A DNA stretch of 64,000 nt from positions 124,001 through 188,000 of IMG/VR virus record IMGVR_UViG_3300042566_001780; one strand, written 5' to 3'. Position numbers and translations under genes: made by a program. This document shows positions 1-64,000 of this stretch, piece by piece. The notes under the pieces are model-generated. The model made no database searches, was not told the DNA's origin, and saw only the letters and a program-made list of their open reading frames with translations. Positions within the stretch are counted from its first letter, which is position 1; each line of letters opens with the position of its first letter.

Positions 1-545
1 ACTATAGTCTTCTTATCCTTTGCTTTTAGATCGTTCCCCAAAAGACCTGACATTCTCTTAAATTCTTCAATCATAAAGTGAATAGAGAATTTTTGATCAT
101 CAACGCGAATCAACCTGAAATCATTCAGTGCCCGCGACACCATAATTTGCTCAAGTGGAGTACTTCCTCCATATGACCACAGCGTAGTTATCAGAAAGTC
201 AACATCTTCAAAGGTATATTTCAGATAACCCAAGGCCTCCTCAGAGTAAGGAGTTACGGTGTTTGAAAGGGTATTATCAAAGCTTGCAAAAATACCATTC
301 AGCTCATGATAATCATGGCGATAGTACTCATGGTTGCCAGGTACAAAAATGACTTTCTTAAACCGACGCTCTGCTTGCTCAAGAAAATCGTGAAGCAAAT
401 CTACATCTGAGCAAATATCACCTGCTAAAATTAGGACAGACTCTTTGTCTTTTTCTTCAAGCGGCAGAAATCTTTCCACGAGAAGAGGAATTGGCATAGA
501 AGAAAAACCTTCAAGATGAAGGTCTGATGCTACTCGTAGTTTCAT
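1..545 (-). CDS. Metallophosphoesterase (calcineurin-like), truncated by window edge
   Basis: Manual translation from ATG at 545: MKLRVASDLHLE...ILAGDI...VPGNHEYY (DxH, GD and GNHE motifs). The frame is open to position 1; absent from the ORF track. Confidence 0.85.
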   Translation of the reverse strand, partial: MKLRVASDLHLEGFSSMPIPLLVERFLPLEEKDKESVLILAGDICSDVDLLHDFLEQAERRFKKVIFVPGNHEYYRHDYHELNGIFASFDNTLSNTVTPYSEEALGYLKYTFEDVDFLITTLWSYGGSTPLEQIMVSRALNDFRLIRVDDQKFSIHFMIEEFKRMSGLLGNDLKAKDKKTI

Positions 546-546
546 T

Positions 547-708
547 TCAATCGTCTCTTTTTGAAAGATCTGTCCAAGATTTGAACTTTTGTTTTAATTC
601 CAAGAAAACACCTGGCTCATTTAGCCTTGGGAACATAGCAAGAATAGCTAGACCTATACGCCTAGCTAAGATTTTTCTCTTTGAGTCTTCGAAGTCATAG
701 ATGGCCAT
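547..708 (-). CDS. Small hypothetical protein (53 aa, MAIYDFEDSKRKILARRIG...)
   Basis: Manual translation. Its stop abuts the phosphoesterase start, and a CTAAATA late-promoter motif lies upstream (734-740, minus strand). Confidence 0.5.
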   Translation of the reverse strand: MAIYDFEDSKRKILARRIGLAILAMFPRLNEPGVFLELKQKFKSWTDLSKRDD

Positions 709-855
709 GAAGTTTGATTCTAACTTATCTGTCTATTTAGGTGTTACATGCTGATACCACTTTGTTTTGGTTCAGACCCTAAGATTGTTATATAATTCAT
801 TCATACACTAAAACAAACAAGTTATCTAGTGTATGAAACCTCAACTTTTTAACTT

Positions 856-1371
856 TTGGAAATTTTGAAAATGACCACTACCTTTGAAGCCGCGCTGAAG
901 CAAGCTGGTGTTAGCGTTCCCTCTCAACAAGAACGTGTGTGGCGTGTGATTAAGGATCATCCTGGTATCACGGCAAAGCGCATTTCGTCCATCACCAACA
1001 TTGATCAGGCGCAAGTCAGTTCTTACTGCTCTCTCATGCTGGCACGAAAAATGCTGGAAGTGGCTTATATCCCCATGCACCTGCGGTTGGGTCGTGGTCA
1101 CGGTATCAAAAATGTGTCTACTTTCAAGGTGACTCAGCAACAATACGAAGTTCTGCCCAAAGTTGAAGCAGAAAAGGAAGTGGTCAAGGGTAAGGGCCAA
1201 TGCTCTGAAGTGAAAATCATTCACCCCACGACCCCCGTTGAACAGCAAAAGGCCCCGCAGATTGCAAAGCGCGAATCTGAAGAACATTGGAAAGCTGATG
1301 TTGAATCCATGACGGTGGCAGAAGCTCGTGCTCTCTACAACGTGCTCCACAAAATGTTCGGCGCAAACTAA
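856..1371 (+). CDS. Hypothetical protein with probable winged-helix DNA-binding domain
   Basis: VWRVIKDHPGITAKRISSITNIDQAQVSSYCSLM resembles a MarR-like wHTH. Confidence 0.55.
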   Translation: MEILKMTTTFEAALKQAGVSVPSQQERVWRVIKDHPGITAKRISSITNIDQAQVSSYCSLMLARKMLEVAYIPMHLRLGRGHGIKNVSTFKVTQQQYEVLPKVEAEKEVVKGKGQCSEVKIIHPTTPVEQQKAPQIAKRESEEHWKADVESMTVAEARALYNVLHKMFGAN

Positions 1372-1378
1372 TTCTTTC

Positions 1379-1410
1379 TTCTCCTGCTATTTTGCAAAAT
1401 AGCAGGAGAA
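1379..1410. repeat. Perfect 32-bp palindrome (terminator or operator) directly upstream of a TTGACA -35 box
   Basis: TTCTCCTGCTATTTTG|CAAAATAGCAGGAGAA; TTGACA at 1413-1418. Confidence 0.8.
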
Positions 1411-1477
1411 AGTTGACAAAAATGATTTAAAATTCAACCTAGATCATTTCTCTCAATTCAATTTAGGAAACTACATC

Positions 1478-2674
1478 ATGGACATCGATCGCAAACTTGC
1501 CACTCTTCGCATTATTGACGACATTATTCCAATTGAAAAAGCTGACGCTATTGAATGCGCGGTTATCGGTGGTTGGAAAGTGGTTGTGAAGAAAAACACA
1601 TTCAAACCTGGTGACACCGCGCTTTACATTGAAATTGATGCATTCCTTCCTGAAGGAAATCCCGCTTGGCAGTTTCTTGTTGACAAGCAATCTCGCATTT
1701 TCAATGGTGTTAAGGGACATCAACTCCGCACCATTCGGCTGCGCGGTCAAATTTCTCAAGGCCTCATCCTACCTATTCATGAAATTAAGGAAGTTCAAGC
1801 AACCATTGACTTTGAAACTAATAGTGAAAAGTTGTTTGAAATGGACTTTGGACCAGTACTTGGCATTACCAAGTATGAAGCACCACTTCCGGCTGCATTG
1901 AGCGGTAAAGCTCTGGGCTTGTTCCCATCTTACATTCGTAAGACTGATGAGCCACGGTGCCAAAACATGGTTGGCGATATTTTTGGCTATGACCATCAAG
2001 AATACGAAATTGACGTCGATCCTACCGTAATTGATCAAGATGCTGTTGCACGCGGTCGACTTGCAGTCCGTGATGGCAAAGTGTTCGCTATTCATTACCC
2101 GAAAGCTAGTCGTGACACTGAATACGAAGTCACCATGAAGATGGATGGTAGCAGTGCTACTTACTTTTTCTACAATGGCCAAGTTGGCGTCTGCAGCCGG
2201 AATCTGCAACTGGACATTGGACCTGACAATGCAGAAAATTCTTTTGTGAAAATGCTGTATGACACCAAGCTGGATCAAATTCTCCCACAATTTGGGCATC
2301 TTGCTCTTCAGGGTGAATTGATGGGTCCTGGTATCCAAAACAATCGCGAGTCGCTGAGCGATTTTCAATTCTTCCTGTTCAACATTCAAAATATCGATGA
2401 GCAGCGGTATCTCAACCCGGTTGAGCGAAAAGTAGTGTATAATCAATTCATCCAAGCCGGAGCCGATCCCAAGAAATTCAAACATGTGCCAGTTCTGCAT
2501 GAAGCCGCAAAGCTTCCCGATCTGGGTATTCATGGTATTGATGATCTTCTGCAATTTGCAATTGGCCCTAGCCTGGTAAACAAGGTTCGAGAAGGTTTGG
2601 TTTTCAAACGTCTTGATGGTGGTTTCTCCTTCAAGGCAATCTCGAATGATTATTTGGCCCAAGTGAAAGATTAA
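1478..2674 (+). CDS. RNA ligase, DRB0094/Rnl5 family
   Basis: N-terminal OB-like segment (IIPIEKADAIECAVIGGWKVVV, LRTIRLRGQISQG), motif I KMDGSS, QGELMG, REGLVFK, FKAISNDYL. Confidence 0.9.
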   Translation: MDIDRKLATLRIIDDIIPIEKADAIECAVIGGWKVVVKKNTFKPGDTALYIEIDAFLPEGNPAWQFLVDKQSRIFNGVKGHQLRTIRLRGQISQGLILPIHEIKEVQATIDFETNSEKLFEMDFGPVLGITKYEAPLPAALSGKALGLFPSYIRKTDEPRCQNMVGDIFGYDHQEYEIDVDPTVIDQDAVARGRLAVRDGKVFAIHYPKASRDTEYEVTMKMDGSSATYFFYNGQVGVCSRNLQLDIGPDNAENSFVKMLYDTKLDQILPQFGHLALQGELMGPGIQNNRESLSDFQFFLFNIQNIDEQRYLNPVERKVVYNQFIQAGADPKKFKHVPVLHEAAKLPDLGIHGIDDLLQFAIGPSLVNKVREGLVFKRLDGGFSFKAISNDYLAQVKD

Positions 2675-2676
2675 TC

Positions 2677-3033
2677 ATGCATTCGCTCAATCCTCTCTTT
2701 TTGCACACCGTTAATGTTGAACGTTCTAATTTCAACAAAATGGCAAAAGATGCCAAGGTCGACAAATTTGTCTATCCCTCCAAGCATTTCTTTGAGAGAG
2801 TGGTTGAGCGAAATTTGAGTGCTCTTGATGCTTTCACTATGATGGTGCCGGTTATTCGTGAATTCCGAAATAGCACCTATAATCAACGATCGTTTTGCGT
2901 GATTTGGAAGCAATACAAATTGTTTGCAAATTTTACCGTTGGGCCAATTAGTGGTGAACGTAAAGTTTGCATGAAAACAATGTACGATCGGGACATTGAC
3001 GAATCTAACTTTGACGTTGTCATCAAACTGTGA
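2677..3033 (+). CDS. Hypothetical protein
   Basis: 118-aa ORF in operon orientation; SKHFFERVVERN is weakly reminiscent of small RNase-fold phage proteins. Confidence 0.6.
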   Translation: MHSLNPLFLHTVNVERSNFNKMAKDAKVDKFVYPSKHFFERVVERNLSALDAFTMMVPVIREFRNSTYNQRSFCVIWKQYKLFANFTVGPISGERKVCMKTMYDRDIDESNFDVVIKL

Positions 3034-3040
3034 TTTCATC

Positions 3041-4192
3041 ATGAGCACTACATTTTTCATCTTTATTGCTTTTTGTTTGGCTATGTCTGGAGTTGCAGTG
3101 TTTATGCTGCGATCTGAACTTGCTGAAGCTTTTGGTAAATGGCAAAGCCTGGTTGCATTTCCAGTTCTTGCTCTTGCCGGAGTCGTAATTACTGGACTCG
3201 TATTTTTGGCATCGTATGGATCTGCAGTCCATGACACAGAAATTTGGAATGGTCAGGTGACTGGTAAACAGCGAGTTCATGGTCATTATCTCCGTTCTTA
3301 CTCTTGCAATTGCCGCCAAGTGTGCAGTGGATCTGGCAATAACCGGTCTTGCTCTACTGTATGTGATACTTGCTATGAAGATCGGTATACAGTAGATTGG
3401 AGTTGCAATACGACTATTGGTAAATTTACCATTGAGCATTATGATCGATCTTCTAGGTCAGTATACATGTCTCCAGATCCTGCTCGATATACAAACATTT
3501 TGAATGGCGACCCGGTTTCTAAAACCTCGTCATACACCAATTATGTTCAAGCAGTACCTGATTCTTTGTTCAAGCCTGCAAGTGAAGAATTGAAAAAGCG
3601 TTTTGCGAAATTGATTCCGGAATATCCCGACAACATTTATGACATCTACAAAATTAACCGATTTGTGACTCCGGGTTTCTACTTTGCGGACACTCAAAAA
3701 TGGAATGAAGACATTTCTAATTTGCTGAAAACCCGTGGTCCCGCCAAACAAGTCAACTTGATTGTTGTAGTAGCAAAAACTGAAGATCGCAATTTCATCT
3801 ATGCTCTGCAGGACGCATGGGAAGGCGCAAATAAAAATGATGTAGTGCTTGTCATCGGTTCTCCTGACGGGCAAAAGATTAGTTGGGTGGATGTTATCTC
3901 TTGGACCAAGCGAGAATTGTTTAAGGTACAGCTTCGTGATGAAGTCTTTGCACTTGGCACCATTCAACGAGAAAAAGTGATGAGCATCGTTGCAAGTCAA
4001 ATCGACACAAACTTTGAACGTCGTCGGATGCGTGAATTCTCTTACCTCAAGAATGATATTGATCCTCCTATGTGGCTCATGACTTCTACCTTTGTTGTGC
4101 TGATGTTGATGTACGGCGGTTTGATCTTTGCTGCAAAAGCTGGAAAAATTTCAATCTTTCGCAAGAAATCTGTGTACCGTCGCAGGTTCTAG
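3041..4192 (+). CDS. Membrane protein with N-terminal TM helices, Cys-rich loop, TPM-like domain and C-terminal TM
   Basis: Start moved to ATG 3041. Hydrophobic ends, SYSCNCRQVCSG...CSTVCDTCYED, and an alpha/beta segment VNLIVVVAK...NKNDVVLVIG. Confidence 0.6.
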   Translation: MSTTFFIFIAFCLAMSGVAVFMLRSELAEAFGKWQSLVAFPVLALAGVVITGLVFLASYGSAVHDTEIWNGQVTGKQRVHGHYLRSYSCNCRQVCSGSGNNRSCSTVCDTCYEDRYTVDWSCNTTIGKFTIEHYDRSSRSVYMSPDPARYTNILNGDPVSKTSSYTNYVQAVPDSLFKPASEELKKRFAKLIPEYPDNIYDIYKINRFVTPGFYFADTQKWNEDISNLLKTRGPAKQVNLIVVVAKTEDRNFIYALQDAWEGANKNDVVLVIGSPDGQKISWVDVISWTKRELFKVQLRDEVFALGTIQREKVMSIVASQIDTNFERRRMREFSYLKNDIDPPMWLMTSTFVVLMLMYGGLIFAAKAGKISIFRKKSVYRRRF

Positions 4193-4257
4193 TGTATAAT
4201 TCAACCTGAGTTCAACACTATCTTACGAACTCCTTCAACTTTATAGGAATTTTCAAA

Positions 4258-4836
4258 ATGCGTAAATCTCAAATTGGTGCTATCTCTGGCGGTGTTATTG
4301 CAGCAATCACGGTTGGTACAGTTCTCCTGGTATCGGTTCCTTCCTACATCAGTGCTGCCAACTATGGCAATCGCACTGAAAATGCTCTCAAGGCAAAAAT
4401 GGAAGACAACGAGAACATTTATGCAAACGGCACCCAAAAGGTGATGGAAATTGCTCAAGTGCCGACGATGTACAAGAATGACCTGAAGGAAATCGTGACT
4501 GCCGCTATTCAAGGTCGTTACGGTGAAAATGGTTCTCAAGCTACTTTCCAATGGCTGAAGGAACAAAACCCTGGACTTGACAGCGCCATGTATGTTAAGA
4601 TTCAGCAAGTGATTGAATCTTTTCGCGATGAATTCAAGAATGCCCAGACGCAAATGCTTGATCAACGACGCGCATATGAAAATGCACTTGGCTACGTGTG
4701 GCAAGGTTTCTGGCTGAATATGGCAGGATATCCCAAAATCGATTTGAGCAAATTCACGATTGTGACTACCGACAAAGCCCGCCAAACTTTTGAAACGAAG
4801 CGCGATTCTGGAATTCAACTTCGCCCTGCAAACTGA
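4258..4836 (+). CDS. LemA-like membrane-anchored helical protein
   Basis: N-terminal TM followed by an amphipathic helical bundle; adjacent to a TPM-like gene, as in bacterial lemA operons. Confidence 0.55.
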   Translation: MRKSQIGAISGGVIAAITVGTVLLVSVPSYISAANYGNRTENALKAKMEDNENIYANGTQKVMEIAQVPTMYKNDLKEIVTAAIQGRYGENGSQATFQWLKEQNPGLDSAMYVKIQQVIESFRDEFKNAQTQMLDQRRAYENALGYVWQGFWLNMAGYPKIDLSKFTIVTTDKARQTFETKRDSGIQLRPAN

Positions 4837-4862
4837 TCTACCTTTACTAGGAACTATTCATC

Positions 4863-5528
4863 ATGTGGTCTTCTATTAAAAGTGCACTCTTCGTTGACGG
4901 TGAAGCTACGCCTGAAGCATCGAAGGTATCTGCTCCGGTCCAAGGCGTTCAGCCTACAGCTGGTGGTGCCATGAATGCACAACCAGTACCGGTGGTAAGT
5001 GACAATAGTTTCATTGAAGCATTGCGAAAAGCAGTGAAAACCCGACCTACCGCATTCACTTCTTTGCTGGCTGCGGCAGATAAACTGGCCAATATCATTC
5101 CTGATCCCAATACTCGTCTGAAAGCTGCATATGCTACTGTGAGTGGCGAAGGTCGTGGTTTGAAGGAAGTTGTTGGTGCTATTGAAGTGCATATTGCAGA
5201 TCTTGAAGGTCAAAAGCTGCAATTCATGAGTGCTCTTGAAGCTCAACGAACTGCGGCTCTTGGTACTCTTGAGTCTGAAATGAATTCTATTGGGCCGGCA
5301 AATCAATCTGCAGCTCAACAAATTCAATCGATGACACAACAAATCCAGCAGCTGCAGGAGTTGATCGCAAGAAATACAAATCGCGAAGCTGAACTTAAGG
5401 GTAAAATTACTGCTGAACAAGCACGATTTACTGTCAGCCAACAGCAATTTGAATCTGCTCTTGTCCTTGTCAAAACCGAACTTGAATCACAACGCTCTGC
5501 AATCACTTCCACTCTGACCTCTAACTAA
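4863..5528 (+). CDS. Coiled-coil hypothetical protein
   Basis: Long Gln/Ala-rich heptad pattern in the C-terminal half. Confidence 0.7.
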   Translation: MWSSIKSALFVDGEATPEASKVSAPVQGVQPTAGGAMNAQPVPVVSDNSFIEALRKAVKTRPTAFTSLLAAADKLANIIPDPNTRLKAAYATVSGEGRGLKEVVGAIEVHIADLEGQKLQFMSALEAQRTAALGTLESEMNSIGPANQSAAQQIQSMTQQIQQLQELIARNTNREAELKGKITAEQARFTVSQQQFESALVLVKTELESQRSAITSTLTSN

Positions 5529-5546
5529 TTTTTGGAACTTTACATC

Positions 5547-6578
5547 ATGATCCCCTCTATCGAAAACAAGCCGAAATCTTTCTGGTCTCGCCCTGAAGGA
5601 ACTACTGGTATGCTGGTTCTTGCAGGTGCTGGTGTTGGTCTCTACTTTGCACTGCCCACCTTGCTGATCTTCATGACCGGTCTGATGGCGCTGCTGGGCA
5701 AAACCATTGCTGTGGTTGTTCTTAGCGCTGTTCTTGGTGCACTGCTTTTTATTCTTACGAATAAAAAGTTCCTGACGCTGATGAACTTCATGTTCAAGTC
5801 GGCGATGCGCAAACTGACCGGGTGGTTCATTGAAATCGATCCTATCGGCATCATGAAGTCTTACATTGAAAAGATGCAAGAGCGTCGAGAAGTTGTTGCT
5901 ACTACTCGTGATCGTCTTCGCGGCCAAATCAAGGTGCTCGATGAAAAGATCCAAAAGGGCCAAAAGCAATATGAAAAATCGATGTCGATGGCCCAACTTG
6001 CAAAAGAGCGCGGTAATAATGGTGTTCTGACTGTTGAATCTCGGCAAGCTATGCGAGTTGAGCAGCTCAACAATGAAACTTACATTCCGCTCAAGATGCA
6101 AATGGAAGCTCATCTTCGTGCTGCAAATAAGTATTACGAAGTGACTGGCACGGTAATTGAAGATCTGAAGAATGAAGTTCAAGCACAATCTGATCGTCGT
6201 GAAATGATTATGGCATCTCATAGCATGATGAAAGCTGCTAAAGCTATTCTTCATGGTGGTACTGATGAGCGTGAAATGTTCGACCAAGCCCTTGAGTTTG
6301 TTGTGACCGATTACGGGATGAAACTTGCGGAAGTGGAAAGCTTTATTGAGAACAGCAAGCCATTTGTTGATAGCCTTGACATGCAAAATGGTGTCTTTGA
6401 AGCTGAAGCTCTTAAGCGACTGCAAGAATGGGAAAACAAGGCTGACAGCATCCTGCTCGGCGATAGCAAACGAATCATGATCGAACAATCTGCTGCAAAT
6501 TCCCCACTTAATTTTAGTGTGAATGTGCCAAGTGTCTCGGCCGTGGATTATAATTCTCTCATTGCTGGTAAGAAGTAA
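5547..6578 (+). CDS. Two-TM protein with long coiled coil, possibly PspA/ESCRT-III-like
   Basis: Start moved to ATG 5547. Two TM helices, then IDPIGIMKSYIEKMQE and about 250 aa of helical hairpin-type coiled coil. Confidence 0.5.
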   Translation: MIPSIENKPKSFWSRPEGTTGMLVLAGAGVGLYFALPTLLIFMTGLMALLGKTIAVVVLSAVLGALLFILTNKKFLTLMNFMFKSAMRKLTGWFIEIDPIGIMKSYIEKMQERREVVATTRDRLRGQIKVLDEKIQKGQKQYEKSMSMAQLAKERGNNGVLTVESRQAMRVEQLNNETYIPLKMQMEAHLRAANKYYEVTGTVIEDLKNEVQAQSDRREMIMASHSMMKAAKAILHGGTDEREMFDQALEFVVTDYGMKLAEVESFIENSKPFVDSLDMQNGVFEAEALKRLQEWENKADSILLGDSKRIMIEQSAANSPLNFSVNVPSVSAVDYNSLIAGKK

Positions 6579-6623
6579 TCTAGCAATAATCAACTTTGAA
6601 CTAACTTTTTAAGGAATTTTGAA

Positions 6624-7715
6624 ATGCTGCACAAACTGAAACCCATCCCCCGCATGATCCTGATTGCTGGTATTGTTGGTGGTATTGCATTTGCTGTGCT
6701 GAAGACTCCTCTTGGTGATAAGATTAGCGCTCCTGTAGAAACTGGTGGTGCAAAGCAAAGCGCGCCAATTTTCCAAAGCTCTGCCCCCAGTGCAGGTGAT
6801 TCTTACGATCGAATCATTTCGACTGGTGTGATGAAGGTCGGTGTTCAAGGCAATGCTCAACCTTTCTATGATGCCGGGGTTGGATTCAACGTCGAATTCA
6901 TGAAGATGGTTCTGGCACAACCCGAATTCCGCAATGTTCGCATCGACATTGCAGCAGAAACGGATACCTACGAAGACGTTCCGAAAACTCTGCTGAAGAA
7001 AGCAAATGGCGAATATGCTGTGGACATTGCAATCGACGGTCTCACTCTCCAAGATGGTGATGTTGGCGGTGTGACTTTTACCAAGCCGTATGTGTCTGGT
7101 TTTGGCTATGCACTGATTACCAATCGCACTTCGACTATCAGCACTATTGCTGCTGTTGGCAGTAAGCGGGTTGGTGTCTTGGCTGGTGATCCTGATGCAA
7201 TGTCTCATGTCAAGCGTCTTTTCCCTGATGCGGAGATTGTTGAACTGAGCGATGCTCTGGTAAATGGTCAACGTACTTGGATCGCAGATGCTTTCCGTGA
7301 TGGCAAAGTGGATGTTCTGGTCTACGATTATCCTTTTGCCGTGGCAGAAATTGCAAATACTTCCCTGCAATTCGCCATTTCGAAACTGCCCGAATCTGAC
7401 ATTGCATACAAGATTGGTATTCGTACCAGTGATGTGCAACTGAAAGAAAAGCTGAATGCTGCTATTTCGAAGGTGGTTGAAACTGACGAGTATCGTGAAC
7501 TGCTGAACAAGTACTTTGCTAGTAAGAAGGTTGTGGCTGCTCGTAAGAAGAGCGATGAAACTACCTACACTGTCAAGAAGGGCGACACCCTTTCGATGAT
7601 TGCAGAACGTGTGTATGGTGATCGCATGAAGTATTCTGTGATCGAAAGCCGCAACAACCTTCCTAATCCTGATCTGATTAGTGTTGGTCAAGTGTTGGTG
7701 ATTCCTTCTGTTTGA
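6624..7715 (+). CDS. Membrane-anchored amino-acid ABC-type solute-binding protein with C-terminal LysM domain
   Basis: SBP family 3 features (MKVGV...PF...GFNVE, VTFTKPY, KRVGVLAG); LysM YTVKKGDTLSMIAERVYG...NNLPNPDLISVGQVLVIP. Confidence 0.85.
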   Translation: MLHKLKPIPRMILIAGIVGGIAFAVLKTPLGDKISAPVETGGAKQSAPIFQSSAPSAGDSYDRIISTGVMKVGVQGNAQPFYDAGVGFNVEFMKMVLAQPEFRNVRIDIAAETDTYEDVPKTLLKKANGEYAVDIAIDGLTLQDGDVGGVTFTKPYVSGFGYALITNRTSTISTIAAVGSKRVGVLAGDPDAMSHVKRLFPDAEIVELSDALVNGQRTWIADAFRDGKVDVLVYDYPFAVAEIANTSLQFAISKLPESDIAYKIGIRTSDVQLKEKLNAAISKVVETDEYRELLNKYFASKKVVAARKKSDETTYTVKKGDTLSMIAERVYGDRMKYSVIESRNNLPNPDLISVGQVLVIPSV

Positions 7716-7732
7716 TCTAGACAGAAGAAAAT

Positions 7733-7760
7733 AAAGGGGAGCAATTTGCTCCCCTTTTCT
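7733..7760 (+). terminator. Intrinsic terminator
   Basis: AAAGGGGAGCAA-T-TTGCTCCCCTTTT hairpin with T tract. Confidence 0.75.
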
Positions 7761-7774
7761 TTAGGAGATTTCAA

Positions 7775-8026
7775 ATGACACAAACAACTATTGATCTTAG
7801 AGCAGAAATGTTGTCTCGGTGGCCCCAGATGACCCCAGAGATGATGGAAGAAATTTTGTGGTTGACACCTTATCCGGCAGGAACGGTGTCTCAGATCCTC
7901 ACGTCTTTAGATGAGGCAAAGAAAAATTACGGAGATAATCCAGCAACTGTGATCAAAATGATGTATAATCAAATTGACGAGGAATTTAGAGCTTTCAAAG
8001 AAAAGCAAGCAGCTGGAGAAATTTGA
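7775..8026 (+). CDS. Hypothetical protein
   Basis: RBS AGGAG; 83-aa ORF. Confidence 0.65.
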   Translation: MTQTTIDLRAEMLSRWPQMTPEMMEEILWLTPYPAGTVSQILTSLDEAKKNYGDNPATVIKMMYNQIDEEFRAFKEKQAAGEI

Positions 8027-8108
8027 CTTTTGGTTACAATTTTTTGACAATTTTCGAACTTTTTTGATTTAGAATCTCTTTACACCAACTTTTTTGGAGA
8101 TCAACTTT

Positions 8109-8387
8109 ATGATTCAAAACCTGAAACCCATCCCTCGCGCAATTGTGATTGCTATCATTGTTGGCGGACTTGGATATGCTGCTTCCAAGTTCATCCCTGA
8201 TAGCAAGCCGTCCGAAAATCCAGCTTCCCAAACAGAAGTGACTTCTGTTCCCACTGAACAATCAGCCCCTCCAGCTCCAGAAGCACAACAACAAGCTGCT
8301 ACCCCGCAGCCTTCTGTCCCTGAAACTATGGCACCAACTCCAATTGCTCCTGGTCTGTCGGCCGTGATCGAAGCTGGCAACAAGTAA
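8109..8387 (+). CDS. Membrane-anchored Pro/Ala-rich protein
   Basis: Start moved to ATG 8109. N-terminus LKPIPRAIVIAIIVGG is nearly identical to that of the 6624 protein. Confidence 0.7.
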   Translation: MIQNLKPIPRAIVIAIIVGGLGYAASKFIPDSKPSENPASQTEVTSVPTEQSAPPAPEAQQQAATPQPSVPETMAPTPIAPGLSAVIEAGNK

Positions 8388-8399
8388 GGATTTCACATC

Positions 8400-9296
8400 A
8401 TGAAAAAGATTTCTATTCTCGCGCTCGCAGCCGTTACTTTTGCCGCCCATGCAGCTCCTGTTGGCATTGCTTCTGGTCAACCGACTGGCACCAATCACCC
8501 CATGGCACGAGATATTGCTGCGGTTTGTTCTACTGCAGATTCTCCCATCAACAACATTGTCAGTGATGGTTCTCTCGACAATCTGTTCAAGATCTATGGA
8601 GACAAGTCTGTGCAATATGGCATTGTTCAGGCAGATGCAATGGTCTATCAAAAGGGCCAAGACCCGAAAATGATGGAACGCATCATGATGGTCTTTCCAT
8701 TCTTTAGCACAGAAATTCATCTGGTAGCAAAAGCTGGATCGAATATCAATTCTCTTGCTGATCTTGCCGGAAAACGGGTTGTTGAAGGCCCTGAAGGTTC
8801 TGGCACATGGGTGACAGTGCAAGTCATCAAGCAGCTTACTGGTATGAAGTGGCAGGGTTTTTATGCTTCGCAGCAAGATGGCTTCAATGCAGTGGTAAAT
8901 GGTCAAGCAGATGCCGAATTCATTGTGGCTGGAAAGCCAATTGTCATGCTGCAAAAGAATCAAGGATTCAAACTGGTACCATTGTCTCATCCCAAACTTG
9001 ATTCCTTTGGACTGTATACCAAGACGATGATTCCGAGTGGTACCTATGAATCATCGAAAAGCACTGTAGGCACATACAAAGTTGACAACGTGCTTGCCAC
9101 ATTTGCATTCAAAAACCAGTACCAAAAAGAAATTGGTACTCTGGTGACATGTATTTCTCGCAACATCGAAAAGCTGCAGACCGGTGCATCCTTCCACCCA
9201 AAGTGGAAGGATGTCGATCCTAAGGATATTAACCGTATTCAATGGCCAGCGCATCCTGCTGCAAAAGCTGCGATTGAGCGTGAAATCAAGCGGTGA
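8400..9296 (+). CDS. TAXI-family TRAP transporter solute-binding protein
   Basis: Signal peptide (AAHA-A), IASGQPTGT, GSLDNL, YGIVQAD, EIHLVAKAGSNINSLADLAGKRVVEGPEGSGT. Confidence 0.85.
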   Translation: MKKISILALAAVTFAAHAAPVGIASGQPTGTNHPMARDIAAVCSTADSPINNIVSDGSLDNLFKIYGDKSVQYGIVQADAMVYQKGQDPKMMERIMMVFPFFSTEIHLVAKAGSNINSLADLAGKRVVEGPEGSGTWVTVQVIKQLTGMKWQGFYASQQDGFNAVVNGQADAEFIVAGKPIVMLQKNQGFKLVPLSHPKLDSFGLYTKTMIPSGTYESSKSTVGTYKVDNVLATFAFKNQYQKEIGTLVTCISRNIEKLQTGASFHPKWKDVDPKDINRIQWPAHPAAKAAIEREIKR

Positions 9297-9354
9297 TTTA
9301 GTGTAAAATTCAATTAGGTAATTTCTTTTCTTTTTAACTTTAGGAGCTTTTCAA

Positions 9355-9975
9355 ATGACTACCAAAACTTTTTATGTTGCCAATGCCCTGCAAGCTGCAC
9401 TGATGAATCAAGTGTTTATTCACGAATTCACTGACGGCTTCTGGAAAGGTCAGCGCCCTATTGGTCATGGTGATGTGTGGAAAGATGTTGAGATCAAAGT
9501 GACTGAAGATGGCACTCTTGGCCCAGTTGGTTTTACTCCCGCCCGCATGTACAATCTACTCAATCCTGAATTCATTAAGGCATCTACTGATGCGCTGATT
9601 GAAGCAGGCAAACCTATCAAAGAAGACATCACCATTCAGAAAATCAAGTCTGAACTGCCTGAACTGTCTCGCATCATCGGCCAGCGCATGACCAAAGTCG
9701 ATGAAGCTCCCATCAAGCTGTGGCGTGGTCGTGGTGCAAATGCTACTCCTAGTGCAAAGGCTCGCGAAGCTAGTGCCAAGCTGGTGGATGCCGCAAATCA
9801 ACCGGTTGCTAAACCCGAAAAGGGTGCTAAGCGCACTGTGACTAAAGCCGCAAATGGTGTTACCACTACCCGTGTTGAAGTAACGAGTACGCCAACCTCG
9901 GCATTCCCATTCGCAGCTACTGAAGCAACTGAGACTGCTTCTGAAGAAACTACTTCCGAAACTTCTGCTGAGTAA
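9355..9975 (+). CDS. Hypothetical protein with low-complexity Thr/Glu/Ala tail
   Basis: RBS AGGAG; phage-like codon usage. Confidence 0.7.
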   Translation: MTTKTFYVANALQAALMNQVFIHEFTDGFWKGQRPIGHGDVWKDVEIKVTEDGTLGPVGFTPARMYNLLNPEFIKASTDALIEAGKPIKEDITIQKIKSELPELSRIIGQRMTKVDEAPIKLWRGRGANATPSAKAREASAKLVDAANQPVAKPEKGAKRTVTKAANGVTTTRVEVTSTPTSAFPFAATEATETASEETTSETSAE

Positions 9976-9981
9976 TCGGAT

Positions 9982-10007
9982 CTGGGAGGTTGAAAAATAC
10001 CTCCCAG
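9982..10007 (+). terminator. Hairpin/terminator
   Basis: CTGGGAGGT-N8-ACCTCCCAG. Confidence 0.6.
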
Positions 10008-10079
10008 CTTTGATAAATAAATCATCAAACTTCAGATGATAGACGTCTGAAGACAAATTAACCAAACGGAGAGTTCCGA

Positions 10080-11204
10080 ATGGCAAATGAAAAAGTCAAA
10101 AAAGTCAGTGTTGTTATTGGCCGCTTTTCTCCATTCCACAATGGACACAAGTACATTCTGGAAACTGTTGCCAAGCAATCTCATAAAGTCATTGTTCTGA
10201 TTGGGTCTTCTTTCCAATCGCGTTCATTGAAAAACCCGTTCACTTTTGCTGAACGTCAATCTGTTATCGAAGCTTGGGCCAAAGATAACGAGATTGAAAA
10301 CACCTACATTTATCCGATTCGCGACTATCCCTACAATGATGCGCAATGGATCAAATCTATCCAAGAAGCAGTGTCTTATGCTACGTTGCTCGACAATCGC
10401 CCTCTCGAAATCCATTTGACTGGGTGCGATAAAGATTCCTCTACTTGGTATCTCCATGCTTTCCCACAGTGGAAGACTCATTTCCTGTCGGAATACACTG
10501 GCCAGGATTTGAAGACTAACGCTACACTGGTTCGAGAAATTCTTTTTTCTGGCGATCCAATGTCTCATATTGCGCCTATGGTGCCAACTCAAACTCTTGA
10601 CTTTATTTCCAAGTTCAAACGAACTGCTGAATTTGAAAATCTGAAGCAGGAATATGAAATCAACCGCAAATATAAGGCGGCGTGGTCGGTAGCTCCTTAT
10701 GCTCCGACCTTTAACACTGCTGATGCAGTAGTGATTCAATCTGGGCATGTTCTTGTCGTAGAGCGTGGAGCAATGCCGGGTAAAGGTCTTTGGGCATTTC
10801 CTGGTGGATTCATAAATCAAAATGAGCGTATTCAGGATGCTGCAATTCGCGAGTTGATTGAAGAAACTGGTATTTGCTTGGCTGAAGGAAAAAGGAAGCA
10901 TGAACTAACGAAAAACATCCTTCAAGGCTCAATCCGAGCAAAAGAGATTTTTGATCATCCTACTCGATCTGAACGTGGCCGCACGATTACTGTGGCATAT
11001 TTGTTCAGGCTCGACGATACAAAGCCGCTTCCTCAAGTATCTGGTCAATACATTCCAGAATATGAAAGTCGTGGCCAACAGATTGTAGAAACTGCCAATG
11101 CATTTTGGCTGCCTATCAATGATGCTCTGCAACAAACTGAAAAATGGTTTGAAGATCACTGGAGTATTTTGGCATGGGCCACTGCAATTAAAGATTCTCG
11201 TTAA
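10080..11204 (+). CDS. nadM: Bifunctional NMN adenylyltransferase / ADP-ribose pyrophosphatase (NadM-Nudix)
   Basis: IGRFSPFHNGH (HxGH) nucleotidyltransferase motif, KNPFTFAER, Nudix box GGFINQNERIQDAAIRELIEETG, WFEDH terminus. Confidence 0.95.
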   Translation: MANEKVKKVSVVIGRFSPFHNGHKYILETVAKQSHKVIVLIGSSFQSRSLKNPFTFAERQSVIEAWAKDNEIENTYIYPIRDYPYNDAQWIKSIQEAVSYATLLDNRPLEIHLTGCDKDSSTWYLHAFPQWKTHFLSEYTGQDLKTNATLVREILFSGDPMSHIAPMVPTQTLDFISKFKRTAEFENLKQEYEINRKYKAAWSVAPYAPTFNTADAVVIQSGHVLVVERGAMPGKGLWAFPGGFINQNERIQDAAIRELIEETGICLAEGKRKHELTKNILQGSIRAKEIFDHPTRSERGRTITVAYLFRLDDTKPLPQVSGQYIPEYESRGQQIVETANAFWLPINDALQQTEKWFEDHWSILAWATAIKDSR

Positions 11205-11247
11205 CCAGTTTTTGTGTTAGAATTCAATTTTCTTTAAGGAGTTTATC

Positions 11248-11925
11248 ATGAGTATGAATATGAATTTCCCTGGTGCATCCAAGTTCATGGATCGCATGTT
11301 CCGTAAAGCTGACAACGTTGTATGGGATCTAACAAATGGATCCATCGGCGTCGTAACGTCTGAAGGCATTGCCACCCTTGAAGGTGAAGGCGATGATGCT
11401 CGCATCAACATTAACATGTTTGATGATTTTGGCATGGCACTTCCCGCCTTTGCCCAAAGCACCCCGAAAGATGGTGTGAAAGTCGGTGACATTATCTATC
11501 GTGGTTCCAGCAACAACATTGCTTGGGTCATCTCCAAGAACGAAGACAAGGGCACCTTCAAGCTGATGAAGCCCAATGGCGAAACTACCTCTTGGAATCC
11601 TCCCAAGGTCTCCATGCTTGGTTTTGAAAGTGGCGTGATGGTTCTTCGTTCGCTGGTTAGCATGTTGCCCAATGGTGATAAAGGCGTCAATCAAATGCAA
11701 ACTATGCTGATGCCGATGATGCTGATGGGCGGTCTTGAAGGCGAAGGTCTTGAGAAGATGATGCCGTTCCTTCTGATGAGCCAAATGAATGGTGGTGGCG
11801 ATTCTTCTGCTATGGGCGGTATGATGCAGGCCATGATGATGGCTCAAATGTTTAAGGGTGACGGAAAGCCTTCGCTGCCCAGCTTTGGTGGAAAGAAAAA
11901 CAATGGCCCTTTCTCGGGGAGCTAA
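11248..11925 (+). CDS. Hypothetical protein with Met/Gly-rich C-terminus
   Basis: RBS AAGGAG; 225-aa ORF. Confidence 0.75.
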   Translation: MSMNMNFPGASKFMDRMFRKADNVVWDLTNGSIGVVTSEGIATLEGEGDDARININMFDDFGMALPAFAQSTPKDGVKVGDIIYRGSSNNIAWVISKNEDKGTFKLMKPNGETTSWNPPKVSMLGFESGVMVLRSLVSMLPNGDKGVNQMQTMLMPMMLMGGLEGEGLEKMMPFLLMSQMNGGGDSSAMGGMMQAMMMAQMFKGDGKPSLPSFGGKKNNGPFSGS

Positions 11926-11993
11926 CTAGCAAAGAAGAGGTTGAGCGACTGTACTATGAAAATGCTCAACCTCTTCCCGAAAAGCTAGTTAGC
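11921..11993 (+). promoter_or_regulatory. Extended two-stem RNA hairpin
   Basis: Outer stem GCTAACTAGC/GCTAGTTAGC (10 bp) and inner stem AAGAGGTTGAGC/GCTCAACCTCTT (12 bp). Confidence 0.7.
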
Positions 11994-12017
11994 AGCAATT
12001 TTGCTACGATTGTTGGG

Positions 12018-12359
12018 ATGAGACATTATGATGATGCTTTCACTAGAATCATTGAAATGTCAAAGCTGCCAAAAGAACGGCAACGGTTTTTCTTAGTAAG
12101 GGAACCCACTAATCCTTTTGACAAAAACGCAATTATGTTGCATGATGGAGTCAGAAAACTAGGTCATGTTTCTGCAGTTGAAGCCGTAAGGGTTAACAAA
12201 ATTATTCAGAAATTGGTGGCGGATACAAACAATGAGCAAGTTCTCATTGCTACTATCAAGCCGAAGACTGAAGAGTTTAGATGGGTTAGTTCGTTTTCAG
12301 TTGAAATCATCGGGCATGTTTATGAACGATATGCTCGCAAATTTGGTCAAATTTTTTAA
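12018..12359 (+). CDS. HIRAN-domain protein (true start probably upstream)
   Basis: FLVREPTNPFDKNAIML...KLGHV is typical of HIRAN; in-frame FATIVG precedes the ATG. Confidence 0.8.
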   Translation: MRHYDDAFTRIIEMSKLPKERQRFFLVREPTNPFDKNAIMLHDGVRKLGHVSAVEAVRVNKIIQKLVADTNNEQVLIATIKPKTEEFRWVSSFSVEIIGHVYERYARKFGQIF

Positions 12360-13010
12360 TCACTGTACAGGTTGATATGAATATCCATTAAGACCTTCTT
12401 TACATTGTTTACTAATTTTCCTTCTTGGTTCTCCAGTAACTCGTTCAGCCTCTCTTGCAGATCCAAATTTTCCATTAGGAGTTATATACCAACCCTTAAA
12501 AGCATGATGCATGTGACCACGCTGATTTAAACTAATTTGCAATGCCGTTTCGGGCTTATGTTTTTTACCATAAAATGGATTTTTTTCACCAGTGATAGCT
12601 AAGGCTATTTTGTCTTTTGATTGTTGTTTATGTTTTTTACCAAGCATAGTACCCGGTTTTCCAAAAGCTGGATTTTTGAATCCACTATTATCAACTGGGT
12701 ATAATCCATCATTATTATGCTTATTAAGAAAGCGAGGATTATCTCTAGCATTTATTCGTTGTAAAAAACGCGTTTCAAACTGTTTTGCTTTTTCTACGCT
12801 ATTGAAAACTTTTCTTATTTCAAAAATAGCATTGACGTCTTGCTTCAATAAGCGTTGAACTGTTTTTGAGCTTGAAAAATATGTATTTCCTAGATCTTTA
12901 GGCTTGCAACCTTTAGCATACTTTACACCATAGTAAATTTGGTTAAACATTGGAAACCGTATCACATATGTAAAGGGCGTTCTATCGCCAGCAGTATGTT
13001 GATAATTCAT
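12360..13010 (-). CDS. Free-standing homing endonuclease (GIY-YIG-like) with NUMOD3 DNA-binding motifs
   Basis: FTYVIRF...IYYGVKY...YFSSSK; KKHKQQSKDKI and KKHKPETALQI NUMOD3-like repeats; antisense insertion with AT-rich codons. Confidence 0.75.
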   Translation of the reverse strand: MNYQHTAGDRTPFTYVIRFPMFNQIYYGVKYAKGCKPKDLGNTYFSSSKTVQRLLKQDVNAIFEIRKVFNSVEKAKQFETRFLQRINARDNPRFLNKHNNDGLYPVDNSGFKNPAFGKPGTMLGKKHKQQSKDKIALAITGEKNPFYGKKHKPETALQISLNQRGHMHHAFKGWYITPNGKFGSAREAERVTGEPRRKISKQCKEGLNGYSYQPVQ

Positions 13011-13058
13011 AATCGCAGTTATTCATTTTCGTGCTTTATTTAATGTTAAGGAGATTTT

Positions 13059-13958
13059 ATGGGACAAGGTCGCTGGACATCTGATAGTTTTACAACTTAC
13101 GCATCCACCACCAATTATCGTGCAATGAGCCGTGATGCTGTTTTCAGCAAATCTGTTCAGGCTGAACTGAAGACTGAATCTATCAAGGTTCGTGAATCTC
13201 GTGACTCTGCTGATAGCCCCAATTCGACTCCAATTATCCTCGGTCTGGATGTGACAGGCTCGATGGGTGAATATGCTGAGCGCATTGCCAAGGATGAACT
13301 GCCGAAGCTGATGAATGCAATTTTGGAACAGTCTCCTGTTGCTGATCCGCATCTGATGTTTATGGCTATTGACGATGTGCATGCATACAGTCAAGTGCCG
13401 CTGCAGGTGTCTCAATTTGAAGCCGACATTCGAATTCTGGAACAGCTTCGCAAGATTGTTCTGGTTGGCGGTGGCGGTGGCAACAAGTCTGAGTCTTACG
13501 ACTTGGCATGGTACTGTGCTGGTATGAAGACTTCGATCGACTCTTTCGAGAAGCGTGGTGAAAAAGGTTTCTTGTTTACCTTTGGTGATGAAGAAGCCCC
13601 TTACGAAACTTTGTCGATCAACGAGCAGACTCAAGTGTTTGGCGCTGGACAATATATTCCTATGCAGCCTCGAGAAATCCTGGATGCTGCAAAAAAGATG
13701 TATAATGTCTTTCACATCGTTATTGAACAAGGAAGTTATGCTCGAAGCCGATTCGATTCGGTGAAGAAAACATGGACTGATTTGCTTGGTAATAATGTTC
13801 TGTTCCTGAAAGATTTTCGAAATCTGTCGGAACTGGTAACAAGTACTATTCGAATTGCAAAAGGCGAAGACATGAGTCAAGTCATTCACAATTCGTCTAT
13901 TCCTCAAGAATTGAAGTACGCTTACCAAAATGCGTACGCATCGATGGAAACTGCGTGA
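13059..13958 (+). CDS. von Willebrand factor A (vWA) domain protein
   Basis: IILGLDVTGSMG (MIDAS-like), GGGGGNKSESY, LFTFGDE. Confidence 0.8.
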   Translation: MGQGRWTSDSFTTYASTTNYRAMSRDAVFSKSVQAELKTESIKVRESRDSADSPNSTPIILGLDVTGSMGEYAERIAKDELPKLMNAILEQSPVADPHLMFMAIDDVHAYSQVPLQVSQFEADIRILEQLRKIVLVGGGGGNKSESYDLAWYCAGMKTSIDSFEKRGEKGFLFTFGDEEAPYETLSINEQTQVFGAGQYIPMQPREILDAAKKMYNVFHIVIEQGSYARSRFDSVKKTWTDLLGNNVLFLKDFRNLSELVTSTIRIAKGEDMSQVIHNSSIPQELKYAYQNAYASMETA

Positions 13959-13959
13959 A

Positions 13960-15255
13960 ATGAACCACATAGTTGTTGGCTCTGGCTACGGTGATGAAGG
14001 CAAAGGATTGATGACCGATTATTTGGTCCGTCAATCCAATGCTAAAAACGTCGTTCGGTTTAATGGTGGTGCTCAAGCGGGCCATACTGTCCAAACTGAT
14101 CATCGCCGTTATGTATTTGGACACTTGTCTGCAGGTACGTTTGCCGGAGCCAACACTATTCTGACTCGAGATTTCCTAATCAATCCTCGTGCATTGGTCA
14201 AGGAAATCCAGGATATGGAGGGCATTGGCCCCTCTTGTTATCCTGAAATCAAAGCGCATCGTAGTTGCCGAGTTACAACCATTTTCGATATTGCTATCAA
14301 TGCAGTGTTGGAAATTTCTCGTGGATCTAGTGCTCACGGCTCTTGCGGGATGGGTATCAATGAGACTGTAGTTCGAAATGATAACCCGCTGCTTTTTGGA
14401 ACTCGTTTGTATGATGTCAAGCAAATGAGTGTCAAACAACTTGCAGAAAAACTGAAAACCATTCATGATAAATGGGTACCAATTCGCCTGAAAGAGCATG
14501 GCATTACGATTGGTTCACTCGAGAGCATGAATGACAATTTTGCAAATATTCTTTGCAAAGAAATCAACTACATCCAAGAAGCACGGTTGATGCTTGATGC
14601 ATTGTCTGAAATTTCATATGATGATCAATCTGCGCTGATCGGTAATACGGTTTTTGAGGGTGCTCAGGGTCTTGGGCTTGACGAAGAATTTGGACATTTT
14701 CCACATGTGACCCGGTCAAAAACTGGATCTGTGTGGGCATTCGATTATTTGGATGATTATTTCTTTGGTCAATATGTAGGCAGCTTGGTTTACGGACGAT
14801 CTGGCACGTATTGGCTTGAAAATGTAGAAGTAGTATATGTCACCAGGGCGTATGCTACTCGTCACGGTAATGGACCGCTGTCTGAAGCTGGTGGAAATAT
14901 TGGTGATGGGTCAAATGTTTATGATTTGACTAACAAACCAAATCCATTTCAAGGATCACTTCGATTTGCTCCATTGAATTTGCAATTACTTCGAGATAAC
15001 ATTCAAAAAGATATTGCTCGAACTGATAGAAGTTTGCGGAAAAATGGAAACGCTCCACAACACACATACCAGAAAGTGATTGCACTCACCTGTATGGATC
15101 AACTTGGCAATTATGTCAATGTGATTGATGTTAACGGTGTTATTCGCCCAGTCCTCTCGTCTGATCTTCCACAAATGATTGAGGAACAGGTTGGACTTAG
15201 AGTAAAATACATTAGTCATGGGCCAAAAGCCTCTGACATCAAAAAAGTTTTCTAA
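13960..15255 (+). CDS. Divergent adenylosuccinate synthetase (PurA)-like protein
   Basis: Start moved to ATG 13960. GYGDEGKG, RFNGGAQAGHT, FEGAQG, TRAYATRHGNGP, ISHGP; the aspartate-binding loop is divergent. Confidence 0.85.
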   Translation: MNHIVVGSGYGDEGKGLMTDYLVRQSNAKNVVRFNGGAQAGHTVQTDHRRYVFGHLSAGTFAGANTILTRDFLINPRALVKEIQDMEGIGPSCYPEIKAHRSCRVTTIFDIAINAVLEISRGSSAHGSCGMGINETVVRNDNPLLFGTRLYDVKQMSVKQLAEKLKTIHDKWVPIRLKEHGITIGSLESMNDNFANILCKEINYIQEARLMLDALSEISYDDQSALIGNTVFEGAQGLGLDEEFGHFPHVTRSKTGSVWAFDYLDDYFFGQYVGSLVYGRSGTYWLENVEVVYVTRAYATRHGNGPLSEAGGNIGDGSNVYDLTNKPNPFQGSLRFAPLNLQLLRDNIQKDIARTDRSLRKNGNAPQHTYQKVIALTCMDQLGNYVNVIDVNGVIRPVLSSDLPQMIEEQVGLRVKYISHGPKASDIKKVF

Positions 15256-15345
15256 CAGGCTTAGGGACTCTTGCCTTTTCAAAAAGAGTCTCACCCGCAA
15301 AGATCGATAGACGATCTCTTGCAATCATGATCAAGGAGCTTAATC

Positions 15346-16737
15346 ATGGAACAACTTAGCTACAACCCTATCCTCGACGTCGATTCGTACAAAGCTGCAC
15401 ACCAGTTTTCGTACCCAAAGAACGTCACCGGCATGTTCTCTTATATTGAGGCACGCACCAAGAATGATGTGATGATTCCGTTTGGACTGTCGATGTTCTT
15501 GCAAAAGTACATGTCAATCCAAATAACGAAGGCTTATATCGATGAAGCTGAAGAATTCTTCAAGCTGCACGGTGAACCATTTTCTCGTGAACCCTGGGAG
15601 CACATTGTCAACGAATATGACGGCTTTATGCCTCTCACTATTCGTGCAGTACCTGAAGGAACTCCGGTGAAAAGCTCTAATGCAATTGTCACTGTTCAAT
15701 GTGATGATCCTGCAGTGCACTGGCTGTCTTCTTACGTCGAAACCAAAATCCAACGCGCAATTTGGTATCCTACTACGATTGCTTCAATGGACTATGCAAT
15801 CAAGCGGGTCTTTAAGGAATTCTATGAAGCTACTGGGGCAGATATGAATTTGCTCCCGTTTGCCCTCCATGATTTTGGTGCGCGTGGTGTCGCAAGCTAC
15901 GAGCAATCTGAAATTGGCGGTGCAGCACACATGGTCAACTTCATGGGTTCTGACACCGTGGCAGGTATTCGTGCTGCAAACTTCTATTACAGTGAGCAAA
16001 TGGCCGGGTTTTCTGTGCCGGCTACTGAGCACAGTGTGGAATGCTCGTTTGGTGAAGAAAATGAAATCGGTTATCTGGAACACGTCATTGACAATCTGGC
16101 CAAGCCTGGTGGTATTGTGTCTATTGTGATTGACGGCTATGATGTTTATCGTGCTGCGCAAACTCTTTGCACTACGCTGAAAGACAAGATCATTGCAAGC
16201 GGCGTCAAGGTCGTATTCCGCCCTGATAGTGGGGATATGCAAGTGGTGGTGCCTCGTATCCTTGAATTGCAGGCCGCTACTTTTGGTTATGAAGTCAATG
16301 AAAAAGGCTTCAAGAAGATTAAATACGTTGGCATTATCCAAGGTGATGGCGTTGATCACTTGTCCATTCGTTCGCTGCTTGGCAAAATGAAGGTGATGGG
16401 TTTCTCTGCTGATAACGTGGTTTTTGGATCTGGTGGTGCACTGCTCCAAAAGGTCAATCGAGACGTTTTCAAATTCGCCCAAAAAGCTTCTGCTGTTCGG
16501 ATTGATGGGAAGTGGGTCGGTATCAGTAAAAATCCAATCACCGATCCCGGAAAGCGAAGCAAGGAAGGCGTTTTGACTCTTGTTAAGAGTCGACTGACTG
16601 GTGAATACTCTACGGCTCGAATTGATGATAAGCGTCTTGATTCTGAGTTTGAAGACCAAATGGAACTTGTCTACTACAATGGCAAGATCATGAATTCTCC
16701 AACTTTGTCTGAAATTCGAGAACGCTGCAAGCTGTAA
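15346..16737 (+). CDS. nadV: Nicotinamide phosphoribosyltransferase (NAMPT/NadV)
   Basis: ILDVDSYKAAH, LHDFGARG, VPATEHS, VSIVIDGYD, VVFRPDSGD, IIQGDG, FGSGGALLQKVNRD, KRSKEG. Confidence 0.95.
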   Translation: MEQLSYNPILDVDSYKAAHQFSYPKNVTGMFSYIEARTKNDVMIPFGLSMFLQKYMSIQITKAYIDEAEEFFKLHGEPFSREPWEHIVNEYDGFMPLTIRAVPEGTPVKSSNAIVTVQCDDPAVHWLSSYVETKIQRAIWYPTTIASMDYAIKRVFKEFYEATGADMNLLPFALHDFGARGVASYEQSEIGGAAHMVNFMGSDTVAGIRAANFYYSEQMAGFSVPATEHSVECSFGEENEIGYLEHVIDNLAKPGGIVSIVIDGYDVYRAAQTLCTTLKDKIIASGVKVVFRPDSGDMQVVVPRILELQAATFGYEVNEKGFKKIKYVGIIQGDGVDHLSIRSLLGKMKVMGFSADNVVFGSGGALLQKVNRDVFKFAQKASAVRIDGKWVGISKNPITDPGKRSKEGVLTLVKSRLTGEYSTARIDDKRLDSEFEDQMELVYYNGKIMNSPTLSEIRERCKL

Positions 16738-16740
16738 ACG

Positions 16741-16765
16741 TATGGGGACCTAAAAGGTCCCCATA
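16741..16765 (+). terminator. Hairpin/terminator after nadV
   Basis: TATGGGGACC-TAAAA-GGTCCCCATA. Confidence 0.7.
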
Positions 16766-16813
16766 ATAGTTTCTAATGCCTGCAAAATTTGAACACCTCT
16801 GGGATGTCCCGAA

Positions 16814-17425
16814 ATGACCGAAATTAACTTAGATAACTCCCCACTGCAATTCATTGTTACTACTTTAGACGAAGAAGATCGACCCAAAATTGAATCTCAT
16901 TTACTACGTCTTTCTAAAGAAGATCGCTATTTGCGATTTTTTGCTGCACTTGGTGATTCCCAAATCAAACACTACGCTTCAACTATTGACCTGAAAAAGG
17001 GGAAGGCTTTCGGCATCATTACCCTGCCAGATCGCAAGCTGGTTGCATTAGCTCATGTATCTGAGATTGAAAAATCTGATCATAGAGTCATTGCAGAAAT
17101 GGGCGTCTCAGTTGATGCCGATGTTCGAGTTCAAGGCCTTGGAAAAAGACTGATGGATCGCACGGTGACTTACTGCCAAACCCATGGAATCAACACACTG
17201 TTTATGTCATGCTTGCGCGAGAACAAAGTCATGCAAAAGCTGGCAAAAGATTTTGATTTGCGGATTGTGCTTGACGCTGGAGAGGCCATGGCAGAACTTG
17301 ATTTGGATCCACTGGACAAAATGAAAGCCATGCCGAAAGAAATGCTATACCAGCAAATTTCTTTGTTTGACAAAGCATTCAAGCACAACAAAATGTTGAT
17401 CGATGCCGTTTTTAGTGTACAATAA
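16814..17425 (+). CDS. GNAT-family acetyltransferase
   Basis: DRYLRFF, AEMGVSVDADVRVQGLGKRLM (acetyl-CoA binding motif), ENKVMQKLA. Confidence 0.85.
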   Translation: MTEINLDNSPLQFIVTTLDEEDRPKIESHLLRLSKEDRYLRFFAALGDSQIKHYASTIDLKKGKAFGIITLPDRKLVALAHVSEIEKSDHRVIAEMGVSVDADVRVQGLGKRLMDRTVTYCQTHGINTLFMSCLRENKVMQKLAKDFDLRIVLDAGEAMAELDLDPLDKMKAMPKEMLYQQISLFDKAFKHNKMLIDAVFSVQ

Positions 17426-17457
17426 CATTAACAAAACAAATTTTTGAAAGTCCCCAA

Positions 17458-17898
17458 ATGTTCAAATCTGCTATCTTGGCTTCTGCAATTCTTGCACTTT
17501 CTGCAAGTAGCATGGCTTCCAGCGACTCTGGAGATTGGGAACTCTTGGCAAAAGGCACAGATCGCACTTACACCGTTTTGACTGAAAGCATTCAAATTGA
17601 CATCACTAACCAAAGTGCTCAATTTGCAATGAAGGTTGAATATACACCGCCGGTCAAGTTGAGTAAGAAGCCAGGTGATGTACTTGTTACCTCTGTTGAG
17701 ACTACATTGGTGTTGTGTGATGCTGATAAAGTCATTTCAATGACTCGACTGGGCATGAATCAGAAGGGTGAATACGTGGTTGATGATAATTATGCCATGG
17801 TTTATTCCAAGACGAAAGCGCCAAACATGGTCATTACACACATTTACAATTTTGCATGTGAAAAAGTTTCGAAGCATGTGAAAAAGAAGACGATTTAG
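17458..17898 (+). CDS. Secreted/periplasmic hypothetical protein
   Basis: Signal peptide MFKSAILASAILALSASSMA; two Cys; ends TAG TGA. Confidence 0.7.
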   Translation: MFKSAILASAILALSASSMASSDSGDWELLAKGTDRTYTVLTESIQIDITNQSAQFAMKVEYTPPVKLSKKPGDVLVTSVETTLVLCDADKVISMTRLGMNQKGEYVVDDNYAMVYSKTKAPNMVITHIYNFACEKVSKHVKKKTI

Positions 17899-17915
17899 TG
17901 ATAGAATTCATTTAA

Positions 17916-17992
17916 CGCCACTTAGCTCAGTTGGTCAGAGCAAGAGCTTCTAACACTCCAGGTCGCGGGTTCGAGCCCCGCAGTGGCGACCA
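17916..17992 (+). tRNA. tRNA with CUA anticodon (putative amber suppressor); anticodon stem has two mismatches
   Basis: Acceptor CGCCACT/AGTGGCG, A73, encoded CCA; D arm GCTC/GAGC; loop TT-CTA-AC at 17948-17954 in standard register; variable AGGTC; T arm GCGGG-TTCGAGC-CCCGC. Confidence 0.75.
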
Positions 17993-18022
17993 GTTTTTCT
18001 CCTCGTTTAAGGATTTTTAAAA

Positions 18023-20017
18023 ATGTCTGATTTCAAGTTTTTTGCTACCAAAGTTTTTGACAAGTTTACTGAAATGTCGAAGGGTGAACTGTTCACCGTC
18101 GATATTGATGGTGACAACCTGTACGCCCATTACATCAGCTCTTTCCCTGATGGCACTAATCCGATCTTCAAGACTCGGACAGAGCATGAGTGCTCTACCT
18201 GCAAGAACTTCATTCGCAATCTGGGTCTTGTTGTTTCCATCTCTGGTGGCAAACTGGATTCTGTTTGGAATGTGAAGGGTCTGCAAAGTCCCTACAAAGA
18301 AGTGGCTGCTGCACTTCATCAATATGTGGTGGTGAATAATGTCAAGACCATCTTCCGCTCTACAGAACGTTCGTATGGTGTTGCCGAATCCAAGCAATTG
18401 ATTGACAACAACATTCATCGTTGGAATCACCTACACGGTGTTGTGGCTGCAAAGCATTATGCCAAAGCAAATGCTGCAACTCAAATTGGCGAGTTCAATG
18501 CCCATATTCAGGTATTTTCTCGTGGGCTGGAAGAATTTACGAAAGACTCGATTGATTCTGTTCTGGATCTGATTGCCAGCAAGTCCATTTATCGCGGTGA
18601 AGAGCATAAGCCGGCTGTCGATGCGTTCAAGAAGCTGTTTGATGCTTATCACAAGCTGAAGACTGCCAAAGAGAAGAACATTTTCGTCATGGAAAATGCA
18701 AATACCTTTGGTGCTCGTATTCGTAACACTGTGATTGGCACCCTGATTCAAGATCTGTCGGCTGGTGAAGACTTGGAAAAGGCAGTTCGCTCGTTTGAAA
18801 CGAAGGTTTCACCTACCAACTACAAGCGCACTACGGCTCTCATTACACCCCGAATGATTCAAGATGCAATGAAGACTATCGGTGAACTTGGTCTTGAGTC
18901 TGCGCTGGAACGTCGTCTGGCAAACATCTCGGATGTTAGTGTCAATAACGTTCTGTGGGTGGATAATGCTGTCAAGCCCATGATGAAGGGCGGTATTGAA
19001 GGCTTGTTGATGGAGGCAACTTCGAGCAAGGATGCTGCTATTAGCTTCAAGAATCCGGTCAATATCGGGATTGAAGAGTTTATGGCTGATATTCTGCCAA
19101 GCGCTTCTGAAATCAACATGTGCGTGAAGAATGAGCATCTGGCAAATTTTGCTACGCTCACTGCTCCTGTTCATGCTGATTCTGAAAAACTGTTTAAGTG
19201 GAACAATGCGTTTGGTTGGTCGTATGATGGCAACATCACTGATACCATTCGTGAACGAGTGAAGGCTGCTGGTGGTAACGTTGATGCTAAGCTTCGATTT
19301 AGCCTGTCGTGGTTCAACTACGATGATCTGGACATCTATGTGACTGAACCTAACGGTCGAGAAATTTATTTCTGCAACAAGGATGGAAAACTTGATGTTG
19401 ACATGAATGCTGGTGGTGGTCGCAGCCGTACCCCGGTTGAGAACGTCAGTTTCAAGAATCCTCAAGATGGAGTTTACGTTGTCAAGGTGAATCAGTATTC
19501 TCGTCGTGAAACTACAAATGTTGGTTTTGTGATTGAAGCAGCCTCGGGTTCTGGTACTAATCAGTACTCGTACAATAAGGCAGTTTCTGGCAAAATTAAT
19601 GTTGGTAGCTTTACCGTGAAGAACGGTGTCATTGTTGATGTCAAGATGGGTGCTGGAATTTCTGGTACTGGAATCTCCGAAACTAAATGGGGTGTCAAGA
19701 CTGAGAGCCCGGTGAAAGTGAAGACTGTTATGTTTAGCCCCAACTATTGGGATGACAATAAGGTCGGTAACAAGCATTGGTTCTTTATCTTGGAAGGTTG
19801 CAAAACTGACCAAGCAGCCCGAGGGATTTATAATGAATTCCTTGACGCGCGACTTGAAAAGCACCGCAAAGTGTTTGAAGTCCTGGGTGACAAGACAAAG
19901 TGTCCAGCTATTGATGATCAATTGAGTGGTTTGGGTTTCTCTTCTACTCGAAAAGATCAAGTTTTGGTTAGTGTGAAACTCGGTAAATCGACAAAAGTGT
20001 TTAATATCAATTTTTAA
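18023..20017 (+). CDS. Large hypothetical protein (664 aa) with YfaP/DUF2135-like segment
   Basis: HECSTCKNF Cys motif; DDLDIYVTEPNG...LDVDMNAGG...PVENV segment. Confidence 0.7.
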   Translation: MSDFKFFATKVFDKFTEMSKGELFTVDIDGDNLYAHYISSFPDGTNPIFKTRTEHECSTCKNFIRNLGLVVSISGGKLDSVWNVKGLQSPYKEVAAALHQYVVVNNVKTIFRSTERSYGVAESKQLIDNNIHRWNHLHGVVAAKHYAKANAATQIGEFNAHIQVFSRGLEEFTKDSIDSVLDLIASKSIYRGEEHKPAVDAFKKLFDAYHKLKTAKEKNIFVMENANTFGARIRNTVIGTLIQDLSAGEDLEKAVRSFETKVSPTNYKRTTALITPRMIQDAMKTIGELGLESALERRLANISDVSVNNVLWVDNAVKPMMKGGIEGLLMEATSSKDAAISFKNPVNIGIEEFMADILPSASEINMCVKNEHLANFATLTAPVHADSEKLFKWNNAFGWSYDGNITDTIRERVKAAGGNVDAKLRFSLSWFNYDDLDIYVTEPNGREIYFCNKDGKLDVDMNAGGGRSRTPVENVSFKNPQDGVYVVKVNQYSRRETTNVGFVIEAASGSGTNQYSYNKAVSGKINVGSFTVKNGVIVDVKMGAGISGTGISETKWGVKTESPVKVKTVMFSPNYWDDNKVGNKHWFFILEGCKTDQAARGIYNEFLDARLEKHRKVFEVLGDKTKCPAIDDQLSGLGFSSTRKDQVLVSVKLGKSTKVFNINF

Positions 20018-20024
20018 AAGGTGA

Positions 20025-20447
20025 ATGAAAATGACTGCAAATATCTTTATGCAAGCTTCCCGCATGAAACTGCGTTTCCCCTCTAACAAGGGTGATCTAA
20101 CTGTGGAACAACTGTGGGATCTTCCGCTGTCTTCCAAGACGGCTTTTGATCTGGATACCATTGCCCGTGCAGTGTATACTCAGATGAATGCTGTGTCGGA
20201 ACCGAGTTTTGTGGCAGTTCGTTCCAATCCCGTCAAGGAAAAGCTGGAATTGTCTCTGGAAATCGTGAAGCACATCATCTCGGTGAAGATGGCTGAAAAT
20301 GAAGTGGCCGCAAAGCGTGCCGCAGCTCGAGTGGAACGTGATCGACTGATGTCTATCCTGGCAGATAAGCAGGATGCAGAAACCCGATCGCTGTCTGTGG
20401 ATGAAATCCGCAAGCGCCTCGCGGATCTGGATGCAGAAACTGCTTAA
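20025..20447 (+). CDS. Hypothetical coiled-coil protein
   Basis: LRFPSNKGDLTVEQLWDLPL N-terminus and helical C-terminus; directly follows the 664-aa gene. Confidence 0.75.
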   Translation: MKMTANIFMQASRMKLRFPSNKGDLTVEQLWDLPLSSKTAFDLDTIARAVYTQMNAVSEPSFVAVRSNPVKEKLELSLEIVKHIISVKMAENEVAAKRAAARVERDRLMSILADKQDAETRSLSVDEIRKRLADLDAETA

Positions 20448-20458
20448 TTGAAAACGTA

Positions 20459-20489
20459 AATAGGATAGGGAATTGTTCCCTATCCTATT
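20459..20489 (+). terminator. 14-bp hairpin separating the amber-interrupted gene pair from the upstream operon
   Basis: AATAGGATAGGGAA-TTG-TTCCCTATCCTATT; no clear T tract. Confidence 0.7.
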
Positions 20490-20508
20490 ACCACTAATGG
20501 AGAAAATC

Positions 20509-20847
20509 ATGAAATCGTAGATCAACCAAAAATTCTATCTGTACTCTATCTCTCGCTGTGATATCCCAATCGCACATCGCGCCATTCAGGCAACACACTC
20601 CGCGATGGAGTATTGTTACCAATTTGGCCGCTCTCCGGATTTTCATCCGTCTTTCATTCATCTAACTGCAAAAGACAAAGATGCTCTACTTGAGCTAAAG
20701 TCTAAGCTGAATGCATCTGGCATTCAGACTGCAGAATTTCACGAACCGTACAGTGACTGGGGGCTGACCTCAATTTCATGTTGTCTTTCTGAAGATCAGC
20801 GTGGAATGTTGTCGCATCTCAAACTTTGGTCCATTAAGGAGAAATGA
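20509..20847 (+). CDS. Peptidyl-tRNA hydrolase PTH2-like protein with in-frame TAG at codon 4
   Basis: GGAG RBS, then ATG AAA TCG TAG ATC, in frame with ORF 20605. The intervening sequence encodes YLYSISRCDIPIAHRAIQATHSA, matching the PTH2-fold N-terminal RxD...QxxH pattern. Confidence 0.75.
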
Positions 20848-20849
20848 GC

Positions 20850-21431
20850 ATGACGACGTAGATTCCTACTGTTGAAGAAGCAATTGAGAAATCTAGTGAG
20901 GGTTTTCAGTTTGCTACGGTGTCATTCTTGAGGCACGGTGAGCTTGTTGCTGAAAGGTTTGAGGACCTTATGTCTTTGGAAAGAAAACACCCCTGGGCCT
21001 CACCGGGATGGTTCTCGAGTCATTTTGAAGACATTCGATCTAAGCTATTACCACAAATGGACATGATCAAGACCTATCAAAAATTTCACGACATTGGAAA
21101 ACCATTCTGTAAAGTGGTTGATGAAAATGGAAAAGCTCATTATCCCAATCATGCAAAAATTTCAGCACAAATCTGGAACACATCTGGTCGATGTCCTATC
21201 ATTGGAGAATTGATTGCCCGTGATATGGAATTTCATCTCTTGAAACCTAGTGAAATTGATGAAAACTATCCCATTGATTCGCTAAGCTTGATTTTGATGG
21301 TGACTGCGTTATGTGAACTTTATGCAAATGCAGAAATGTTTGATGGACTTGAGTCTGATAGCTTCAAGATTAAATGGAAGCGATTGGACAAAATTGGGAG
21401 CAAACTAATTAGTAGGATGTTGAATCTGTGA
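20850..21431 (+). CDS. HD-domain protein with in-frame TAG at codon 4
   Basis: AAGGAG RBS, then ATG ACG ACG TAG ATT, in frame with ORF 20919. LRHGELV...YQKFHDIGKPF...HYPNHA HD motifs; the GTG at 20919 has no RBS. Confidence 0.75.
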
Positions 21432-21444
21432 CCCAGTAGAATTG

Positions 21445-21451
21445 CTAAATA
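21445..21451 (+). promoter_or_regulatory. T4-like late promoter motif CTAAATA
   Basis: The (C/TA)TAAATA motif recurs about 20-65 nt upstream of virion-type genes: 34768, 39912, 41404, 42750, 50148, 52796, 59835, 63570 (+) and 734, 32676, 33291, 63394 (-). Confidence 0.75.
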
Positions 21452-21480
21452 GCTTATTAGTTTACAAGTAAAAAGCAATT

Positions 21481-22566
21481 ATGTCAGGTTCACCCTTTTT
21501 AGATCAGCTTCAAGAAAACGTAAGAAATTACGTTGAGCGCACCAGCGGAAATGGATCTAGAACTTTGGGAGTCGAAGACATAATTGCTTCATCATTAGCA
21601 CGAGTAAAACCTGCATCTTCGAATGTAGTAGATACTAATGTGCCGGGGTATCCGCCAACCCCAACCGGTTTTACTGTTTCAGCAGAATCTTCCTACATTG
21701 TTGTATCACATGATCAACCGATTTATACTTTGGGTGGCGGGCACTCTCTAACTAGAGTGTATGGTAAATTAAAAGTAGATTCTCAAATACCAGTTTTTGC
21801 TGACGCTGAAGAAATAGGTCAATTTACCGGATATATTTGGCTGATGCCGGCCAGCCCAAATGAAATTTGGCATTTGTGGATAAAGTGGGAAGCCATAAAT
21901 GAGAATATCAGTAATACTCCTGCTGGTGGAGATAATGGATTAGTCGCTACTACAAGTAAGGTAGATGCTGCCAGTATCGATACCCGTGGCTTAGACATTA
22001 AAGATGACTCTGGAAATACTATTTTTTCTCCGACTGGAGAAATTTCCAATCAAGCTTTCTTGAATGTTAATGGAAATAACATTCTTTTGTCTGATATTGC
22101 ATCAGGTAGTCTGATACCGGCATTAAGCTATGTTGGAGATTTTGCTACACCACCAACTGAAGGTACCCTGGGTGGTGATTGGCGACAAAATGCAGTCTAT
22201 AAAAACCCAACTGATGGAAAATCATATGTGTTAACCGGTTCTCCGTTAGCTTGGGTAGAATATTTGGTCGACGGCCAATCATTCTATTTGACAATAGAAT
22301 CTACTAATGGAACATCCTTTAGAGTTGGCCAGAATATAAATACAACATTGAAGGCACGATTATTTAAAAATGGTGCTGAAGTTACAAATGAAACCCCGGA
22401 AAGTTGGTTCTTTTGGCGCCGATTATCTGGAATACCCCAACAACCACCTAATGACGATGCAACATGGAATGCCCTGTACGCTGGCGGATATAAACAAGTG
22501 ACAATTAATGTCGATGATGTTTATGCTCGTGCTACATTTTTCTGTGACATCATAAGTAATTACTAA
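21481..22566 (+). CDS. Tail fibre/tail tip-associated structural protein
   Basis: Late promoter upstream; Thr/Gly/Ser-rich beta-type sequence; C-terminal Ig-like segment (TTLKARLFKNGAEVT...WFFWRR). Confidence 0.6.
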   Translation: MSGSPFLDQLQENVRNYVERTSGNGSRTLGVEDIIASSLARVKPASSNVVDTNVPGYPPTPTGFTVSAESSYIVVSHDQPIYTLGGGHSLTRVYGKLKVDSQIPVFADAEEIGQFTGYIWLMPASPNEIWHLWIKWEAINENISNTPAGGDNGLVATTSKVDAASIDTRGLDIKDDSGNTIFSPTGEISNQAFLNVNGNNILLSDIASGSLIPALSYVGDFATPPTEGTLGGDWRQNAVYKNPTDGKSYVLTGSPLAWVEYLVDGQSFYLTIESTNGTSFRVGQNINTTLKARLFKNGAEVTNETPESWFFWRRLSGIPQQPPNDDATWNALYAGGYKQVTINVDDVYARATFFCDIISNY

Positions 22567-22574
22567 GGAAAATC

Positions 22575-24041
22575 ATGGCCCAATTAGTTTCAACTGGTCA
22601 AATAACAATCGTTGATACCAACGATGCGCGCACCATAACAGCAGTTTTAGTTGCAAATGGAGCAACACAACAGATCTATACAAAAGATGAATCGACGGTA
22701 ACATATGTGCCAAGTTGGTTTACGACCAACTTGGTGATTACACCGCAGATTGCTATTGGCGGTATGACATCTGCGCAAACTTGGGCTGCACTTAGTAATA
22801 AAACTTTTGCTTTAACAGCAGGCGGTGCAGCTTTAACGACAGCCTCTACATCTGCTTCATTCGTCAATAACAGCGATGTGGTAGTGAACACGCCATTTGT
22901 CGTTACTCATGCAGCAGCAGGATCTTCCACACCGTCAACTATAGCTATAGCAGCAAACCTTAAAGATTCAGTGGCTGCATTTACGTTATTTTTTGATGCT
23001 GATTTTGTTGATCCAACCACACTTTTAGTAACGCATATCACATGTCAGATTACTCTCACCACGGTGAAGACTGGCACTAATGCTGTTTTTATTACGTTGC
23101 GCGGACAAACTAGTATCGAAGAAGCTACGGGATCTGTTAAAAACAATATTGCAATTGCCGCAGATTTAGTTCGCTCTAGCGGAATTGATACCACTAATTT
23201 AACTTATAAGTGGTATGAAGACGGAGGTGGTGTTCAGATCACGACATCACTTGCTAGTTATGCTACTAAATATGGGTTGAAAACATCCAGTGCCGGCACT
23301 GTACCAACAGCAACCGGCACTGACCTTGGTGTAAACATTCCAGGAGTTGGTACTGGAAATGCTTTTAACACATTAGTAATCAATGAAACTGCTGTTGCAG
23401 ATATTGAAATATATAAGGTTGAAATTACTGATGGTGATTCAAAAACATATGTAGCATATTTCACAATCTATGATTTAAGCGATCCTTATGAAGTCCGAGT
23501 TTTATCGTCAACTGGAGATAAGTTGCAAAATGGTCAGGGGAGCACAGTTTTAACACCTGAAGTATTTTACGGTGCCACAAAAGTCTCGTCATTGACAGAT
23601 TGGTCATTTACGTGGTTCTTCTATGATAGGAATGGTAAACGGGGTGCTTTTGTTGACACGGCAAAAATTAGCACTGCTGGCGGAGCTAATATTTCAGCAA
23701 ACACTACAGGTAATAGCGCCACTTTTACATATGGTGGTACTAGCTACGCCTTTACCGCTGGTATGATTATTAAGGCAGTGAAGCCAAATGGAGAAGCATT
23801 TTTCTATGAAGTTGCAAGTAGCACCACAAATAGCGTAACTATTAGAGCACCGTCGATTAACACATGGTTGACATTTGTTGATTATCCTGCCCCGTCATCT
23901 ACTACTGATTTTGTTAATGGAAAACTATTTGGATGTACTACAGGTGGCACCAGAACCACTATCAACAACAATAGCATTACATTGACTGGTGATGAAGTTG
24001 ACAGTAAAGCTAGAATCTTAGTTGAAGCTTATCGTCCATAA
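22575..24041 (+). CDS. Tail fibre-associated structural protein
   Basis: MAQLVSTGQITIVDTND start parallels MPTLVSSGDITISDVND of the next gene; Ig-like beta-rich sequence. Confidence 0.6.
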   Translation: MAQLVSTGQITIVDTNDARTITAVLVANGATQQIYTKDESTVTYVPSWFTTNLVITPQIAIGGMTSAQTWAALSNKTFALTAGGAALTTASTSASFVNNSDVVVNTPFVVTHAAAGSSTPSTIAIAANLKDSVAAFTLFFDADFVDPTTLLVTHITCQITLTTVKTGTNAVFITLRGQTSIEEATGSVKNNIAIAADLVRSSGIDTTNLTYKWYEDGGGVQITTSLASYATKYGLKTSSAGTVPTATGTDLGVNIPGVGTGNAFNTLVINETAVADIEIYKVEITDGDSKTYVAYFTIYDLSDPYEVRVLSSTGDKLQNGQGSTVLTPEVFYGATKVSSLTDWSFTWFFYDRNGKRGAFVDTAKISTAGGANISANTTGNSATFTYGGTSYAFTAGMIIKAVKPNGEAFFYEVASSTTNSVTIRAPSINTWLTFVDYPAPSSTTDFVNGKLFGCTTGGTRTTINNNSITLTGDEVDSKARILVEAYRP

Positions 24042-24092
24042 TAATAGATAACAAACTGCTGCAACTTTCATATTCGATAAAAATCTAAAAAT

Positions 24093-27000
24093 ATGCCAAC
24101 ATTAGTAAGTTCTGGTGACATCACTATTAGCGATGTCAATGATGGTCTTAATGCAAGACTATCTAATGAGTCACACGTTATTCCAACAGATGCAGATGGG
24201 TTAAATGGAGATTTCTCTGGTTGCTCTACTACTATATCTGTGTTTGTTGGTCCCATAGATGATTCTGCAAACTGGACTATTACAGCTTTGGCATCTCCAG
24301 GTTTAACTGGTACATTAGCTGGCAGGACGTATACGGTAACTGCATTGAGCGGAGATATTGGGTATGTTGATCTAACTGCTTCTAAAACTGGTTTCCCATC
24401 TATTACGTCTAGATTTTCTGTTTCTAAAGCAGTTGCTGGCACCAATGGTCAAGATGCATCTCAAATTGCTGTAGTTGCAACCCAATGGGATTATCGTGAC
24501 GATGATGCAGCTTGGGGCATCAGAATTAACGGTACACTGCAAACAGGCGCTGCACGTGGTCATAAACTTGTAGTATTGAACCCAGCTACTAATACAGTAT
24601 CGATAAATCAAAACTACGATACTTATGGATCTGTATCTAATACAGATAGTTTGGCTGCTGCAATTTCTGCGGTTGCGGACGGACTAGTGGTCATTCTTAC
24701 CACATATGATGCTACTCAATGTAATCAAAATTTGAGAAATGCTTTAAGATTATGCGGAAGTGAATCAACTGAAACCTGGGCAACACAACGTAAATCTCAC
24801 GCTTTCATTGGCCAAAAAGGTCTTCCTATTGGTGCTGCATATGAAAAGACTGGATTTGGCACCACCTCTGCTGGTACTTCAAGAGTAGCTGCATATTTTA
24901 CCACTAGTGGCGTTGTGCGAAATGGATCTACTGCATTTAATGCAGTTTCAGCAATTCTTTCTAATGAAGCACATGTGTTTACTGCATCAACTGCCGGTGT
25001 GGTTGCTTCATATGTTGGATCTGGCACTGAGCTACGGGTGTATGATGGTACTGTTTTATTGACATATGATGGTTCTGGTACTTTACCAGGTACTTGGAAG
25101 TTTACAAATGTTGCTTCAAACATCACAATTGGGGCGATATCTGATAGCGGCGCATTTGCCACTATTGGCGATCATTCAGGTGTTGCTGATGGTGTTGACA
25201 CATCTAGCATTACATACACTATTACTGGTAAATCGTTAATTAATTCCGATTTCACTTTAGTGAAGGTACAGACCTTTAGTAAAGCTAAACGTGGAATAGA
25301 AGGCGATAATGCTATATCCGTAACGCTATCAAATGAAACTCACGTTTTTCCAGCTACTTACACAAATATAGTTTCTAATTATAGGAATTCTGGAACTGAA
25401 ATCCAAGTTCTTGAAGGAGCAACTGAATTAGCATATGATGCGGCCGGGTTAACTCCCGGCACATGGAAAGTTGATACCTCATCAAGTAACATAGTTGCCG
25501 GTCCTGTCAAAAAATTTATTTTGGGAGATGATTGGGTTTTTAATGATGGGATGGGCAGCAGTGGATGGGGGGTTAATACTGCAGTAACTTGTATTATTTG
25601 GGCAAATAATCAATTTATTGCTGGTGGCACAAATGGAAAAATTGCTACTAGTTCTGATGGAATTACCTGGTCGGTAAATGAAAATTTATCAAAAACTGGG
25701 TGGGGAGATAGCGTAATTTTAGACATAATTTGGACTGGTGTTCAGTATGTTTTAGTAGGAGCCAATGCTACCTATTCTTCAGATCTTAGTATTTGGTATG
25801 CAAATGGATCAATAAATTCTACAGCTGTGGCTACTAGTTCTGATGGAATTAATTGGGAATATCAACCCGACTTAAATCTAAAAACAAATAATGGCGCATT
25901 ATGCATAGCTTGGAATGGATCAAAATATGTTGCTGGTGGTCAAGCTGGGTTAATAGCAACCAGTTTAGATGCTAAAACCTGGGAAATTAGCACAAATTTG
26001 TCGTCTACTGCGTGGGGCACAAATGTATCTGGTGATTCAGTTGATGTTCTTGATATAAATTGGAATGGATCGCAATTTTTAGCTGTAGGGGTTTTGGGGC
26101 GTGTGGCCACCAGTCCTGACGGTGTAACTTGGACATATCAGGCTGGGTTAACTAGTACAGCATGGGGGACCAGTTTAACTGGCGCGGTTAGATCAATTAA
26201 TTGGAATGGGTCCCAGTATGTTATTGTTGGGCAAGGCGGGAGAGTGGCTACAAGTCCTAATGGTATCACGTGGACATATCAAAGTGGATTAGCAAGTACT
26301 GCTTGGGGTGCAGGAGCAATATATTCTATAAATTGGAATGGATCTCAATATATTGTAGTTGGCGCATCTGGCAAAGTAGCTACAAGCCCAGATGGAATAA
26401 CTTGGACATATCAGAGCGGGATAACGAGTGTATGGGGGTCGAGTTATGATGCCTTTACTGTTATTTGGAATGGATCCAAATATGTCGTTGGTGGCGTTAG
26501 TGGATCAGTGGCAACGAGCGCCGATGGTATTACTTGGGCAAATCAGGGTGGGCTAGCTGGAACTGATAAGTGGTTAGATTCACCAGTTAATTCAGGAACA
26601 TTATTATCTAGATATGCTATTATTGGTGGTGACGGAGCTAAATTAGCAGTTAGATTTAATGATGAATGGGAATTTCAAGATGCTTTTGCCATTAAATCTG
26701 CTATCGATCTAACAGTTTTAGATTTTAATGGTTCGCAATATATTGTTGGCGGGACAAATGCAACGCTAGCTATAAGCAGTGATGGAATATATTGGACATA
26801 CCAAGATGGACTGGCTAATGCGAGCTGGGGGACCAGTGCTACTTACGATATAAATTGGAATGGATTTCAATACATGGCTGTCGGAGCTGGAGGCCGAGTA
26901 GCAACAAGTCCAGATGGTATTACCTGGACATATCAAAGCAGTCTAGCTAGTACAACTTGGGCGACAGCTACGGCTTATTCGATTAGTTGGAATGGATCTC

Positions 27001-30000
27001 AATATGTTATAGTTGGTACTTTAGGCAGGGTCGCTACAAGTCCAGATGGCATAACTTGGACTTATCAGGGCGGCTTGGCTAGTACAACTTGGAGCACTGC
27101 TACGGCCCGCTGTATTGTTTGGAACGGGTCACAATATCTCGTTGTAGGACAATCTGGACGAGTAGCTACAAGCCCAGATGGCATAACTTGGACTTATCAG
27201 GGTGGACTTAGAGCTACTTCGTGGGGAACATTAGATACGGTGTTTGATGTCCATTGGAATGGATCACAGTATTTGGTTGTTGGAGATTCAGGTAAAGTTG
27301 CAACTAGTCCAGATGGAATAACTTGGACAAATCAAACAGGCTTATCGAGTACTACTTGGGGGACGGTCAATGAAATATATTCAATTGGTTGGGATGGATC
27401 TCAATATGTAGTTTGCGGCATGGATGGTGATATAGCTACTAGCTTTGATGGTATAACATGGAAATACCAAGCGGGGCTTTGGAATACACCATGGGGAGCA
27501 TTAGATTATGCTAATAGCATTATTTGGGATGGAACACAATTCTTAGTTGTCGGGGATAATAGAAAATTAGCTACCAGCGTAGATGGAGTAAACTGGAAAT
27601 TTAAACCTAATTTATCTGGATGGAAAAATTCTGGGAATGTAAACCATCTTGCAAATATAGATAATACTGTTTATGCTCTTGGATCTGCTGGGAATATTGC
27701 ATGTTCAAATAATCTTATAGATTGGACATTTTTAGCCCCGGTTGGTGCTGTTGACATAGGGGCCGTTTCGCTTACTGGTATTGCAAAATCTGCAAATGAC
27801 ACATTATGTGCAATTGGGTCAAATAATCTAGTTATGGTGGGCAATGAGAATCAAAACTTATCATTACGCCTCGGTTATGCATCAATAAACACACGCTTTT
27901 TTGCTAATACCGCAAATAAAATAAATTGGAATGGTACACAATACCTTGCTGTTGGTAATGATGCAAGCATAGCAACTAGCGTAGATGGCGTAACGTGGGT
28001 TAATCAAGTTGGCTTAATAAGCGCTGACTGGGGAATAAGTAATATAAATGATGTCCATTGGAATGGATCACAATATGTCGTTGTTGGCAATTCTGGCAAA
28101 GTAGCTACGAGTCCAGATGGAATAACTTGGACAAATCAAACAGGCCTATCGAGTACTGCTTGGGGGATAGATGATATTTTTGCAGTGGCGTGGAATGGAT
28201 CGCAATACATAGTTGGTAGCAATTATGGTGGTATTGCAACTAGCCCAGATGGAATAACTTGGACATATAGAAGTGGATTAGCAAGCACAACGTGGGGAGC
28301 GGCTGCTGTGCGTGCAATTAACTGGAATGGATCGCAATATCTAGTGGCTGGTGCTTCTGGCAAAGTAGCTACAAGTCCAGATGGTATTACATGGGCATAT
28401 CAGGGGGGTTTAACCAGCACTACATGGGGGACAACTACGGCATATTTTGTTAACTGGAATGGATCACAGTATCTTATAGGCGGCGCAGCTGGGCGAATAG
28501 CAACTAGCCCAGATGGAATAACTTGGACATATAGAAGTGGATTAGCAAGCACAACGTGGGGGTCAGCATCGACAGCTATTGTTTATTCTATTAATTGGAA
28601 TGGATCGCAATATCTAGTGGCTGGTGGATCAGGTAAAGTTGCAACTAGCCCAGATGGAATAACTTGGACATATCAGAGCGGGTTGACTAGCACTGCGTGG
28701 AGTTCTAGCGCTGTTTTTTCAATTAGCTGGAATGGATCGCAATATCTAGTTGTTGGGGAATTGGGTAAAGTTGCAAGTAGCACAACTGGAGTATCTTGGG
28801 TGTATGGCCGCAGATTAACAAGTACTACATGGGGCGGGAGTGATATAAACGATATAGTTTGGAATGGATCTCAATATCTAGTTATTGGTGATTCAGGTAA
28901 AGTTGCAACTAGCACAACTGGAGTATCTTGGTCTTATCAACCATTATTGCAAGATACTTTATGGAGATCTACAAATATTAACGCAATTAACTGGAATGGA
29001 TCTCAATATCTTATATGCGGCGAGGGCGGTGCTATAGCAACCAGCCCAAATGGGGTAACTTGGACATATCAAAGTGGATTGACGAGCACTGCATGGGGGA
29101 CAACTGCCGTTTATGCAATTAACTGGAATGGATCGCAATATCTCATAGCTGGTGGATCAGGTAAAGTTGCAACTAGTCCAGATGGAATAACTTGGACAAA
29201 TCAAACAGGCCTATCGAGTACTGCTTGGGGGACAAATACTATATATTCTATTAGTTGGGGTGGATCTCAATATGTTATTGCTGGGAATTCTGGCGCTATA
29301 GCAACCAGCCCAAATGGGGTAACTTGGACATATCAAGGTGGTTTAGCCAGTACTGCTTGGGCGACTAGTGCAGTACGCAGCATTGTTTGGAATGGATCGC
29401 AATATCTAGTGGCTGGTGCTTCTGGCAAAGTAGCAACAAGCCCAAATGGAGTAACTTGGACATATCAAGGTGGTTTAGCCAGTACTGCTTGGGGTGCCGA
29501 AATAGTTTATTCAATAAGCTGGAATGGTTCACGTTATATAGTAGCAGGTGGTGATATTGGATCTACTGGTAAAGTAGCCACAAGTTCAAATGGCGTAACA
29601 TGGACATTTGCAGATATAAATAATGATTCTTCGTCTACGCCCATTTTAACAAAAAGTTATTACGATGGAACACGATTCATATTATGCAGCTCAGGCCAAT
29701 TGTGGTTTAGCACGGTCGGGGATATTAGCTTTTTATATCCTACTTGGACTATTACCCAAGCATTGCCAGCCGGATCTGAATGGAATACAAATACCTATGC
29801 TTCATCAATAGCATGGGGCAATAATGTTTTTTGTGTTGTTGGCGAATACGGAAGAGTGGCTACGAGTGTTGATGGTAATATTTGGATACACCAGGAATTG
29901 CTTAATTCAATTGGCGGATGGAACTATTCAAACATTAATCAAGTAATTTTTGCAAATGGAGTATTTTGCATTATTGGGGATTATGGCAATACAGCCATAA

Positions 30001-30935
30001 GCGCTGATGGCATCACCTGGCAAGTTAGCAATTCATTAGTTAGTACTGATTGGGGTAGAAATCCTATAACATCAATAGTTTGGGCTAATGGAAAATTCCA
30101 TATTTTTGGATATAATGGAAAGACCGCTTTTAGCTCGGACGGATTAACCTGGCAATTTAATAATAAAATTAGACTAACAGAATGGGGAATTGATAAAGAT
30201 ATTTTCTGCTCTTTTGCAAATGATGAAATCATTTACGCTGGGGGGACTGATGGATACCTAGTTTTTAGCGATGATTTTGTTGGTATTGAAATGCATTCCG
30301 ATTTCAATAATGGTGCAGATTCTGCCGTTATTGATTATCTAGTGACAGGATATTCCTCAAGAAACGAATATTTTAGTGTCAAAAAACAGCAAACTTTGAG
30401 TAAGGCTAAAACTGGAAATATTGCAACAGCCACATTTGGAGTAAACATTACTGGCCAAATAACACCAGCAAATGCAAGCACGTTTATTGCTAATACTGCA
30501 ATAGGAACTGCGCAAATTGCTGATGCAAGCGTAGAGACATTAAAGATTGCCGGTAATGCAGTTACCGTTCCGGCTTCAGCGTATACTGCCGCTGCATTTA
30601 CGCTGACTACAACATTTGCTGTTATTCAATCAGTTGTAGTTGATTTGCAGAGCGATATTCCGATACCAGTGATAATAACCTCATCATTTACTTTAAGTGG
30701 CGCAACGGTATCTCAGTTTAGAATTCTTCGTGGAACCACTGTGTTGTTTACATCTGGTGAAATAGTGCAGGGGACTGATGGCATAAATAAACCAACATCA
30801 CCTATTTCTATTGCTATTGGTGATACTGCTCCAATAGGAACGTCTACATATTACCTAGAAGCTAGATATGTAAGCGGGTTTACTGCTAGAACTGCCGCGA
30901 CTAGAAATCTAACAATATTAGGTGTAAAGAAATGA
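24093..30935 (+). CDS. Giant tail fibre / receptor-binding protein (2280 aa) with ILEI-like domain and about 30 Asp-box (BNR) repeats
   Basis: Three LSNExHV modules; ILEI/PANDER-like segment RGHKLVVLN...VVILTTYDA...SHAFIGQKG; about 30 copies of a ~44-aa unit KVATSPDGITWTYQSGLxSTAW...INWNGSQYLVxG. Confidence 0.8.
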   Translation: MPTLVSSGDITISDVNDGLNARLSNESHVIPTDADGLNGDFSGCSTTISVFVGPIDDSANWTITALASPGLTGTLAGRTYTVTALSGDIGYVDLTASKTGFPSITSRFSVSKAVAGTNGQDASQIAVVATQWDYRDDDAAWGIRINGTLQTGAARGHKLVVLNPATNTVSINQNYDTYGSVSNTDSLAAAISAVADGLVVILTTYDATQCNQNLRNALRLCGSESTETWATQRKSHAFIGQKGLPIGAAYEKTGFGTTSAGTSRVAAYFTTSGVVRNGSTAFNAVSAILSNEAHVFTASTAGVVASYVGSGTELRVYDGTVLLTYDGSGTLPGTWKFTNVASNITIGAISDSGAFATIGDHSGVADGVDTSSITYTITGKSLINSDFTLVKVQTFSKAKRGIEGDNAISVTLSNETHVFPATYTNIVSNYRNSGTEIQVLEGATELAYDAAGLTPGTWKVDTSSSNIVAGPVKKFILGDDWVFNDGMGSSGWGVNTAVTCIIWANNQFIAGGTNGKIATSSDGITWSVNENLSKTGWGDSVILDIIWTGVQYVLVGANATYSSDLSIWYANGSINSTAVATSSDGINWEYQPDLNLKTNNGALCIAWNGSKYVAGGQAGLIATSLDAKTWEISTNLSSTAWGTNVSGDSVDVLDINWNGSQFLAVGVLGRVATSPDGVTWTYQAGLTSTAWGTSLTGAVRSINWNGSQYVIVGQGGRVATSPNGITWTYQSGLASTAWGAGAIYSINWNGSQYIVVGASGKVATSPDGITWTYQSGITSVWGSSYDAFTVIWNGSKYVVGGVSGSVATSADGITWANQGGLAGTDKWLDSPVNSGTLLSRYAIIGGDGAKLAVRFNDEWEFQDAFAIKSAIDLTVLDFNGSQYIVGGTNATLAISSDGIYWTYQDGLANASWGTSATYDINWNGFQYMAVGAGGRVATSPDGITWTYQSSLASTTWATATAYSISWNGSQYVIVGTLGRVATSPDGITWTYQGGLASTTWSTATARCIVWNGSQYLVVGQSGRVATSPDGITWTYQGGLRATSWGTLDTVFDVHWNGSQYLVVGDSGKVATSPDGITWTNQTGLSSTTWGTVNEIYSIGWDGSQYVVCGMDGDIATSFDGITWKYQAGLWNTPWGALDYANSIIWDGTQFLVVGDNRKLATSVDGVNWKFKPNLSGWKNSGNVNHLANIDNTVYALGSAGNIACSNNLIDWTFLAPVGAVDIGAVSLTGIAKSANDTLCAIGSNNLVMVGNENQNLSLRLGYASINTRFFANTANKINWNGTQYLAVGNDASIATSVDGVTWVNQVGLISADWGISNINDVHWNGSQYVVVGNSGKVATSPDGITWTNQTGLSSTAWGIDDIFAVAWNGSQYIVGSNYGGIATSPDGITWTYRSGLASTTWGAAAVRAINWNGSQYLVAGASGKVATSPDGITWAYQGGLTSTTWGTTTAYFVNWNGSQYLIGGAAGRIATSPDGITWTYRSGLASTTWGSASTAIVYSINWNGSQYLVAGGSGKVATSPDGITWTYQSGLTSTAWSSSAVFSISWNGSQYLVVGELGKVASSTTGVSWVYGRRLTSTTWGGSDINDIVWNGSQYLVIGDSGKVATSTTGVSWSYQPLLQDTLWRSTNINAINWNGSQYLICGEGGAIATSPNGVTWTYQSGLTSTAWGTTAVYAINWNGSQYLIAGGSGKVATSPDGITWTNQTGLSSTAWGTNTIYSISWGGSQYVIAGNSGAIATSPNGVTWTYQGGLASTAWATSAVRSIVWNGSQYLVAGASGKVATSPNGVTWTYQGGLASTAWGAEIVYSISWNGSRYIVAGGDIGSTGKVATSSNGVTWTFADINNDSSSTPILTKSYYDGTRFILCSSGQLWFSTVGDISFLYPTWTITQALPAGSEWNTNTYASSIAWGNNVFCVVGEYGRVATSVDGNIWIHQELLNSIGGWNYSNINQVIFANGVFCIIGDYGNTAISADGITWQVSNSLVSTDWGRNPITSIVWANGKFHIFGYNGKTAFSSDGLTWQFNNKIRLTEWGIDKDIFCSFANDEIIYAGGTDGYLVFSDDFVGIEMHSDFNNGADSAVIDYLVTGYSSRNEYFSVKKQQTLSKAKTGNIATATFGVNITGQITPANASTFIANTAIGTAQIADASVETLKIAGNAVTVPASAYTAAAFTLTTTFAVIQSVVVDLQSDIPIPVIITSSFTLSGATVSQFRILRGTTVLFTSGEIVQGTDGINKPTSPISIAIGDTAPIGTSTYYLEARYVSGFTARTAATRNLTILGVKK
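25570..30290 (+). repeat. Tandem ~132-bp coding repeats within the tail fibre gene
   Basis: Near-identical blocks, e.g. GCAACTAGCCCAGATGGAATAACTTGGACATATAGAAGTGGATTAGCAAGCACAACGTGGGG at about 28237 and 28500. Boundaries are approximate. Confidence 0.85.
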
Positions 30936-31345
30936 AATTTACAATTTTCAATGTAACTACTGGAGAAATAGCTAAAAATGTCGATTGCTCAGAATCTACA
31001 ATTTTATTGCAGTATGATCCCTTAGAATATTCGCATATACCAGGAGAATGGGATTATTTTTCCACATACATAGAAAATGGCATCCCAATCCAAATGCCAG
31101 AGCGCCCAAGTGAATTTCACATCTTTGATTATTCTATTAAGGAATGGGTAGACCCAAGAACGCCAGATTCTGAATGGCTATTAGTTAGACAAAAACGAAA
31201 TCAATTGTTAGCTGAGTGTGATTGGACACAACTTCCAGATGTGCCGCTGCCAACCAAAGAGATATGGGCAATTTACCGTCAAGAATTAAGAGATATAACG
31301 CTTCAACCTGACCCATTTAATATTATTTGGCCTGAACAACCTTGA
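30932..31345 (+). CDS. Tail fibre assembly chaperone (XkdW-like C-terminus)
   Basis: VRQKRNQLLAECDWTQLPDVP...WAIYRQELRDIT...IIWPEQP. Confidence 0.85.
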   Translation: MKFTIFNVTTGEIAKNVDCSESTILLQYDPLEYSHIPGEWDYFSTYIENGIPIQMPERPSEFHIFDYSIKEWVDPRTPDSEWLLVRQKRNQLLAECDWTQLPDVPLPTKEIWAIYRQELRDITLQPDPFNIIWPEQP

Positions 31346-31392
31346 ATATGTTATAAAATAAATTTTCCATATAAATTCATAACATTATAAAT

Positions 31393-32646
31393 TTATAGAA
31401 CACCAACTAAACTTGTCGGTGATTGGAAAATTCTAAAAGACTCTTCACTAGGAAGAGGAACGCGATATTTCAATTTCGCTTTCTTTAGCCAGTCATGCAG
31501 CTCTTTCCACGAACTTACCATAGGTATCTGGGTTTCCTTCCATAGGTCCTCTAGATACCCCTTAGATGGGAGTTCAGGATAAAACTTTTTGCTTTTCTGG
31601 ATTACTACTTCATAGCCGCGCCTAGCAATTTCGCATGATGCGGCTATTGGATCTGGCAATGTTGGGTTTAGCACATTACCAATTGTTGACGAATAGGCGG
31701 CATTTATTTCACACAGTTTGAAATATTTTGATAAGACGGCTTTTAGTGTAGCTTTCTTCCATTGATTTTTGCAAAGCCGATTTAAATTTTTGCCTTTACC
31801 AATAGAACCACTTTTAAAATTTAACTGCTCAATAAAAAGAGTTTTCACATGCATATGCTGTAACCAGCGAGAAATTGCATGTCCTATTTCTCTAGTTTCA
31901 TGTTGGAGCTTATCAGCAGATGCCCGTTTGCCAGTTAAACTTTTCAAAGAAAATAATTTTGTTTCAACAATCTTATTTCCATCAAAAATGGATATGCCGA
32001 TGTAATTTGGGTTTAAGTCAATTCCAGCATACCTATTTGCTAAAGGTTTAGCGATAGGTTTTATGCTTTTCTTGACTTTAGAATCATCAAAAGACAAACA
32101 AATATGTTGCGAAGTGAGCGACACCGTAATTGGCAAACTCTTACTATTTGCCAGTGTAATTGCAAATTGCCATAGCTTACTCCAATTTTTCCTCATTTTT
32201 GGCAAAGAAATAAGGACCTGCTTACCTTGCCATGGCTTAAACAATACAGAATCTGCACCAAAACTAAATTTTCTATTGCCTTTAGCTGGAGACTCACCAA
32301 TAAGATAAACCGGATTTAGGCGTAGCTCTTTCCATTCGTCATTTGAGATCAAACCTTTAGCACGTCTGACTAGATTTTTAACTCCGCCAAAAACTCTACT
32401 TGTTCTATCAGTCTCAGAGTCAGCTCTAAACATACCAATACCACACTTAACAGCAGATTGTTGAAACCATGAATCTAATTGATCTTTGAACCTAGTTCTA
32501 ATTTCTGCTCTAACTGAAATTTCTGCGCACCCATAAGACGCCTGCTTGTAAGCAGTGCGAATCATCGAAGACTGCGCTATTTGCAGTTCTTTAATGAACT
32601 TAGCATCCTCTTCAGATAATTGTATTGGAAATTTCAGAGTGATCAT
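31393..32646 (-). CDS. tnpB: TnpB-like RNA-guided RuvC nuclease lacking the CxxC zinc finger
   Basis: RuvC-I AGIDLNP, RuvC-II LFIEQL, NAAYSSTIG, RuvC-III DPIAASCEI. Confidence 0.8.
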   Translation of the reverse strand: MITLKFPIQLSEEDAKFIKELQIAQSSMIRTAYKQASYGCAEISVRAEIRTRFKDQLDSWFQQSAVKCGIGMFRADSETDRTSRVFGGVKNLVRRAKGLISNDEWKELRLNPVYLIGESPAKGNRKFSFGADSVLFKPWQGKQVLISLPKMRKNWSKLWQFAITLANSKSLPITVSLTSQHICLSFDDSKVKKSIKPIAKPLANRYAGIDLNPNYIGISIFDGNKIVETKLFSLKSLTGKRASADKLQHETREIGHAISRWLQHMHVKTLFIEQLNFKSGSIGKGKNLNRLCKNQWKKATLKAVLSKYFKLCEINAAYSSTIGNVLNPTLPDPIAASCEIARRGYEVVIQKSKKFYPELPSKGYLEDLWKETQIPMVSSWKELHDWLKKAKLKYRVPLPSEESFRIFQSPTSLVGVL

Positions 32647-32670
32647 GACGAAATTGTTTTGTATGCTTGA

Positions 32671-33264
32671 TTATCTATTTATATCTTTTGCCATTTCTTT
32701 AGCAAATTCTTTGAGCTCTTTTCTTCGATTGGAATAAATTTTCATTGAAAAGTGATGAATGATTGAAACTAAATCTTGAGTTAACTCAATTTGGAAATCT
32801 TCCTCAACTGTTGCATTAATTGGTACAATCTTCACATCAAAATGCGCAAGGAAATTTTCAATATATCCATAACCAAATCTCGTCAATCTATCCTTATATG
32901 TCACATAAATTGTATCAATCTCTTTTGCAATACATTTACTAATTAGTTTGTTAAAAGATTTTCTAGATTCATTCATGCCAGATGCAATATCTTCAAACTC
33001 CTCGTCGATTATCACCCCGTTGGCACTGGCATATGATCTAAGTGTCTGTTTTTGCCTTATCAAATCATCTTTTTGCTTAGTTGTACTAACTCTAGCATAA
33101 ATGACTTTTTTCCTAGATTTAACTATTTCCTCTTCGAGGGGAAAATATAAAAATTTTCCAGATGGTAATTTTGAAAATTTAATGTGACCAGCCAATCTCC
33201 AGTTATGGAGAGTTTGACTACTAATCTTGTATTTTTCTTTAACCTGTTTAGCTGAAAGGTACAT
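32671..33264 (-). CDS. tnpA: IS607-family serine recombinase/transposase TnpA
   Basis: N-terminal MerR-like HTH, IYARVST, DLIRQ, EDIASGMN, VTYKDRLTRFG, ELTQDLVSIIHHFSMKIYSNRR. Confidence 0.92.
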   Translation of the reverse strand: MYLSAKQVKEKYKISSQTLHNWRLAGHIKFSKLPSGKFLYFPLEEEIVKSRKKVIYARVSTTKQKDDLIRQKQTLRSYASANGVIIDEEFEDIASGMNESRKSFNKLISKCIAKEIDTIYVTYKDRLTRFGYGYIENFLAHFDVKIVPINATVEEDFQIELTQDLVSIIHHFSMKIYSNRRKELKEFAKEMAKDINR

Positions 33265-33348
33265 ATAAAATATTTTTATGAACTATCATCTATTTATACG
33301 ATTTTGGCGATAAATGTTATAATAGCTCTAAAAAATAGAGGAGCTATT

Positions 33349-33648
33349 ATGTCGACGTCTGCACAAACTTGGTACAAAGCAAAGTTACTTCCTGCTGCGC
33401 AAAGTATCTTTACGGATTCTTTCTATCCAGAAGCCAAAAAGACAGGCACACAGTATGTGTGGTTCACTCAAGTTGATCCGTCTCCCTCTCATTCAAAAGT
33501 CTTAGTAGCGTCAAAACTTGCCGAAGGCTATCTTCGTATGATCACCCTTGAGTTAGCAAAACATTGCCTTGAACCTAAACAAAAAGCATCAAAAGCTGAA
33601 ATGGATCAGCTTAATGCTTTGATGCTTTCTTTGAAAGATAAAATCTAA
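33349..33648 (+). CDS. Hypothetical protein
   Basis: RBS GAGGAG before ATG 33349; TATAAT upstream. Confidence 0.7.
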   Translation: MSTSAQTWYKAKLLPAAQSIFTDSFYPEAKKTGTQYVWFTQVDPSPSHSKVLVASKLAEGYLRMITLELAKHCLEPKQKASKAEMDQLNALMLSLKDKI

Positions 33649-34140
33649 ATGAACAAGAATGTTCTATGGCTCGATCTTGAAGACACAATCATCGAGCCTG
33701 TGTTGAATGGATGGGGAAATGTCTCTCTTATCCCAGGTAAAATTGAAAAAATCAAAAATTTCATGAGGGAATACAAACCTGATGAAGTGAACATTTTTTC
33801 ATTTGCGATTCATAATGACTTTGAGAAACGTGGATTTGAGCATTTCGTGAAACCCTGGCTGGAAGAGAAGCTTGAATGCAAGTTCATGATGATTCCAACT
33901 GTAGATGATGAGATCAAATCTGCATGTTGTGCCCAATTGATGCTTGCGCGAAATGCAGTCACCTTCTCAGACATGGTAGAATTTTGGGGCAAGCAAATTG
34001 CATTTAGGCTGTTCATCAGGCACCATTTTCATAATCAAGAAGTAACACTGTTTGATGATGCAGTTCACGATGAAATCGTGTTTTTGCCTGAGAACAACAC
34101 ACGTATTGAAATTTTCAACATCGACAATTATGGACAATAA
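33649..34140 (+). CDS. HAD-superfamily-like protein
   Basis: LWLDLEDT (DxD-like motif I) and LFDD (motif IV). Confidence 0.6.
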   Translation: MNKNVLWLDLEDTIIEPVLNGWGNVSLIPGKIEKIKNFMREYKPDEVNIFSFAIHNDFEKRGFEHFVKPWLEEKLECKFMMIPTVDDEIKSACCAQLMLARNAVTFSDMVEFWGKQIAFRLFIRHHFHNQEVTLFDDAVHDEIVFLPENNTRIEIFNIDNYGQ

Positions 34141-34411
34141 TCAAGCACAATTCCAGCAATTTTCTGACACTATCACTTTTTCTAAGCAGCAAATTCTTGA
34201 AGCGTTGCTTAAGAAAATTGTGAAAGTGAAATTCACAAAAGCAGATGGATCTATCACTGAAATGGAATGTACTCTCAATGATGCGTTGATTCCACAAAAC
34301 GCTAAAACATCTGAATCTACAAGTGAAAGCGAACTTGTGATTCGTTGCTACTCTATTGATCGCCAGGGTTGGCGATCATTTCGCATTGATCGATTAATTG
34401 AACTCTCCTAA
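34130..34411 (+). CDS. WYL/SH3-like small phage protein
   Basis: Start moved to ATG 34130. VKVKFTKADGSITEMECTL...WRSFRIDRL. Confidence 0.7.
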   Translation: MDNNQAQFQQFSDTITFSKQQILEALLKKIVKVKFTKADGSITEMECTLNDALIPQNAKTSESTSESELVIRCYSIDRQGWRSFRIDRLIELS

Positions 34412-34419
34412 GGAAATCT

Positions 34420-34728
34420 ATGAACATCAAAATTTTCAAACCTATTTCTGGACCTGAAATCATTGCAGAACTGTTGAATGAAGGAGCAGAATTCTATCGA
34501 ATTTCACGACCACTCACTATTCATGTTATGCGTGGACCAGATGGAAATCCGTCTCTTGCATTTTCTGAATTTTCAATGGTGACTGCAGATAAGAGTCCAG
34601 TGATTCTTTACAAGTCTGCGCTGATTTGTGAACCAATGGAGCCGGTTCCTGAAATTGCAGCAAATTACCAGCAGAATGTGACAGGTCTTATTCTCCCACA
34701 ATCGAATGGGCAAATCCTAACAGGCTAA
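34420..34728 (+). CDS. Hypothetical protein (Sm-like fold typical of T4-like phages)
   Basis: KIFKPISGPEIIAEL...YRISRPL pattern. Confidence 0.6.
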   Translation: MNIKIFKPISGPEIIAELLNEGAEFYRISRPLTIHVMRGPDGNPSLAFSEFSMVTADKSPVILYKSALICEPMEPVPEIAANYQQNVTGLILPQSNGQILTG

Positions 34729-34731
34729 ATC

Positions 34732-34755
34732 AAAAGGTGCAAATTTGCACCTTTT
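34732..34755. terminator. Perfect 24-bp palindromic terminator
   Basis: AAAAGGTGCAAA|TTTGCACCTTTT. Confidence 0.7.
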
Positions 34756-34803
34756 CTGTATATTGCGCTAAATAATAAAAGATTGCCTTTTGGAGAGACT
34801 TTT

Positions 34804-35529
34804 ATGTCCATTTTACGTGAATTGATTAAACTGCAAGAGAATGCTGATGATATTAAGGTCGTTAAGTCTAATGAACCTTTAGAGTTGTCTGACATTGTTG
34901 AATATTTTCCGTCTAAGCATACAGCAGTGTTAGACAAACTTTGGGGAACTGAACGTTTGACTTGGCATGGTAAAAAGTTCTTTGATGCTAATAATCTCGG
35001 TGATGTTTATGTAGAAGCAGAAGACGCCGTAGATGCTGTTATTGGAGATGTATCTATTGATGCGGGTATTACCTTATCTCCCGTATATCGTTCAAATCTC
35101 CCTGAATTAGATTTTGATCCTGACACTATCGAGTGGCAATCAAAGATCGGCAAGAATGATAAGCAAGAAGTGTATCTTGGCTATGATCCAAAGACTGATA
35201 AGCTCTACATGGGTTTTGATGCTTGGATTGATGAGCAAGATTACAATGACGCCTTTGACGAGCAATTTGAACGTATTGTTGGTGAGCGCTTTGATGATGA
35301 AAACAAAGTCCATGAAGCGATCGCTGAAGAAACATGGAAAAAGTATACGAAGTCCAAGCAGAGCTTTTATGGAATCATTTTTGAAATTTCATATGATGAA
35401 GGTTCAAACTCGATTGATGAAGCATTAGAGTTACCGCAATTTACGAATCCTGGCGGGTTCTATGGTGGCGACTGCTATGGCGAGTTCAAGCGCCAATACC
35501 CTAACGTGATTGATCTTCGTTTGGACTAA
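34804..35529 (+). CDS. Acidic late hypothetical protein, possible internal head protein
   Basis: Late promoter at 34768; start MSILRELIKLQE. Confidence 0.65.
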   Translation: MSILRELIKLQENADDIKVVKSNEPLELSDIVEYFPSKHTAVLDKLWGTERLTWHGKKFFDANNLGDVYVEAEDAVDAVIGDVSIDAGITLSPVYRSNLPELDFDPDTIEWQSKIGKNDKQEVYLGYDPKTDKLYMGFDAWIDEQDYNDAFDEQFERIVGERFDDENKVHEAIAEETWKKYTKSKQSFYGIIFEISYDEGSNSIDEALELPQFTNPGGFYGGDCYGEFKRQYPNVIDLRLD

Positions 35530-35531
35530 AG

Positions 35532-36326
35532 ATGACTGCACATTTATCCGAGCAAGAATTTGACTTTTCGAAAAGTGTAGAACATGCGCTTTCGAAAACC
35601 CTCGACTTAGCAAAATCTGCTTATGTTAACGTCAAAGCTGCTCGTGATGAATACCAAACAAAACAGTCTGAACAAGATGAAGTTACCGATGATGCAGAAG
35701 CTGCTAGAAATGAAATAGAAGTTTCTGCATCAACAATAATTGCTAACTTGATTTTAGACACTGAAGATCCATCCGAAAAAGATATGGAAGCATTTGCTGA
35801 ATTATCTGATGATGAGCTTCAAGAAATTATTACAAAAATAGATGAGATTGCAAAAAACTTTAAACAAATTCCATCAGAGATGTTTAAGGCTTTGCAAGTA
35901 GCAGATTTCTTAGATGCGAGTGATAAAAATAGAGAAACTATCTCTAAAATAACATCTGAAGTCGATACTGCGTTATTGCCAAAAGTAGGCAAAACCATGA
36001 ACAACAATCACAGATATATTGTTGATTTATGGCAAGAAGTTATTGAATCCTATGACGGGAAAACATTCCAATCTGGATTCATTAAAACATTAAAAAAGCT
36101 GTCACAAGAAAATCAAAAGATTAACCAATCACGGGTAGGGATTGGTTCTTTTTTGTATGTGGGTACTAAACTTGTTGAAGTGTTTAGAGCCCAACTTCAA
36201 GTTTTAGAGGTAAGACTGAAGAAACTTAAAACTTTGGTACTAAAAGAGATGTCTACTAATATAGACCGTCCTATTACTAAAGAGCACCTCAAAGCTGTCA
36301 AGTCGCTAGTCCAAAAAATGAAGTAG
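35532..36326 (+). CDS. Helical hypothetical protein
   Basis: 264-aa ORF directly after 35529. Confidence 0.7.
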   Translation: MTAHLSEQEFDFSKSVEHALSKTLDLAKSAYVNVKAARDEYQTKQSEQDEVTDDAEAARNEIEVSASTIIANLILDTEDPSEKDMEAFAELSDDELQEIITKIDEIAKNFKQIPSEMFKALQVADFLDASDKNRETISKITSEVDTALLPKVGKTMNNNHRYIVDLWQEVIESYDGKTFQSGFIKTLKKLSQENQKINQSRVGIGSFLYVGTKLVEVFRAQLQVLEVRLKKLKTLVLKEMSTNIDRPITKEHLKAVKSLVQKMK

Positions 36327-36358
36327 ACCAAAGGTCACCATCATGGTAGAATTATACC

Positions 36359-36577
36359 ATGATCATTACTTCAAAACCCAAACTCTCCCCCGTTACTGCT
36401 GACCAAATTGTTCTTCGCCTTGAGGGTATTACCTTGAGTGCAAAGCAACGAGAGCTTGCAGTTCCTCATATCAATAGTTTCCATGAAGGAAAAATTTCGT
36501 ATATGCGAATGCTAGACTATGTCAAACGCGCATGCAGTCGAAATAAAGTTTCTCTACTGAATCATCATGATGCCTAA
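36359..36577 (+). CDS. Hypothetical protein
   Basis: 72-aa ORF overlapping the next start. Confidence 0.55.
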   Translation: MIITSKPKLSPVTADQIVLRLEGITLSAKQRELAVPHINSFHEGKISYMRMLDYVKRACSRNKVSLLNHHDA

Positions 36578-36755
36578 CTTCAAAACAATTGCTCTTCATG
36601 TAGTTGTGGCTCTATTAACCCTTGGGTTTCTTGTGCCGCCTTTCATTAACTCAACAAGCACTTTTCTCGTTATCATTGGTTTCATTCTTGCAATTGCCAG
36701 TGTGGGTTTGATTGTTTTGTCTGCTGTAAAAATTTACTTTTTCTTCCACAAATGA
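36567..36755 (+). CDS. Small two-TM membrane protein
   Basis: Two hydrophobic helices; precedes the SPFH gene. Confidence 0.65.
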   Translation: MMPNFKTIALHVVVALLTLGFLVPPFINSTSTFLVIIGFILAIASVGLIVLSAVKIYFFFHK

Positions 36756-36768
36756 GGATTTCTCAAAA

Positions 36769-37653
36769 ATGTCTAATCAATTGAAAGTTAAGTTATTCGG
36801 CATTCTGCTGGCACTATCAGGATTCTTCGGGTTGCTATACATAGCCGTGTTTTTAGAACGTGTGCCAGTAGGTCATGTTGGTGTTATTGTTAATCTACTT
36901 GGATCGGACAAAGGTGTTTCAATCCAGGAAGTTGGTCCAGGTCGACATTTTGTCGGCATCAACCAAAAGCTCTACACCTTCCCAACATTCACTATGACAG
37001 TTGGATGGACAGCAGATTCAAATCCTGAAGTGGGATCACCAAATAATGAGGAAATGAGTTTCCAAACATCTGATGGTCTAGTTGTGACTGCAGATGTCGG
37101 AGCATCAGTTAGTGTAGATCCAAGTAAAGTTTCTATCCTATTCCAAAAGTATCGAAAAGGCATGGATGAAATTGTCGATTCTTATGTTCGACGAAATATT
37201 CAAGATGCTTTGGTTCGAAAAGCCGGCGTAATGGGTGTAGAATCTGTCTATGGCGCTGGTAAGAATGAACTGCTGAATGCTGCCTTTGAGGATGTTAAGA
37301 AAGAGATGGCGGATCTCGGGATTATCATTGAAAAAATGTACTGGATTGGTCAGATTCGTCTCCCTGAAGTGGTGGTGACTGCAATCAACAAGAAGATCTC
37401 TGCTACCCAAGAAGCTGAACAGCGTCGAAATGAAGTTGAAAAAGCTAAAGCCCAAGCTGCAATTGAACGCGAAAAAGCGCAAGGCGAAGCTGATGCTGTG
37501 CTGATCGCCGCTGAGGCTCAAGCAGAAGCTAACCGTAAGTTGAGTGCGTCAATCACCAAAGAGCTGAATGACTATCGGTCTATTGAGAAATGGGATGGAA
37601 AGACCCCACAATATATGACAGGTCCAGTGCCTTTCGTCAACTTGCAAAAATGA
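36769..37653 (+). CDS. SPFH/Band-7 (prohibitin-like) membrane protein
   Basis: TM, RVPVGHVGVIVN, FQTSDGLVVTADV, LPEVVVTAINKKI, EAQAEANRKL, KWDG. Confidence 0.9.
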   Translation: MSNQLKVKLFGILLALSGFFGLLYIAVFLERVPVGHVGVIVNLLGSDKGVSIQEVGPGRHFVGINQKLYTFPTFTMTVGWTADSNPEVGSPNNEEMSFQTSDGLVVTADVGASVSVDPSKVSILFQKYRKGMDEIVDSYVRRNIQDALVRKAGVMGVESVYGAGKNELLNAAFEDVKKEMADLGIIIEKMYWIGQIRLPEVVVTAINKKISATQEAEQRRNEVEKAKAQAAIEREKAQGEADAVLIAAEAQAEANRKLSASITKELNDYRSIEKWDGKTPQYMTGPVPFVNLQK

Positions 37654-37695
37654 GTTGTATAATGGGAAGACTAATAATCTTCCCATTTTCATCAA

Positions 37696-38139
37696 ATGAA
37701 AAACCTCTACGCTACACAGAAACTTTGGGCTCGTCGGTGGATGGCTCTTGGATCTTTTCTGTACAAAATTTTCAAAGTGCCAATCAACTTTGTACTTTTT
37801 TGTATTAGAATTCCAATCGACTTCTATAAATTTTTGAAGGAAGAACCCGGCGCGGCAATATTTGTAAGCGTTGTCATTTCACTAGTTTTTTCGGTGATCT
37901 TTGCAGTATATACAGACGTACAATTGCAAAAACCAGCTGAAGGTCATCTCATAGCTGAAGTTATGGCAATTGACGGATGTACCGAAAATACTATGAAGCT
38001 GCGAGCAGAACGTCAATCTTCTCCAATGACGCGACGAGATGTTCAGCGTGTCAAAGAAGACTGTGAGAAATACTGGGAAGATCAACGCATTCTTAAAGAG
38101 CAAAAAGAAGCACTTCTGAAAAAAGCTAGACTTCTGTGA
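37696..38139 (+). CDS. Membrane-associated hypothetical protein
   Basis: One TM helix (AAIFVSVVISLVFSVIFAVY). Confidence 0.65.
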   Translation: MKNLYATQKLWARRWMALGSFLYKIFKVPINFVLFCIRIPIDFYKFLKEEPGAAIFVSVVISLVFSVIFAVYTDVQLQKPAEGHLIAEVMAIDGCTENTMKLRAERQSSPMTRRDVQRVKEDCEKYWEDQRILKEQKEALLKKARLL

Positions 38140-38146
38140 GATTATC

Positions 38147-38803
38147 ATGAAAAAGTATCCGCGAACTGTTCACCTCCCTTGGTCCCTTGGAACCGAGAGC
38201 GATGACAAGATGTTGCAAAATGTAGATCATTTTGTTGGCAAGCAGATTGTCGTCACTATCAAAATGGATGGTGAGAACTGTACTGCCCACGCAAATGGTC
38301 ACATTCATGCTCGTTCTTTGGATAGTGTCTCGGGTCCTGATCGTGATTGGGTTAAAAAGTTTCTGCTTGAAAATGTGTGTTACAATCTTCCTGAGAACTG
38401 GCGTGTTTGCGGTGAAAATCTTTTTGCTAAGCACTCTATCTTCTACGAAGATCTGAAATCCTACTTTATGGGTTTTAGCATTTGGAATAACGAAAACATC
38501 TGTCTTTCGTGGGATGACACTCTTGCATGGTTCGAGTTGCTGAATGTGACTCCAGTTGAAGTTGTCTATGAGGGTATTTTTGATGTTGATGCATTGAAGA
38601 AGCTTGAAAAGACTATGGATTTTTCTAAGCAGGAAGGATATGTCATTCGACTAAAAGATTCATTCCACTATGATGAATTTGGCACCAATGTAGCAAAGTT
38701 TGTAAGAGCAAATCACGTGCAGACTGATCAACACTGGCGCCATTCTGCAATTGTTCCCAATGTCCTTAAGGATGAAAATGAAAAAGAAACGTGCAATAGT
38801 TAA
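38147..38803 (+). CDS. RNA ligase (compact nucleotidyltransferase domain)
   Basis: KYPRTVHLPWS, motif I KMDGEN, VCGEN, EGYVIR, AKFVRANH. Confidence 0.85.
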   Translation: MKKYPRTVHLPWSLGTESDDKMLQNVDHFVGKQIVVTIKMDGENCTAHANGHIHARSLDSVSGPDRDWVKKFLLENVCYNLPENWRVCGENLFAKHSIFYEDLKSYFMGFSIWNNENICLSWDDTLAWFELLNVTPVEVVYEGIFDVDALKKLEKTMDFSKQEGYVIRLKDSFHYDEFGTNVAKFVRANHVQTDQHWRHSAIVPNVLKDENEKETCNS

Positions 38804-39065
38804 GTGTCAAGTCATGGTGAGCAACATTAAGCAACAGAATGCTGCTTCATTCATGACTGATTTGACTCCAACCTTACGGGTCAATAATCTATCTTGGATC
38901 CCCGGAAGTCATCACAAAAACAAACTTGTATTTGATGCTGAGTATGGTCCAGTTGCCGGTGGGTGGCAGTCTGACGTGATTGCAAAAGTGAAGCGAGGCC
39001 TTGCAAAAGCTGGGTCTACTGCAGGTGTTCAAATTCTTAGTTACAATCGACAGGTGGTAGAGTGA
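38772..39065 (+). CDS. Hypothetical protein
   Basis: Start moved to the ATG after AAGG; overlaps the ligase end. Confidence 0.55.
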   Translation: MKMKKKRAIVKCQVMVSNIKQQNAASFMTDLTPTLRVNNLSWIPGSHHKNKLVFDAEYGPVAGGWQSDVIAKVKRGLAKAGSTAGVQILSYNRQVVE

Positions 39066-39295
39066 TGTTTTTTGAAATTGTTTCTCCAAGTAATGCCCGG
39101 CAAATGCTAGTTCGTTTGTCTGAGCCTGAAAAGATTCAGATTCGCATGTTGCAAAATGAAGCTCAACTTGATTCTTTTCGACATGAATTTCTGAAAGCAG
39201 ACGGTCCTCCATCTCTTGACACTATGAAAGAAGTGCATGCATCACTGATGGAATCTTTCAAGCAAAAAACCAATTCTGTTTCTACTCAATTTTGA
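39062..39295 (+). CDS. Hypothetical protein
   Basis: Translationally coupled 77-aa ORF. Confidence 0.55.
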   Translation: MMFFEIVSPSNARQMLVRLSEPEKIQIRMLQNEAQLDSFRHEFLKADGPPSLDTMKEVHASLMESFKQKTNSVSTQF

Positions 39296-39305
39296 AGGAA
39301 TTATC

Positions 39306-39899
39306 ATGGAAGACGAAAACAAGCTAAAGCAACTCGTTGAGTACATCAAAGTCACTGCGCCCATCAAGATTGTGGATGATAATACTGCTAAGGTCATGGC
39401 AGAGATCATCACCACCAATCTGGTCAATGGCATTGAGAATCTGAAACGTGTTACCGGTTCTAGTGCAAAATCCATCCAGCTGCTTAATGAAAAGTTGGAC
39501 AGCTACATCCAAAAGGTGAAGTCTGAAGAGAATCAGAAAGCTATTAGGAATGTTGGGTTGAATCTTGCTCAAGCTATGGGCCTAAAGGCCGCGCAGAAAC
39601 CTGTAGTTCAACCAAAACCTGTGGTGCAAGTGGCTAAACCAGTTGTGTTGAAGCCAAATAATCTCCACGTAATGGTGAAGACCCACCCTGATCCAAAAGT
39701 CAAACAACCTACTGGTTTGTACAAGGTCCAAGAACTGGTGGTTGAAGGCGATAAAGTCCAAGTGAAAATTCATGGAAACCGCGGATGGGTTCTTGATAGT
39801 CGTGGTGCCATTCCTCTGTTCCTTGATTTCTACAAAAACTATCGAACCAACAAGACAAAGATGACATCTATGTATGATGTGATTCGAAACGCAGTCTAA
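39306..39899 (+). CDS. Hypothetical protein
   Basis: RBS AAGGA; 197 aa with a PVVQ linker. Confidence 0.7.
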   Translation: MEDENKLKQLVEYIKVTAPIKIVDDNTAKVMAEIITTNLVNGIENLKRVTGSSAKSIQLLNEKLDSYIQKVKSEENQKAIRNVGLNLAQAMGLKAAQKPVVQPKPVVQVAKPVVLKPNNLHVMVKTHPDPKVKQPTGLYKVQELVVEGDKVQVKIHGNRGWVLDSRGAIPLFLDFYKNYRTNKTKMTSMYDVIRNAV

Positions 39900-39950
39900 T
39901 CACGATAATCCTATAAATAGGCAATAGTAACTAAAGGACTATTGCCTATT

Positions 39951-40562
39951 ATGTTTTCTACTCTCAAAGAAATGTTATCCCTCCAAGAGGGTGATGTCAT
40001 CAAAGCCAATTTTGGTAAACCTATTCGGTCTTCAGGAATTCCTGTCCCTCCTGGATTCGACCGATTTGAAGTTGAAGATGTCAATGATTCTGCTTCCAAC
40101 ATCATTGGTATCAAGGATGGCAATCGCAAAAAAGTATCTACTGCTTCTCCTGAACTAGCAAAAGCTTTGGTAGATGCATATAATCGTGGTGGTGAAACGT
40201 CATTTGATATTCAGCCCATGAAATTTGGCTCCAGTGAACAGCTTGCTCTAGATGATGTTGGTATATCATTGACGGAAAAACCATCTTACTGGGATGATTT
40301 TGAAGGATCTGGGTATGCTGCTAAGAGAAATCTAAATGATCTCAGTTTAAAGAGAATTGAAAAAGTTTTAGGTAGAAAAATTCCTATAATGACTGGTGAA
40401 GAAATTTATGGGACTTCAGTGAAACCTCGTGGACCTTTGGCTTCAGTCAAGAATATGCCAGATGACAGTTTTGTTATCATCAAATTTGATGATGGATCAA
40501 AGTATCTGGCATATACTAGAGAAGCAAATACCTACATTCGCACATGGCAAAAAATCGACTGA
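39951..40562 (+). CDS. Late hypothetical protein, possible internal head protein
   Basis: TATAAATA at 39912; start MFSTLKEMLSLQE. Confidence 0.65.
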   Translation: MFSTLKEMLSLQEGDVIKANFGKPIRSSGIPVPPGFDRFEVEDVNDSASNIIGIKDGNRKKVSTASPELAKALVDAYNRGGETSFDIQPMKFGSSEQLALDDVGISLTEKPSYWDDFEGSGYAAKRNLNDLSLKRIEKVLGRKIPIMTGEEIYGTSVKPRGPLASVKNMPDDSFVIIKFDDGSKYLAYTREANTYIRTWQKID

Positions 40563-41044
40563 CTTCTTCAACCTAAAAATAGTTGAGAATTTTTACCAAA
40601 AGTTTGTACAAACTTGCTAAATAAGTGTATAATTCATTTTTAGTTTAAAACCTTCCCTAAAGCTTATCATGAAAACCTTCTTCGAGACCACTAAGAATAA
40701 TCATTTCTGGCATAATGACCAGATGATTTCTTTTGCTCAGGAGAAAGATGAGCACAGTCTACCCGGACTTAAAGAAGGCGGAAGAGGTACTTAAAAAGTA
40801 ACTTGACCACAAATCTAAAAAGTCTGGGAACCAAAAAGGTTCCCAGTTTTGTTTTAGAGATACGCTATCAATGGCACACCCGGTGACCGCAACGGCGTAA
40901 AACAAAATGTTGCAGTTAGGAGGGGGGTTCCGGAGGGCAATCCAATGGACAACTACATGATGTGTGTAGGATCTATTTTGAAGTTCATTCATTATGAATG
41001 AACTCTTTCAAGATCATTTTCAATAGTGATCTTAAAAGAGTTTT

Positions 41045-41129
41045 CCATCAGATGCCAAACTGGTTATGGCACTCGACTTTTAATCGAGCGCGTTACGCTT
41101 TGTGGGTTCGAGTCCCACCTGATGGACCA
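41045..41129 (+). tRNA. tRNA-Lys(UUU) with long variable arm
   Basis: CCATCAG/CTGATGG, A73, CCA; CTCGA-CTTTTAA-TCGAG; variable arm CGCGTTACGCTTT. Confidence 0.85.
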
Positions 41130-41137
41130 AAGTTTTT

Positions 41138-41213
41138 GCCTGTTTAGCTCAGTTGAGAGAGCAAAATGTTGATAACGTTTAGGTCGCTGGTTTGAGTCCA
41201 GCAACAGGCACCA
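41138..41213 (+). tRNA. tRNA-Ile(GAU)
   Basis: GCCTGTT/AACAGGC, CCA; AAATG-TTGATAA-CGTTT. Confidence 0.9.
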
Positions 41214-41219
41214 AAAAAT

Positions 41220-41304
41220 GTCGCGTGTTGGCTGCTGGTAACGGCCCTCACCCTTTCAAGGTGACGTCTTTATGACTGCGGTTCGATTCCGCCACGCGAC
41301 GCCA
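41220..41304 (+). tRNA. tRNA-Glu(UUC) with long variable arm
   Basis: GTCGCGT/ACGCGAC, G73, CCA; TCACC-CTTTCAA-GGTGA; variable arm CGTCTTTATGAC. Confidence 0.85.
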
Positions 41305-41310
41305 AGTTAT

Positions 41311-41382
41311 TGGGGGATTGTCATCTGGTGATGACATTGCGCTTTGACCGCAAGAAGGTGGGTTCGATCCCCACTCCCCTTG
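41311..41382 (+). tRNA. tRNA-Gln(UUG), no encoded CCA
   Basis: TTGCG-CTTTGAC-CGCAA; T arm GTGGG-TTCGATC-CCCAC; 1-72 mismatch. Confidence 0.8.
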
Positions 41383-41430
41383 CACTTGACATAATTGTTC
41401 TCCTATAAATAGAGTATAAGGAGAACAATT

Positions 41431-42099
41431 ATGCAAAAAACACAAAAGAAATATCATTATATTTATAAAACAACTTGTCTAATTACTAAAAAATTTTATA
41501 TAGGCATGCACTCAACTGATAACTTAAATGATGGTTATCTTGGAAGTGGAAAGATTCTTAGTTATTCTATTGCCAAATATGGTAAGGCCAATCATGTTTG
41601 CGAAATTTTAGAATATCTACCTAATAGAGAAGCACTAAACGATCGTGAAAAAGAAATAGTAAATGAGGATTTATTAAATCATCCATTAAATATTAATCTT
41701 GTATATGGTGGTTCTGGTGGAACTCATGGAAAAGAGGCCGAGGTATGGGCAAGACCGGGGTATAAAGAAAGAGTAGCTATTTCTTTATCTAATGCGATGA
41801 AAAAACGTTGGTTACATATAGAATATGCAAATAAAATTAGTTTGCATAGGAAAATACTTTGGACTAATGATGAATATCGAAACAATATGCTTGTTGTTTT
41901 GCGATCGGCTTTTTTGGGAAAACAACACACTGCAAAAAGCAAAGCATTAATTGGTGAAAAAAATTCAATAAGTCAATTAGGATCAAAGAATTCCCAGTTT
42001 GGAACTTGCTGGATTACTAATGGAATAAAACCAATTAAAATAAAGAAAGAGTGTCTTGACGAATATTTGGTGAAGGGGTATCGTTTAGGAAGAAAATAA
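41431..42099 (+). CDS. Seg-like GIY-YIG homing endonuclease inside the tRNA cluster
   Basis: YHYIYKTTCLITKKFYIGMHSTDNLNDGYLGSG; NUMOD3-like GKQHTAKSKALI; own TATAAATA promoter at 41404. Confidence 0.88.
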   Translation: MQKTQKKYHYIYKTTCLITKKFYIGMHSTDNLNDGYLGSGKILSYSIAKYGKANHVCEILEYLPNREALNDREKEIVNEDLLNHPLNINLVYGGSGGTHGKEAEVWARPGYKERVAISLSNAMKKRWLHIEYANKISLHRKILWTNDEYRNNMLVVLRSAFLGKQHTAKSKALIGEKNSISQLGSKNSQFGTCWITNGIKPIKIKKECLDEYLVKGYRLGRK

Positions 42100-42124
42100 T
42101 TTGTTCATGTTTAGTGTTATTTGC

Positions 42125-42197
42125 TGGCCGGTAGCTCAGTTGGTAGAGTGTCGGGTTGTTACCCCGGGTGTCGCGAGTTCGAATCTTGCCCGGCCAG
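42125..42197 (+). tRNA. tRNA-Asn(GUU), no encoded CCA
   Basis: TGGCCGG/CCGGCCA, G73; TCGGG-TTGTTAC-CCCGG. Confidence 0.88.
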
Positions 42198-42210
42198 CAA
42201 ATAGCATTAT

Positions 42211-42288
42211 AGGGGAGTAGCTCAATTGGCAGAGCGCTGGTCTCCAAAACCAGAGGCTGTTCCGGTTCAAATCCGACCTCCCCTGCCA
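42211..42288 (+). tRNA. tRNA-Trp(CCA)
   Basis: AGGGGAG/CTCCCCT, G73, CCA; CTGGT-CTCCAAA-ACCAG; irregular T stem. Confidence 0.85.
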
Positions 42289-42343
42289 ATAATTATAACT
42301 TCGATCATCAAAATTTGGTGATGATGGAGATTTTAAAAACAAT

Positions 42344-42419
42344 CTGCACTTAGCTGTTCTGGTGAAAGCATGGCGCTGAAAACGCCGGGAGACTGGTTCG
42401 ATCCCAGTAGTGCAGGCCA
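42344..42419 (+). tRNA. tRNA-Phe(GAA)
   Basis: CTGCACT/AGTGCAG, CCA; TGGCG-CTGAAAA-CGCCG. Confidence 0.85.
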
Positions 42420-42426
42420 AAATTAT

Positions 42427-42500
42427 GGTGTTGGTAAGATAGTGGTAGTCCGCCTGTCTGTGAAACAGGAAGCGAGGGTTCGATTCCCCCCTTCACCCCA
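42427..42500 (+). tRNA. tRNA-His(GUG), degenerate
   Basis: CCTGT-CTGTGAA-ACAGG; two T-T mismatches in the acceptor; T rather than G at -1. Confidence 0.7.
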
Positions 42501-42507
42501 AAATAAT

Positions 42508-42583
42508 GCCAATGAAGCAATCTGGTGATTGCACCTGACTGTCGATCAGGTTCAGGCGAGTTCGATCCTCGTCATTGGCGCCA
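42508..42583 (+). tRNA. tRNA-Asp(GUC)
   Basis: GCCAATG/CATTGGC, G73, CCA; CCTGA-CTGTCGA-TCAGG. Confidence 0.88.
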
Positions 42584-42588
42584 TTCAT

Positions 42589-42663
42589 GGTTCATTGGCC
42601 GAGAGGCGAGGCAACTTCTTCATGCGGAGTCCTACAGTAGTTCGAATCTACTATGAACCACCA
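42589..42663 (+). tRNA. tRNA with CAU anticodon (Met or Ile2)
   Basis: GGTTCAT/ATGAACC, A73, CCA; ACTTC-TTCATGC-GGAGT. Confidence 0.8.
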
Positions 42664-42667
42664 AAAA

Positions 42668-42741
42668 GCCCCTGTAGTTCAATGAAAGAACACACCTTTG
42701 GTACGGGTGAGAAGACAGTTTGATTCTGTCCTTGGGCACCA
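42668..42741 (+). tRNA. tRNA-Thr(GGU), degenerate
   Basis: CACCT-TTGGTAC-GGGTG; acceptor has two mismatches; CCA encoded. Confidence 0.7.
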
Positions 42742-42790
42742 ATCTTTTGCTAAATAGATCCTATGTAGCCTTTTCGTAGGAGAAACACTC

Positions 42791-43387
42791 ATGCTAGTTA
42801 GCGAGCTTTTTGAAGCAAGAAACCCAAAATTAACCTATACCGAGAAACAAGTCAAGAAGGTCTTAGACCGGGTGACCGTTGAATTGACTGGAAATGAGAG
42901 TGGCGTTATGTCACGTTTAACTACTCGTTATTCCCGTTTAGACAAAGCTGCAAAATTAATGCAGGAAAAGCGTAATGCTCTAAACGAGGAAATGAAGCAA
43001 GTAGCAGAAAGCTTGTTTGATGCTCAAGATGAAGTGTTGACTCGTGTTGTGGATACGGTGTCATACACCATTACTTTGTCTAAAGCAGAAAAGGCAGAAT
43101 CAAAATCCCCAACCAAAAAAGTTGATTATTCTGCAGTGGTAAAAGAGCTTGCTCAGATGTTGCCTGAATTACAAGAAAAGATCGACCAAATCACTGAGCA
43201 ATACACCGAAATTATTCAACCAAAAGATACCCCGGTTAAGTTAATTGTTAAGTCAAAACTTGATGAAGGATTCACCGCTTTTGCAAAATCTTTAGTCAAG
43301 TCATTCAAAGAAATGCTGAAATCTATCAAATCTTGGGGTAAGGATTATGATAAGAGATTGGCTGCTTTGAAGAAACAGACATCATGA
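42791..43387 (+). CDS. Late helical protein, probable internal head protein
   Basis: CTAAATA at 42750; RBS AGGAG; start MLVSELFEA; internal KLDEGF. Confidence 0.7.
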   Translation: MLVSELFEARNPKLTYTEKQVKKVLDRVTVELTGNESGVMSRLTTRYSRLDKAAKLMQEKRNALNEEMKQVAESLFDAQDEVLTRVVDTVSYTITLSKAEKAESKSPTKKVDYSAVVKELAQMLPELQEKIDQITEQYTEIIQPKDTPVKLIVKSKLDEGFTAFAKSLVKSFKEMLKSIKSWGKDYDKRLAALKKQTS

Positions 43388-44100
43388 AACTTAGACAATT
43401 GCTTGAAAGCCAATCTCAATTTCTTCAAACAAGAGAAGAGATTGAAGCATGGCTCCAAAAGATGAAAATTGAAAACTACACCATTAGAAATGATCTTATG
43501 GTAGATGTTGATGGGGATGTTAACCTTTCTTTTAAAGGCTTATCATTCATTCCAGTCCAATTTTTCACAGTTATTGGAAATTTTTGGTGTTCACATAATC
43601 AATTAACATCACTCGACGGAGCACCTAGAGAAGTTGGCAGAGATTTTGAATGCGGTGAAAATGAGTTAACTTCTCTTAAGGGAGCACCTAGGGAAGTTGG
43701 TGGAGATTTTGATTGTTCTCATAATCAATTAACATCTCTTAAGGGAGCACCAAAAGATGTTGGCAAAGATTTTGATTGCAGCAATAATCAATTAACATCT
43801 CTTAAGGGTGCACCTAGAGAAGTGGGCGGAAATTTTTGGTGTTCACATAATCAATTAACATCACTCGACGGAGCACCAAGAGAGATAGGCGGTCATTTTA
43901 ATTGCAGCACAAATCAATTAACATCTCTTGAAGGTGCTCCAAGAGAAGTAGGCGGAAGTTTTTATTGTAGATGGAATAAATTAACTTCCCTTGAAGGTGC
44001 ACCTAGAGAAGTTGGTGGAAGTTTCAATTGTACTGGTAATGAATTGGCTTCATTAGATGGCATTGGAAATGTCACAGGTCAAATTTATTCGGATCTCTAA
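43384..44100 (+). CDS. Leucine-rich repeat protein 1 (eight 21-aa units)
   Basis: MKLRQLLES cap, then repeats of NQLTSLxGAPREVGGxFxCxx. Confidence 0.85.
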   Translation: MKLRQLLESQSQFLQTREEIEAWLQKMKIENYTIRNDLMVDVDGDVNLSFKGLSFIPVQFFTVIGNFWCSHNQLTSLDGAPREVGRDFECGENELTSLKGAPREVGGDFDCSHNQLTSLKGAPKDVGKDFDCSNNQLTSLKGAPREVGGNFWCSHNQLTSLDGAPREIGGHFNCSTNQLTSLEGAPREVGGSFYCRWNKLTSLEGAPREVGGSFNCTGNELASLDGIGNVTGQIYSDL

Positions 44101-44101
44101 A

Positions 44102-44572
44102 ATGAAGCTAAAACAATTATTTGAAAATAGCAATAACCAATTTCTTCAAACCCGAGAAGAAATTGAGACATGGCTCCAAAAGATGAAAATTAGAAACTAC
44201 ACCATCAGAGATGATCTGATGGTAGATGTTGATGGTAATGTAGATTTAAGTAAAAAGAATTTATCATTTATTCCAGTCAAATTTTGGGAAGTTGGTGGAG
44301 ATTTTGATTGTTCTCATAATCAATTAACATCACTCAATGGTGCTCCCAGAGAAGTTGGTGGAAGTTTTTGGTGTGGCCGTAATCAATTAACATCTCTTAA
44401 GGGAGCACCTAGAGAAGTTGGTAGAGGTTTTTTCTGCTATAACAATCAATTAACATCTATTGAAGGTGCTCCCAGAGAAGTAGGCGCGGATTTTAACTGC
44501 AGATTTAATAAATTAACATCTCTTGATGGCATTGGTAATGTAGGTGGCCAGATTTATTCGGATCTATCATGA
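44102..44572 (+). CDS. Leucine-rich repeat protein 2 (about four units)
   Basis: Start moved to ATG 44102 (MKLKQLFEN); close paralogue of protein 1. Confidence 0.85.
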   Translation: MKLKQLFENSNNQFLQTREEIETWLQKMKIRNYTIRDDLMVDVDGNVDLSKKNLSFIPVKFWEVGGDFDCSHNQLTSLNGAPREVGGSFWCGRNQLTSLKGAPREVGRGFFCYNNQLTSIEGAPREVGADFNCRFNKLTSLDGIGNVGGQIYSDLS

Positions 44573-45330
44573 AATTAAGACAATTATTTGAAAATAGCAA
44601 TACCCAATTTCTTCAAACTAGAGAAGAAATTTCTAATTGGTTGCTCGACAATACCATTCTCAAACCTCATGATTTCCAAATCAATGCCGATTTAACTGTT
44701 GACGTTTTTTCTAGCTTCAAAATCTTCATGTCAGCATGGGATTATGATTTGTACCGGCTGCCAGTGCGATTTGGATATTGCACTGGCAGTTTTGCACTAT
44801 CTCGTATAGCAAATCTACAAACATTAGAAGGTTGTCCAACCCATGTTGAAGGCTCTTTCTTTTGTGAAAGAACAGGCATCCAGGACCTCCAGGGTGCTCC
44901 CAGGGAAGTCGGTGGAGATTTCTTTTGTGGCTATTCAGAATCTCTAATGTCACTCGTGGGTGCTCCAGATAAGGTTGGAAGAAACTTTAAATGCAATAAT
45001 TGCCCTGATTTAGAATCTCTAGAGGGCGGTCCTTCTGAAGTTGGCTATGACTACAATTGCTCTTATAATGCATTGCGATCCTTAGTCGGAGCTCCTAGAG
45101 AAATAGGTGGTGAATTTGACTGCTCAAATAATGAATTATTTTCTCTAAAGGGAGCGCCTAGGGATGTTGGTCTTTCATTTGATTGCGCAAATAATAATTT
45201 GACATCATTGAAGGGTGCTCCATTGCACATAGGCGAAGATCTTATAGCTTGGGGAAATCAAATCGCCGGTTCTGCAAATTACGGCTATACACCCCGATCT
45301 ATTGGCGGTGAAATAATCGGGGTTGAATAA
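44569..45330 (+). CDS. Leucine-rich repeat protein 3
   Basis: MKLRQLFEN start; the same repeat type, more diverged. Confidence 0.85.
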   Translation: MKLRQLFENSNTQFLQTREEISNWLLDNTILKPHDFQINADLTVDVFSSFKIFMSAWDYDLYRLPVRFGYCTGSFALSRIANLQTLEGCPTHVEGSFFCERTGIQDLQGAPREVGGDFFCGYSESLMSLVGAPDKVGRNFKCNNCPDLESLEGGPSEVGYDYNCSYNALRSLVGAPREIGGEFDCSNNELFSLKGAPRDVGLSFDCANNNLTSLKGAPLHIGEDLIAWGNQIAGSANYGYTPRSIGGEIIGVE

Positions 45331-46100
45331 TGAAATTAGTTGACTTGTTTGAATCAGAAGATGATTTTGATTTCACTACCAAAGATGGAATAGCAGAGTG
45401 GTTAAAAGTAAATTATATTTGGGAGTTTTATGACATTCATGATGACTTAAGTGTATCTGTTTTTGACAATGTCAATATCACAGTTCTTGGAAAAGACAAG
45501 TCAAAAATTCCAGTTAAGTTTAGAAAAGTATACGCATTTTTAACTGACGTACCAATTACCTCTCTTGAAAATTTTCCAGATTCAGCAAGAGAAATTATTA
45601 TTCAAAGTGCAAAAATAAAGAATTTGCAAGGAATCACCCAAGATACCTTTGCATATTCAATACAAGCATGTAAAGAGTTGGAATCTTTAGATGGATTGCC
45701 GCAAGAAGTTAATGGAAGCATTTACATTAACAGATGCCCAATTACTTCCTTAAAGGGATCACCATTAAGAATCGACGGAGATTTTTCTGTTGTTCGGTGT
45801 GGTTTAAAGTCGTTGAGATATGGCCCAAGAGAAGTCACTGGATTACTCGATATACGAAAAAATGAACTAACTTCACTAAAAGGATGTCCTGAAGGTGTTG
45901 ATTACATAGATGCCACATCTAATTTGATCACTAATTTGATTGGTGTTCCGGAATCAGCAGATGAACTCTATTTAACAGATAATCCTTTAGAATCTTTAGA
46001 AGGATTGCATGATGGTCGTATTGTTGTTAGATCTATAGGTGCTAATATTTCAAAAGACGAAAAATTGAAATACCCAAATGCCACAATTGTGACTGAATGA
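45330..46100 (+). CDS. Leucine-rich repeat protein 4
   Basis: MKLVDLFES start; LESLDGLP and LTSLKGCP repeats. Confidence 0.8.
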   Translation: MKLVDLFESEDDFDFTTKDGIAEWLKVNYIWEFYDIHDDLSVSVFDNVNITVLGKDKSKIPVKFRKVYAFLTDVPITSLENFPDSAREIIIQSAKIKNLQGITQDTFAYSIQACKELESLDGLPQEVNGSIYINRCPITSLKGSPLRIDGDFSVVRCGLKSLRYGPREVTGLLDIRKNELTSLKGCPEGVDYIDATSNLITNLIGVPESADELYLTDNPLESLEGLHDGRIVVRSIGANISKDEKLKYPNATIVTE

Positions 46101-46115
46101 AACTGGAGAAAAGTT

Positions 46116-47615
46116 ATGAAATTGAAAGAACTATTAGAATCATATGATGAATTTGACTTTTCTACCAAAGAAGGTATTTCTAATTGGCTAAAAGAAAAAG
46201 GCAACAGAATTGGCAATTACACTATACACGATGATTTGAGTGTATCATTCCATAGCACTGTTTATTGGCATTGGCTGGATGGGATTACTAAATTACCATT
46301 CAAAATTCGCGATGTTAATGGCACCTTTGAGCTCAATGACGTTCCATTAACTACCCTGGAAAATTTTCCAGATAACGCTAATACAATCCATCTTGAAAGT
46401 CTTGATATTGAAGACTTGACAGGAATTACCCAAACAGCAGAACGATATATTATCAAACACTGCCCTAATTTGAAAAGTCTAGATGGATTGCCGCCTCATG
46501 TAGAAGGCCTAGACCAATGGGCTGGAGTGTTTATTCATAATTCTGGAGTTGAAAGTTTAAGCGGAAGTCCAAGCACAATAAACGGCGATTTTGTTGTAAT
46601 TCGATGCAAATTGAAGTCACTCAAATACGGTCCCAGAGAAGTAACTGGTGAATATGACGTTGAATATAACCAGTTAGAATCGCTGAAACACAGCCCAAGA
46701 GCAGCAAGCCAACTATTAGTCGGATATAACAAAATAACATCTCTTAAGGGATGCACACCTGGTATTACTGTATTGAATATTGAGGGAAATCCAATATCTT
46801 CACTAGATGGATTGCCGGAATCTCTACATAATGATGGTATCGTGTATGCCGAGAGGACAAATATCAGTGATGAAGAAATAGCAAAATACCCAAATGGATT
46901 CTTCATCAAAGATCATGGAATGTTTGTTGCTGAAGGATGGAAAGAAAAAGCGCAAGTTGCGGGCGCAGCGGCATTAATGGCTACTGCTCTATTGGTGAAT
47001 CGCGGACCAGAGGAAGCCCCAAGTGATAGGGCAATTGCAGGAAAAATTGATCATTCTAACATTTCTGTAGAAAAACCAAAATTGAATAACAAATCGTCTG
47101 TCTTTAGTGGTTCAGCTAAAGTTCTTTATGATGAAGCGAAGAAGCAGGGTATACGCGGGGCAGAATTGATTCAATTGATTGCGCAATCTGCACATGAGAC
47201 TGCAAATTTTGGTAAGCTTATTGAGATGGGTAGTAAGGATTATTTCAAGAAATATGATCCCAAACATAACCCAAGGAAAGCCGAAATACTTGGAAATACT
47301 AAGGTTGGAGATGGTGAAAAATTTAAAGGTCGCGGTTTTCTCCAATTAACGGGTCGTGATGTTTATATGCGAGCTGGAAAAGCTTTAGGATTGCCACTAG
47401 AAGAGAAACCGGAATTGTTAGAAGATCCAAAGATTGGTGCTAAAGCGTCAATTTGGTTCTGGAAAACCAGGGTTCAGCCAAAGGTCAAAGATTTCTCTGA
47501 CGTTGAAGAAGTCACCCAATACATTAACCCGGGATTAAAGGGGTTATCTGATCGACAAAAGAAATTTCGAGAATTTTCTAATCTCTATAATCTAGAAACA
47601 AAAAAGTCAAAATGA
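46116..47615 (+). CDS. LRR protein 5 fused to a GH19 (chitinase/lysozyme) domain
   Basis: MKLKELLES; LRR units; hydrophobic linker; QSAHETANF, FKGRGFLQLTGR, ASIWFW, VTQYINPG GH19 motifs. Confidence 0.85.
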   Translation: MKLKELLESYDEFDFSTKEGISNWLKEKGNRIGNYTIHDDLSVSFHSTVYWHWLDGITKLPFKIRDVNGTFELNDVPLTTLENFPDNANTIHLESLDIEDLTGITQTAERYIIKHCPNLKSLDGLPPHVEGLDQWAGVFIHNSGVESLSGSPSTINGDFVVIRCKLKSLKYGPREVTGEYDVEYNQLESLKHSPRAASQLLVGYNKITSLKGCTPGITVLNIEGNPISSLDGLPESLHNDGIVYAERTNISDEEIAKYPNGFFIKDHGMFVAEGWKEKAQVAGAAALMATALLVNRGPEEAPSDRAIAGKIDHSNISVEKPKLNNKSSVFSGSAKVLYDEAKKQGIRGAELIQLIAQSAHETANFGKLIEMGSKDYFKKYDPKHNPRKAEILGNTKVGDGEKFKGRGFLQLTGRDVYMRAGKALGLPLEEKPELLEDPKIGAKASIWFWKTRVQPKVKDFSDVEEVTQYINPGLKGLSDRQKKFREFSNLYNLETKKSK

Positions 47616-47654
47616 GTTAGAATGAATAGAGTTTTTGTGAAGGTTCTATTCAAC

Positions 47655-48296
47655 ATGTCAGATCAATTGATTTCTTTGGAATTAACTGCGCAACAGTTTT
47701 ATCATTCAAAGTTCAACACATATCACAATTGGGAGCATATTTCTTATGTGCTTTCCCAATATAGAGCAATCTTCAAAAAAGATCCAAGCAAGACAGAATT
47801 TGCAGCCATTCTGTTTCACGATTGCATCTATGTACCAGGTTCTCCTCATGGAGTCAATGAAATGCTGAGTGCGATAACTGCATGTAAAGTTGTCAAGTTC
47901 TCAAACTTCAAAGACATTGATGTAGAGTTGTTAGAGAAAATTATTCTGGCTACGAAGGTCCAAAATTATTTAGATCCTGGATTCTATGATGAAGATTGCA
48001 ATCGCGTGCTGGATGCAGATGTCGCGTCGCTAGCTGCACCGTATGAAGATTTTTTGCAAAACAATGCAAATATCATTTTTGAGAATCATGGGCCCGTTCG
48101 ATTTGGGTATGAAATGGATATTTGCAGTTATGCTTCTGTTGAATTTCTGTTGAAACTTAGTTCAAGATTATACATTTACAGAACTCAAGAAGCGCGAGAA
48201 TTACTTGAGGAAAAAGCACGCGACAATATTGACAGGTTTAAACGAAATCCAAGAGACATCAATAGCTATTTGATTAAGTCTTCAGATTTTTGCTAA
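47655..48296 (+). CDS. HD-superfamily metal-dependent phosphohydrolase
   Basis: YHNWEHI...AILFHDCIY...LDADVASL; start moved to ATG 47655. Confidence 0.8.
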   Translation: MSDQLISLELTAQQFYHSKFNTYHNWEHISYVLSQYRAIFKKDPSKTEFAAILFHDCIYVPGSPHGVNEMLSAITACKVVKFSNFKDIDVELLEKIILATKVQNYLDPGFYDEDCNRVLDADVASLAAPYEDFLQNNANIIFENHGPVRFGYEMDICSYASVEFLLKLSSRLYIYRTQEARELLEEKARDNIDRFKRNPRDINSYLIKSSDFC

Positions 48297-48299
48297 TTT

Positions 48300-48623
48300 C
48301 TAGCAATCTTCTCCATTTGGTATGTTTTGATCATGCCACTCCCCTTCAATGCAATGCCTGATTTCGTGCAGAAGGCATCTAGGGTAATTTCGCAAATTAA
48401 TTATGCAAATTTTTTGTTGATTGACATCTATTAATCTAGCGGATCCTTGAATTTGGGGATTATTGAATCTACTAGGATCGGAATGAATAATTAGCCTGAA
48501 ATCGGAATGAACGATTTCGGGTTTTTTACTGGCACTGAATTGCGAATGACCAGTGCCCGCGCATGCAGTCAGAAGCACAATGAATAGAACAGATATGAAA
48601 TAATTCATAGGTGGGAATAGCAT
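48300..48623 (-). CDS. Small lipoprotein
   Basis: Lipobox LLTAC; HEIRH (HExxH-like) near the C-terminus. Confidence 0.6.
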   Translation of the reverse strand: MLFPPMNYFISVLFIVLLTACAGTGHSQFSASKKPEIVHSDFRLIIHSDPSRFNNPQIQGSARLIDVNQQKICIINLRNYPRCLLHEIRHCIEGEWHDQNIPNGEDC

Positions 48624-48714
48624 TTTGTTGATTATTTAGCCTCGAATCATCCTAAAATCATTTTCTTCTATATTTGCATTTTTGATACAATGTTTTCTCT
48701 ATAAGGAGAAATCA

Positions 48715-49113
48715 GTGTCATTTAACATCAACACACAAACGATTAACGTCTCAAAATCTGAATTGCTTAAGATCATGAAGCAAAACCTTGAACAGCATAA
48801 GGTTGAGTTTCAAGAAGCAGTGAAAGATTTTCATCAACGTCTTCAAGAAGATTTGAAACTTGCTCTTAAGAAAGTTTCAAAGATTGAAGATCCCCAACAA
48901 TTGAAGCAGTTCAAATTCAATGTGGCATTTCCAGAAAATCATGAAGAAGATTATCGTCAAGTAATTGAAATGCTTGAAATGTCGGTTGACGAAACCATTC
49001 AACTGGATACTCGCACATTCAAAGCGTATGTCAAGAATGAGTGGGAATGGAAAATGCGATTCAAGTCACTGACTGAAGTTTATAAGACTGCCGGGTCTTC
49101 ACTGTCTCTGTGA
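48715..49113 (+). CDS. Hypothetical protein
   Basis: RBS AAGGAG before GTG 48715. Confidence 0.7.
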   Translation: MSFNINTQTINVSKSELLKIMKQNLEQHKVEFQEAVKDFHQRLQEDLKLALKKVSKIEDPQQLKQFKFNVAFPENHEEDYRQVIEMLEMSVDETIQLDTRTFKAYVKNEWEWKMRFKSLTEVYKTAGSSLSL

Positions 49114-49607
49114 GGACGACACCTTTAGTTCGAGATGAGGTCATTCCCATCTCGAATACTGCTTTATTGAAGGTAGCCGAGTTGAAAGACAAAGAATCCC
49201 TTTTACTCGGTCATCTTGCCCAATTCACACACGATGAATGTTTCCAAAATGCTGGTTGGAAAATCATTCCGAGTGAACCAAGAGCGCTATATGACCGAGA
49301 ATTAGTCGGATCTGATTTATTACAAGATGATAAAATTGCTACCTTCATGACACAAAATGGAAAGCTGTCATTGAACCACACGATTACCCACGATGAATAT
49401 AACTTTTGGGTCAATAGATTAAGATCCGGATTAGACACAATAATCCAAAGTTTCGAATTTACAGATAACACATATTCTGCGATTCGATATAAAGGTGCAA
49501 TTTCGTTTAGATTATTGTACGCAGCCAGAGATCTTGGAATAAGAGCAGGAATAAGCTCTTACTTTTTTAACCGAGAATTAGCTTACACATTCAACTTGAA
49601 GGAATGA
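49110..49607 (+). CDS. Hypothetical protein
   Basis: GTGA overlap with the previous stop. Confidence 0.6.
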   Translation: MRTTPLVRDEVIPISNTALLKVAELKDKESLLLGHLAQFTHDECFQNAGWKIIPSEPRALYDRELVGSDLLQDDKIATFMTQNGKLSLNHTITHDEYNFWVNRLRSGLDTIIQSFEFTDNTYSAIRYKGAISFRLLYAARDLGIRAGISSYFFNRELAYTFNLKE

Positions 49608-50113
49608 AAATTATGGATCAACACGACCACTCTTTTAATGGTATTTCTGAAGATGATCTGATGTCTCTCGATGATTCGTTGGATTTAGATATGGCATTCA
49701 ACACTGATCCATTTCCTGATTGGGTCTATGATATTGCCTGCATGCATCGCAAGTTTGGCGTCAATGAAATTGTACGTGGATTTGATCCAGAAAAGCTGAA
49801 GAAGTTTATTGAATTCCGAATCAAGTTTCTTGAAGAAGAACTTAATGAATCGAAAATTGCAATGGACCAACAAAAGTATGATGACTTTGTTGATGCCATG
49901 ATTGATCTTTGTGTGGTAGCAATTGGCACGCTAAATGCACTGGATGTAGATGCATATACAGCATGGGATCGTGTTCATAAGGCAAATATGTCTAAGCAGC
50001 CGGGGATTAAGCCTGGTCGAGTTAATCCACTTGGCTTGCCCGATTTGATAAAGCCGGAAGGGTGGCAAGCGCCAGAACATACTGATAACATCGGGCTAAT
50101 GAGCAAACTGTGA
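49604..50113 (+). CDS. MazG-like / all-alpha NTP pyrophosphohydrolase
   Basis: FLEEELNE...FVDAMIDLCVVAIG...VHKANMSK...LIKPEGWQAP. Confidence 0.8.
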   Translation: MKIMDQHDHSFNGISEDDLMSLDDSLDLDMAFNTDPFPDWVYDIACMHRKFGVNEIVRGFDPEKLKKFIEFRIKFLEEELNESKIAMDQQKYDDFVDAMIDLCVVAIGTLNALDVDAYTAWDRVHKANMSKQPGIKPGRVNPLGLPDLIKPEGWQAPEHTDNIGLMSKL

Positions 50114-50117
50114 TTTT

Positions 50118-50145
50118 AAAAAGGCATTCATATGAATGCCTTTTT
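50118..50145. terminator. Perfect palindromic terminator
   Basis: AAAAAGGCATTCAT|ATGAATGCCTTTTT. Confidence 0.75.
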
Positions 50146-50182
50146 TGCTAAATAGTTCATTGAACATTATCGATTTAGTAAA

Positions 50183-51040
50183 ATGCGCACACTCCCGATA
50201 TTATCCATAGTCCACACACCAGTTGCAGGTCCTGCATATATTGAGGTAGCTGGGGATTTTACCTCATTGTTCCATGGTAAAGAATGGATTAACCCATCTA
50301 CGCTTGCCAGATATCCGTTTTACACGTACACTGCGGCACCGTATGGAATAAAGTTGCTGACTGCTACAACGTTTTCACTAAATGAAAATGAGTTATACGA
50401 CGGCAACTATGTGGTGTACACAAAAACATCAGCATCAGATTTTGAGCCCGTTGAATTTGTTGGTGGAAATACACGAATACGTGTTATACAGACAATAAGT
50501 ACCGATGGAGCAGGCTCTCAGTTAACAACTGGTACAGTTTACAATATTTCAACATATTTGTTGAGCATTGCAGATGAATCTGATAAGCTAGTCCTAGAAA
50601 CACAGTATGATAATGATCGCCCTCTAGAATTGGTTGGGCGAAATTTTTCTGGTTGGGGAGAGATTCTTCATCAAAACCAAATAAGATTAGCTCAAAATTT
50701 TGCATCAGACACTGCGCCAACAAACCCCTTCACCGGTCAACTTTGGTTCAATAGTACATCAAACGTGCTTTCAATATATAATGGTTCATGGTTGCCAGTG
50801 AACGTGGCCATTGTTGGATTAATGTATCGGCACACCCAAGTAACACCCCAGTTGATTTGGACAATCAACCACAATTTGGGCGAGCGCATCGTGGACATAC
50901 AAGTATTCAAAAATACAGGTTTGGCTGCCCCAAATGATGTAAAATTAATATTTCCAAATGATGTGACATTCAACAGTGCGACTCAAGTAACAGTGACATT
51001 CTCGAATGCTGAGAGTGGGTATGCTATAATTAGAGGATGA
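50183..51040 (+). CDS. Virion structural protein (baseplate wedge-like)
   Basis: Late promoter at 50148; LVGRNFSGWGE...QNFA...PTNPFTGQLWF; WTINHNLG. Confidence 0.65.
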   Translation: MRTLPILSIVHTPVAGPAYIEVAGDFTSLFHGKEWINPSTLARYPFYTYTAAPYGIKLLTATTFSLNENELYDGNYVVYTKTSASDFEPVEFVGGNTRIRVIQTISTDGAGSQLTTGTVYNISTYLLSIADESDKLVLETQYDNDRPLELVGRNFSGWGEILHQNQIRLAQNFASDTAPTNPFTGQLWFNSTSNVLSIYNGSWLPVNVAIVGLMYRHTQVTPQLIWTINHNLGERIVDIQVFKNTGLAAPNDVKLIFPNDVTFNSATQVTVTFSNAESGYAIIRG

Positions 51041-51045
51041 AGTCG

Positions 51046-51146
51046 CCAGTTTTTTCTGCACCACTTTTTTCTGCACATTTATTTTTACGCCAGTTTTTTC
51101 TGCACCAGTTTTTCTGCAAAATAATTTTTACACCAGTTTTTTCTGC
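51046..51146 (+). repeat. Five intergenic direct repeats CCA(G/C)T5-6CTGC(A)
   Basis: Copies at 51046, 51061, 51090, 51105 and 51133. Confidence 0.85.
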
Positions 51147-51157
51147 TTTAGATTTTT

Positions 51158-51790
51158 ATGAACATCTTTGCACTTCACCAAGATCCAGTTCTTGCTTCAC
51201 GGTACCATCTTGACAAGCATGTAGTCAAGATGATTACAGAGTATAATCAAATCGCTTCTACTGCGCATCGGGTCATTGATGGTGTTCCGGTTGAACTTCG
51301 AGTCAATAATCGCAAACGTAATACATTTGTATTCAAAGATGAAGTTGTGAATATCGTTGAGAAAAATGGCCGGCAAGTTCTTGATCTGCAGCCATTTACT
51401 TGTTATGTTGCAAGTCACATCAATCACCCTTCATCAAAGTGGGCTCGCACTACAAAAGAGAACTATCTTTGGCTAGTTGAATTGATTACTGCCCTTCATG
51501 CAGAATTTGAATTTCGATATGGCAAAGAACATGGTGGCAAAAAGCTGCTTCCCTTTCTCAGCAATGCACCAAAAAATCTGAAGTCGTCTATTCTTACCCC
51601 ATTTGCACAAGCAATGCCTAATGAATACCAAAATGAAAATGATCCAATTGCTGCATACCGTGCTTTCTACCTTGGGAGTAAAAAGAGATTTGCAACCTGG
51701 ACAAAACGAGAAGTCCCAGATTGGTTTGCAGCAGGACTTAAGCCCGATGAAAGCGTCATCGATTTCCAAAGAGTCCGTAACAGCCATTGA
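51158..51790 (+). CDS. Pyrimidine-dimer DNA glycosylase-like protein
   Basis: MNIFALHQDP...DKHVVKMITEYNQ...HINHPSSKW...PFAQAMP...AYRAFY. Confidence 0.75.
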   Translation: MNIFALHQDPVLASRYHLDKHVVKMITEYNQIASTAHRVIDGVPVELRVNNRKRNTFVFKDEVVNIVEKNGRQVLDLQPFTCYVASHINHPSSKWARTTKENYLWLVELITALHAEFEFRYGKEHGGKKLLPFLSNAPKNLKSSILTPFAQAMPNEYQNENDPIAAYRAFYLGSKKRFATWTKREVPDWFAAGLKPDESVIDFQRVRNSH

Positions 51791-51977
51791 AGATCGGTTA
51801 AAAATTGTAGAAGCTACAAGAAAAAATCTCACAAAAAAATCTGATTTTTATCGAGGGCTTTTCCAAACAAATCAAGCTGCACTTTCAGCAGTGTATAATC
51901 AACTTATAGCAGAAGAAATTTTACTTACAGTTGAACGAGACACTATTTTGGAATTGCTAAAAAATGAAAAATACTAA
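51747..51977 (+). CDS. Small hypothetical protein
   Basis: ATG 51747 after AGGA; overlaps both neighbours. Confidence 0.45.
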   Translation: MKASSISKESVTAIEDRLKIVEATRKNLTKKSDFYRGLFQTNQAALSAVYNQLIAEEILLTVERDTILELLKNEKY

Positions 51978-52530
51978 AGAAATTTTTGTTGTTGATCTTG
52001 AAGCTACTTGCTGGGAAACAAAGCAAGAACAAGGTTACAAACCGAATGAAATCATTGAGATCGGCATTTGCAAAGTTGATCTTGAAAGTGAAGAAGTTCA
52101 CCAAGCACAATCTTGGATTGTCAAACCTAGGTTCACAGAAGTAAGTCCATTCTGTACGCAGTTGACCACTTTGACTCAAGATGTAGTCAACAATGGTTTT
52201 GACATTGTTGATGCGCTAAGAGAAATCAAGCAAGTCTACTCCTTGACTCGAGAAGACATTTGGTGTAGTTGGGGACAATACGATAGGAATAAGCTTTCCA
52301 ATCAAGGTGGTGGTTCTCTACGAGCAATTTATGGTCATGAGATTGATTCTATCTTTGCTCAAATGGAACATTTTAACTTAAAGACACTGTTTGCTCTTCA
52401 GCGCAAGGTCCCACCCTGTGGAATGGCAAAAGCTCTTCAAATTTGTAAGTTGCCACTTATTGGCACCCATCATCGTGGCGATGACGATGCTCATAACATT
52501 GGTCGAATTGCATTGCAAATGTTCAAGTGA
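51964..52530 (+). CDS. DEDDh 3'-5' exonuclease (ERI-1/KapD-like)
   Basis: VVDLEATCW, EIIEIG, SWGQYD, GTHHRGDDDA. Confidence 0.9.
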   Translation: MKNTKEIFVVDLEATCWETKQEQGYKPNEIIEIGICKVDLESEEVHQAQSWIVKPRFTEVSPFCTQLTTLTQDVVNNGFDIVDALREIKQVYSLTREDIWCSWGQYDRNKLSNQGGGSLRAIYGHEIDSIFAQMEHFNLKTLFALQRKVPPCGMAKALQICKLPLIGTHHRGDDDAHNIGRIALQMFK

Positions 52531-52551
52531 TCTAAAAATCTAAATGACACC

Positions 52552-52574
52552 AGGGCTCCGTAGGAGCCCTTTTT
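52552..52574 (+). terminator. Intrinsic terminator
   Basis: AGGGCTCC-GTA-GGAGCCCT-TTTT. Confidence 0.8.
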
Positions 52575-52821
52575 CTTGTCTGTGTGAAACTCATTATGGC
52601 GCAATTTTGGGTGTCCCTGAGTGCTTCTGGTGACTTCTAGCAATAGCGCTAAATTAGCTTGGTCTATTGCATCTCTTCTCAAAAGCTTCTTATTTGCAAC
52701 TGCTCAGCACTAAAGCTTATTTGCCCCATAATGCCTATAAATTGCGCGCACAGCTTATGGCATAGCCTTTTTCTCTTTCTCTCAAGTTCATTCTTCTAAA
52801 TAGACTATTGAAGAACTGTGT

Positions 52822-54735
52822 TTGTCGTCAAACAAAGAGAAGGTTATTGCGATCATGGCATCAAATGAAATCAACCAACTTACTACCCATGACTTATGGG
52901 TAGAAGCAAGAAAATTTAACTTAAGTATTACAAGACCAACATCAAATACTATTCAACTATCTATTCGCAAGCCAGTTAGTGATGGTCCTGTTGATGGTGC
53001 AGTCTTAACCTTAAGTGATCATCCTATTACTGCTACTGAGTATCCTGAAGATGGGACTCAGTATACCGGTGGATCTCTAGTATTTGGGCAAACTGGAGTT
53101 CAAAAGATAGGTAGAGCTCAAGTCATTTCATTCTGGTCAACCTTCTTTCAAGTTCCATTCCCTTCCGGGACAATTTCATCAGATGGAATGATAGAGTGGA
53201 CTGTCACAGTAACTGGTACTAACCCATCTGCGACATACTATGCATCTATTCATGCGTGCACCAATATTCTTCAGTACTACCCAATTGGTATTCAATCATA
53301 TCCTTTGGAAAGTTCACGCGTCGAAAAAGATTCTTCTGCATATACAGGATCTATTCCTACACTTCCGTCTGCACCAACGTCCCCAACACCTGGGATGGTG
53401 TATCATGATCTTCAACTAAACTCGGTTCAATATTGGGATGATACTCGTTCTGTATGGGTGCCCACCCGCTCAGATACTATTACGACTGGGCCTATCAATC
53501 CAGGAATTCCTGGCCAAACTTATCTATTTTCTCCAGCAACTACACTAAAGGTTTTTAATGGAAAAGAATGGACGATAGCTTCATCCACGAATCTACAACT
53601 TAAAACGAGTCCTACTCAATGGACAAATATGGGATCAGTAACATCTGGTACAAAATTTCCAGAAACGCCTAATGTAGCAGACTTCTTCTATGATTTTACG
53701 AGTCAAAGAATTCAATTTTGGGATGGCGCAGCTTGGCAGATTCCAACTACAAGCAATACCTTGTTTAATACAGGAAGTTCAATCGTGCCTGCATTTGCTG
53801 GCAACTTTACTGTAGAACCAATTGATTTTGTCAATCCATATGTGGGCCTACTTTTCTACAATACGTCCCAGAAAATTCTGAATGTGTGGAATGGTACCTC
53901 TTGGCAACAAGCAAATACATCCCAACAGGGTACACCCACTACTGACAAAATCCGAATTGGCAATGATGGTTCTTATGACGAACGTCTGCGTCTAATTCGC
54001 GTCATCAAATCAGAATTTGGATGGCCCAATTCCTGTATTGAGTTAACTGAAGATAATTTCAACACAGCTATTGATAATGCGCTTGAGACATATCGCCAAC
54101 TTTCTGCTGGTGCTTATGAAAAACGGTATATCCTACAGACGTTAGTTACAGATCAGCAAACTTACTATCTCAATAACCCAGTAGACGAGACTGACAGGAT
54201 AGTTACAGTTCAGAAAATTCACAGATTGAATATTCTGGGTGCTAATTCTATGAATTGGGACACTAACGTTTACTTCCAAACTTTCCTATCTCAGTTCTAT
54301 AGTTCTGGATACACTGACATTCTGTCTATCCATTTGATGCATTCTTTAAGTGAAGAATTCCAAAGAATCTTTGCAGGTGAAATGACATTTTTGTGGAATG
54401 AAGCCCGAAGAGAATTAATGATCACCCGCCGAGTAGCTAGAAATGAGAAAGTCGTTCTTGAAGTAGATCTTGAGAGAACTGAGCAGGAACTCCTACTCGA
54501 TCGATATGCAAAGCAATTTATTCAGCAATATGCTACTGCCACAGTCAAAGAGATGCTCGGATTACTTCGTTCAAAATATTCAAGTGGTACTCCAGGTCCT
54601 GCTGGTACTATCACATTGAATGGTGATACCTTGATTGCTGAAGCTCGCCAAGATTTTGCAGAACTCAAAGAAGCACTTTTAAATTGGGAATATCAAAGTG
54701 CTGCAATGGGCAATGTGTCAATGATATTTGGGTAA
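52822..54735 (+). CDS. Neck protein (T4 gp13-like C-terminal domain) with N-terminal beta-repeat extension; start may be 52855
   Basis: IKSEFGWP...IELTEDNFNTAIDNAL...ITLNGDTLIAEARQD; GxxYxD repeats upstream; late promoter at 52796. Confidence 0.75.
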   Translation: MSSNKEKVIAIMASNEINQLTTHDLWVEARKFNLSITRPTSNTIQLSIRKPVSDGPVDGAVLTLSDHPITATEYPEDGTQYTGGSLVFGQTGVQKIGRAQVISFWSTFFQVPFPSGTISSDGMIEWTVTVTGTNPSATYYASIHACTNILQYYPIGIQSYPLESSRVEKDSSAYTGSIPTLPSAPTSPTPGMVYHDLQLNSVQYWDDTRSVWVPTRSDTITTGPINPGIPGQTYLFSPATTLKVFNGKEWTIASSTNLQLKTSPTQWTNMGSVTSGTKFPETPNVADFFYDFTSQRIQFWDGAAWQIPTTSNTLFNTGSSIVPAFAGNFTVEPIDFVNPYVGLLFYNTSQKILNVWNGTSWQQANTSQQGTPTTDKIRIGNDGSYDERLRLIRVIKSEFGWPNSCIELTEDNFNTAIDNALETYRQLSAGAYEKRYILQTLVTDQQTYYLNNPVDETDRIVTVQKIHRLNILGANSMNWDTNVYFQTFLSQFYSSGYTDILSIHLMHSLSEEFQRIFAGEMTFLWNEARRELMITRRVARNEKVVLEVDLERTEQELLLDRYAKQFIQQYATATVKEMLGLLRSKYSSGTPGPAGTITLNGDTLIAEARQDFAELKEALLNWEYQSAAMGNVSMIFG

Positions 54736-54741
54736 TCAATT

Positions 54742-56556
54742 ATGGCAGATTTAAACACTTGTCCAAATGGGGCTGGATCAATTAACAATCCAGCAAATGC
54801 ATTACCTGAAATTCCGGCATATGTAGTACCTGAAATTCCAGATGTCAACTATTCAGTCACTGACTGTTTAGTTGACTCAAATATACAAGAGCAAATTGCA
54901 GTTGAGGCTCTCAATATCAGCGGAGCTCCGCTCAACATATTCAAGCTCCTAGGTGTTCATGAACAGGGCAAACTAATTGACTTAACAGGAAATGGTACTC
55001 CGCTTAATGGAAGTGATAATGTTTTTGATTCACTCGCATCTAATTGGGCATCTTCTCAAGTGGGAATGGCTGTGTTGACAACCCCATCATGGGTAGGATA
55101 TGATTTTGGTGTTATAAAAACGAGTTATGGATTGGACGCAAATGGACCTGGTATTGCAAACAATCAGCATATTACATCATTGAGAATTACTCAACCTGCT
55201 CAAAATAGACGGGCTCTTCAAATTAAAGTTGAACAATCTGATGGGCAATATTCATTATCCAGCCTAATCATTACTGGTTCTGGTACTGCTACTATTACTG
55301 ACTTCACCGCTGGGCCCAAATGCAAACCTGGTATATTTTCATTAGTAGCTGATGCAACTAATTCATTTACGGTTTTCTTTATTTCAGGTACCACTGAATT
55401 AGTCGGCATCTTAAAGCCTAATCTTAGATTCAATTCAAATTACGGATCATTCACGTTAACATCAAATTCCACTTTTGCCAATGGCGACATCATCACTGCA
55501 TCAATTCAATTGAAGTGGAATCGTGTTGATATTGTTAATTTAGTAGATGACGCTACAGCGCAGAATGTTCGCATTAAACAATCTAAGCCATCTCGCTATT
55601 GGAGAATAGTGCCTACATCATTTAGTGGTGTTGCTTTAAATGAGCCCTGGGAAATATCAAAGCTTGAGCTTTTTGATTATCAAACCACACGGCTTGATGA
55701 TATTCAGGATCCACTATTACTTGAGAATCGCGACCGTGATTATGCATCTCAATCAGTTCAATTAAAGGTTGCCTATCAACCAACTGATACTATATCTGAT
55801 CTATCCAAATTTGGATTTCAGATGACAGATAGTTTCACATTTACCGCAAGCTTTGCCCAAATGGTGAAATTACTTGGAAGGCCTATCGTAGTCGGTGACG
55901 TTTTAGAGCTTCCAAGTGAAATGCAATATGACCAAAATCTGAAACCGGTTAGAAAGTTCTTAGAAGTATCAGATACATCATGGGCGGCTGATGGGTATAC
56001 GACTGCCTGGAAACCGATTATGTATCGATTCCAAGCATCTCAGTTAATTCCATCTCAGGAACATCGCGACATTCTTGGCACCGTTGACACTCAGAAATTC
56101 CTTGTTGATGACGGTACTTTCCTTGATGGTATTGAACAAATTCAAACTGCTCCATTAACGATTTCGCAACAAGTAAAAACTGAAGCCTTACAAGAAGTAC
56201 CAGAAAAAGGTACGAACGTAACTGAAATTGCATCTGGTACTAGTCGATACGGTGAACCTGGTACTTATGATGGACGTGATCTTTATGTTGAAGATGGGTT
56301 ACCACCAGATGGGTTACCATATACCGAAGGCTTCAAACTCCCAGATGTAACTGATGCTTCTGATGGAGATTATTTCAGATTAAACTATGATCCAAAGATG
56401 AATATTGCTTCACGTCTTTACAAGTTTAGCTCAGTTAAAAATAAGTGGATTTATGTTGAAACTGATAGACGTCCTATTAATACTTCACACAAGCCTTCAC
56501 AATTACAAGTCATGCAACAACCTAAAGTCGTTTCCTTAGAAAGCAAAAACCTATGA
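54742..56556 (+). CDS. Neck protein (T4 gp14-like) with large insertions
   Basis: IAVEALNISGAPLNIFKL; DPLLLENRDRDY; LSKFGFQM...VGDVLELP; position between gp13 and gp15. Confidence 0.7.
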   Translation: MADLNTCPNGAGSINNPANALPEIPAYVVPEIPDVNYSVTDCLVDSNIQEQIAVEALNISGAPLNIFKLLGVHEQGKLIDLTGNGTPLNGSDNVFDSLASNWASSQVGMAVLTTPSWVGYDFGVIKTSYGLDANGPGIANNQHITSLRITQPAQNRRALQIKVEQSDGQYSLSSLIITGSGTATITDFTAGPKCKPGIFSLVADATNSFTVFFISGTTELVGILKPNLRFNSNYGSFTLTSNSTFANGDIITASIQLKWNRVDIVNLVDDATAQNVRIKQSKPSRYWRIVPTSFSGVALNEPWEISKLELFDYQTTRLDDIQDPLLLENRDRDYASQSVQLKVAYQPTDTISDLSKFGFQMTDSFTFTASFAQMVKLLGRPIVVGDVLELPSEMQYDQNLKPVRKFLEVSDTSWAADGYTTAWKPIMYRFQASQLIPSQEHRDILGTVDTQKFLVDDGTFLDGIEQIQTAPLTISQQVKTEALQEVPEKGTNVTEIASGTSRYGEPGTYDGRDLYVEDGLPPDGLPYTEGFKLPDVTDASDGDYFRLNYDPKMNIASRLYKFSSVKNKWIYVETDRRPINTSHKPSQLQVMQQPKVVSLESKNL

Positions 56557-57293
56557 GACTAAAAGAATTATTCGAAGACATTCATGTCATAAAGGATATC
56601 TGGACTAAGGAAGAAGCAGATGATCGAGTAGCCAATACTGCATTTCGGCTTGAAGATAAATGGAAAAAATATCCATCAAAAATAAAGTTTCCAGTCGAAA
56701 ACTTTGAAGTAGTTCAAGTTAGAAATGCTGGCATCATTATTGACTGGGAAATAGGTTTGCGTAACAAACTGAACGGGCAATTTGCTGCTATCTTGAATGC
56801 AGACCAGACCTCTATCAAAGTTGGCAAAAAGAAAATAGTTGGTAAAGCTACATCTGTTGCTTCAGTGAATGGCAATTATCTTGGTCAAGGACTAATGCAA
56901 AAGCTCTACCAATACTTGTCTGATAATGGAGAAATTCTATTCTCGTCAACAGACCAGTCTTTTGGTGGTAAAAAGCTATGGCAAAAATTTGTTCAGGAAA
57001 ACAACGAAAACACCTTCTTAGTGTTAGAACTGTTTGAGCATAGCTTTTCATTTGTTCAATCAAAAAATAGTTTTGGCAGATTAAGAAATGCTGAAGGAGT
57101 GTCACCACTTGAATTCTATGAAAAGAATAAGAGTAAAAATGGTGTAGCTCTCATCATCAAAGCTGATTATGACAAACTAATCAAACTTGCATATTTGAAG
57201 TCTTCGGGTAGTTTCAATCCAAGCTATTTTATGACACTGCCAAAAGGCCATCCCCTCATTAGCGAATTCAATTCAATAGCTTTCAGACCATGA
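56553..57293 (+). CDS. GNAT-like protein with MRLKELFE N-terminus
   Basis: YLGQGLMQKLYQYL...STDQSFGGKKLWQKF resembles GNAT motifs A/B. Confidence 0.55.
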   Translation: MRLKELFEDIHVIKDIWTKEEADDRVANTAFRLEDKWKKYPSKIKFPVENFEVVQVRNAGIIIDWEIGLRNKLNGQFAAILNADQTSIKVGKKKIVGKATSVASVNGNYLGQGLMQKLYQYLSDNGEILFSSTDQSFGGKKLWQKFVQENNENTFLVLELFEHSFSFVQSKNSFGRLRNAEGVSPLEFYEKNKSKNGVALIIKADYDKLIKLAYLKSSGSFNPSYFMTLPKGHPLISEFNSIAFRP

Positions 57294-58234
57294 TTACAAA
57301 CTATCATTACTCTGCGCAATTAAAATCATATTTGCGCCAAATTGCTCTTATATTCAATGGTCTCCAAGTAAAAACTGGAGTTGGTGAATGCGGTGAAGAG
57401 GAATTTATTTCTGTTCCATGCGTTATTGGTAGCAAAGATCGAGTAGTCGCTGCGTTAATGTCTGGAAATACGAAGAACCGAGTATTCTCACTACCAACTA
57501 TGTCTCTGTTTCTTCAAAACTTGGCCATGGCGCCAGAAAGAAGAAAAGTACAGGCAATGGTAGATCAACGTGTCACAATGAAAACAGGTGGCGTATTTCC
57601 TGACGACTTGACTGTCGTCAAACGCGCGATGCCCGTACCATTCAATATGACAGTTGAACTGACAATCTATACTTCTAACAATGATCAGATGTATCAGATA
57701 TTGGAGCAAATATTAGTTCTATTCAATCCAGATGTTCAATTTCAAAAATCAGATGCGCCATTTGACTGGACAAAACTAACAAAAATTGAACTTATTGATA
57801 TTGCTAATGAAGAAAATTATCCTGCAGCTACAGATAGAAGAATCATAAATTGGACTCTTACTTTTGAGGTGCCTATCTATATGAGCGTGCCAATGGGTGT
57901 CAAGGACGATTTAGTAAGAAAAGTCACTATTCAACTTTCTGCCAATTCAAATATGACTCCAATTAATGAGGTTGATGAAGATGGTAATTTAACTCCCTTT
58001 GGAACACCGATTGCTATCATGGAATATGATACTCGGCCATTCCCGACTATAACTGAGCAAGATTGTACGTTTACTTCAACTTCTGTGCCAGAAAATCCGC
58101 AAGTTAATGATACTTGGTGGAGACCTGCTCTAAATAAAGCATTTAGGTGGAACGGTGCTTCATGGGTAGATTTTGAACAATACCTTCCTCCACAGAGAAC
58201 TAATGTTGATCCTTTTGAGCCAAAACCACTATGA
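57290..58234 (+). CDS. Tail terminator / sheath stabilizer (T4 gp15-like)
   Basis: YHYSAQLKSYL...ISVPCVIGSKDR...LPTMS...PVPFNMTVEL...QILEQILVLFNP. Confidence 0.85.
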   Translation: MITNYHYSAQLKSYLRQIALIFNGLQVKTGVGECGEEEFISVPCVIGSKDRVVAALMSGNTKNRVFSLPTMSLFLQNLAMAPERRKVQAMVDQRVTMKTGGVFPDDLTVVKRAMPVPFNMTVELTIYTSNNDQMYQILEQILVLFNPDVQFQKSDAPFDWTKLTKIELIDIANEENYPAATDRRIINWTLTFEVPIYMSVPMGVKDDLVRKVTIQLSANSNMTPINEVDEDGNLTPFGTPIAIMEYDTRPFPTITEQDCTFTSTSVPENPQVNDTWWRPALNKAFRWNGASWVDFEQYLPPQRTNVDPFEPKPL

Positions 58235-59808
58235 AATTATCTGAAGCAAAAATGTCATCTAGTCGCTTTAAAGCGGCCTTAGATAAAGGAGATGCAACTA
58301 TTGGTTTTGAATTTGAGATGTTGATTTCTCCAGATTCAAATTTGTACCGACCAGTTAAAGATCCAGATGCGTTAAGGACACTTGATGTCAGCAATTTGAC
58401 AGATATTAACGAATTACTAGATATTCCTGGTGTTGGGAGATATGATAAAAATAATGTCCAAACCGCATTTTGGAAATGGCAAGATGAACAAGCTGAAGAA
58501 TGGATAGATGACAATTGGCGAGATTGGGATGATGAAGATGAGCCTAGTGAATCTGCAGCTCGAGACCAGGCAGAATTTCACATTCTAGATCAAGTTAGAA
58601 AACAAGCAGTCTTTACATTTGAAGATTACTGGAAAACATTCAAGAATGCAAAAGAGGCATTATTTGAGTTCAACATTGATCCGGCATTTGGTTGGGTAGA
58701 TGATAACGAAGTCTATATTGACATTGAAGAAGATCTAGAAACACGATATGACAAAACATGGGCCGAAGTTAAAGAAATTGTTGCACAGAGTTTACTAAAT
58801 TCCCCTGAACTTGGCATTGCTAAATTTGGTGAATCATCAAATGGTCAATGGAAATTAATGGATGACGGATCTATTACAGACAAAGATGCAAATGAGTATC
58901 CAAATATTGTTGGTTATGGATATGAATTAATATCGCCACCATTAGCTGCAAGTGAAGCATTAGAAGCAATGCAAAAAGTGTTTGATTGGATGAGTAGACA
59001 CAAAATTGAAACTAATCAATCGACCGGCTTCCATATCAACATTTCGATGGATAATTTAGATTCATTAGACCCAGTCAAATTGATCTTATTTTTGGGTGAC
59101 GATTACGTATTGAACAAATTTGATAGATCGACATCAAAGTACACAAAATCACAAATCCAAAATCTTTATTGGTATGTGAAGAACAGCAATCCTTCAAAAG
59201 ATATAAAACATGAAAATGGAATTTACACGATTGCAAAACGTGTCTTACTAAGCTCTGAAAAATATCGATCTGTTAATTTCAAAAAATTAGAACTTCAAAA
59301 TCCGTATCTTGAATTTAGATCAGTTGGTAATGAAGATTATCATAGAAGATCAGAAGCAATTTTAGACACTATTGGAAGATTTCTGGTGGCATTGAATATT
59401 GCATGTGACCCAGAAGCTTATAAGCAAGAATTCCTTAAGAAACTTGTGCTACTTGGTGCAAATAACAAAGATGAAATGTCAGACGACCCATTAGCTTCAC
59501 TTATACCTTTAGCTGATGTATATGCTAAAGCACTCGATGATTTGAAACAATGGGGCAATGAGCCTACATTGGCGGGACTATTAGCCTTAAAGTCAATTAT
59601 TAGGATGGCGCATTTTGAAGTTCAATATGAACACAAAAAACTAAGATCAACGCATATCAACAGACTGCGTGATTTGATTTCTATGATTGGACTGACTCCA
59701 AAAAGTTTCATTGAATTAATTAGCAGTGATGAATATAACAAATTATTTCAAGTGCAGCAAATCACTAGTCAAATGCAAGATCTAAAACTACTTCCGAAAA
59801 GCGCTTAA
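58231..59808 (+). CDS. Putative amidoligase (COOH-NH2 ligase type 2)
   Basis: IGFEFE, DGS, GYELISPPL, STGFHINIS, KYRSVNF, YLEFR. Confidence 0.8.
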   Translation: MKLSEAKMSSSRFKAALDKGDATIGFEFEMLISPDSNLYRPVKDPDALRTLDVSNLTDINELLDIPGVGRYDKNNVQTAFWKWQDEQAEEWIDDNWRDWDDEDEPSESAARDQAEFHILDQVRKQAVFTFEDYWKTFKNAKEALFEFNIDPAFGWVDDNEVYIDIEEDLETRYDKTWAEVKEIVAQSLLNSPELGIAKFGESSNGQWKLMDDGSITDKDANEYPNIVGYGYELISPPLAASEALEAMQKVFDWMSRHKIETNQSTGFHINISMDNLDSLDPVKLILFLGDDYVLNKFDRSTSKYTKSQIQNLYWYVKNSNPSKDIKHENGIYTIAKRVLLSSEKYRSVNFKKLELQNPYLEFRSVGNEDYHRRSEAILDTIGRFLVALNIACDPEAYKQEFLKKLVLLGANNKDEMSDDPLASLIPLADVYAKALDDLKQWGNEPTLAGLLALKSIIRMAHFEVQYEHKKLRSTHINRLRDLISMIGLTPKSFIELISSDEYNKLFQVQQITSQMQDLKLLPKSA

Positions 59809-59899
59809 TTCTGGCCAGAAAAATAGTCATTTGTCTAAATACTAAGAATCAATCAAATTAGATTTGATTATCGTAATCACCCTTTAGGAGATAAAAACA

Positions 59900-61741
59900 A
59901 TGGCTACTTTAGTTTCCGCTGGCGTATCAGTTAGCGTTATAAATCAAAGCTTCTTCTTCCCTGCAGTTAGCACTACCGTGCCGCTTTTCTTCGTTGCTAC
60001 CAAATCTGGTAAAGTGCAGCTTGATGGCGTGACTCCTGCTCTCGGCACATTAGAAGCTGGTGTTGTTCGTACTGTGACTTCTTTAGCTCAATCCCTTGAG
60101 TTATATGGAGTTCCAAGTTTCAGAACCGACATTTCTGGCAATGCACATCATGGCGATGCTCGCAATGAATACGGTCTTATGGCTCTTAACCAATATCTTG
60201 GCGCCGGTAACCGTGCTTATGTGGTTCGCGCTGACATTGATCTTGACGATGAGCAACCTGAAACCTTCTACACATTTGGCACCCCAGTTTTAGTTGGCAC
60301 CCCGTCCTTCTCTGGACTTGGTAACGGTACTATTTCTGGCATCACTGCTACTAATAACAAAGTGAAGCCGCAAACCTTCACTGTGTCATTTACTTCTGCT
60401 ACTGCATTCACAGTGCGTGGTTCTATTTCCGGTTTCATTGGTTCAGGCACTGTTGGCACCCCATTCACTTCTTCAAGAATCAACTTGACTGTTGCTGATG
60501 GCTCCGTTGACTTCCAATCTGGCGATTCTTTCACCTTTGGCGTAGCATATGCTGCTACCGCTGGTGCAAATGCTGGTAATGGTACTATGACTGGAATTGC
60601 TGCAGATACGTTAGCAGTTGCAGAAAACTGGACTATTACCTTCACCTCTGCTACTTCGTTCAACGTAGTTGGCTCAGTGTCTGGTACTTTAGCTGGTGGT
60701 ACTACTGGTGTTGTTTATGACAACAATCGCATCATCTTCACTATTACTCCTGGAAGCACGCCATTTACCTCAGGTGACACCTTCACATTGACAACAACTC
60801 AAGTGACAGTATCTGATGTTCTTGGATCTACTGATGCTGCTCGTCGCACTGCTATTGTGACCGCTCTTGCTGCTGCTATGAATTCAAATACTGAAGTTCG
60901 TTCAGATTTGTATGAGTTCACTTTAGTTGCTGCTCCTGGGTATCATGAGCTTTCTGATGAATTAGCTGCATTAGTTGCTGATGTGAAAGAAGAAGCATTT
61001 GCAGTGGTTGACACTCCATGCAATCTGTCTCCTGCACAAACTGCAGCTTGGGCTATGACTTCGGGCAAATCTGCTTCTAACAACTTGGCTTATTACTATC
61101 CATGGTGTGTCGTGAGCAACCTTGATGGCAAGGACGTTTTAGCTGCTCCTTCTGGTACTGCTATCCGCACAATTGCTTTTAGCGATCAAAATGGTTATGT
61201 CTGGACTCCTCCAGCAGGTGTAGCCAATGGCTTAGTGACAGGTGTTTCTAAGGTTGGTTACGTGACTGGTACTCTTGGTACAGCTACTACTTTTGTGGAA
61301 GCAGCGCTTAATGAAGGCCAACGCGATGCTCTTTATGAGTACAACAAGAACATCAACCCAATCACCTTCTTCCCTGGAAGAGGTATTTTGATCTGGGGTC
61401 AAAAGACTGCTGCTCCTGCTGCATCTGCTCTTGATCGTATCAACGTGGCTCGTTTGGTTGCTTATGTTCGTAGAGTTATTCGTAAGGGTGCAATGCCATT
61501 CGTGTTCCAACCTAACGACCAAATCACTCGTGATAACCTAAAGGCTGCCGTTGATGGTATCTTGTCTGATGTTCTTTCTAAGCGTGGTTTGTATGACTTT
61601 GCTACTTTATGCGATGAGTCAAACAATACACCTGATAGAATTGATCGCAATGAATTGGTTGTAAGTGTCGCCATAAATCCTACGCGCGCGGCAGAATTTA
61701 TTTATATCCCGGTGACAATTACTGGGTCGAGCGGTGTCTAA
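59900..61741 (+). CDS. Tail sheath protein (T4 gp18-like)
   Basis: LVSAGVSVSV, APSG, PPAG, YNKNINPI, ILIWGQKT, ALDRINVARL, FQPND, IDRNEL, PTRAAEFI. Confidence 0.95.
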   Translation: MATLVSAGVSVSVINQSFFFPAVSTTVPLFFVATKSGKVQLDGVTPALGTLEAGVVRTVTSLAQSLELYGVPSFRTDISGNAHHGDARNEYGLMALNQYLGAGNRAYVVRADIDLDDEQPETFYTFGTPVLVGTPSFSGLGNGTISGITATNNKVKPQTFTVSFTSATAFTVRGSISGFIGSGTVGTPFTSSRINLTVADGSVDFQSGDSFTFGVAYAATAGANAGNGTMTGIAADTLAVAENWTITFTSATSFNVVGSVSGTLAGGTTGVVYDNNRIIFTITPGSTPFTSGDTFTLTTTQVTVSDVLGSTDAARRTAIVTALAAAMNSNTEVRSDLYEFTLVAAPGYHELSDELAALVADVKEEAFAVVDTPCNLSPAQTAAWAMTSGKSASNNLAYYYPWCVVSNLDGKDVLAAPSGTAIRTIAFSDQNGYVWTPPAGVANGLVTGVSKVGYVTGTLGTATTFVEAALNEGQRDALYEYNKNINPITFFPGRGILIWGQKTAAPAASALDRINVARLVAYVRRVIRKGAMPFVFQPNDQITRDNLKAAVDGILSDVLSKRGLYDFATLCDESNNTPDRIDRNELVVSVAINPTRAAEFIYIPVTITGSSGV

Positions 61742-61757
61742 CTAAATTTTTGCAAAT

Positions 61758-61781
61758 AAAAGGGCTCCTAGGAGCCCTTTT
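61758..61781. terminator. Bidirectional terminator between convergent genes
   Basis: AAAAGGGCTCCT|AGGAGCCCTTTT. Confidence 0.8.
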
Positions 61782-62634
61782 TCAATTTTTGAATCTCAGA
61801 CATTAATTCTTCTAATGTAATGCTGCTTCTATGCCATTTCCCATTATTCTCTCTCCATGGGATGAATTGTAGATTACAATGGTGCCCTATTATTTCTGGT
61901 GCAATTTGCCGCATGAAACCCTCATAGATAGATAATTTATGGTCAACTTGAAAATTATCTATTTGCCGGTCATTAAGCCCTCTTTTGGATGCATCATAAT
62001 TGCTAATGTAGCACACATTCTTTTCTGTTACTGCTCTCACTTTTCTTCGATAGATTTCAAATTCAGAAATTTGGTCCAGCGGAATCCAGTATCCACGTTC
62101 TTCTTGAGTCTTACGTATTTGTGCAGCTTTCTGTTTTGAGTTATTAGAAATCTTTTGTTTAACTTCTGCAGTATGCTTTTTCCCTTTCATTCCACCAACA
62201 AAATCTGGGGCACTGCGAATTTTTTCCATTGCTATGCGATGTTTTTCTTTTTGTTCTGGAGTTATTTTTTGCCCTGTTACCTTTTTTCTTATTTTCTCTT
62301 TCGTTTCTTCAGACAGTGTTTTGCCCTTCAAATGATTATCCCTAGCAGCAACTCGCTGACGTGCTTCATCTGACCATTCATTTTTGTATCCACTTTTGCC
62401 AAAATTCCATGGAATTCTCTTAGTCAGCTTTTTTGATTTTTTTGCTTCCTTCCTCTCTCTTGCTGCTTCTGACATATCTTTTTTAGCAGCACTACGTTTT
62501 GCAGCACTTTCTTCACTTTGCATAGGTGCATCTGGGAATTTCTCTAAATACTGGTCCCTTGTTAATCCATGATGCACCAAGTGACGCTTGGTGATAGCGT
62601 GAAATTCTCTACCGCAAATTTTGCAAGTTATCAT
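61768..62634 (-). CDS. HNH-type homing endonuclease with N-terminal zinc finger and NUMOD3 motifs
   Basis: CKICG...H...H; LSEETKEKI and GKKHTAEVKQKIS; VDHKLS...GHHCNLQFIPWRENNGK. Confidence 0.75.
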   Translation of the reverse strand: MITCKICGREFHAITKRHLVHHGLTRDQYLEKFPDAPMQSEESAAKRSAAKKDMSEAARERKEAKKSKKLTKRIPWNFGKSGYKNEWSDEARQRVAARDNHLKGKTLSEETKEKIRKKVTGQKITPEQKEKHRIAMEKIRSAPDFVGGMKGKKHTAEVKQKISNNSKQKAAQIRKTQEERGYWIPLDQISEFEIYRRKVRAVTEKNVCYISNYDASKRGLNDRQIDNFQVDHKLSIYEGFMRQIAPEIIGHHCNLQFIPWRENNGKWHRSSITLEELMSEIQKLKKGS

Positions 62635-62741
62635 TTTGTGTTAAGCAAAAATAGTTAATTAGCTATTTTAACAAATTGTTACAGATTCGTGCAAAAACAA
62701 AGGGAGCTAATAGCTCCCTTTTTAATAAGCTTTTTAGCTTA

Positions 62742-63338
62742 TTAGGCGTTGAAACCGCCAAGTGCAGTACCAAGGCCTTCGCCACCTTCGCTGAGCGAAC
62801 GAGCATGATCATAACGCAATGTCAATTGGATAGTAACAGCTTCAGAAGCAGAGTAATCAAGATCAGAGAAGTCGGCAGCTTGAATAAAGCAGCCTTCTAA
62901 AATCCAGGTTTCAACCACAGTCTCATCACCATCTAATTGCTCAAGTTTCATGCCAAACTTGTAGTCAGAACCCGTAGCTGCAGTATTGAGCCAACGGCCG
63001 TCAAGATCAACACCAACTAAACGTTGTTGAGTCTCTAATTGACCCTTGACCACTTTAGTAGCTAAACCAGTAATGTCATCTTCAAGAGTAAGGTTAACTG
63101 GAGACCAGGTATGCTTGCCAGATACATATGCCACTGAGTTATAACGGTGGATTGGCACTTCCTCAAATTCGATCTGGGGACGTGTAATTGTCGTTGCTTG
63201 CATGGAAAGGTCTCTGGAATTGACACCAGACACTAGACGACCCATATCTTGGAACGTCACTCTCCACTTGTTTTTCATTTTTGGGTGATATATTCCAGAC
63301 CCAACGCCAGGAATTCCAAAACTTGATAATGTTGCCAT
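62742..63338 (-). CDS. Tail tube protein (T4 gp19-like)
   Basis: PKMKNKWRVTF, RPQIEFEEV, GKHTWSPVNLTLEDD, WILEGCF, TIQLTLRYDHA; CTAAATA upstream. Confidence 0.9.
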   Translation of the reverse strand: MATLSSFGIPGVGSGIYHPKMKNKWRVTFQDMGRLVSGVNSRDLSMQATTITRPQIEFEEVPIHRYNSVAYVSGKHTWSPVNLTLEDDITGLATKVVKGQLETQQRLVGVDLDGRWLNTAATGSDYKFGMKLEQLDGDETVVETWILEGCFIQAADFSDLDYSASEAVTIQLTLRYDHARSLSEGGEGLGTALGGFNA

Positions 63339-63606
63339 TTTTATTTTCTCCGAGAAATAAAAGCCGGTTGTCTTTCAACCTAATTCTTATAAGTATTTAG
63401 CAATTTTGACTTTTTTCTAACGATTTTTCAAAAAGCAATACTCCAGACATATGTATTGGCAATTATAGGAGTCACCCAGGGACACCCAGAGGTGATATCG
63501 CTCTATAAGATGATGGGCTCTAAAGCTAAGTGCCGAAAAATGCCCCCAGGTTCACTAAATGAAACCCAGCTAAATAGATTATGACAATTCTCTTTTGGAA
63601 AATTAA

Positions 63607-64000
63607 ATGGCTGATATCTCAAGCTTACTTAAAACGAGCGGTTTAGATTTGGAAAGAACTGCAACTGACATATTTGGCACAGTTGTATCTGATTTTTCCA
63701 AAGGTACTTTAGAACCAGCATTACGCTCAATTACGGGTGTTCCTGCGCAGCCATTACCAGATAGAAATGCTGGCGGGTGGTATGCTACATCATATGCCCA
63801 TTCATTAGCAAATACTAATACTCGACCTAAGCTAAAATTCCTGTTTAAGGTGGAGTTCTTATTTCGTGCAGAGATAATAAATGCTTATCCATCTCTAAAG
63901 GACAATACTTTTGTGTTTTCTATTAAATCAGTTGATAGACCGAAGGTAGACTTTGAGTATGAAGAGGTTAATAGATACAACTTTAGAACAAAAGTGTTGA
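63607..64000 (+). CDS. Tail tube/baseplate hub-like protein, truncated by window edge
   Basis: Manual translation MADISSLLK...RPKLKFLFKVEF...IKSVDRPKVDFEYEEVNRYNFRTKV parallels gp19 motifs; CTAAATA at 63570. Confidence 0.7.
   Translation, partial: MADISSLLKTSGLDLERTATDIFGTVVSDFSKGTLEPALRSITGVPAQPLPDRNAGGWYATSYAHSLANTNTRPKLKFLFKVEFLFRAEIINAYPSLKDNTFVFSIKSVDRPKVDFEYEEVNRYNFRTKVL

Follow-up and report, generated by a model that had tools for sequence, protein, structure and literature searches.

A PurA-like gene paired with a vWA gene between the two NAD-rebuilding genes of a jumbo phage, and its possible part in NAD/adenylate salvage

A jumbo phage carries, between its two NAD-rebuilding genes natV and nadV, a divergent relative of the AMP-making enzyme PurA together with a predicted metal-binding vWA protein. 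The same uncharacterized pair recurs in hundreds of phages and in bacteria, where it lies next to the gene for the ADP-ribose sensor NrtR in 24 of 80 loci; one possible interpretation, which we give a probability of roughly 0.35, is that the pair is an unrecognized arm of NAD/adenylate salvage. The window analyzed here is the whole stretch of 64,000 nucleotides taken from positions 124,001 to 188,000 of IMG/VR record IMGVR_UViG_3300042566_001780. A near-identity DNA search of the phage collection returned no match to it, and a literature search on a PurA-like plus vWA module returned no paper describing one. The features of the locus are collected in Table 1.

Table 1. Features of the locus, with positions counted from the first letter of the window
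Positions	Strand	Feature	Observations
10080..11204	+	natV-like bifunctional NMN adenylyltransferase + Nudix protein (CTP_transf_like + NUDIX by Pfam)	Upstream flank of the cassette; position conserved in relatives
11248..11925	+	X225 protein (our name): conserved N-terminal domain plus a Met/Gly-rich tail	Third partner of the module in many phages; replaced by a J-domain/kinase-like protein in other phages and in bacteria
12018..12359	+	Small HIRAN-like protein (HIRAN, 25.8 bits)	Between X225 and the vWA gene in the closest phage relatives only (10 loci)
12360..13010	-	Free-standing homing-endonuclease-like gene (NUMOD3)	Interruption of the cassette, not a part of it; in relatives L007-L015 (locus numbers of our survey) the HIRAN-like gene abuts the vWA gene
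13059..13958	+	vWA-fold protein (predicted), 299 aa, with a MIDAS motif	AAGGAG ribosome-binding site 7 nt before the ATG; TGA at 13956-13958
13960..15255	+	PurA-like (adenylosuccinate-synthetase fold) protein of a distinct clade	Junction with the vWA gene TGAaATG (1-nt gap); an in-frame ATG at 13930 lies inside the vWA gene and is not the conserved start
15346..16737	+	nadV (nicotinamide phosphoribosyltransferase; NAMPT_N + NAPRTase by Pfam)	Downstream flank of the cassette, starting 90 nt downstream of the PurA-like gene; position conserved in relatives
16741..16765	+	Terminator-like hairpin, 11-bp stem followed by a T-rich tail	Directly after nadV; no such site on the + strand between 13059 and 16741 (consensus scan only)

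An earlier note, made from the sequence alone, had described a PurA paralogue with a remodeled substrate loop, coupled by a 1-nt gap to a MIDAS vWA gene and directly preceding nadV, and this observation was confirmed. In an alignment with E. coli PurA, the P-loop GDEGKG lies at residues 11-16 with the PurA Asp kept (D12 in the window protein), QAGHT at 39-43 stands against NAGHT in PurA, TNKPNPFQGSLR at 324-335 takes the place of the GATTGRRRR aspartate loop, and TCMD at 377-380 stands against TKLD. The note had the aspartate loop replaced, but the last Arg of the loop (R335) aligns with PurA R305 and is 100% conserved in 280 family members, so the loop is remodeled rather than wholly replaced.

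The PurA-like protein matches the Pfam superfamily model Adenylsucc_synt (PF00709) at 134 bits, and its AF2 model (pLDDT 89.8) has E. coli PurA 1cg3 as its best Foldseek match (E 1.7e-25). However, it scores only 103.5 and 120.8 bits against the curated equivalog models of canonical PurA, whose cut-offs are 395.55 bits (TIGR00184) and 402 bits (NF002223), and only the N-terminal 250-310 residues align. Whether it clusters within canonical PurA had been named beforehand as a point that would count against the note's reading. In a quick tree it fell into a large clade separate from canonical PurA and from PurZ, with a support of 100 without Bxz1 and 88 with it, whereas the canonical PurA clade had a support of 96. 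The tree also indicated exchange between phages and bacteria. The Melainabacteria locus L175, from which a motif-based script extracted no canonical PurA sequence, was left out of the tree and the alignment. Five of five bacterial genomes that carry the PurA-like gene also carry a normal purA (512-589 bits).

To examine which active-site residues are kept, we aligned 280 family members, taking the ligand roles of the PurA residues from the H. pylori AdSS structure paper (PMC11276676); residues are given in E. coli numbering. Asp13, Lys16 and His41, which serve catalysis and phosphotransfer, and Gln224 on the base are 100% conserved, and Arg143 of the other subunit (Arg143'), Thr239, Arg305 and Asp333 are conserved as well. 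A smaller alignment had suggested that Arg143' is lost, but the 280-sequence alignment shows that it is kept as R139. Among the contacts to the IMP 5'-phosphate and ribose, Arg143' and Thr239 are kept, whereas Asn38 is Gln, Thr129 is Cys, Val273 is His and Arg303 is lost. In the L-aspartate loop only Arg305 is kept; Thr301 is Gln in 100% of members, Thr300 is W/F/Y and Arg303 is S/T/K. Lys331 of the NKxD motif is Cys or His, and the family carries new invariant residues, including His126, Arg296 and His302. The replacements are also fixed in a 41-sequence alignment, and because they are fixed across hundreds of homologues they are not decay or chance.

The vWA protein has no Pfam hit, and none of 120 listed homologues, out of 6079 proteins passing E 0.001, has a precomputed Pfam domain. 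A PDB sequence search found nothing, the ESM Atlas returned only "hypothetical protein" clusters, and the only other sequence matches were phrog_2971 (unknown function) and a faint ViaA hit. The fold was recognized from its AF2 model (pLDDT 89), which Foldseek matched with probability 1.0 to vWA domains and integrin I-like domains, including those of integrin I, Ku80 and NorD, and which VIA-align matched over residues 54-269 with Z 14.4 and rmsd 3.2 over 192 residues. The MIDAS residues D64-x-T66-G-S68 and G176-D177-E178 are invariant or nearly so; the middle Ser/Thr of the motif lies within GGGGGNxSES (S144/S146) and was assigned by eye. The protein also has a conserved N-terminal tail, M-G-x-x-[RST]-[WF]-x4-[WYF]-x2-Y, at its very start, where the pLDDT is low.

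To test whether the pairing is general, we surveyed gene neighborhoods, and three features emerged that the earlier note had missed. First, the vWA gene lies directly upstream on the same strand in 80 of 83 phage loci and 75 of 80 bacterial loci, the exceptions being mostly contig ends. The intergenic gap has a median of about 43 nt, and no fusion of the two genes was seen in the 163 loci. Second, a third partner usually precedes the vWA gene. A J-domain/kinase-like protein is present in 27 phage and 54 bacterial loci, with HPD in 77 of 85, and the X225/S205 family (X225 matches the S205 family by HHalign at 95.6%) is present in 42 phage loci. The same family precedes the vWA gene in Vibrio phage phiKT1024 and, with a HIRAN-like gene between them, in Rhizobium phage RHph_TM39. 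The possibility that the phage's own J-domain gene belongs to the module was ruled out, because it encodes a classic DnaJ/CbpA-type protein about 140 kb away. Third, the module is not phage-specific, as it also lies in bacterial chromosomes, although patchily; it was present in only 3 of 201 sampled Clostridiaceae genomes.

The link to NAD salvage is stronger than could be seen from the window alone. The order natV-X225-HIRAN-vWA-PurA-like-nadV recurs on independent phage contigs, and a similar order is found in RHph_TM39. In bacteria, nrtR lies directly beside the operon in 24 of 80 loci from several phyla, and the NrtR assignment was supported by PF21906 (60-94 bits in 9 of 9 tested). In Clostridia the module extends nrtR-prs-like-pncA-like-nadV-(PARG) operons: one has the order nrtR-prs-like-isochorismatase-NAMPT-PARG-J-vWA-PurA-like, the isochorismatase being PncA-like, and a second nrtR operon (L122) has an HD-domain gene and lacks PARG. 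NrtR is released from DNA by ADP-ribose (PMC2330246), but the module is not among the named regulon members of that paper, which also left an nrtX-nrtY pair unexplained. A scan for the NrtR operator (a 21-bp palindrome with a GT-N7-AC core) in 14 divergent nrtR/operon intergenic regions and an alignment of three Massilia regions gave no convincing operator, but only conserved blocks with ACGATA repeats and one candidate shared by the two Neomegalonema loci. The NAD link is by neighborhood only, and it holds for about a quarter of phage loci (nadV within 10 kb in 20 of 83) and about 30% of bacterial loci.

These observations are tentatively explained by a conserved three-part module composed of a chaperone-linked partner, a MIDAS vWA protein and a PurA-like enzyme. 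The enzyme keeps what adenylosuccinate synthetase needs for its first half-reaction, namely the P-loop, the Mg/base Asp13, the acid His41, Gln224 on the purine, and Arg143 from the partner subunit and Thr239 on the 5'-phosphate, so that in this view it most likely still phosphorylates O6 of a purine 5'-mononucleotide at the expense of GTP or ATP, in a dimer. The aspartate pocket has been rebuilt and Val273 at the ribose is now His, so the second half-reaction most likely uses an amine other than L-aspartate, such as ammonia or a neutral or mono-carboxylate amine, and the product would be AMP or an N6-substituted adenylate made independently of the host PurA/PurB route. The vWA protein is inferred to be an obligate regulatory or scaffolding subunit acting through its MIDAS site, and the J-domain protein, or in this phage the Met/Gly-rich-tail protein, is inferred to couple the pair to Hsp70-type chaperoning. 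In the phage the module is probably co-transcribed with natV and nadV and would support rebuilding of the NAD+/adenylate pool when host NADases destroy NAD+. Our analysis establishes the gene anatomy, the fold (from models), the residue conservation, the clade and the synteny in phages and bacteria, whereas the reaction and its substrates, the amine donor, the physical complex and the physiological role are inferred, with no biochemical datum for any member.

Several points weigh against this reading. Rebuilding AMP from IMP is not an obvious bottleneck of NAD salvage, and a need for chaperone-linked and vWA partners is unusual for a plain metabolic enzyme. A complex prediction for the vWA and PurA-like proteins scored 0.00, which is not evidence either way. 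In addition, several residues are shared with PurZ (F/Y for Trp11, Thr for Gly294, Cys for Lys331), hinting that the purine or the NTP may differ from IMP and GTP. The earlier note had inferred a different amine donor or nucleotide substrate, citing PurZ as a phage precedent, and had suggested recycling of AMP/IMP from Nudix cleavage or synthesis of a novel nucleotide. This interpretation is supported in part: a PurA-fold paralogue distinct from canonical PurA, a reasonable inference of a different donor and the NAD link hold up, a PurZ-type enzyme is not supported, a purine 5'-mononucleotide substrate remains likely on sequence grounds, and the recycling and novel-nucleotide proposals remain hypotheses.

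Among the alternatives, the least unlikely is a protein-directed or signaling module, in which the PurA-like enzyme would act on a protein amine, for example the exposed, near-universal N-terminal glycine of its vWA partner, or would make a nucleotide signal within a J-domain/kinase-like + vWA + enzyme conflict or regulatory system, with the NAD genes as neighbors only. Consistent with this, the enzyme is paired with a protein-interaction domain, the third partners carry a J-domain or a GroEL-like Met/Gly tail, the vWA N-terminus is conserved despite its low pLDDT, T301 and R303 are the ones lost among the aspartate-loop contacts, and the distribution is patchy with exchange between phages and bacteria. 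However, the complex prediction lent no support, PADLOC defense models gave no hit for the vWA, PurA-like, X225 or J-domain proteins and only weak PDC-M03B hits for the HIRAN protein, the bacterial neighbors are ordinary chromosomal genes rather than defense islands, and no precedent exists for protein N6-purinylation.

It is more doubtful that the enzyme acts directly on a pyridine or dinucleotide intermediate of NAD metabolism, for example by amidation of NaMN or NaAD through an acyl-phosphate or by re-amination of a hypoxanthine analogue of NAD or ADP-ribose. Its position between natV and nadV, the clostridial operons with PncA-like, Prs-like, NAMPT and PARG genes together with nrtR, and the new invariant residues speak for this possibility, but the strictly kept Asp13, Gln224, Arg143' and Thr239 fit a purine mononucleotide better than a nicotinate or a dinucleotide.

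A PurZ-like step in the synthesis of a modified purine for phage DNA, such as an N6-substituted or 2-amino adenine, is similarly doubtful. PurZ shows that PurA-fold enzymes can do this in phages (PMC12884076), and the family shares with phiVC8 PurZ F/Y for Trp11, Leu for Lys18, Asn for Gln34, Ser for Thr128, Thr for Gly294 and Cys for Lys331, the residues at Trp11 and Gly294 being two of the three said to make room for the guanine 2-amino group (bioRxiv 10.1101/2025.10.22.683976). On the other hand, Asp13 is kept in 100% of members whereas PurZ has Ser (PMC12884076), the PurZ model NF038379 scores 51.9 bits against a cut-off of 300, the protein has the long PurA architecture (about 400-430 aa, against 343 aa for phiVC8 PurZ), and PurZ still uses aspartate whereas here the aspartate loop is rebuilt. 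No YfbR-like (DatZ) match was found in the 292-kb phage record, which is only about 82% complete, and a MazZ model search is void because it did not detect its control genomes. A DNA-replacement pathway also does not explain the module in bacterial chromosomes beside nrtR.

An ordinary adenylosuccinate synthetase carried as an auxiliary metabolic gene to boost AMP synthesis, perhaps insensitive to host feedback and differing by neutral drift, agrees with the kept catalytic residues and fold and with the database label but is similarly doubtful given the sub-cut-off scores, the separate clade, the family-fixed changes, the coexisting purA, the absence of purB from the phage record and the vWA partner, which a plain metabolic gene would not explain. 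Very unlikely, though not excluded, is a first PurA-fold ligase with a protein as its amine substrate, which after making 6-phosphoryl-IMP would transfer the purine nucleotide onto the N-terminal glycine of the vWA partner or onto a client held at the MIDAS site, creating an N6-linked protein-nucleotide adduct controlled by a J-domain/Hsp70 arm and switched on by ADP-ribose through NrtR, a device that phages would use while rebuilding NAD+.

Phage NAD+ reconstitution is a current topic in phage-host conflict, and the known routes use two enzymes each. The window encodes both predicted enzymes of the NadV + NMNAT-Nudix route (KVP40-type NadV/NatV; NARP2), which needs only these two, and the vWA, PurA-like and X225 genes are extra and also occur without nadV or natV nearby in about three quarters of phage loci. 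This widespread and uncharacterized gene set is wedged between two known enzymes. The vWA protein has thousands of homologues, the PurA-like clade has hundreds in the samples taken here, and the set is carried by cultured phages of Vibrio, Rhizobium and Mycobacterium, which makes the question directly testable; among these are Vibrio phages phiKT1024 and Va1, Rhizobium RHph phages and mycobacteriophage Bxz1, where the module is gp247-gp250. If the enzyme aminates a purine nucleotide with a donor other than aspartate, it would add a new reaction to the PurA superfamily, after PurA and PurZ, and a new component to NAD/adenylate homeostasis. Our results also correct a database label, as more than 200 phage genomes call these genes "adenylosuccinate synthetase" or "2-aminooxy adenylosuccinate synthetase".

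The vWA protein also recalls the vWA/MIDAS adaptors of chaperone-like remodeling pairs (NorD-NorQ, CbbO-CbbQ, ViaA-RavA, BchD-BchI), in that a MIDAS vWA protein is encoded next to the enzyme it may serve and its structural matches include the NorD and BchD vWA domains. However, no recurrent MoxR-type AAA+ neighbor appeared in the 83 phage or 80 bacterial loci and no AAA_3 match was found in the phage record, the recurrent partner being instead a J-domain protein or a Met/Gly-tailed protein. An Rfam scan of eight bacterial loci and of the window found no riboswitch, and one tRNA lies beside the operon of bacterial locus L093.

The 291,687-bp IMG/VR virus record, of which bases 124001-188000 were analysed, is about 82% complete by CheckV. 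It looks like a jumbo phage, as it has tRNA arrays and many phage-family proteins, and a near-identity search of the phage collection returned no near-identical record. Two arrays hold 11 tRNAs in all (Lys, Ile, Glu, Gln; Asn, Trp, Phe, His, Asp, Met, Thr). A further tRNA with a CUA anticodon, called "Pyl" by ARAGORN and scoring 59.7 bits with the Rfam tRNA model, stands alone just downstream of the NAD island and may be an amber suppressor, although the genes read here close normally under table 11.

Coordinates of the features described (window positions unless a locus is named; L numbers denote phage or bacterial loci, and G000:C1 the whole phage record)
Feature	Position	Strand
Periplasmic binding protein, TAXI/NMT1_3 type	8400-9296	+
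natV (NMNAT + Nudix)	10080-11204	
X225-family protein	11248-11925	
Homing-endonuclease-like gene (NUMOD3)	12360-13010	-
Predicted vWA protein (299 aa)	13059-13958	+
PurA-like protein (start ATG 13960)	13960-15255	
nadV	15346-16737	
tRNA, CUA anticodon	17916-17992	+
phrog_1735 protein (664 aa)	18023-20017	+
Raised GC skew	26001-30000	
tRNA array	41045-41383	+
tRNA array	42125-42741	+
X225-family protein, locus L001	L001:4039-4752	
X225-family protein, locus L002	L002:3741-4532	
Prs-like protein, Firmicute nrtR operon	L130:1775-2578	
Prs-like protein, Firmicute nrtR operon	L122:3040-3831	
Flavin amine oxidase, Clostridium carboxidivorans P7	L107:9282-10961	
DnaJ/CbpA-like protein (outside the window)	G000:C1:277168-278064	

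The vWA reading frame is preceded by AAGGAG and ends in TGA, and the PurA-like frame opens one base later. The PurA-like protein matches Pfam Adenylsucc_synt at 134 bits, but only over residues 4-308, whereas it matches phrog_1211 over its full length. It scored 103-121 bits against the NCBIfam PurA equivalogs, whose cut-offs are about 400, and 52 bits against PurZ, whose cut-off is 300. The AF2 model (pLDDT 89.8) is closest to E. coli PurA (Foldseek E 1.7e-25), and PurZ0 and PurZ follow at about 1e-14 to 1e-12. The four motif differences from PurA listed in the earlier note are all present, so its observation of an altered PurA paralogue coupled to a vWA gene holds. The upstream protein has no Pfam hit but is predicted with pLDDT 89 to fold into a vWA domain (Foldseek probability 1.0; VIA-align Z 14.4 with rmsd 3.2 over 192 residues to integrin beta I-like domains), and its DxTGS and GDE MIDAS residues are invariant or nearly so. 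A strong terminator-like hairpin follows nadV, and none lies between the vWA gene and nadV.

To see whether these substitutions are shared by relatives, we first collected the family. A word-based search returned more than 120 full-length relatives at 38-57% identity, many of them on contigs of 100-340 kb, and a pattern scan found 519 relatives in IMG/VR and 477 in GTDB genomes. We then aligned 280 members with E. coli PurA, four other canonical PurAs and phiVC8 PurZ and mapped the PurA ligand residues, whose roles are those described for the H. pylori enzyme (PMC11276676). In E. coli numbering, the residues kept at about 90-100% are the P-loop G12-G17 including Asp13 and Lys16, His41, Thr42, Gly127, Arg143 (from the partner subunit), Gln224, Thr239, Arg305, Asp333 (90%, otherwise Asn) and Ser414/Gly416. 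The changes fixed within the family are Lys18 to Leu (88%), Gln34 to Asn (100%), Asn38 to Gln (100%), Thr128 to Ser (100%), Thr129 to Cys (94%), Val273 to His (100%), Gly294 to Thr (99%), Gly298 to Asn (94%), Thr300 to Trp, Phe or Tyr (96% combined), Thr301 to Gln (100%) and Lys331 to Cys or His (85% and 13%), and Arg303 is not conserved. So the machinery for the 6-phosphoryl intermediate is intact and that for a 5'-monophosphate is largely kept, while the aspartate pocket and the ribose contact are rebuilt, a pattern that indicates selection for another specificity and not decay.

Several of the changes are shared with phiVC8 PurZ, namely F/Y for Trp11, Leu18, Asn34, Ser128, Thr for Gly294 and Cys for Lys331. 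However, the defining PurZ change, Asp13 to Ser (PMC12884076), is absent. A quick maximum-likelihood tree placed the family in its own clade, with SH-aLRT support of 100 without Bxz1 gp250 and 88 with it, separated by a long branch from a canonical PurA clade (support 96). Phage and bacterial members are interleaved. Because this is a quick tree and its root is arbitrary, we claim only the separation. Five of five bacterial genomes with the paralogue also hold a canonical purA of 512-589 bits. A previous study reports 481 phage PF00709 homologues, and those that are neither PurZ nor in the E. coli PurA clade are left uncharacterised there (PMC12884076).

We next asked how constant the pairing of the two genes is. 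A tblastn search showed that the vWA-like and PurA-like proteins occur in the same cultured phages: about 200 Mycobacterium cluster C phages, 10 Rhizobium phages and 6 Vibrio phages. The vWA gene lies upstream on the same strand in 80 of 83 phage loci, and two of the three exceptions are at or within about 1 kb of a contig end. The same was seen in 75 of 80 bacterial loci, where the other five are contig ends or a frameshifted copy. The gap between the two genes is short (median about 43 nt; 125 of 155 gaps are 150 nt or less). No fusion of the two core genes was seen, a complex prediction gave no verdict, and no MoxR-type ATPase accompanies the module. The vWA protein starts, almost universally, with M-G-x-x-[RST]-[WF]-x4-[WYF]-x2-Y, a tail that has low model confidence.

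A third gene usually precedes the vWA gene, and it comes in one of two forms. The first encodes a protein of about 350 aa with an N-terminal J-domain, in which HPD is present in 77 of 85, and a kinase-like body that lacks a clear HRD/DFG; it occurs in 27 phage and 54 bacterial loci, and Bxz1 gp247 belongs to it. The second encodes a protein of 200-260 aa with a Met/Gly-rich tail. The X225 and S205 families of this form are related (HHalign probability 95.6%, E 1e-8) and together cover 42 phage loci, and they include the protein in the window and those upstream of the vWA gene in Vibrio phage phiKT1024 and in Rhizobium phage RHph_TM39, where a HIRAN-like gene lies between them. The X225 family has no Pfam or PHROG annotation, and its C-terminal tail is made of Met/Gly-rich repeats that, by eye, resemble the GGM tail of GroEL. 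The phage also encodes a classic DnaJ/CbpA-like J-domain protein (72 bits to the Pfam DnaJ model) outside the window. In the window, a free-standing homing-endonuclease-like gene, whose N-terminus looks GIY-YIG-like by eye, is inserted between the HIRAN-like and vWA genes, which abut in related contigs.

The window's order, natV, X225, HIRAN-like, vWA, PurA-like, nadV, is repeated on three unrelated metagenomic contigs, one of 340 kb. Rhizobium phage RHph_TM39 has a PRT-like gene, an NMNAT/Nudix gene, three hypothetical genes of which the last is the X225 homologue, and then the HIRAN-like, vWA and PurA-like genes, and Vibrio phage phiKT1024 has a NADAR gene close by. Among the 83 phage loci, nadV lies within 10 kb in 20 and natV in 19, whereas nadV-like genes occur in about 4% of all phage records; because the loci are related to one another, these figures give only a rough sense of enrichment. 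Uptake genes also seem to belong to the island. A periplasmic binding protein with a signal peptide is conserved upstream of natV in related phage contigs (L008, L009, L010, L013 and L017), two of which (L008 and L009) carry an ABC ATPase, and locus L007 has a PnuC-like NMN transporter and an AAA_28 protein after nadV.

In bacteria, a gene with Nudix and NrtR winged-helix domains lies directly beside the operon in 24 of 80 loci, either divergent or co-directional (PF21906 at 60-94 bits in 9 of 9 tested). As titled in their records, these loci include Rhizobiales, Caulobacter, Massilia, Clostridium, Myxococcota, Desulforapulum and Pyrinomonadaceae. Two Firmicute loci carry long operons: one runs nrtR, Prs-like, isochorismatase (PncA-like), NAMPT, microbial PARG, J-domain protein, vWA, PurA-like, and the other nrtR, HD, Prs-like, isochorismatase, NAMPT, J-domain protein, vWA, PurA-like. 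The Prs-like proteins next to NAMPT in nrtR operons are short (about 265 aa, with weak Pribosyl_synth hits), and they could be PRPP synthetases or ADP-ribose pyrophosphokinase-like enzymes. NrtR is the ADP-ribose-released repressor of NAD genes (PMC2330246), and the same paper lists an unexplained NrtR-regulated pair, nrtX-nrtY. A scan of 14 divergent nrtR/operon intergenic regions and an alignment of three Massilia regions gave no clear NrtR operator, and an Rfam scan of eight bacterial loci and of the window found no riboswitch. The Clostridium carboxidivorans locus lies among ordinary chromosomal genes, not in a prophage, and in strain P7 a flavin amine oxidase gene follows the PurA-like gene by 82 nt on the same strand. 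Only 3 of 201 sampled Clostridiaceae genomes have the module, so it is an accessory trait exchanged between phages and bacteria.

What the analysis shows directly is the gene anatomy, the predicted folds, the residue conservation, the separate clade and the gene order; everything about function, including the chemistry, the amine donor and the role of the partners, is inferred from conservation and gene order. By homology with PurA, the enzyme should bind an NTP and a purine 5'-mononucleotide in a dimeric site, deprotonate N1 with Asp12 and transfer the gamma-phosphate to O6. The leaving phosphate should then be displaced by an amine that is not L-aspartate, because two of the three main aspartate contacts are replaced by Gln and by a non-conserved residue, and an aromatic residue has appeared; candidate donors are ammonia or a neutral or mono-carboxylate amine. 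The interpretation in the earlier note, that a different amine donor or nucleotide substrate is used, is partly supported. Either GTP or ATP is possible, as Asp333 is kept but Lys331 is Cys, as in the ATP-using phiVC8 PurZ. In this view the vWA protein would be an obligate partner acting through its MIDAS site, and the J-domain or Met/Gly-tail protein would link the pair to Hsp70-type chaperoning, both points resting on gene order alone. The neighbourhood places the module in the response to NAD+ breakdown, and in the phage it is wedged into the nadV/natV island, which is reported to rebuild NAD+ against NAD-depleting defence. The phage record, which is incomplete, holds no purB, prs, Hsp70, DatZ-like or MoxR gene, and the MazZ search had no working control. 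We hold this reading tentatively, with a probability of roughly 0.35.

The main alternative, which we consider less likely, is that the target of the enzyme is a protein or that the trio is a signalling or conflict device. A plain PurA, a PurZ-like DNA-modification step and direct action on a pyridine or dinucleotide each appear unlikely.

Beyond the island, a protein of phrog_1735 (763 bits, unknown function) is encoded downstream and is also seen near the module in three other loci (L027, L081 and L085). Further along the window, GC skew rises sharply (0.22-0.25) compared with the rest of the sequence.

What the first reader, a model, noticed from the sequence alone, without database searches (positions are those of the whole stretch)
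17916..17992. Solitary tRNA with CUA anticodon outside the main tRNA cluster
Seen: the 23 nt between the D stem and T stem fit the standard 1+5+7+5+5 layout, with loop TT-CTA-AC. The anticodon stem pairs only 3 of 5 (A27-C43 and C31-A39 mismatches). The D loop lacks A20, the established main ArgRS determinant, which argues against an Arg(UCU) reading. It has C1-G72, A73 and encoded CCA. It sits 23 kb from the other 11 tRNAs, in the same co-directional block as the amber-interrupted genes. Established: U35 amber suppressors are often charged by GlnRS or LysRS. Inference: a weak or regulated suppressor.
Basis: partly seen in the sequence, partly recalled or inferred. Interest (0 to 1): 0.8.

Follow-up and report, generated by a model that had tools for sequence, protein, structure and literature searches.

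The report
Phage suppressor tRNA unlocks amber-gated genes
This lone phage tRNA reads the UAG stop codon, and its likely job is to unlock two nearby tRNA-recycling genes that each carry a UAG as their fourth codon, a small translational lock-and-key module that recurs in many giant phages and seems not to have been described.

Summary
The tRNA at 17916-17992 (+) is real. ARAGORN gives anticodon CUA and Rfam scores it 59.7 bits. It has the reported A27·C43 and C31·A39 mismatches, C1-G72, A73 and an encoded CCA.

The mismatches are not decay. An IMG/VR scan that left those positions free found 57 distinct phage CUA tRNAs with the same G28-A29-G30/C40-U41-C42 stem core. About 50 of them keep C31·A39, while the acceptor and T stems covary. 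The pattern is absent from 185,579 cellular genomes.

The 292-kb genome does not recode TAG globally. Two adjacent genes 2.5 kb downstream on the same strand start SD-ATG-x-x-TAG:
- a Pth2-fold protein, 20509-20847;
- an HD-motif protein, 20850-21431.

Their conserved N-termini lie after the TAG, with no usable start codon in between.

This leader motif occurs 37 times with TAG, against 3 (TGA) and 3 (TAA), in loci carrying such tRNAs. It is also present in cultured phages XacN1, Xoo-sp13, GAP32, ME3 and pT24. In 15 loci chosen through the protein alone, 14 are TAG-gated, 10 of them with a CUA tRNA upstream. The single TGA-gated locus carries two tRNA(UCA) instead.

I conclude that the tRNA is the key of an amber-gated tRNA-recycling module. 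The amino acid inserted and the purpose of the gate are unknown.

The parts
17916..17992 (+). tRNA with anticodon CUA (amber suppressor). Anticodon arm AGAGC-UUCUAAC-ACUCC with A27·C43 and C31·A39. C1-G72, A73, encoded CCA.
   Evidence: ARAGORN and Rfam 59.7 bits. Family alignment and covariation. The gene is identical in contigs of three other aquatic metagenomes whose flanking genes carry SNPs.
17878..17907 (+). Promoter-like site (GTGAAA, 18 nt, TG-n-TAGAAT) ending 9 nt before the tRNA 5' end. Weak evidence only.
   Evidence: Consensus scan. The number of sites in the region is not above that in shuffles.
17458..17904 (+). Upstream 146-aa gene of unknown function that ends in the tandem stops TAG-TGA-TAG, 11 nt before the tRNA. 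Context only.
   Evidence: No Pfam hit.
18023..20447 (+). Two intervening genes, of 664 aa and 140 aa. The 664-aa protein is widespread in phages. Neither is shown to belong to the module, and in most related loci the gated genes lie nearer the tRNA.
20459..20489 (.). 14-bp perfect hairpin between the 140-aa gene and the ribosome-binding site of the first gated gene. Function unknown.
   Evidence: sequence.
20509..20847 (+). Amber-gated gene 1. GGAG, then ATG AAA TCG TAG(20518-20520) ATC AAC and so on, then a 108-aa Pth2-fold protein, stop TGA. The conserved residues Y8, D14, Q23 and H26 lie between the TAG and the first ATG/GTG/TTG, which is codon 29 after the TAG.
   Evidence: AlphaFold2 pLDDT 90.7. 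The top 14 Foldseek PDB hits are 13 Pth2-family chains plus Atu0240, an uncharacterised protein, all prob 1.0, TM 0.6-0.8. Weak Pfam PTH2 hit, 13.1 bits. The XacN1 homologue passes the Pfam cut-off.
20850..21431 (+). Amber-gated gene 2. AGGAG, then ATG ACG ACG TAG(20859-20861) ATT CCT and so on, then a 189-aa protein with an FHDIGKP (HD-type) motif, like the HD segment of class II tRNA nucleotidyltransferases.
   Evidence: Homologues in L078, L104 and L108, and in 12 of 13 further loci, are TAG-gated in the same way. PDB profile hit to the A. aeolicus A-adding enzyme, E 0.003. Fused to the Pth2 domain in XacN1 and Xoo-sp13.

Best explanation
The tRNA is a working amber suppressor. Its dedicated targets are in-frame UAG codons placed 1-5 codons after the start of a small set of phage genes.

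In this genome the targets are two adjacent genes 2.5 kb downstream. One encodes a Pth2-fold (peptidyl-tRNA-hydrolase-like) protein and the other an HD-motif protein of the tRNA-nucleotidyltransferase type. Without the tRNA, ribosomes starting at the Shine-Dalgarno-led ATG make only a tripeptide and stop. With it, they read through and make the full protein.

The tRNA and the gated genes therefore form a lock-and-key module inside an otherwise standard-code phage.

Shown here:
- the tRNA and its family;
- the gate codons and their conservation;
- the statistical and physical linkage of tRNA and gate;
- the covariation of gate codon with suppressor anticodon;
- the Pth2 fold.

Inferred:
- The tRNA is charged by a host synthetase. 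Any residue would do, because the gate sits in a non-conserved leader.
- The very early position and the almost constant A after UAG favour suppression over RF1. Short peptidyl-tRNAs are the ones prone to drop-off rather than clean termination, so ordinary 3' UAG stops are largely spared.
- The gate delays or conditions synthesis of two tRNA 3'-end enzymes until the phage tRNA has built up.
For: 1. The tRNA is real and selected.
- See for the gene itself.
- In 53 family members every acceptor pair, and 3 T-stem pairs, show compensatory changes. A73 occurs in 47/53 and an encoded CCA in 51/53.

2. The gate is real.
- In G000 and in L078, L104, L126, L137, L132, L091 and L108, the conserved Pth2-like N-terminus follows a TAG. 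In G000 the first ATG/GTG/TTG comes only at codon 29 after the TAG, downstream of four invariant N-terminal residues, and the other loci have no usable start before that region either.
- An SD-led ATG lies 0-4 codons upstream of the TAG.

3. The motif is specific to TAG. 'SD + ATG + 0-5 codons + stop + at least 80-codon frame' was counted as follows:
- 554 kb of loci with family CUA tRNAs: TAG 37, TGA 3, TAA 3.
- 632 kb of other viral loci: TAG 7, TAA 5, TGA 0. Two of the 7 TAG motifs come from family loci (L038, L059, L063, L067) whose tRNA ARAGORN missed, which leaves 5.

4. Independent sample chosen by the protein.
- 14 of 15 loci are TAG-gated.
- 10 of the 15, all TAG-gated, have one or two CUA tRNAs 160-2826 nt upstream on the same strand.
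- The single TGA-gated locus (L164) has two tRNA(UCA) and no CUA tRNA. Its HD-like gene is TGA-gated too.

5. Cultured phages show the same leader: XacN1, Xoo-sp13, GAP32, ME3 and pT24. A CUA tRNA was found in the first four.

6. There is no other use for the tRNA in this genome. No gene is split internally by TAG, and TAG-ended genes show no unusual extensions.

7. The codon after the gate begins with A in 36 of 39 cases.

8. Early codons are a known zone of peptidyl-tRNA drop-off that Pth counteracts (PMC2490762, PMC10192219).
Against: - There is no expression, charging or proteomic data, so read-through is inferred from comparative genomics alone.
- The codon after TAG is ATT, ATC or ATA in 29 of 39 cases. 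These are weak non-canonical start codons, so reinitiation after a mini-ORF cannot be excluded for those genes.
- In this genome the tRNA and the gated genes are separated by two unrelated genes.
- The genome also encodes an RF1-like protein, which would oppose UAG read-through.
- The record is only about 82% complete by CheckV, so further targets may be missing.
- GAP32 and ME3 use CUA tRNAs with normal anticodon stems. The C31·A39 trait is therefore not needed for gating and remains unexplained.
Confidence: 0.82

Rival explanations
1. Mini-ORF coupling. ATG-x-x-TAG is a tiny leader ORF. After it terminates, ribosomes reinitiate at the next codon, often AUU, AUC or AUA. On this view the CUA tRNA is unrelated to these genes.
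For: 29 of 39 codons after the TAG are ATT, ATC or ATA. AUU is a known rare bacterial start codon (my own knowledge).
Against: Reinitiation gives no reason to prefer TAG, yet the counts are 37 TAG against 3 TGA and 3 TAA, and only in loci that carry CUA tRNAs. Many gates are followed by AAC, ACC, GTT or ACA, which are not start codons. The one TGA-gated locus carries tRNA(UCA) in place of tRNA(CUA), for both gated genes.
Confidence: 0.07
2. Genome-wide recoding. The tRNA serves a code-15-like reassignment (TAG read as an amino acid) of late genes, as in crAss-like and Lak phages.
For: Suppressor tRNAs usually accompany recoding in phages (PMC13037316).
Against: A codon-bias scan of all 292 kb finds only one long TAG-split frame. 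That one is a topoisomerase gene broken by homing-endonuclease ORFs with their own starts. TAG ends 21-31 ordinary genes. Loci around family tRNAs show no excess of TAG-split frames: 56 TAG, 87 TAA, 82 TGA. The genome carries an RF1-like gene, and no second RF-domain gene (such as RF2) was found. The XacN1 authors also found no read-through targets at gene ends (PMC5852040).
Confidence: 0.04
3. General suppressor aimed at the host or kept as insurance. It reads through host UAG stops to disturb host proteins, or rescues phage nonsense mutants, and the gated genes are incidental.
For: Such roles have been proposed for orphan phage suppressors (PMC8386662). tmRNA genes lie in 9 of the roughly 66 loci that carry a family tRNA, which could point to read-through stress.
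Against: It does not explain the tight, strand-matched linkage to gated genes or the codon-anticodon covariation. It could still be a side effect alongside gating.
Confidence: 0.05
4. Shifted tRNA-Arg(UCU) or a decaying pseudogene. The unpaired 31·39 gives a 9-nt loop in which UCU (33-35) is the anticodon; or the gene is dead.
For: The best full-length BLAST hits are phage tRNA-Arg(UCU) at 78-80% identity. The only cellular tRNAs with the same arm and C31·A39 are three actinobacterial tRNA-Arg(UCU). The MFE fold of the single sequence is not a cloverleaf.
Against: ARAGORN reads CUA. Family members with loop CUCUAAA would have C33 in the shifted register. A20 and C35 are absent. A normal tRNA-Arg(UCU) exists at genome 848-924. 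The family shows strong covariation and an encoded CCA. Linkage to UAG gates gives the CUA anticodon a function.
Confidence: 0.02

Closest known systems
The two 'tRNA-Sup' (CUA) genes of Xanthomonas jumbo phage XacN1 (AP018399.1; Yoshikawa et al. 2018, PMC5852040)
   Same: Same D arm and same anticodon arm, including A27·C43 and C31·A39; 83% identity over 71 nt. Standard-code jumbo phage. XacN1 also has the gated gene: ORF364, an HD-Pth2 fusion preceded by SD-ATG-AAG-TAG.
   Different: XacN1 has tandem copies inside its terminal repeats, about 200 kb from the gated gene. Its loop is CUCUAAA (here UUCUAAC) and its first pair is G1-C72 (here C1-G72). The published analysis looked only for C-terminal extensions and reported no targets. 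ORF364 is annotated from an internal ATG.
Stop-codon recoding in phages (code 15, TAG read as Gln) proposed to time late or lytic genes (Borges et al., bioRxiv 10.1101/2021.08.26.457843; crAss-like and Lak phages)
   Same: A phage-encoded CUA tRNA makes translation of some phage genes depend on the phage's own suppressor. The idea of a translational timer is the same.
   Different: There, many TAG codons are scattered through many late genes and the amino acid matters, and the recoding papers I read mention RF2 genes in TAG-recoded phages. Here there is one TAG per gene, always within the first six codons and in a non-conserved leader, in two or three small accessory genes. The rest of the genome uses TAG as a stop, and the release-factor gene present is RF1-like.
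Engineered amber-gate circuits (a suppressor-tRNA feed-forward loop to remove leaky expression, PMC7969014)
   Same: The same logic: a gene carrying an early amber codon is silent unless a suppressor tRNA is co-expressed.
   Different: Those are synthetic constructs in E. coli. This is a natural, conserved phage module.
Autoregulation of prfB (RF2) through an early in-frame UGA, and lambda bar minigenes (my own knowledge; minigene effects in PMC2490762)
   Same: An early in-frame stop in a translation-factor gene sets its own output. ORFs of 2-5 codons ending in a stop cause peptidyl-tRNA drop-off that Pth counteracts, and the gated gene here is Pth-like.
   Different: prfB uses a +1 frameshift and no suppressor tRNA. 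Bar minigenes are free-standing and toxic. Neither involves a dedicated tRNA.

Membership tests
tRNA (Rfam RF00005), elongator type | Cloverleaf with 7-bp acceptor, D arm, anticodon arm and T arm; conserved U8, G18G19 and GTTCGA T loop | tested here: met
   Rfam 59.7 bits against a gathering score of 29; ARAGORN. The alifold consensus of 53 relatives is a cloverleaf. The anticodon stem has only 3 Watson-Crick pairs.
Amber suppressor tRNA | Anticodon CUA at 34-36, flanked by U33 and a purine at 37 | tested here: met
   Loop U32 U33 C34 U35 A36 A37 C38.
Amber suppressor tRNA | Is aminoacylated and inserts a residue at UAG in vivo | not testable with these tools
   Indirect support only: conserved UAG gates next to the tRNA, and the TGA-gate/tRNA(UCA) swap in L164.
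Phage C31·A39 CUA-tRNA lineage (defined here) | A26, stem core G28-A29-G30/C40-U41-C42 with C31·A39 unpaired, weak or mismatched 27-43, loop YUCUAAA, A73, encoded CCA | tested here: met
   All features present except C38 instead of A38 and C1-G72 instead of G1-C72. Zero matches in 185,579 cellular genomes.
Code-15 (TAG-recoded) phage system | Many in-frame TAG codons inside genes, and loss of TAG as a terminator | tested here: not met
tRNA-Arg(UCU) | UCU at 34-36 with C35; A20 in the D loop (E. coli ArgRS determinants, my own knowledge) | tested here: not met
   U35; D loop AGTTGGTCA without A20 (alignments).
tRNA-Pyl (ARAGORN's label for any CUA tRNA) | Short D loop, 3-nt variable loop, 6-bp anticodon stem (my own knowledge) | tested here: not met
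   Standard 9-nt D loop, 5-nt variable loop and 3-5-bp anticodon stem. PylRS was not searched for.
Pth2 peptidyl-tRNA hydrolase (Pfam PF01981), for gated gene 1 | Pth2 alpha/beta fold | tested here: met
   Model pLDDT 90.7. The top 14 Foldseek hits are 13 Pth2-family chains (2zv3, 1wn2, 3erj, 1q7s, 1xty, 1rlk) plus Atu0240 (2gax), an uncharacterised protein, followed by a sharp drop in score.
Pth2 peptidyl-tRNA hydrolase (Pfam PF01981), for gated gene 1 | Score above the Pfam gathering threshold | tested here: not met
   The window protein scores 13.1 bits against a cut-off of 23. The XacN1 homologue scores 25.3 bits and passes. So this is a divergent branch of the family.
Pth2 peptidyl-tRNA hydrolase (Pfam PF01981), for gated gene 1 | Catalytic residues and hydrolase activity | tested here: inconclusive
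   The profile alignment shows that the phage family lacks the two-residue insertion before the conserved basic residue of archaeal Pth2. Activity cannot be tested here.
HD-domain phosphohydrolase (tRNA-nucleotidyltransferase type), for gated gene 2 | H...HD...D metal-binding motif and a profile match | tested here: inconclusive
   H76, D77, H97 and D121 are invariant. PDB profile hit to the A. aeolicus A-adding enzyme, E 0.003, over 56 residues. Pfam HD matches only the ME3 homologue, at E 0.016 and below the cut-off.

The most novel reading that the evidence does not exclude
Giant phages across Proteobacteria and Bacteroidota carry a portable translational lock. A suppressor tRNA (CUA, or UCA in one lineage) acts as the key. 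A stop codon placed at codons 2-6 of tRNA 3'-end enzymes (Pth2-like, HD-like, and a third ~185-aa protein of unknown fold) acts as the lock. The early position exploits the poor termination and high drop-off of very short peptidyl-tRNAs, so the suppressor reads these gates efficiently while normal gene-end stops still work. The conserved three-pair anticodon stem (C31·A39) would be an adaptation for this early-codon read-through. This would explain the 'orphan' suppressor tRNAs of standard-code phages such as XacN1, and would correct the annotation of these genes in GenBank.
Probability: 0.45. Interest if true: 0.88.

Novelty: new variant of a known kind. Interest (0 to 1): 0.8.

Why it matters
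Suppressor tRNAs in phages that use the standard code have been a loose end. The XacN1 paper states that no targets could be found (PMC5852040). This analysis gives them a concrete and testable target.

It shows that stop-codon gating can work as a one-codon switch and need not take the form of wholesale recoding. It also links the switch to tRNA-recycling enzymes that have been proposed to counter host tRNA-cleaving defences (PMC7824862).

Practical consequences:
- The Pth2-like gene is mis-annotated (truncated) in XacN1 and GAP32. In Serratia BF, the Erwinia pEa_SNUABM phages and Yersinia fHe-Yen9-04, no annotated feature lies under the match.
- The module exists in cultured phages with tractable hosts, so it can be tested directly.
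- The tRNAs, which evolved to suppress efficiently in ordinary bacteria, may interest people who engineer amber suppression.

Tried and rejected
1. Whole-genome scans for genes split by TAG into two long pieces. Only one strong case appeared, at genome 274016. It is a type II topoisomerase gene interrupted by homing-endonuclease ORFs that have their own start. I first concluded that there were no amber-interrupted genes. That was wrong for gates within the first few codons, and searches corrected it.

2. Tests for adaptation of TAG-ended genes, using back-up stops and extension length. There was no difference from TAA/TGA genes (Mann-Whitney p = 0.76).

3. Looking for a sense-tRNA paralogue in the same loci to infer identity. 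No consistent isotype emerged.

4. aaRS genes for Tyr/Trp and for Glu/Gln in the genome. None found.

5. Close relatives of the phage, sought in three ways:
- megablast against GenBank phages found nothing;
- the 664-aa neighbour finds only relatives at 52% identity or less, and none of the six loci it brought in has a CUA tRNA;
- reads from four metagenomes show an unchanged tRNA but too few SNPs to test for selection.

6. An exact 21-base arm pattern found nothing in IMG/VR. Looser patterns worked.

7. Fold of the third gated family (~185 aa, not present in this genome). No PDB match, and no relation to the Pth2-like family by hhalign.

8. Inferring the inserted amino acid from homologues. 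This is impossible because the gate lies in a non-conserved leader.

9. Literature searches for C31·A39 or for N-terminal amber gating. Nothing found.

Full report
**The object**

The window is bases 124001-188000 of a single 291,687-bp virus record:
- 39.7% G+C;
- CheckV about 82% complete, linear;
- assembled from a lake-water metagenome.

ARAGORN finds a 77-nt tRNA at 17916-17992 (+) with anticodon CUA. Rfam's tRNA model scores it 59.7 bits.

- C1-G72, A73 and an encoded CCA;
- D loop AGTTGGTCA, without A20;
- anticodon arm AGAGC-TTCTAAC-ACTCC, in which A27·C43 and C31·A39 cannot pair.

The genome has 17 tRNAs. Eleven lie 23 kb downstream and five at the genome start, among them a normal tRNA-Arg(UCU).

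**The odd anticodon stem is a family trait**

The best database match is one of the two 'tRNA-Sup' genes of Xanthomonas jumbo phage XacN1. It has the same D arm and the same anticodon arm, including both mismatches, but a different acceptor stem.

I then scanned IMG/VR with a pattern that fixes only the three central stem pairs, UCUAA and the T loop. Positions 27, 31, 32, 38, 39 and 43 were left free. The scan found 57 distinct CUA tRNAs:
- C31·A39 occurs in about 50 of them.
- Position 27-43 is G·U, A·C, A·A, G-C or A·G.

In 53 aligned members:
- all seven acceptor pairs and three T-stem pairs show compensatory changes;
- A73 is present in 47;
- CCA is encoded in 51.

The same pattern has no match in one genome from each of 185,579 bacterial and archaeal species. 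With the anticodon also left free, the only cellular hits are three actinobacterial tRNA-Arg(UCU). This hints that the lineage arose from tRNA-Arg(UCU) by a one-base shift of the loop. That is an inference.

Of the 69 CUA tRNAs found across the fetched loci, 48 have no other tRNA within 1.5 kb, so being 'solitary' is normal for them. The review part of PMC13092985 reports experiments in which unpairing 27-43 made CUA suppressors more efficient. The mismatches therefore give no ground for calling this tRNA weak.

**No genome-wide recoding**

In a rough gene set TAG ends 31 of 361 genes. In a stricter set it ends 21 of 316.

A codon-bias scan of all six frames finds 3 TAG codons flanked by coding sequence on both sides, against 18 for TGA and 16 for TAA, which are simply adjacent genes in the same frame. 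The one strong TAG case is a topoisomerase gene broken by homing-endonuclease ORFs.

TAG-ended genes show no special back-up stops. The XacN1 authors likewise found nothing by reading through gene ends.

**The targets**

Clustering the ORFs around family tRNAs showed two protein families that always lie downstream on the tRNA's strand. Aligning one of them revealed that the window copy, called as an 80-aa ORF, lacks the conserved N-terminus.

Translating upstream gives GGAG-N7-ATG AAA TCG TAG ATC AAC CAA AAA TTC TAT CTG TAC and onward. The conserved N-terminus, with the invariant residues Y8, D14, Q23 and H26, lies after an in-frame TAG at 20518-20520. The next ATG/GTG/TTG comes only at codon 29.

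The following gene begins the same way: AGGAG-N9-ATG ACG ACG TAG ATT CCT, with TAG at 20859-20861.

Homologues from unrelated metagenomes repeat the design with different leaders:
- ATG AAG GCC TAG;
- ATG TAG;
- ATG CTG TAG;
- ATG AAA TCG TAG;
- ATG TCG TAG;
- ATG AGC GAT TAT TTA TAG.

**Statistics**

I counted the motif 'SD + ATG + 0-5 codons + stop + at least 80 open codons', after removing duplicates.
- In 554 kb of loci with family tRNAs: TAG 37, TGA 3, TAA 3.
- In 632 kb of other viral loci fetched by chance: TAG 7, TAA 5, TGA 0. Two of the 7 TAG motifs come from family loci (L038, L059, L063, L067) whose tRNA ARAGORN had missed, which leaves 5.
- In this whole genome the motif occurs with TAG exactly twice, at the two genes above.
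- The codon after the gate starts with A in 36 of 39 cases (ATT 22, AAC 6, ATC 5, ATA 2, ACG 1).

**Independent test**

I fetched loci through the Pth2-like protein alone.
- In 14 of 15 loci the conserved N-terminus is preceded by ATG or GTG, 0-3 codons, and TAG.
- Ten of the 15 loci, all TAG-gated, have one or two CUA tRNAs 160-2826 nt upstream on the same strand. Several of these have ordinary anticodon stems.
- The fifteenth locus (L164) has TGA at the gate and carries two tandem tRNA(UCA) and no CUA tRNA.
- Its HD-like gene is TGA-gated as well, while the HD-like gene is TAG-gated in the 12 other loci that have it.

This covariation of gate codon with suppressor anticodon is the strongest evidence that the tRNA decodes the gate.

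**What the gated genes are**

Gene 1 (108 aa after the gate) folds with pLDDT 90.7. Its top 14 PDB matches are 13 Pth2-family chains, from archaea and human Bit1, plus Atu0240, an uncharacterised protein. All have probability 1.0 and TM 0.6-0.8, and the score then drops sharply. Sequence profiles agree weakly, and the XacN1 homologue passes Pfam's PTH2 cut-off. Catalytic residues could not be confirmed.

Gene 2 (189 aa) has invariant H76, D77, H97 and D121. It matches the HD segment of the A. aeolicus A-adding tRNA nucleotidyltransferase at E 0.003.

In XacN1 and Xoo-sp13 the two domains are fused in one protein. Its true start is again SD-ATG-AAG(-AAG)-TAG, upstream of the annotated ATG.

Both proteins therefore probably act on tRNA 3' ends. 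Pth2 in jumbo phages has been noted before and linked to ribosome rescue after tRNA cleavage (PMC7824862), but without any mention of the gate.

A third gated family (~185 aa, starting IEYACKDVVFHFNKK) accompanies another branch of the tRNA family in about 27 loci. It has no fold match and is absent from this genome.

**Cultured phages**

The gate is present in several cultured phages:
- Cronobacter phage GAP32: ATG GCA CAA TAG AAT;
- Acinetobacter phage ME3: ATG ACT TAG ATT, with a CUA tRNA 450 nt upstream, then the Pth2-like gene, then the HD-like gene;
- Tenacibaculum phage pT24: ATG AAA TAG ATA;
- XacN1 and Xoo-sp13, as described above.

The gene is annotated from an internal ATG in GAP32 and XacN1. 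In several relatives (Serratia BF, the Erwinia pEa_SNUABM phages, Yersinia fHe-Yen9-04) no annotated feature lies under the match.

**Mechanism, and what is inferred**

Shown:
- a selected CUA tRNA;
- conserved early UAG gates in linked genes;
- codon-anticodon covariation.

Inferred:
- Host synthetases charge the tRNA. Because the gate lies in a variable leader, any residue will do, which would make the module portable between hosts.
- The early position matters. Ribosomes holding very short peptidyl-tRNAs are prone to drop-off, and short ORFs behave as 'minigenes' whose effects Pth counteracts (PMC2490762, PMC10192219). An abundant suppressor may therefore win at codons 2-6 while RF1 still ends normal genes.
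- The nearly constant A after UAG fits known context effects on suppression (my own knowledge).

The purpose of the gate is not known. It could be a delay until the tRNA accumulates, a lock on proteins that are harmful if made out of context, or feedback between a tRNA and a tRNA hydrolase.

**Open points**

- The residue inserted at the gate.
- The role of C31·A39. GAP32 and ME3 gate with normal-stem tRNAs.
- Why this genome also has an RF1-like gene.
- Whether the tRNA has its own promoter. A TG-n-TAGAAT site ends 9 nt upstream, but the scan is not above chance.

Noticed in passing
outside the window: genome 1729-2403 (+) = L082:1729-2403: An RF1-like gene lies inside the 5-tRNA cluster at the genome start. 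It lacks domain 1: it starts at the equivalent of T. maritima RF1 residue 87. It has a PPT (PxT-type) motif and GGQ. It contains one in-frame TGA (1834-1836) right after '...MKKG', where bacterial RF1 has, from my memory, a conserved Trp. This could be a UGA read-through or autoregulatory device, or a pseudogene. No tRNA(UCA) was found in the genome.
   Followed up: partly
window 13930-15252 and 15346-16734 (+): A gene like adenylosuccinate synthetase (PurA or possibly PurZ) and a nicotinamide phosphoribosyltransferase gene lie upstream of the tRNA, followed by a GNAT acetyltransferase (16814-17422). A PurZ role in 2-aminoadenine DNA was not examined.
   Followed up: no
outside the window: genome 661-737 (+): A 77-nt tRNA with anticodon CAA (Leu) has a short variable arm. 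Bacterial tRNA-Leu normally has a long one, so its identity is doubtful.
   Followed up: no
outside the window: genome 272464-275677 (L081:464-3677): A type II topoisomerase gene is cut into pieces by two related ORFs of about 365 aa that look like homing endonucleases. One junction mimics an amber-split gene.
   Followed up: partly
L001, L057, L078, L096, L098, L108, L120, L130, L133: Phage-encoded tmRNA genes, mostly permuted, lie within a few kb of family CUA tRNAs in 9 of about 66 loci. This may be a link between suppression and ribosome rescue, or simply clustering of translation genes.
   Followed up: no
L164:5724-5800 and 5860-5936, with gates near L164:6990 and 8640: A phage lineage in which the whole module has switched from UAG/CUA to UGA/UCA. 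It has two tandem opal-suppressor tRNAs, and both gated genes carry TGA.
   Followed up: yes
about 27 loci, e.g. L068:4747-5304, L093:4034-4618, L130:5726-6334: A third amber-gated protein family (~185 aa, N-terminus IEYACKDVVFHFNKK) lies directly downstream of the other branch of the tRNA family. The model has pLDDT 83 and finds no PDB fold match. Function unknown.
   Followed up: partly
L150:1995-2068 (Acinetobacter phage ME3) and L151:402-481, 769-848 (Tenacibaculum phage pT24): The ME3 CUA tRNA has C33 instead of the near-universal U33. pT24 has two 80-nt 'undetermined' tRNAs with an extended anticodon stem and loop UAUAUUA. No CUA tRNA was seen near the TAG-gated gene of pT24.
   Followed up: no
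window 20459-20489: A perfect 14-bp hairpin lies immediately upstream of the ribosome-binding site of the first gated gene. It has no T-tract on the + strand, so it is not an obvious terminator for the gated genes.
   Followed up: no
run X2 laid on window 17939-17974: An aquatic metagenome that holds a close variant of this phage (run X2) also contains a short contig with another member of the CUA-tRNA family (acceptor GCGCTAG..., depth 16.5). Several phages with this tRNA type therefore coexist there.
   Followed up: no

Follow-up and report, generated by a model that had tools for sequence, protein, structure and literature searches.

Why should two adjacent genes of a large phage, both apparently encoding enzymes that act on tRNA ends, each carry a stop codon three codons after a well placed start? 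The genes lie within a window of 64,000 nucleotides (the whole stretch of DNA analysed here, positions 124,001 to 188,000 of IMG/VR record IMGVR_UViG_3300042566_001780), which belongs to a large myovirus. A near-identity DNA search of the region against GenBank phages found nothing, indicating that no close cultured relative exists. An earlier note, made from the sequence alone, had claimed that both genes are interrupted by an in-frame TAG at codon 4, that an isolated tRNA with a CUA anticodon lies 2.5 kb upstream, and that full-length PTH2-like and HD proteins are made only when this suppressor tRNA is active.

The sequence reads exactly as the note described, and the observation is confirmed. 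In gene 1, a Shine-Dalgarno GGAG at 20499-20502 is followed after 6 nt by ATG AAA TCG (20509-20517; M-K-S), the in-frame TAG at codon 4 (20518-20520) and ATC (to 20523). The body of the gene (20521-20847, + strand) stays open to a TGA at 20845-20847, and the first canonical start after the TAG is the ATG at 20605, 28 codons downstream. In gene 2, a Shine-Dalgarno AAGGAG at 20836-20841 is followed after 8 nt by ATG ACG ACG (20850-20858; M-T-T), the TAG at codon 4 (20859-20861) and ATT (to 20864). Its body (20862-21431, + strand) stays open to a TGA at 21429-21431, and the first canonical start after the TAG is the GTG at 20919, 19 codons downstream. A perfect 14-bp hairpin at 20459-20489 separates gene 1 from the upstream gene (20025-20447); its role is not known, but it may terminate the upstream unit.

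The tRNA was found by ARAGORN at 17916-17992 on the + strand and scores 59.7 bits with the Rfam tRNA model. It has an encoded CCA end and discriminator A73, is 83% identical to a tRNA-Sup annotated in phage XacN1, and stands 23 kb from the main array of the other 11 tRNAs at 41045-42741. A consensus scan placed a promoter-like site (GTGAAA, 18 nt, TG-TAGAAT) directly upstream at 17878-17907 on the + strand, but this evidence is weak, as the number of such sites in the region is not above the shuffled expectation.

A genome-wide scan for other genes with a start, a few codons and then TAG had been named beforehand as a test. We ran it on the window, for an ATG, a few codons, a stop and a long open frame, and found no other real gene that needs TAG read-through. 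One TGA look-alike, ATG CAT CAC TGA at 39237, was rejected as chance because the downstream ATG at 39306 has its own purine-rich site, there is no family hit and there is no UCA tRNA. In 1.55 Mb of related loci the pattern occurs 106 times with TAG in these two gene families, whereas elsewhere on both strands it occurs 81 times with TAG, 117 times with TAA and 123 times with TGA, which is background level. The note had also listed assembly error as a possible refutation; raw reads were not examined, but the recurrence of the feature in more than 100 independent assemblies, several of them finished genomes of cultured phages, rules it out.

To ask what the genes encode, we searched only the pieces after each stop. 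Pfam searches with the window proteins alone gave only sub-threshold noise and family alignments were needed. For gene 1 (108 amino acids after the TAG), an alignment of 56-60 homologues hits PTH2 peptidyl-tRNA hydrolase structures (2zv3 at E = 7e-8, and also 1rlk, 1rzw, 1wn2 and Bit1), and 42 of 56 aligned relatives match Pfam PF01981 (best E = 7.5e-11), but the window protein itself does not, so that the profile evidence leaves its membership undecided. The AF2 model (pLDDT 93.8; the alignments for both models were restricted to IMG/VR rows) has the predicted PTH2 alpha/beta fold: the top 15 Foldseek PDB hits are all PTH2-type entries (Bit1, MJ0051, PH1539, AF2095, Ta0108, the S. solfataricus Pth2 and Atu0240), with TM-scores of 0.53-0.76. 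Of the N-terminal motif R-x-D-L-x-M-x-x-G-K-x-A-A-Q-x-x-H-A, Q23 and H26 are invariant and R12 and D14 nearly so across the homologues, but the G-K segment is deleted in the window type, and the motif therefore does not settle the assignment either way. Hydrolysis of peptidyl- or N-acyl-aminoacyl-tRNA was not assayed and the activity of this divergent protein is uncertain. All four residues, strand 1 and half of helix 1 lie before the ATG at residue 29. The 80-residue ORF that starts there cannot be the functional product.

Gene 2 (189 amino acids after the TAG) matches PHROG 14850 at E = 2e-48. This 270-position family also covers the C-terminal part of gene 1, which was the first sign that the two genes are fused in some phages. 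The protein has the metal-binding residues of the HD-domain phosphohydrolase superfamily (H25, H76-D77, H97, D121 and H125, invariant in 62 sequences) in a predicted helical fold (AF2 pLDDT 96.1). Pfam HD (PF01966) matches 13 of 62 relatives, although not the window protein itself. The best and only significant PDB sequence match is the HD-bearing body of the A. aeolicus A-adding enzyme (3wfo/3wfp, E about 1e-4), which is also the best Foldseek match (TMq 0.6, E 0.02), and the HD region of a Clostridia CCA-adding enzyme matches residues 64-104. No nucleotidyltransferase head domain is present, and these matches are not enough to decide for a specific affinity with the HD region of class II tRNA nucleotidyltransferases over other HD families. 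Helix 1 and invariant Q16 lie upstream of the GTG at 20919, which likewise excludes the short ORF as the product.

The note had proposed aligning homologous pairs from related phages as a test, with a downstream start in the homologues as a possible refutation. Both genes were found side by side by tblastn in about 29 GenBank jumbo-phage records. In every cultured phage that we read, the unit starts with ATG, one or two codons, then TAG followed by A: ATG ACG CAC TAG AAT in Serratia phage BF, ATG GCA CAA TAG AAT in Cronobacter phage GAP32, ATG ACT TAG ATT in Acinetobacter phage ME3, ATG AAA TAG ATA in Tenacibaculum phage pT24, ATG AAG TAG ACC in both Xanthomonas phage XacN1 and Stenotrophomonas phage CM1, and ATG AAA TCG TAG ATC in Ralstonia phage RsoM2USA. 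The last of these, from the RsoM2USA HD gene, is identical to the first five codons of gene 1, and the codon-4 position of the gene 1 stop is shared with BF, GAP32 and most homologues. The two domains occur as separate genes, as a PTH2-HD fusion (pT24) and as an HD-PTH2 fusion (XacN1 and CM1), which argues that they work together. BF-like phages start the HD gene normally, overlapping the stop of the gated gene, but carry a TAG at codon 47. Database annotations start these genes downstream, split them or omit them.

A scan of IMG/VR gave 80 more loci. Over 85 loci and 132 distinct homologous units from jumbo phages, 103 units (including those of cultured BF, GAP32, CBB, ME3, pT24, XacN1 and RsoM2USA) have an in-frame stop closely preceded by a start codon, an arrangement that we term a gate. 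Of these, 86 are clean and 17 have some ATG, GTG or TTG before the conserved region. A further 24 units have ordinary starts, mostly HD genes directly behind a gated PTH2-like gene, and five were unclear. Later inspection showed a 12-codon leader in locus L034 and an ATG TAG start in L073 (L numbers denote individual loci of the comparison), leaving only L020 and L082 without any gate. Leaders are 2, 3 or 4 codons long in 85 of the 103 gates. The stop is TAG in 98 units, TGA in five and never TAA, although TAA ends 872 of 1560 long ORFs in these loci and TAG, the rarest, ends 151. Loci that lack the divergent PTH2-like gene have a canonical PTH2 with the full motif and the same gate in the same place. 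A second scan with those sequences showed 27 of 29 canonical phage PTH2 genes gated by TAG and one by TGA.

The family is almost confined to phages, with four hits in 185,579 species' genomes. For the genome scan the 62-sequence HD alignment was too diverse and an eight-sequence alignment was used. Two hits are phage-like contigs that are gated and carry tRNA-CUA, one is the CCA-adding enzyme noted above, and one, the only clearly cellular homologue, lies on a P. fluorescens megaplasmid and has neither gate nor suppressor. A census of neighbouring genes found no further gene family conserved with the module; the next family is present in only nine loci, and the GNAT gene next to the window's tRNA is not recurrent.

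Co-occurrence of the early TAG with a CUA tRNA was the other comparison that had been set out in advance. Within 10 kb of the genes, ARAGORN finds 54 suppressor tRNAs among 485 tRNAs, all on the strand of the genes and at a median of 1.4 kb from a gate. ME3 has one 0.4 kb upstream, and pT24, BF, CBB, GAP32 and fHe-Yen9-04 have one within 2.5-4 kb. In 28 TAG-gated loci no suppressor tRNA was seen within 10 kb; it may lie elsewhere, as in XacN1, where it sits in the terminal repeats, but complete genomes were not scanned, only 20-kb flanks. L020 has two CUA tRNAs next to an ungated HD gene, whereas L082 has no suppressor among 20 tRNAs.

Stop type and anticodon agree without exception. TAG is paired with CUA in 41 loci, L010 has TGA gates in both genes and two UCA tRNAs, and L046 has a TGA gate and a UCA tRNA. 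Agrobacterium phage Atu_ph07 has a PTH2 gene starting ATG ATT GGC GAA CAC TTT TGA ATT. No UCA tRNA was found within 10 kb of this gene, and its presence rests on the published report of a single suppressor with that anticodon (PMC6102473). The relatives of Atu_ph07 in loci L109-L113, L115 and L119 use TAG and carry tRNA-CUA; phage Phosso also uses TAG, but its tRNAs were not examined. On the HD tree the window groups with L008-L011 (support 100/98), with TGA-gated L010 nested among TAG loci, and L023 and L046 form a separate TGA pair, the two groups falling in separate TAG-dominated clades. Counting Atu_ph07, there have been at least three independent switches from TAG to TGA. Fisher's test gives p = 1e-3 for the HD set and 3e-5 overall, not corrected for phylogeny.

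In our view, the most consistent interpretation is a three-part translational gate made of the phage amber suppressor tRNA and two client genes, to which we assign a probability of about 0.8. In this view ribosomes start at the Shine-Dalgarno-served ATG of each client, translate two sense codons and meet UAG at codon 4. If charged phage tRNA-CUA is available it decodes the UAG and the full-length enzyme is made; if not, RF1 releases a tripeptide and no enzyme is made, so that output follows the ratio of active suppressor tRNA to RF1. The anatomy of the sequence, the protein families, the conservation of the gate, its linkage to suppressor tRNA genes and the match between stop codon and anticodon come directly from the data, whereas the occurrence of read-through, the residue inserted and the reason for the gate are inferences, there being no experimental evidence of read-through, tRNA expression or charging. 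The note's central inference is supported, by comparative evidence that it did not have, and each of its sequence-level claims held.

The context of the gates fits selection for suppression rather than termination. A at +4 occurs in 76% of gates against 25% of ORF-ending TAGs, and ATT follows in 39% against 4%; a 3' purine favours amber suppression in E. coli. Most of the suppressor tRNAs have the U33-CUA-A37-A38 loop. We could not infer the inserted amino acid, since internal TAGs align to variable columns and the suppressor tRNAs have no common isoacceptor relative, but its identity is probably irrelevant because the gate sits in a non-conserved N-terminus, where failure would cost only a short peptide. 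The lack of a common isoacceptor origin among the tRNAs fits this.

The best surviving alternative, which the note had itself raised, is termination followed by reinitiation at the adjacent near-cognate ATC or ATT, with no role for the tRNA. Both window genes have such a codon after the TAG, ATT, ATC or ATA follows 50 of 103 gates, and the Shine-Dalgarno site is too far (about 18 nt) to serve the ATC directly, so a relay through a three-codon mini-ORF would make sense. However, any stop codon would serve reinitiation, yet TAA is never used and the stop covaries with the linked suppressor anticodon. About half of the gates are followed by codons that are not known starts, such as AAT, AAC, ACC, GGC and GAA, and deeper in-frame TAGs, such as codon 47 of the BF/GAP32 HD gene, lie downstream of conserved residues and cannot be rescued by reinitiation. 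Reinitiation is not excluded as a minor pathway that may add a basal level, but we consider it unlikely as the main explanation.

Less likely still is that the phage uses TAG as a sense codon throughout its genome, as in code 15. A phage CUA tRNA with the matching anticodon is present, and recoded phages with suppressor tRNAs are well documented, but the expected abundance of in-frame TAGs at sense positions is not observed: only two are needed in 64 kb. Standard-code ORFs of at least 100 amino acids already cover 90% of the window, and TAG ends three + strand genes, one of them with TAG TGA TAG in tandem. The gates sit at codons 2-8 rather than scattered through genes, and their context differs from that of ORF-ending TAGs. 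Treating TAG as sense extends ORF cover in the related loci less than treating TGA as sense does, but comparing cover under different codes does not separate recoded from standard loci, because removing any stop lengthens spurious ORFs, and we rely on it only for the 90% figure. That the genes are decaying pseudogenes or assembly errors, or that the short ORFs favoured by gene callers and annotators are the real products, is very improbable given the recurrence of the feature, the strong constraint on the post-stop segments, the confident models of the full-length pieces and the absence of any frame disruption after the gate, pseudogene-like decay having been named at the outset as a ground for rejection.

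Comparison with known systems places the mechanism with programmed stop-codon decoding by phage suppressor tRNAs. In code 15 (TAG to Gln) and code 4 (TGA to Trp) recoding of crAss-like, Lak and other huge phages, a phage-encoded suppressor tRNA also decodes in-frame TAG or TGA, and a regulatory role, with genes readable only once the tRNA is made, has been proposed. There, tens to hundreds of codons are spread through many, mostly late, genes, whereas here one to three codons sit in two specific gene families, almost always at codons 2-8, in a genome that otherwise uses the standard code. In prfB (RF2) autoregulation, recently surveyed (PMC12421855), an early in-frame UGA similarly turns the contest between release factor and an alternative decoding event into dosage control. 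However, prfB escapes by +1 frameshifting, needs no dedicated tRNA and encodes the release factor itself. In the present case the partner is a trans-acting tRNA gene; feedback by the products on the suppressor tRNA is plausible, as both are predicted to act on tRNA 3' ends, but was not measured here. An engineered suppressor-tRNA feed-forward loop, the 'leak dampener' (PMC7969014), has the same logic of an amber codon in the target and a separately expressed suppressor, both needed for output, but it is synthetic, while this system is natural, ancient and tied to particular enzymes. Lambda bar minigenes share the two- or three-codon ORF ending in a stop and a functional link to peptidyl-tRNA hydrolase, a parallel that was not tested here. 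They stand alone and act by sequestering tRNA in Pth-deficient hosts; here the mini-ORF is continuous and in frame with a conserved enzyme gene and its stop matches a suppressor tRNA. In Qbeta A1 and MuLV gag-pol, programmed read-through occurs at the end of a complete protein, uses ordinary host tRNAs and gives C-terminal extensions; here the stop is N-terminal, a dedicated tRNA is encoded and the outcome is all or nothing.

Why the gate exists is a matter of inference only, and no result here shows its purpose. A single base change would remove it, yet it persists across HD proteins only about 35% identical, and we infer that dependence on the tRNA must be selected. One client is predicted to remove an acyl or peptidyl ester from the tRNA acceptor end, the other a phosphate or cyclic phosphate. 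We tentatively favour, at less than even odds, an interlock or feedback loop in which the suppressor would report that phage tRNAs are expressed, matured and charged, and would license or dose-match enzymes that are useful or safe only in that state. Variants include recycling of short peptidyl-suppressor tRNA (positive feedback), limiting of suppressor activity (negative feedback), and repair of or attack on tRNA 3' ends during the conflict with the host; nothing here tells these apart. In the furthest form of this reading, which is possible but no better than tentative, the suppressor tRNA of standard-code jumbo phages would have no other clients, and the tRNA and the two genes would form a self-contained, mobile circuit keyed by the tRNA, which would sense phage tRNA supply and charging relative to RF1 or RF2. 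The enzymes might repair defence-inflicted 3'-end damage, recycle short peptidyl-tRNAs, or strip host tRNAs once phage tRNAs are in place. This would be a natural tRNA-based interlock, a kind of control not so far known in any virus.

We found no prior description of the gate in the literature searched, which omits most subscription journals. Several jumbo-phage papers report an amber or opal suppressor tRNA in a standard-code genome without being able to say what it reads; the XacN1 authors state explicitly that they could not find targets (PMC5852040), and the RsoM2USA and Atu_ph07 papers only guess. The targets were missed because the leader is two to four codons long, so that gene callers start the genes downstream or skip them. 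The finding answers this question, corrects the annotation of a widespread gene pair and offers compact, context-tuned amber and opal gates with matching tRNAs. It shows a natural case of gene-specific control by a trans-acting tRNA, separate from whole-genome recoding, at the level of confidence given above for the mechanism, and this may represent a starting point or a remnant of code change in phages. It also links suppressor tRNAs to two enzymes of tRNA-end metabolism, which points to an untested piece of phage translation biology or of counter-defence.

The gene immediately upstream of the suppressor tRNA (17458–17898) ends in TAG TGA TAG (17896–17904), and these tandem stops would limit read-through by the tRNA. 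Across related loci, however, TAG-ended ORFs are not enriched for nearby back-up stops. A gene for a GNAT acetyltransferase (16814–17425; Pfam Acetyltransf_1, E = 7e-9) also sits next to the suppressor tRNA. GNAT toxins acetylate aminoacyl-tRNA and Pth reverses this modification, which made the gene appear to be a lead, but it is not recurrent near the module in other phages. We note that one related locus (L085) carries, in addition to tRNA-CUA, a tRNA with anticodon UUA at positions 14777–14855 of that locus, which is a putative ochre suppressor, although no TAA gate was seen anywhere. The only clearly cellular copy of the HD gene is found on the 971 kb Pseudomonas fluorescens megaplasmid pMPCFBP13716 (locus L122). 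This copy has no gate and no nearby suppressor tRNA, and its start codon is unclear.

In the window, a homing-endonuclease gene (41431–42099; PHROG 314, E = 2e-35) is inserted inside the tRNA array, between tRNA-Gln and tRNA-Asn. About 2 kb upstream of the main tRNA array is a gene (38147–38803) for a protein which matches the C-terminal part of a phage RNA ligase family (PHROG 24030, E = 3e-72). In Atu_ph07 the gated PTH2 gene lies about 1.7 kb from a T4 RnlA-type RNA ligase gene. An adenylosuccinate-synthetase-like gene is present at 13930–15255 (PHROG 1211, E = 2e-49). In some phages this family is PurZ, which makes the 2-aminoadenine DNA base, but whether the present copy is PurA-like or PurZ-like was not examined. 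Two NAD salvage genes were also identified, which encode a fused nucleotidyltransferase/NUDIX protein (10080–11204; PHROG 395) and a nicotinamide phosphoribosyltransferase (15346–16737; PHROG 448, E = 5e-144).

In the public GenBank records of phages BF, GAP32, RsoM2USA, Atu_ph07 and Phosso (loci L001, L002, L006, L088 and L090), the gated genes are truncated, split into small ORFs or left unannotated, and the annotation error is systematic across this gene pair. In the window, a perfect 14 bp inverted repeat (20459–20489) lies between the upstream gene and gene 1. On the + strand this repeat is not followed by a T run, so it is not a typical terminator in that direction. Farther downstream, two tail or tail-fibre genes (21481–24041) are followed by a single ORF of 2280 amino acids (24093–30935), which in turn precedes a tail-fibre assembly gene (30932–31345). 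The product of this long ORF is probably a giant fibre protein, and the gated genes therefore lie directly upstream of a late structural block.
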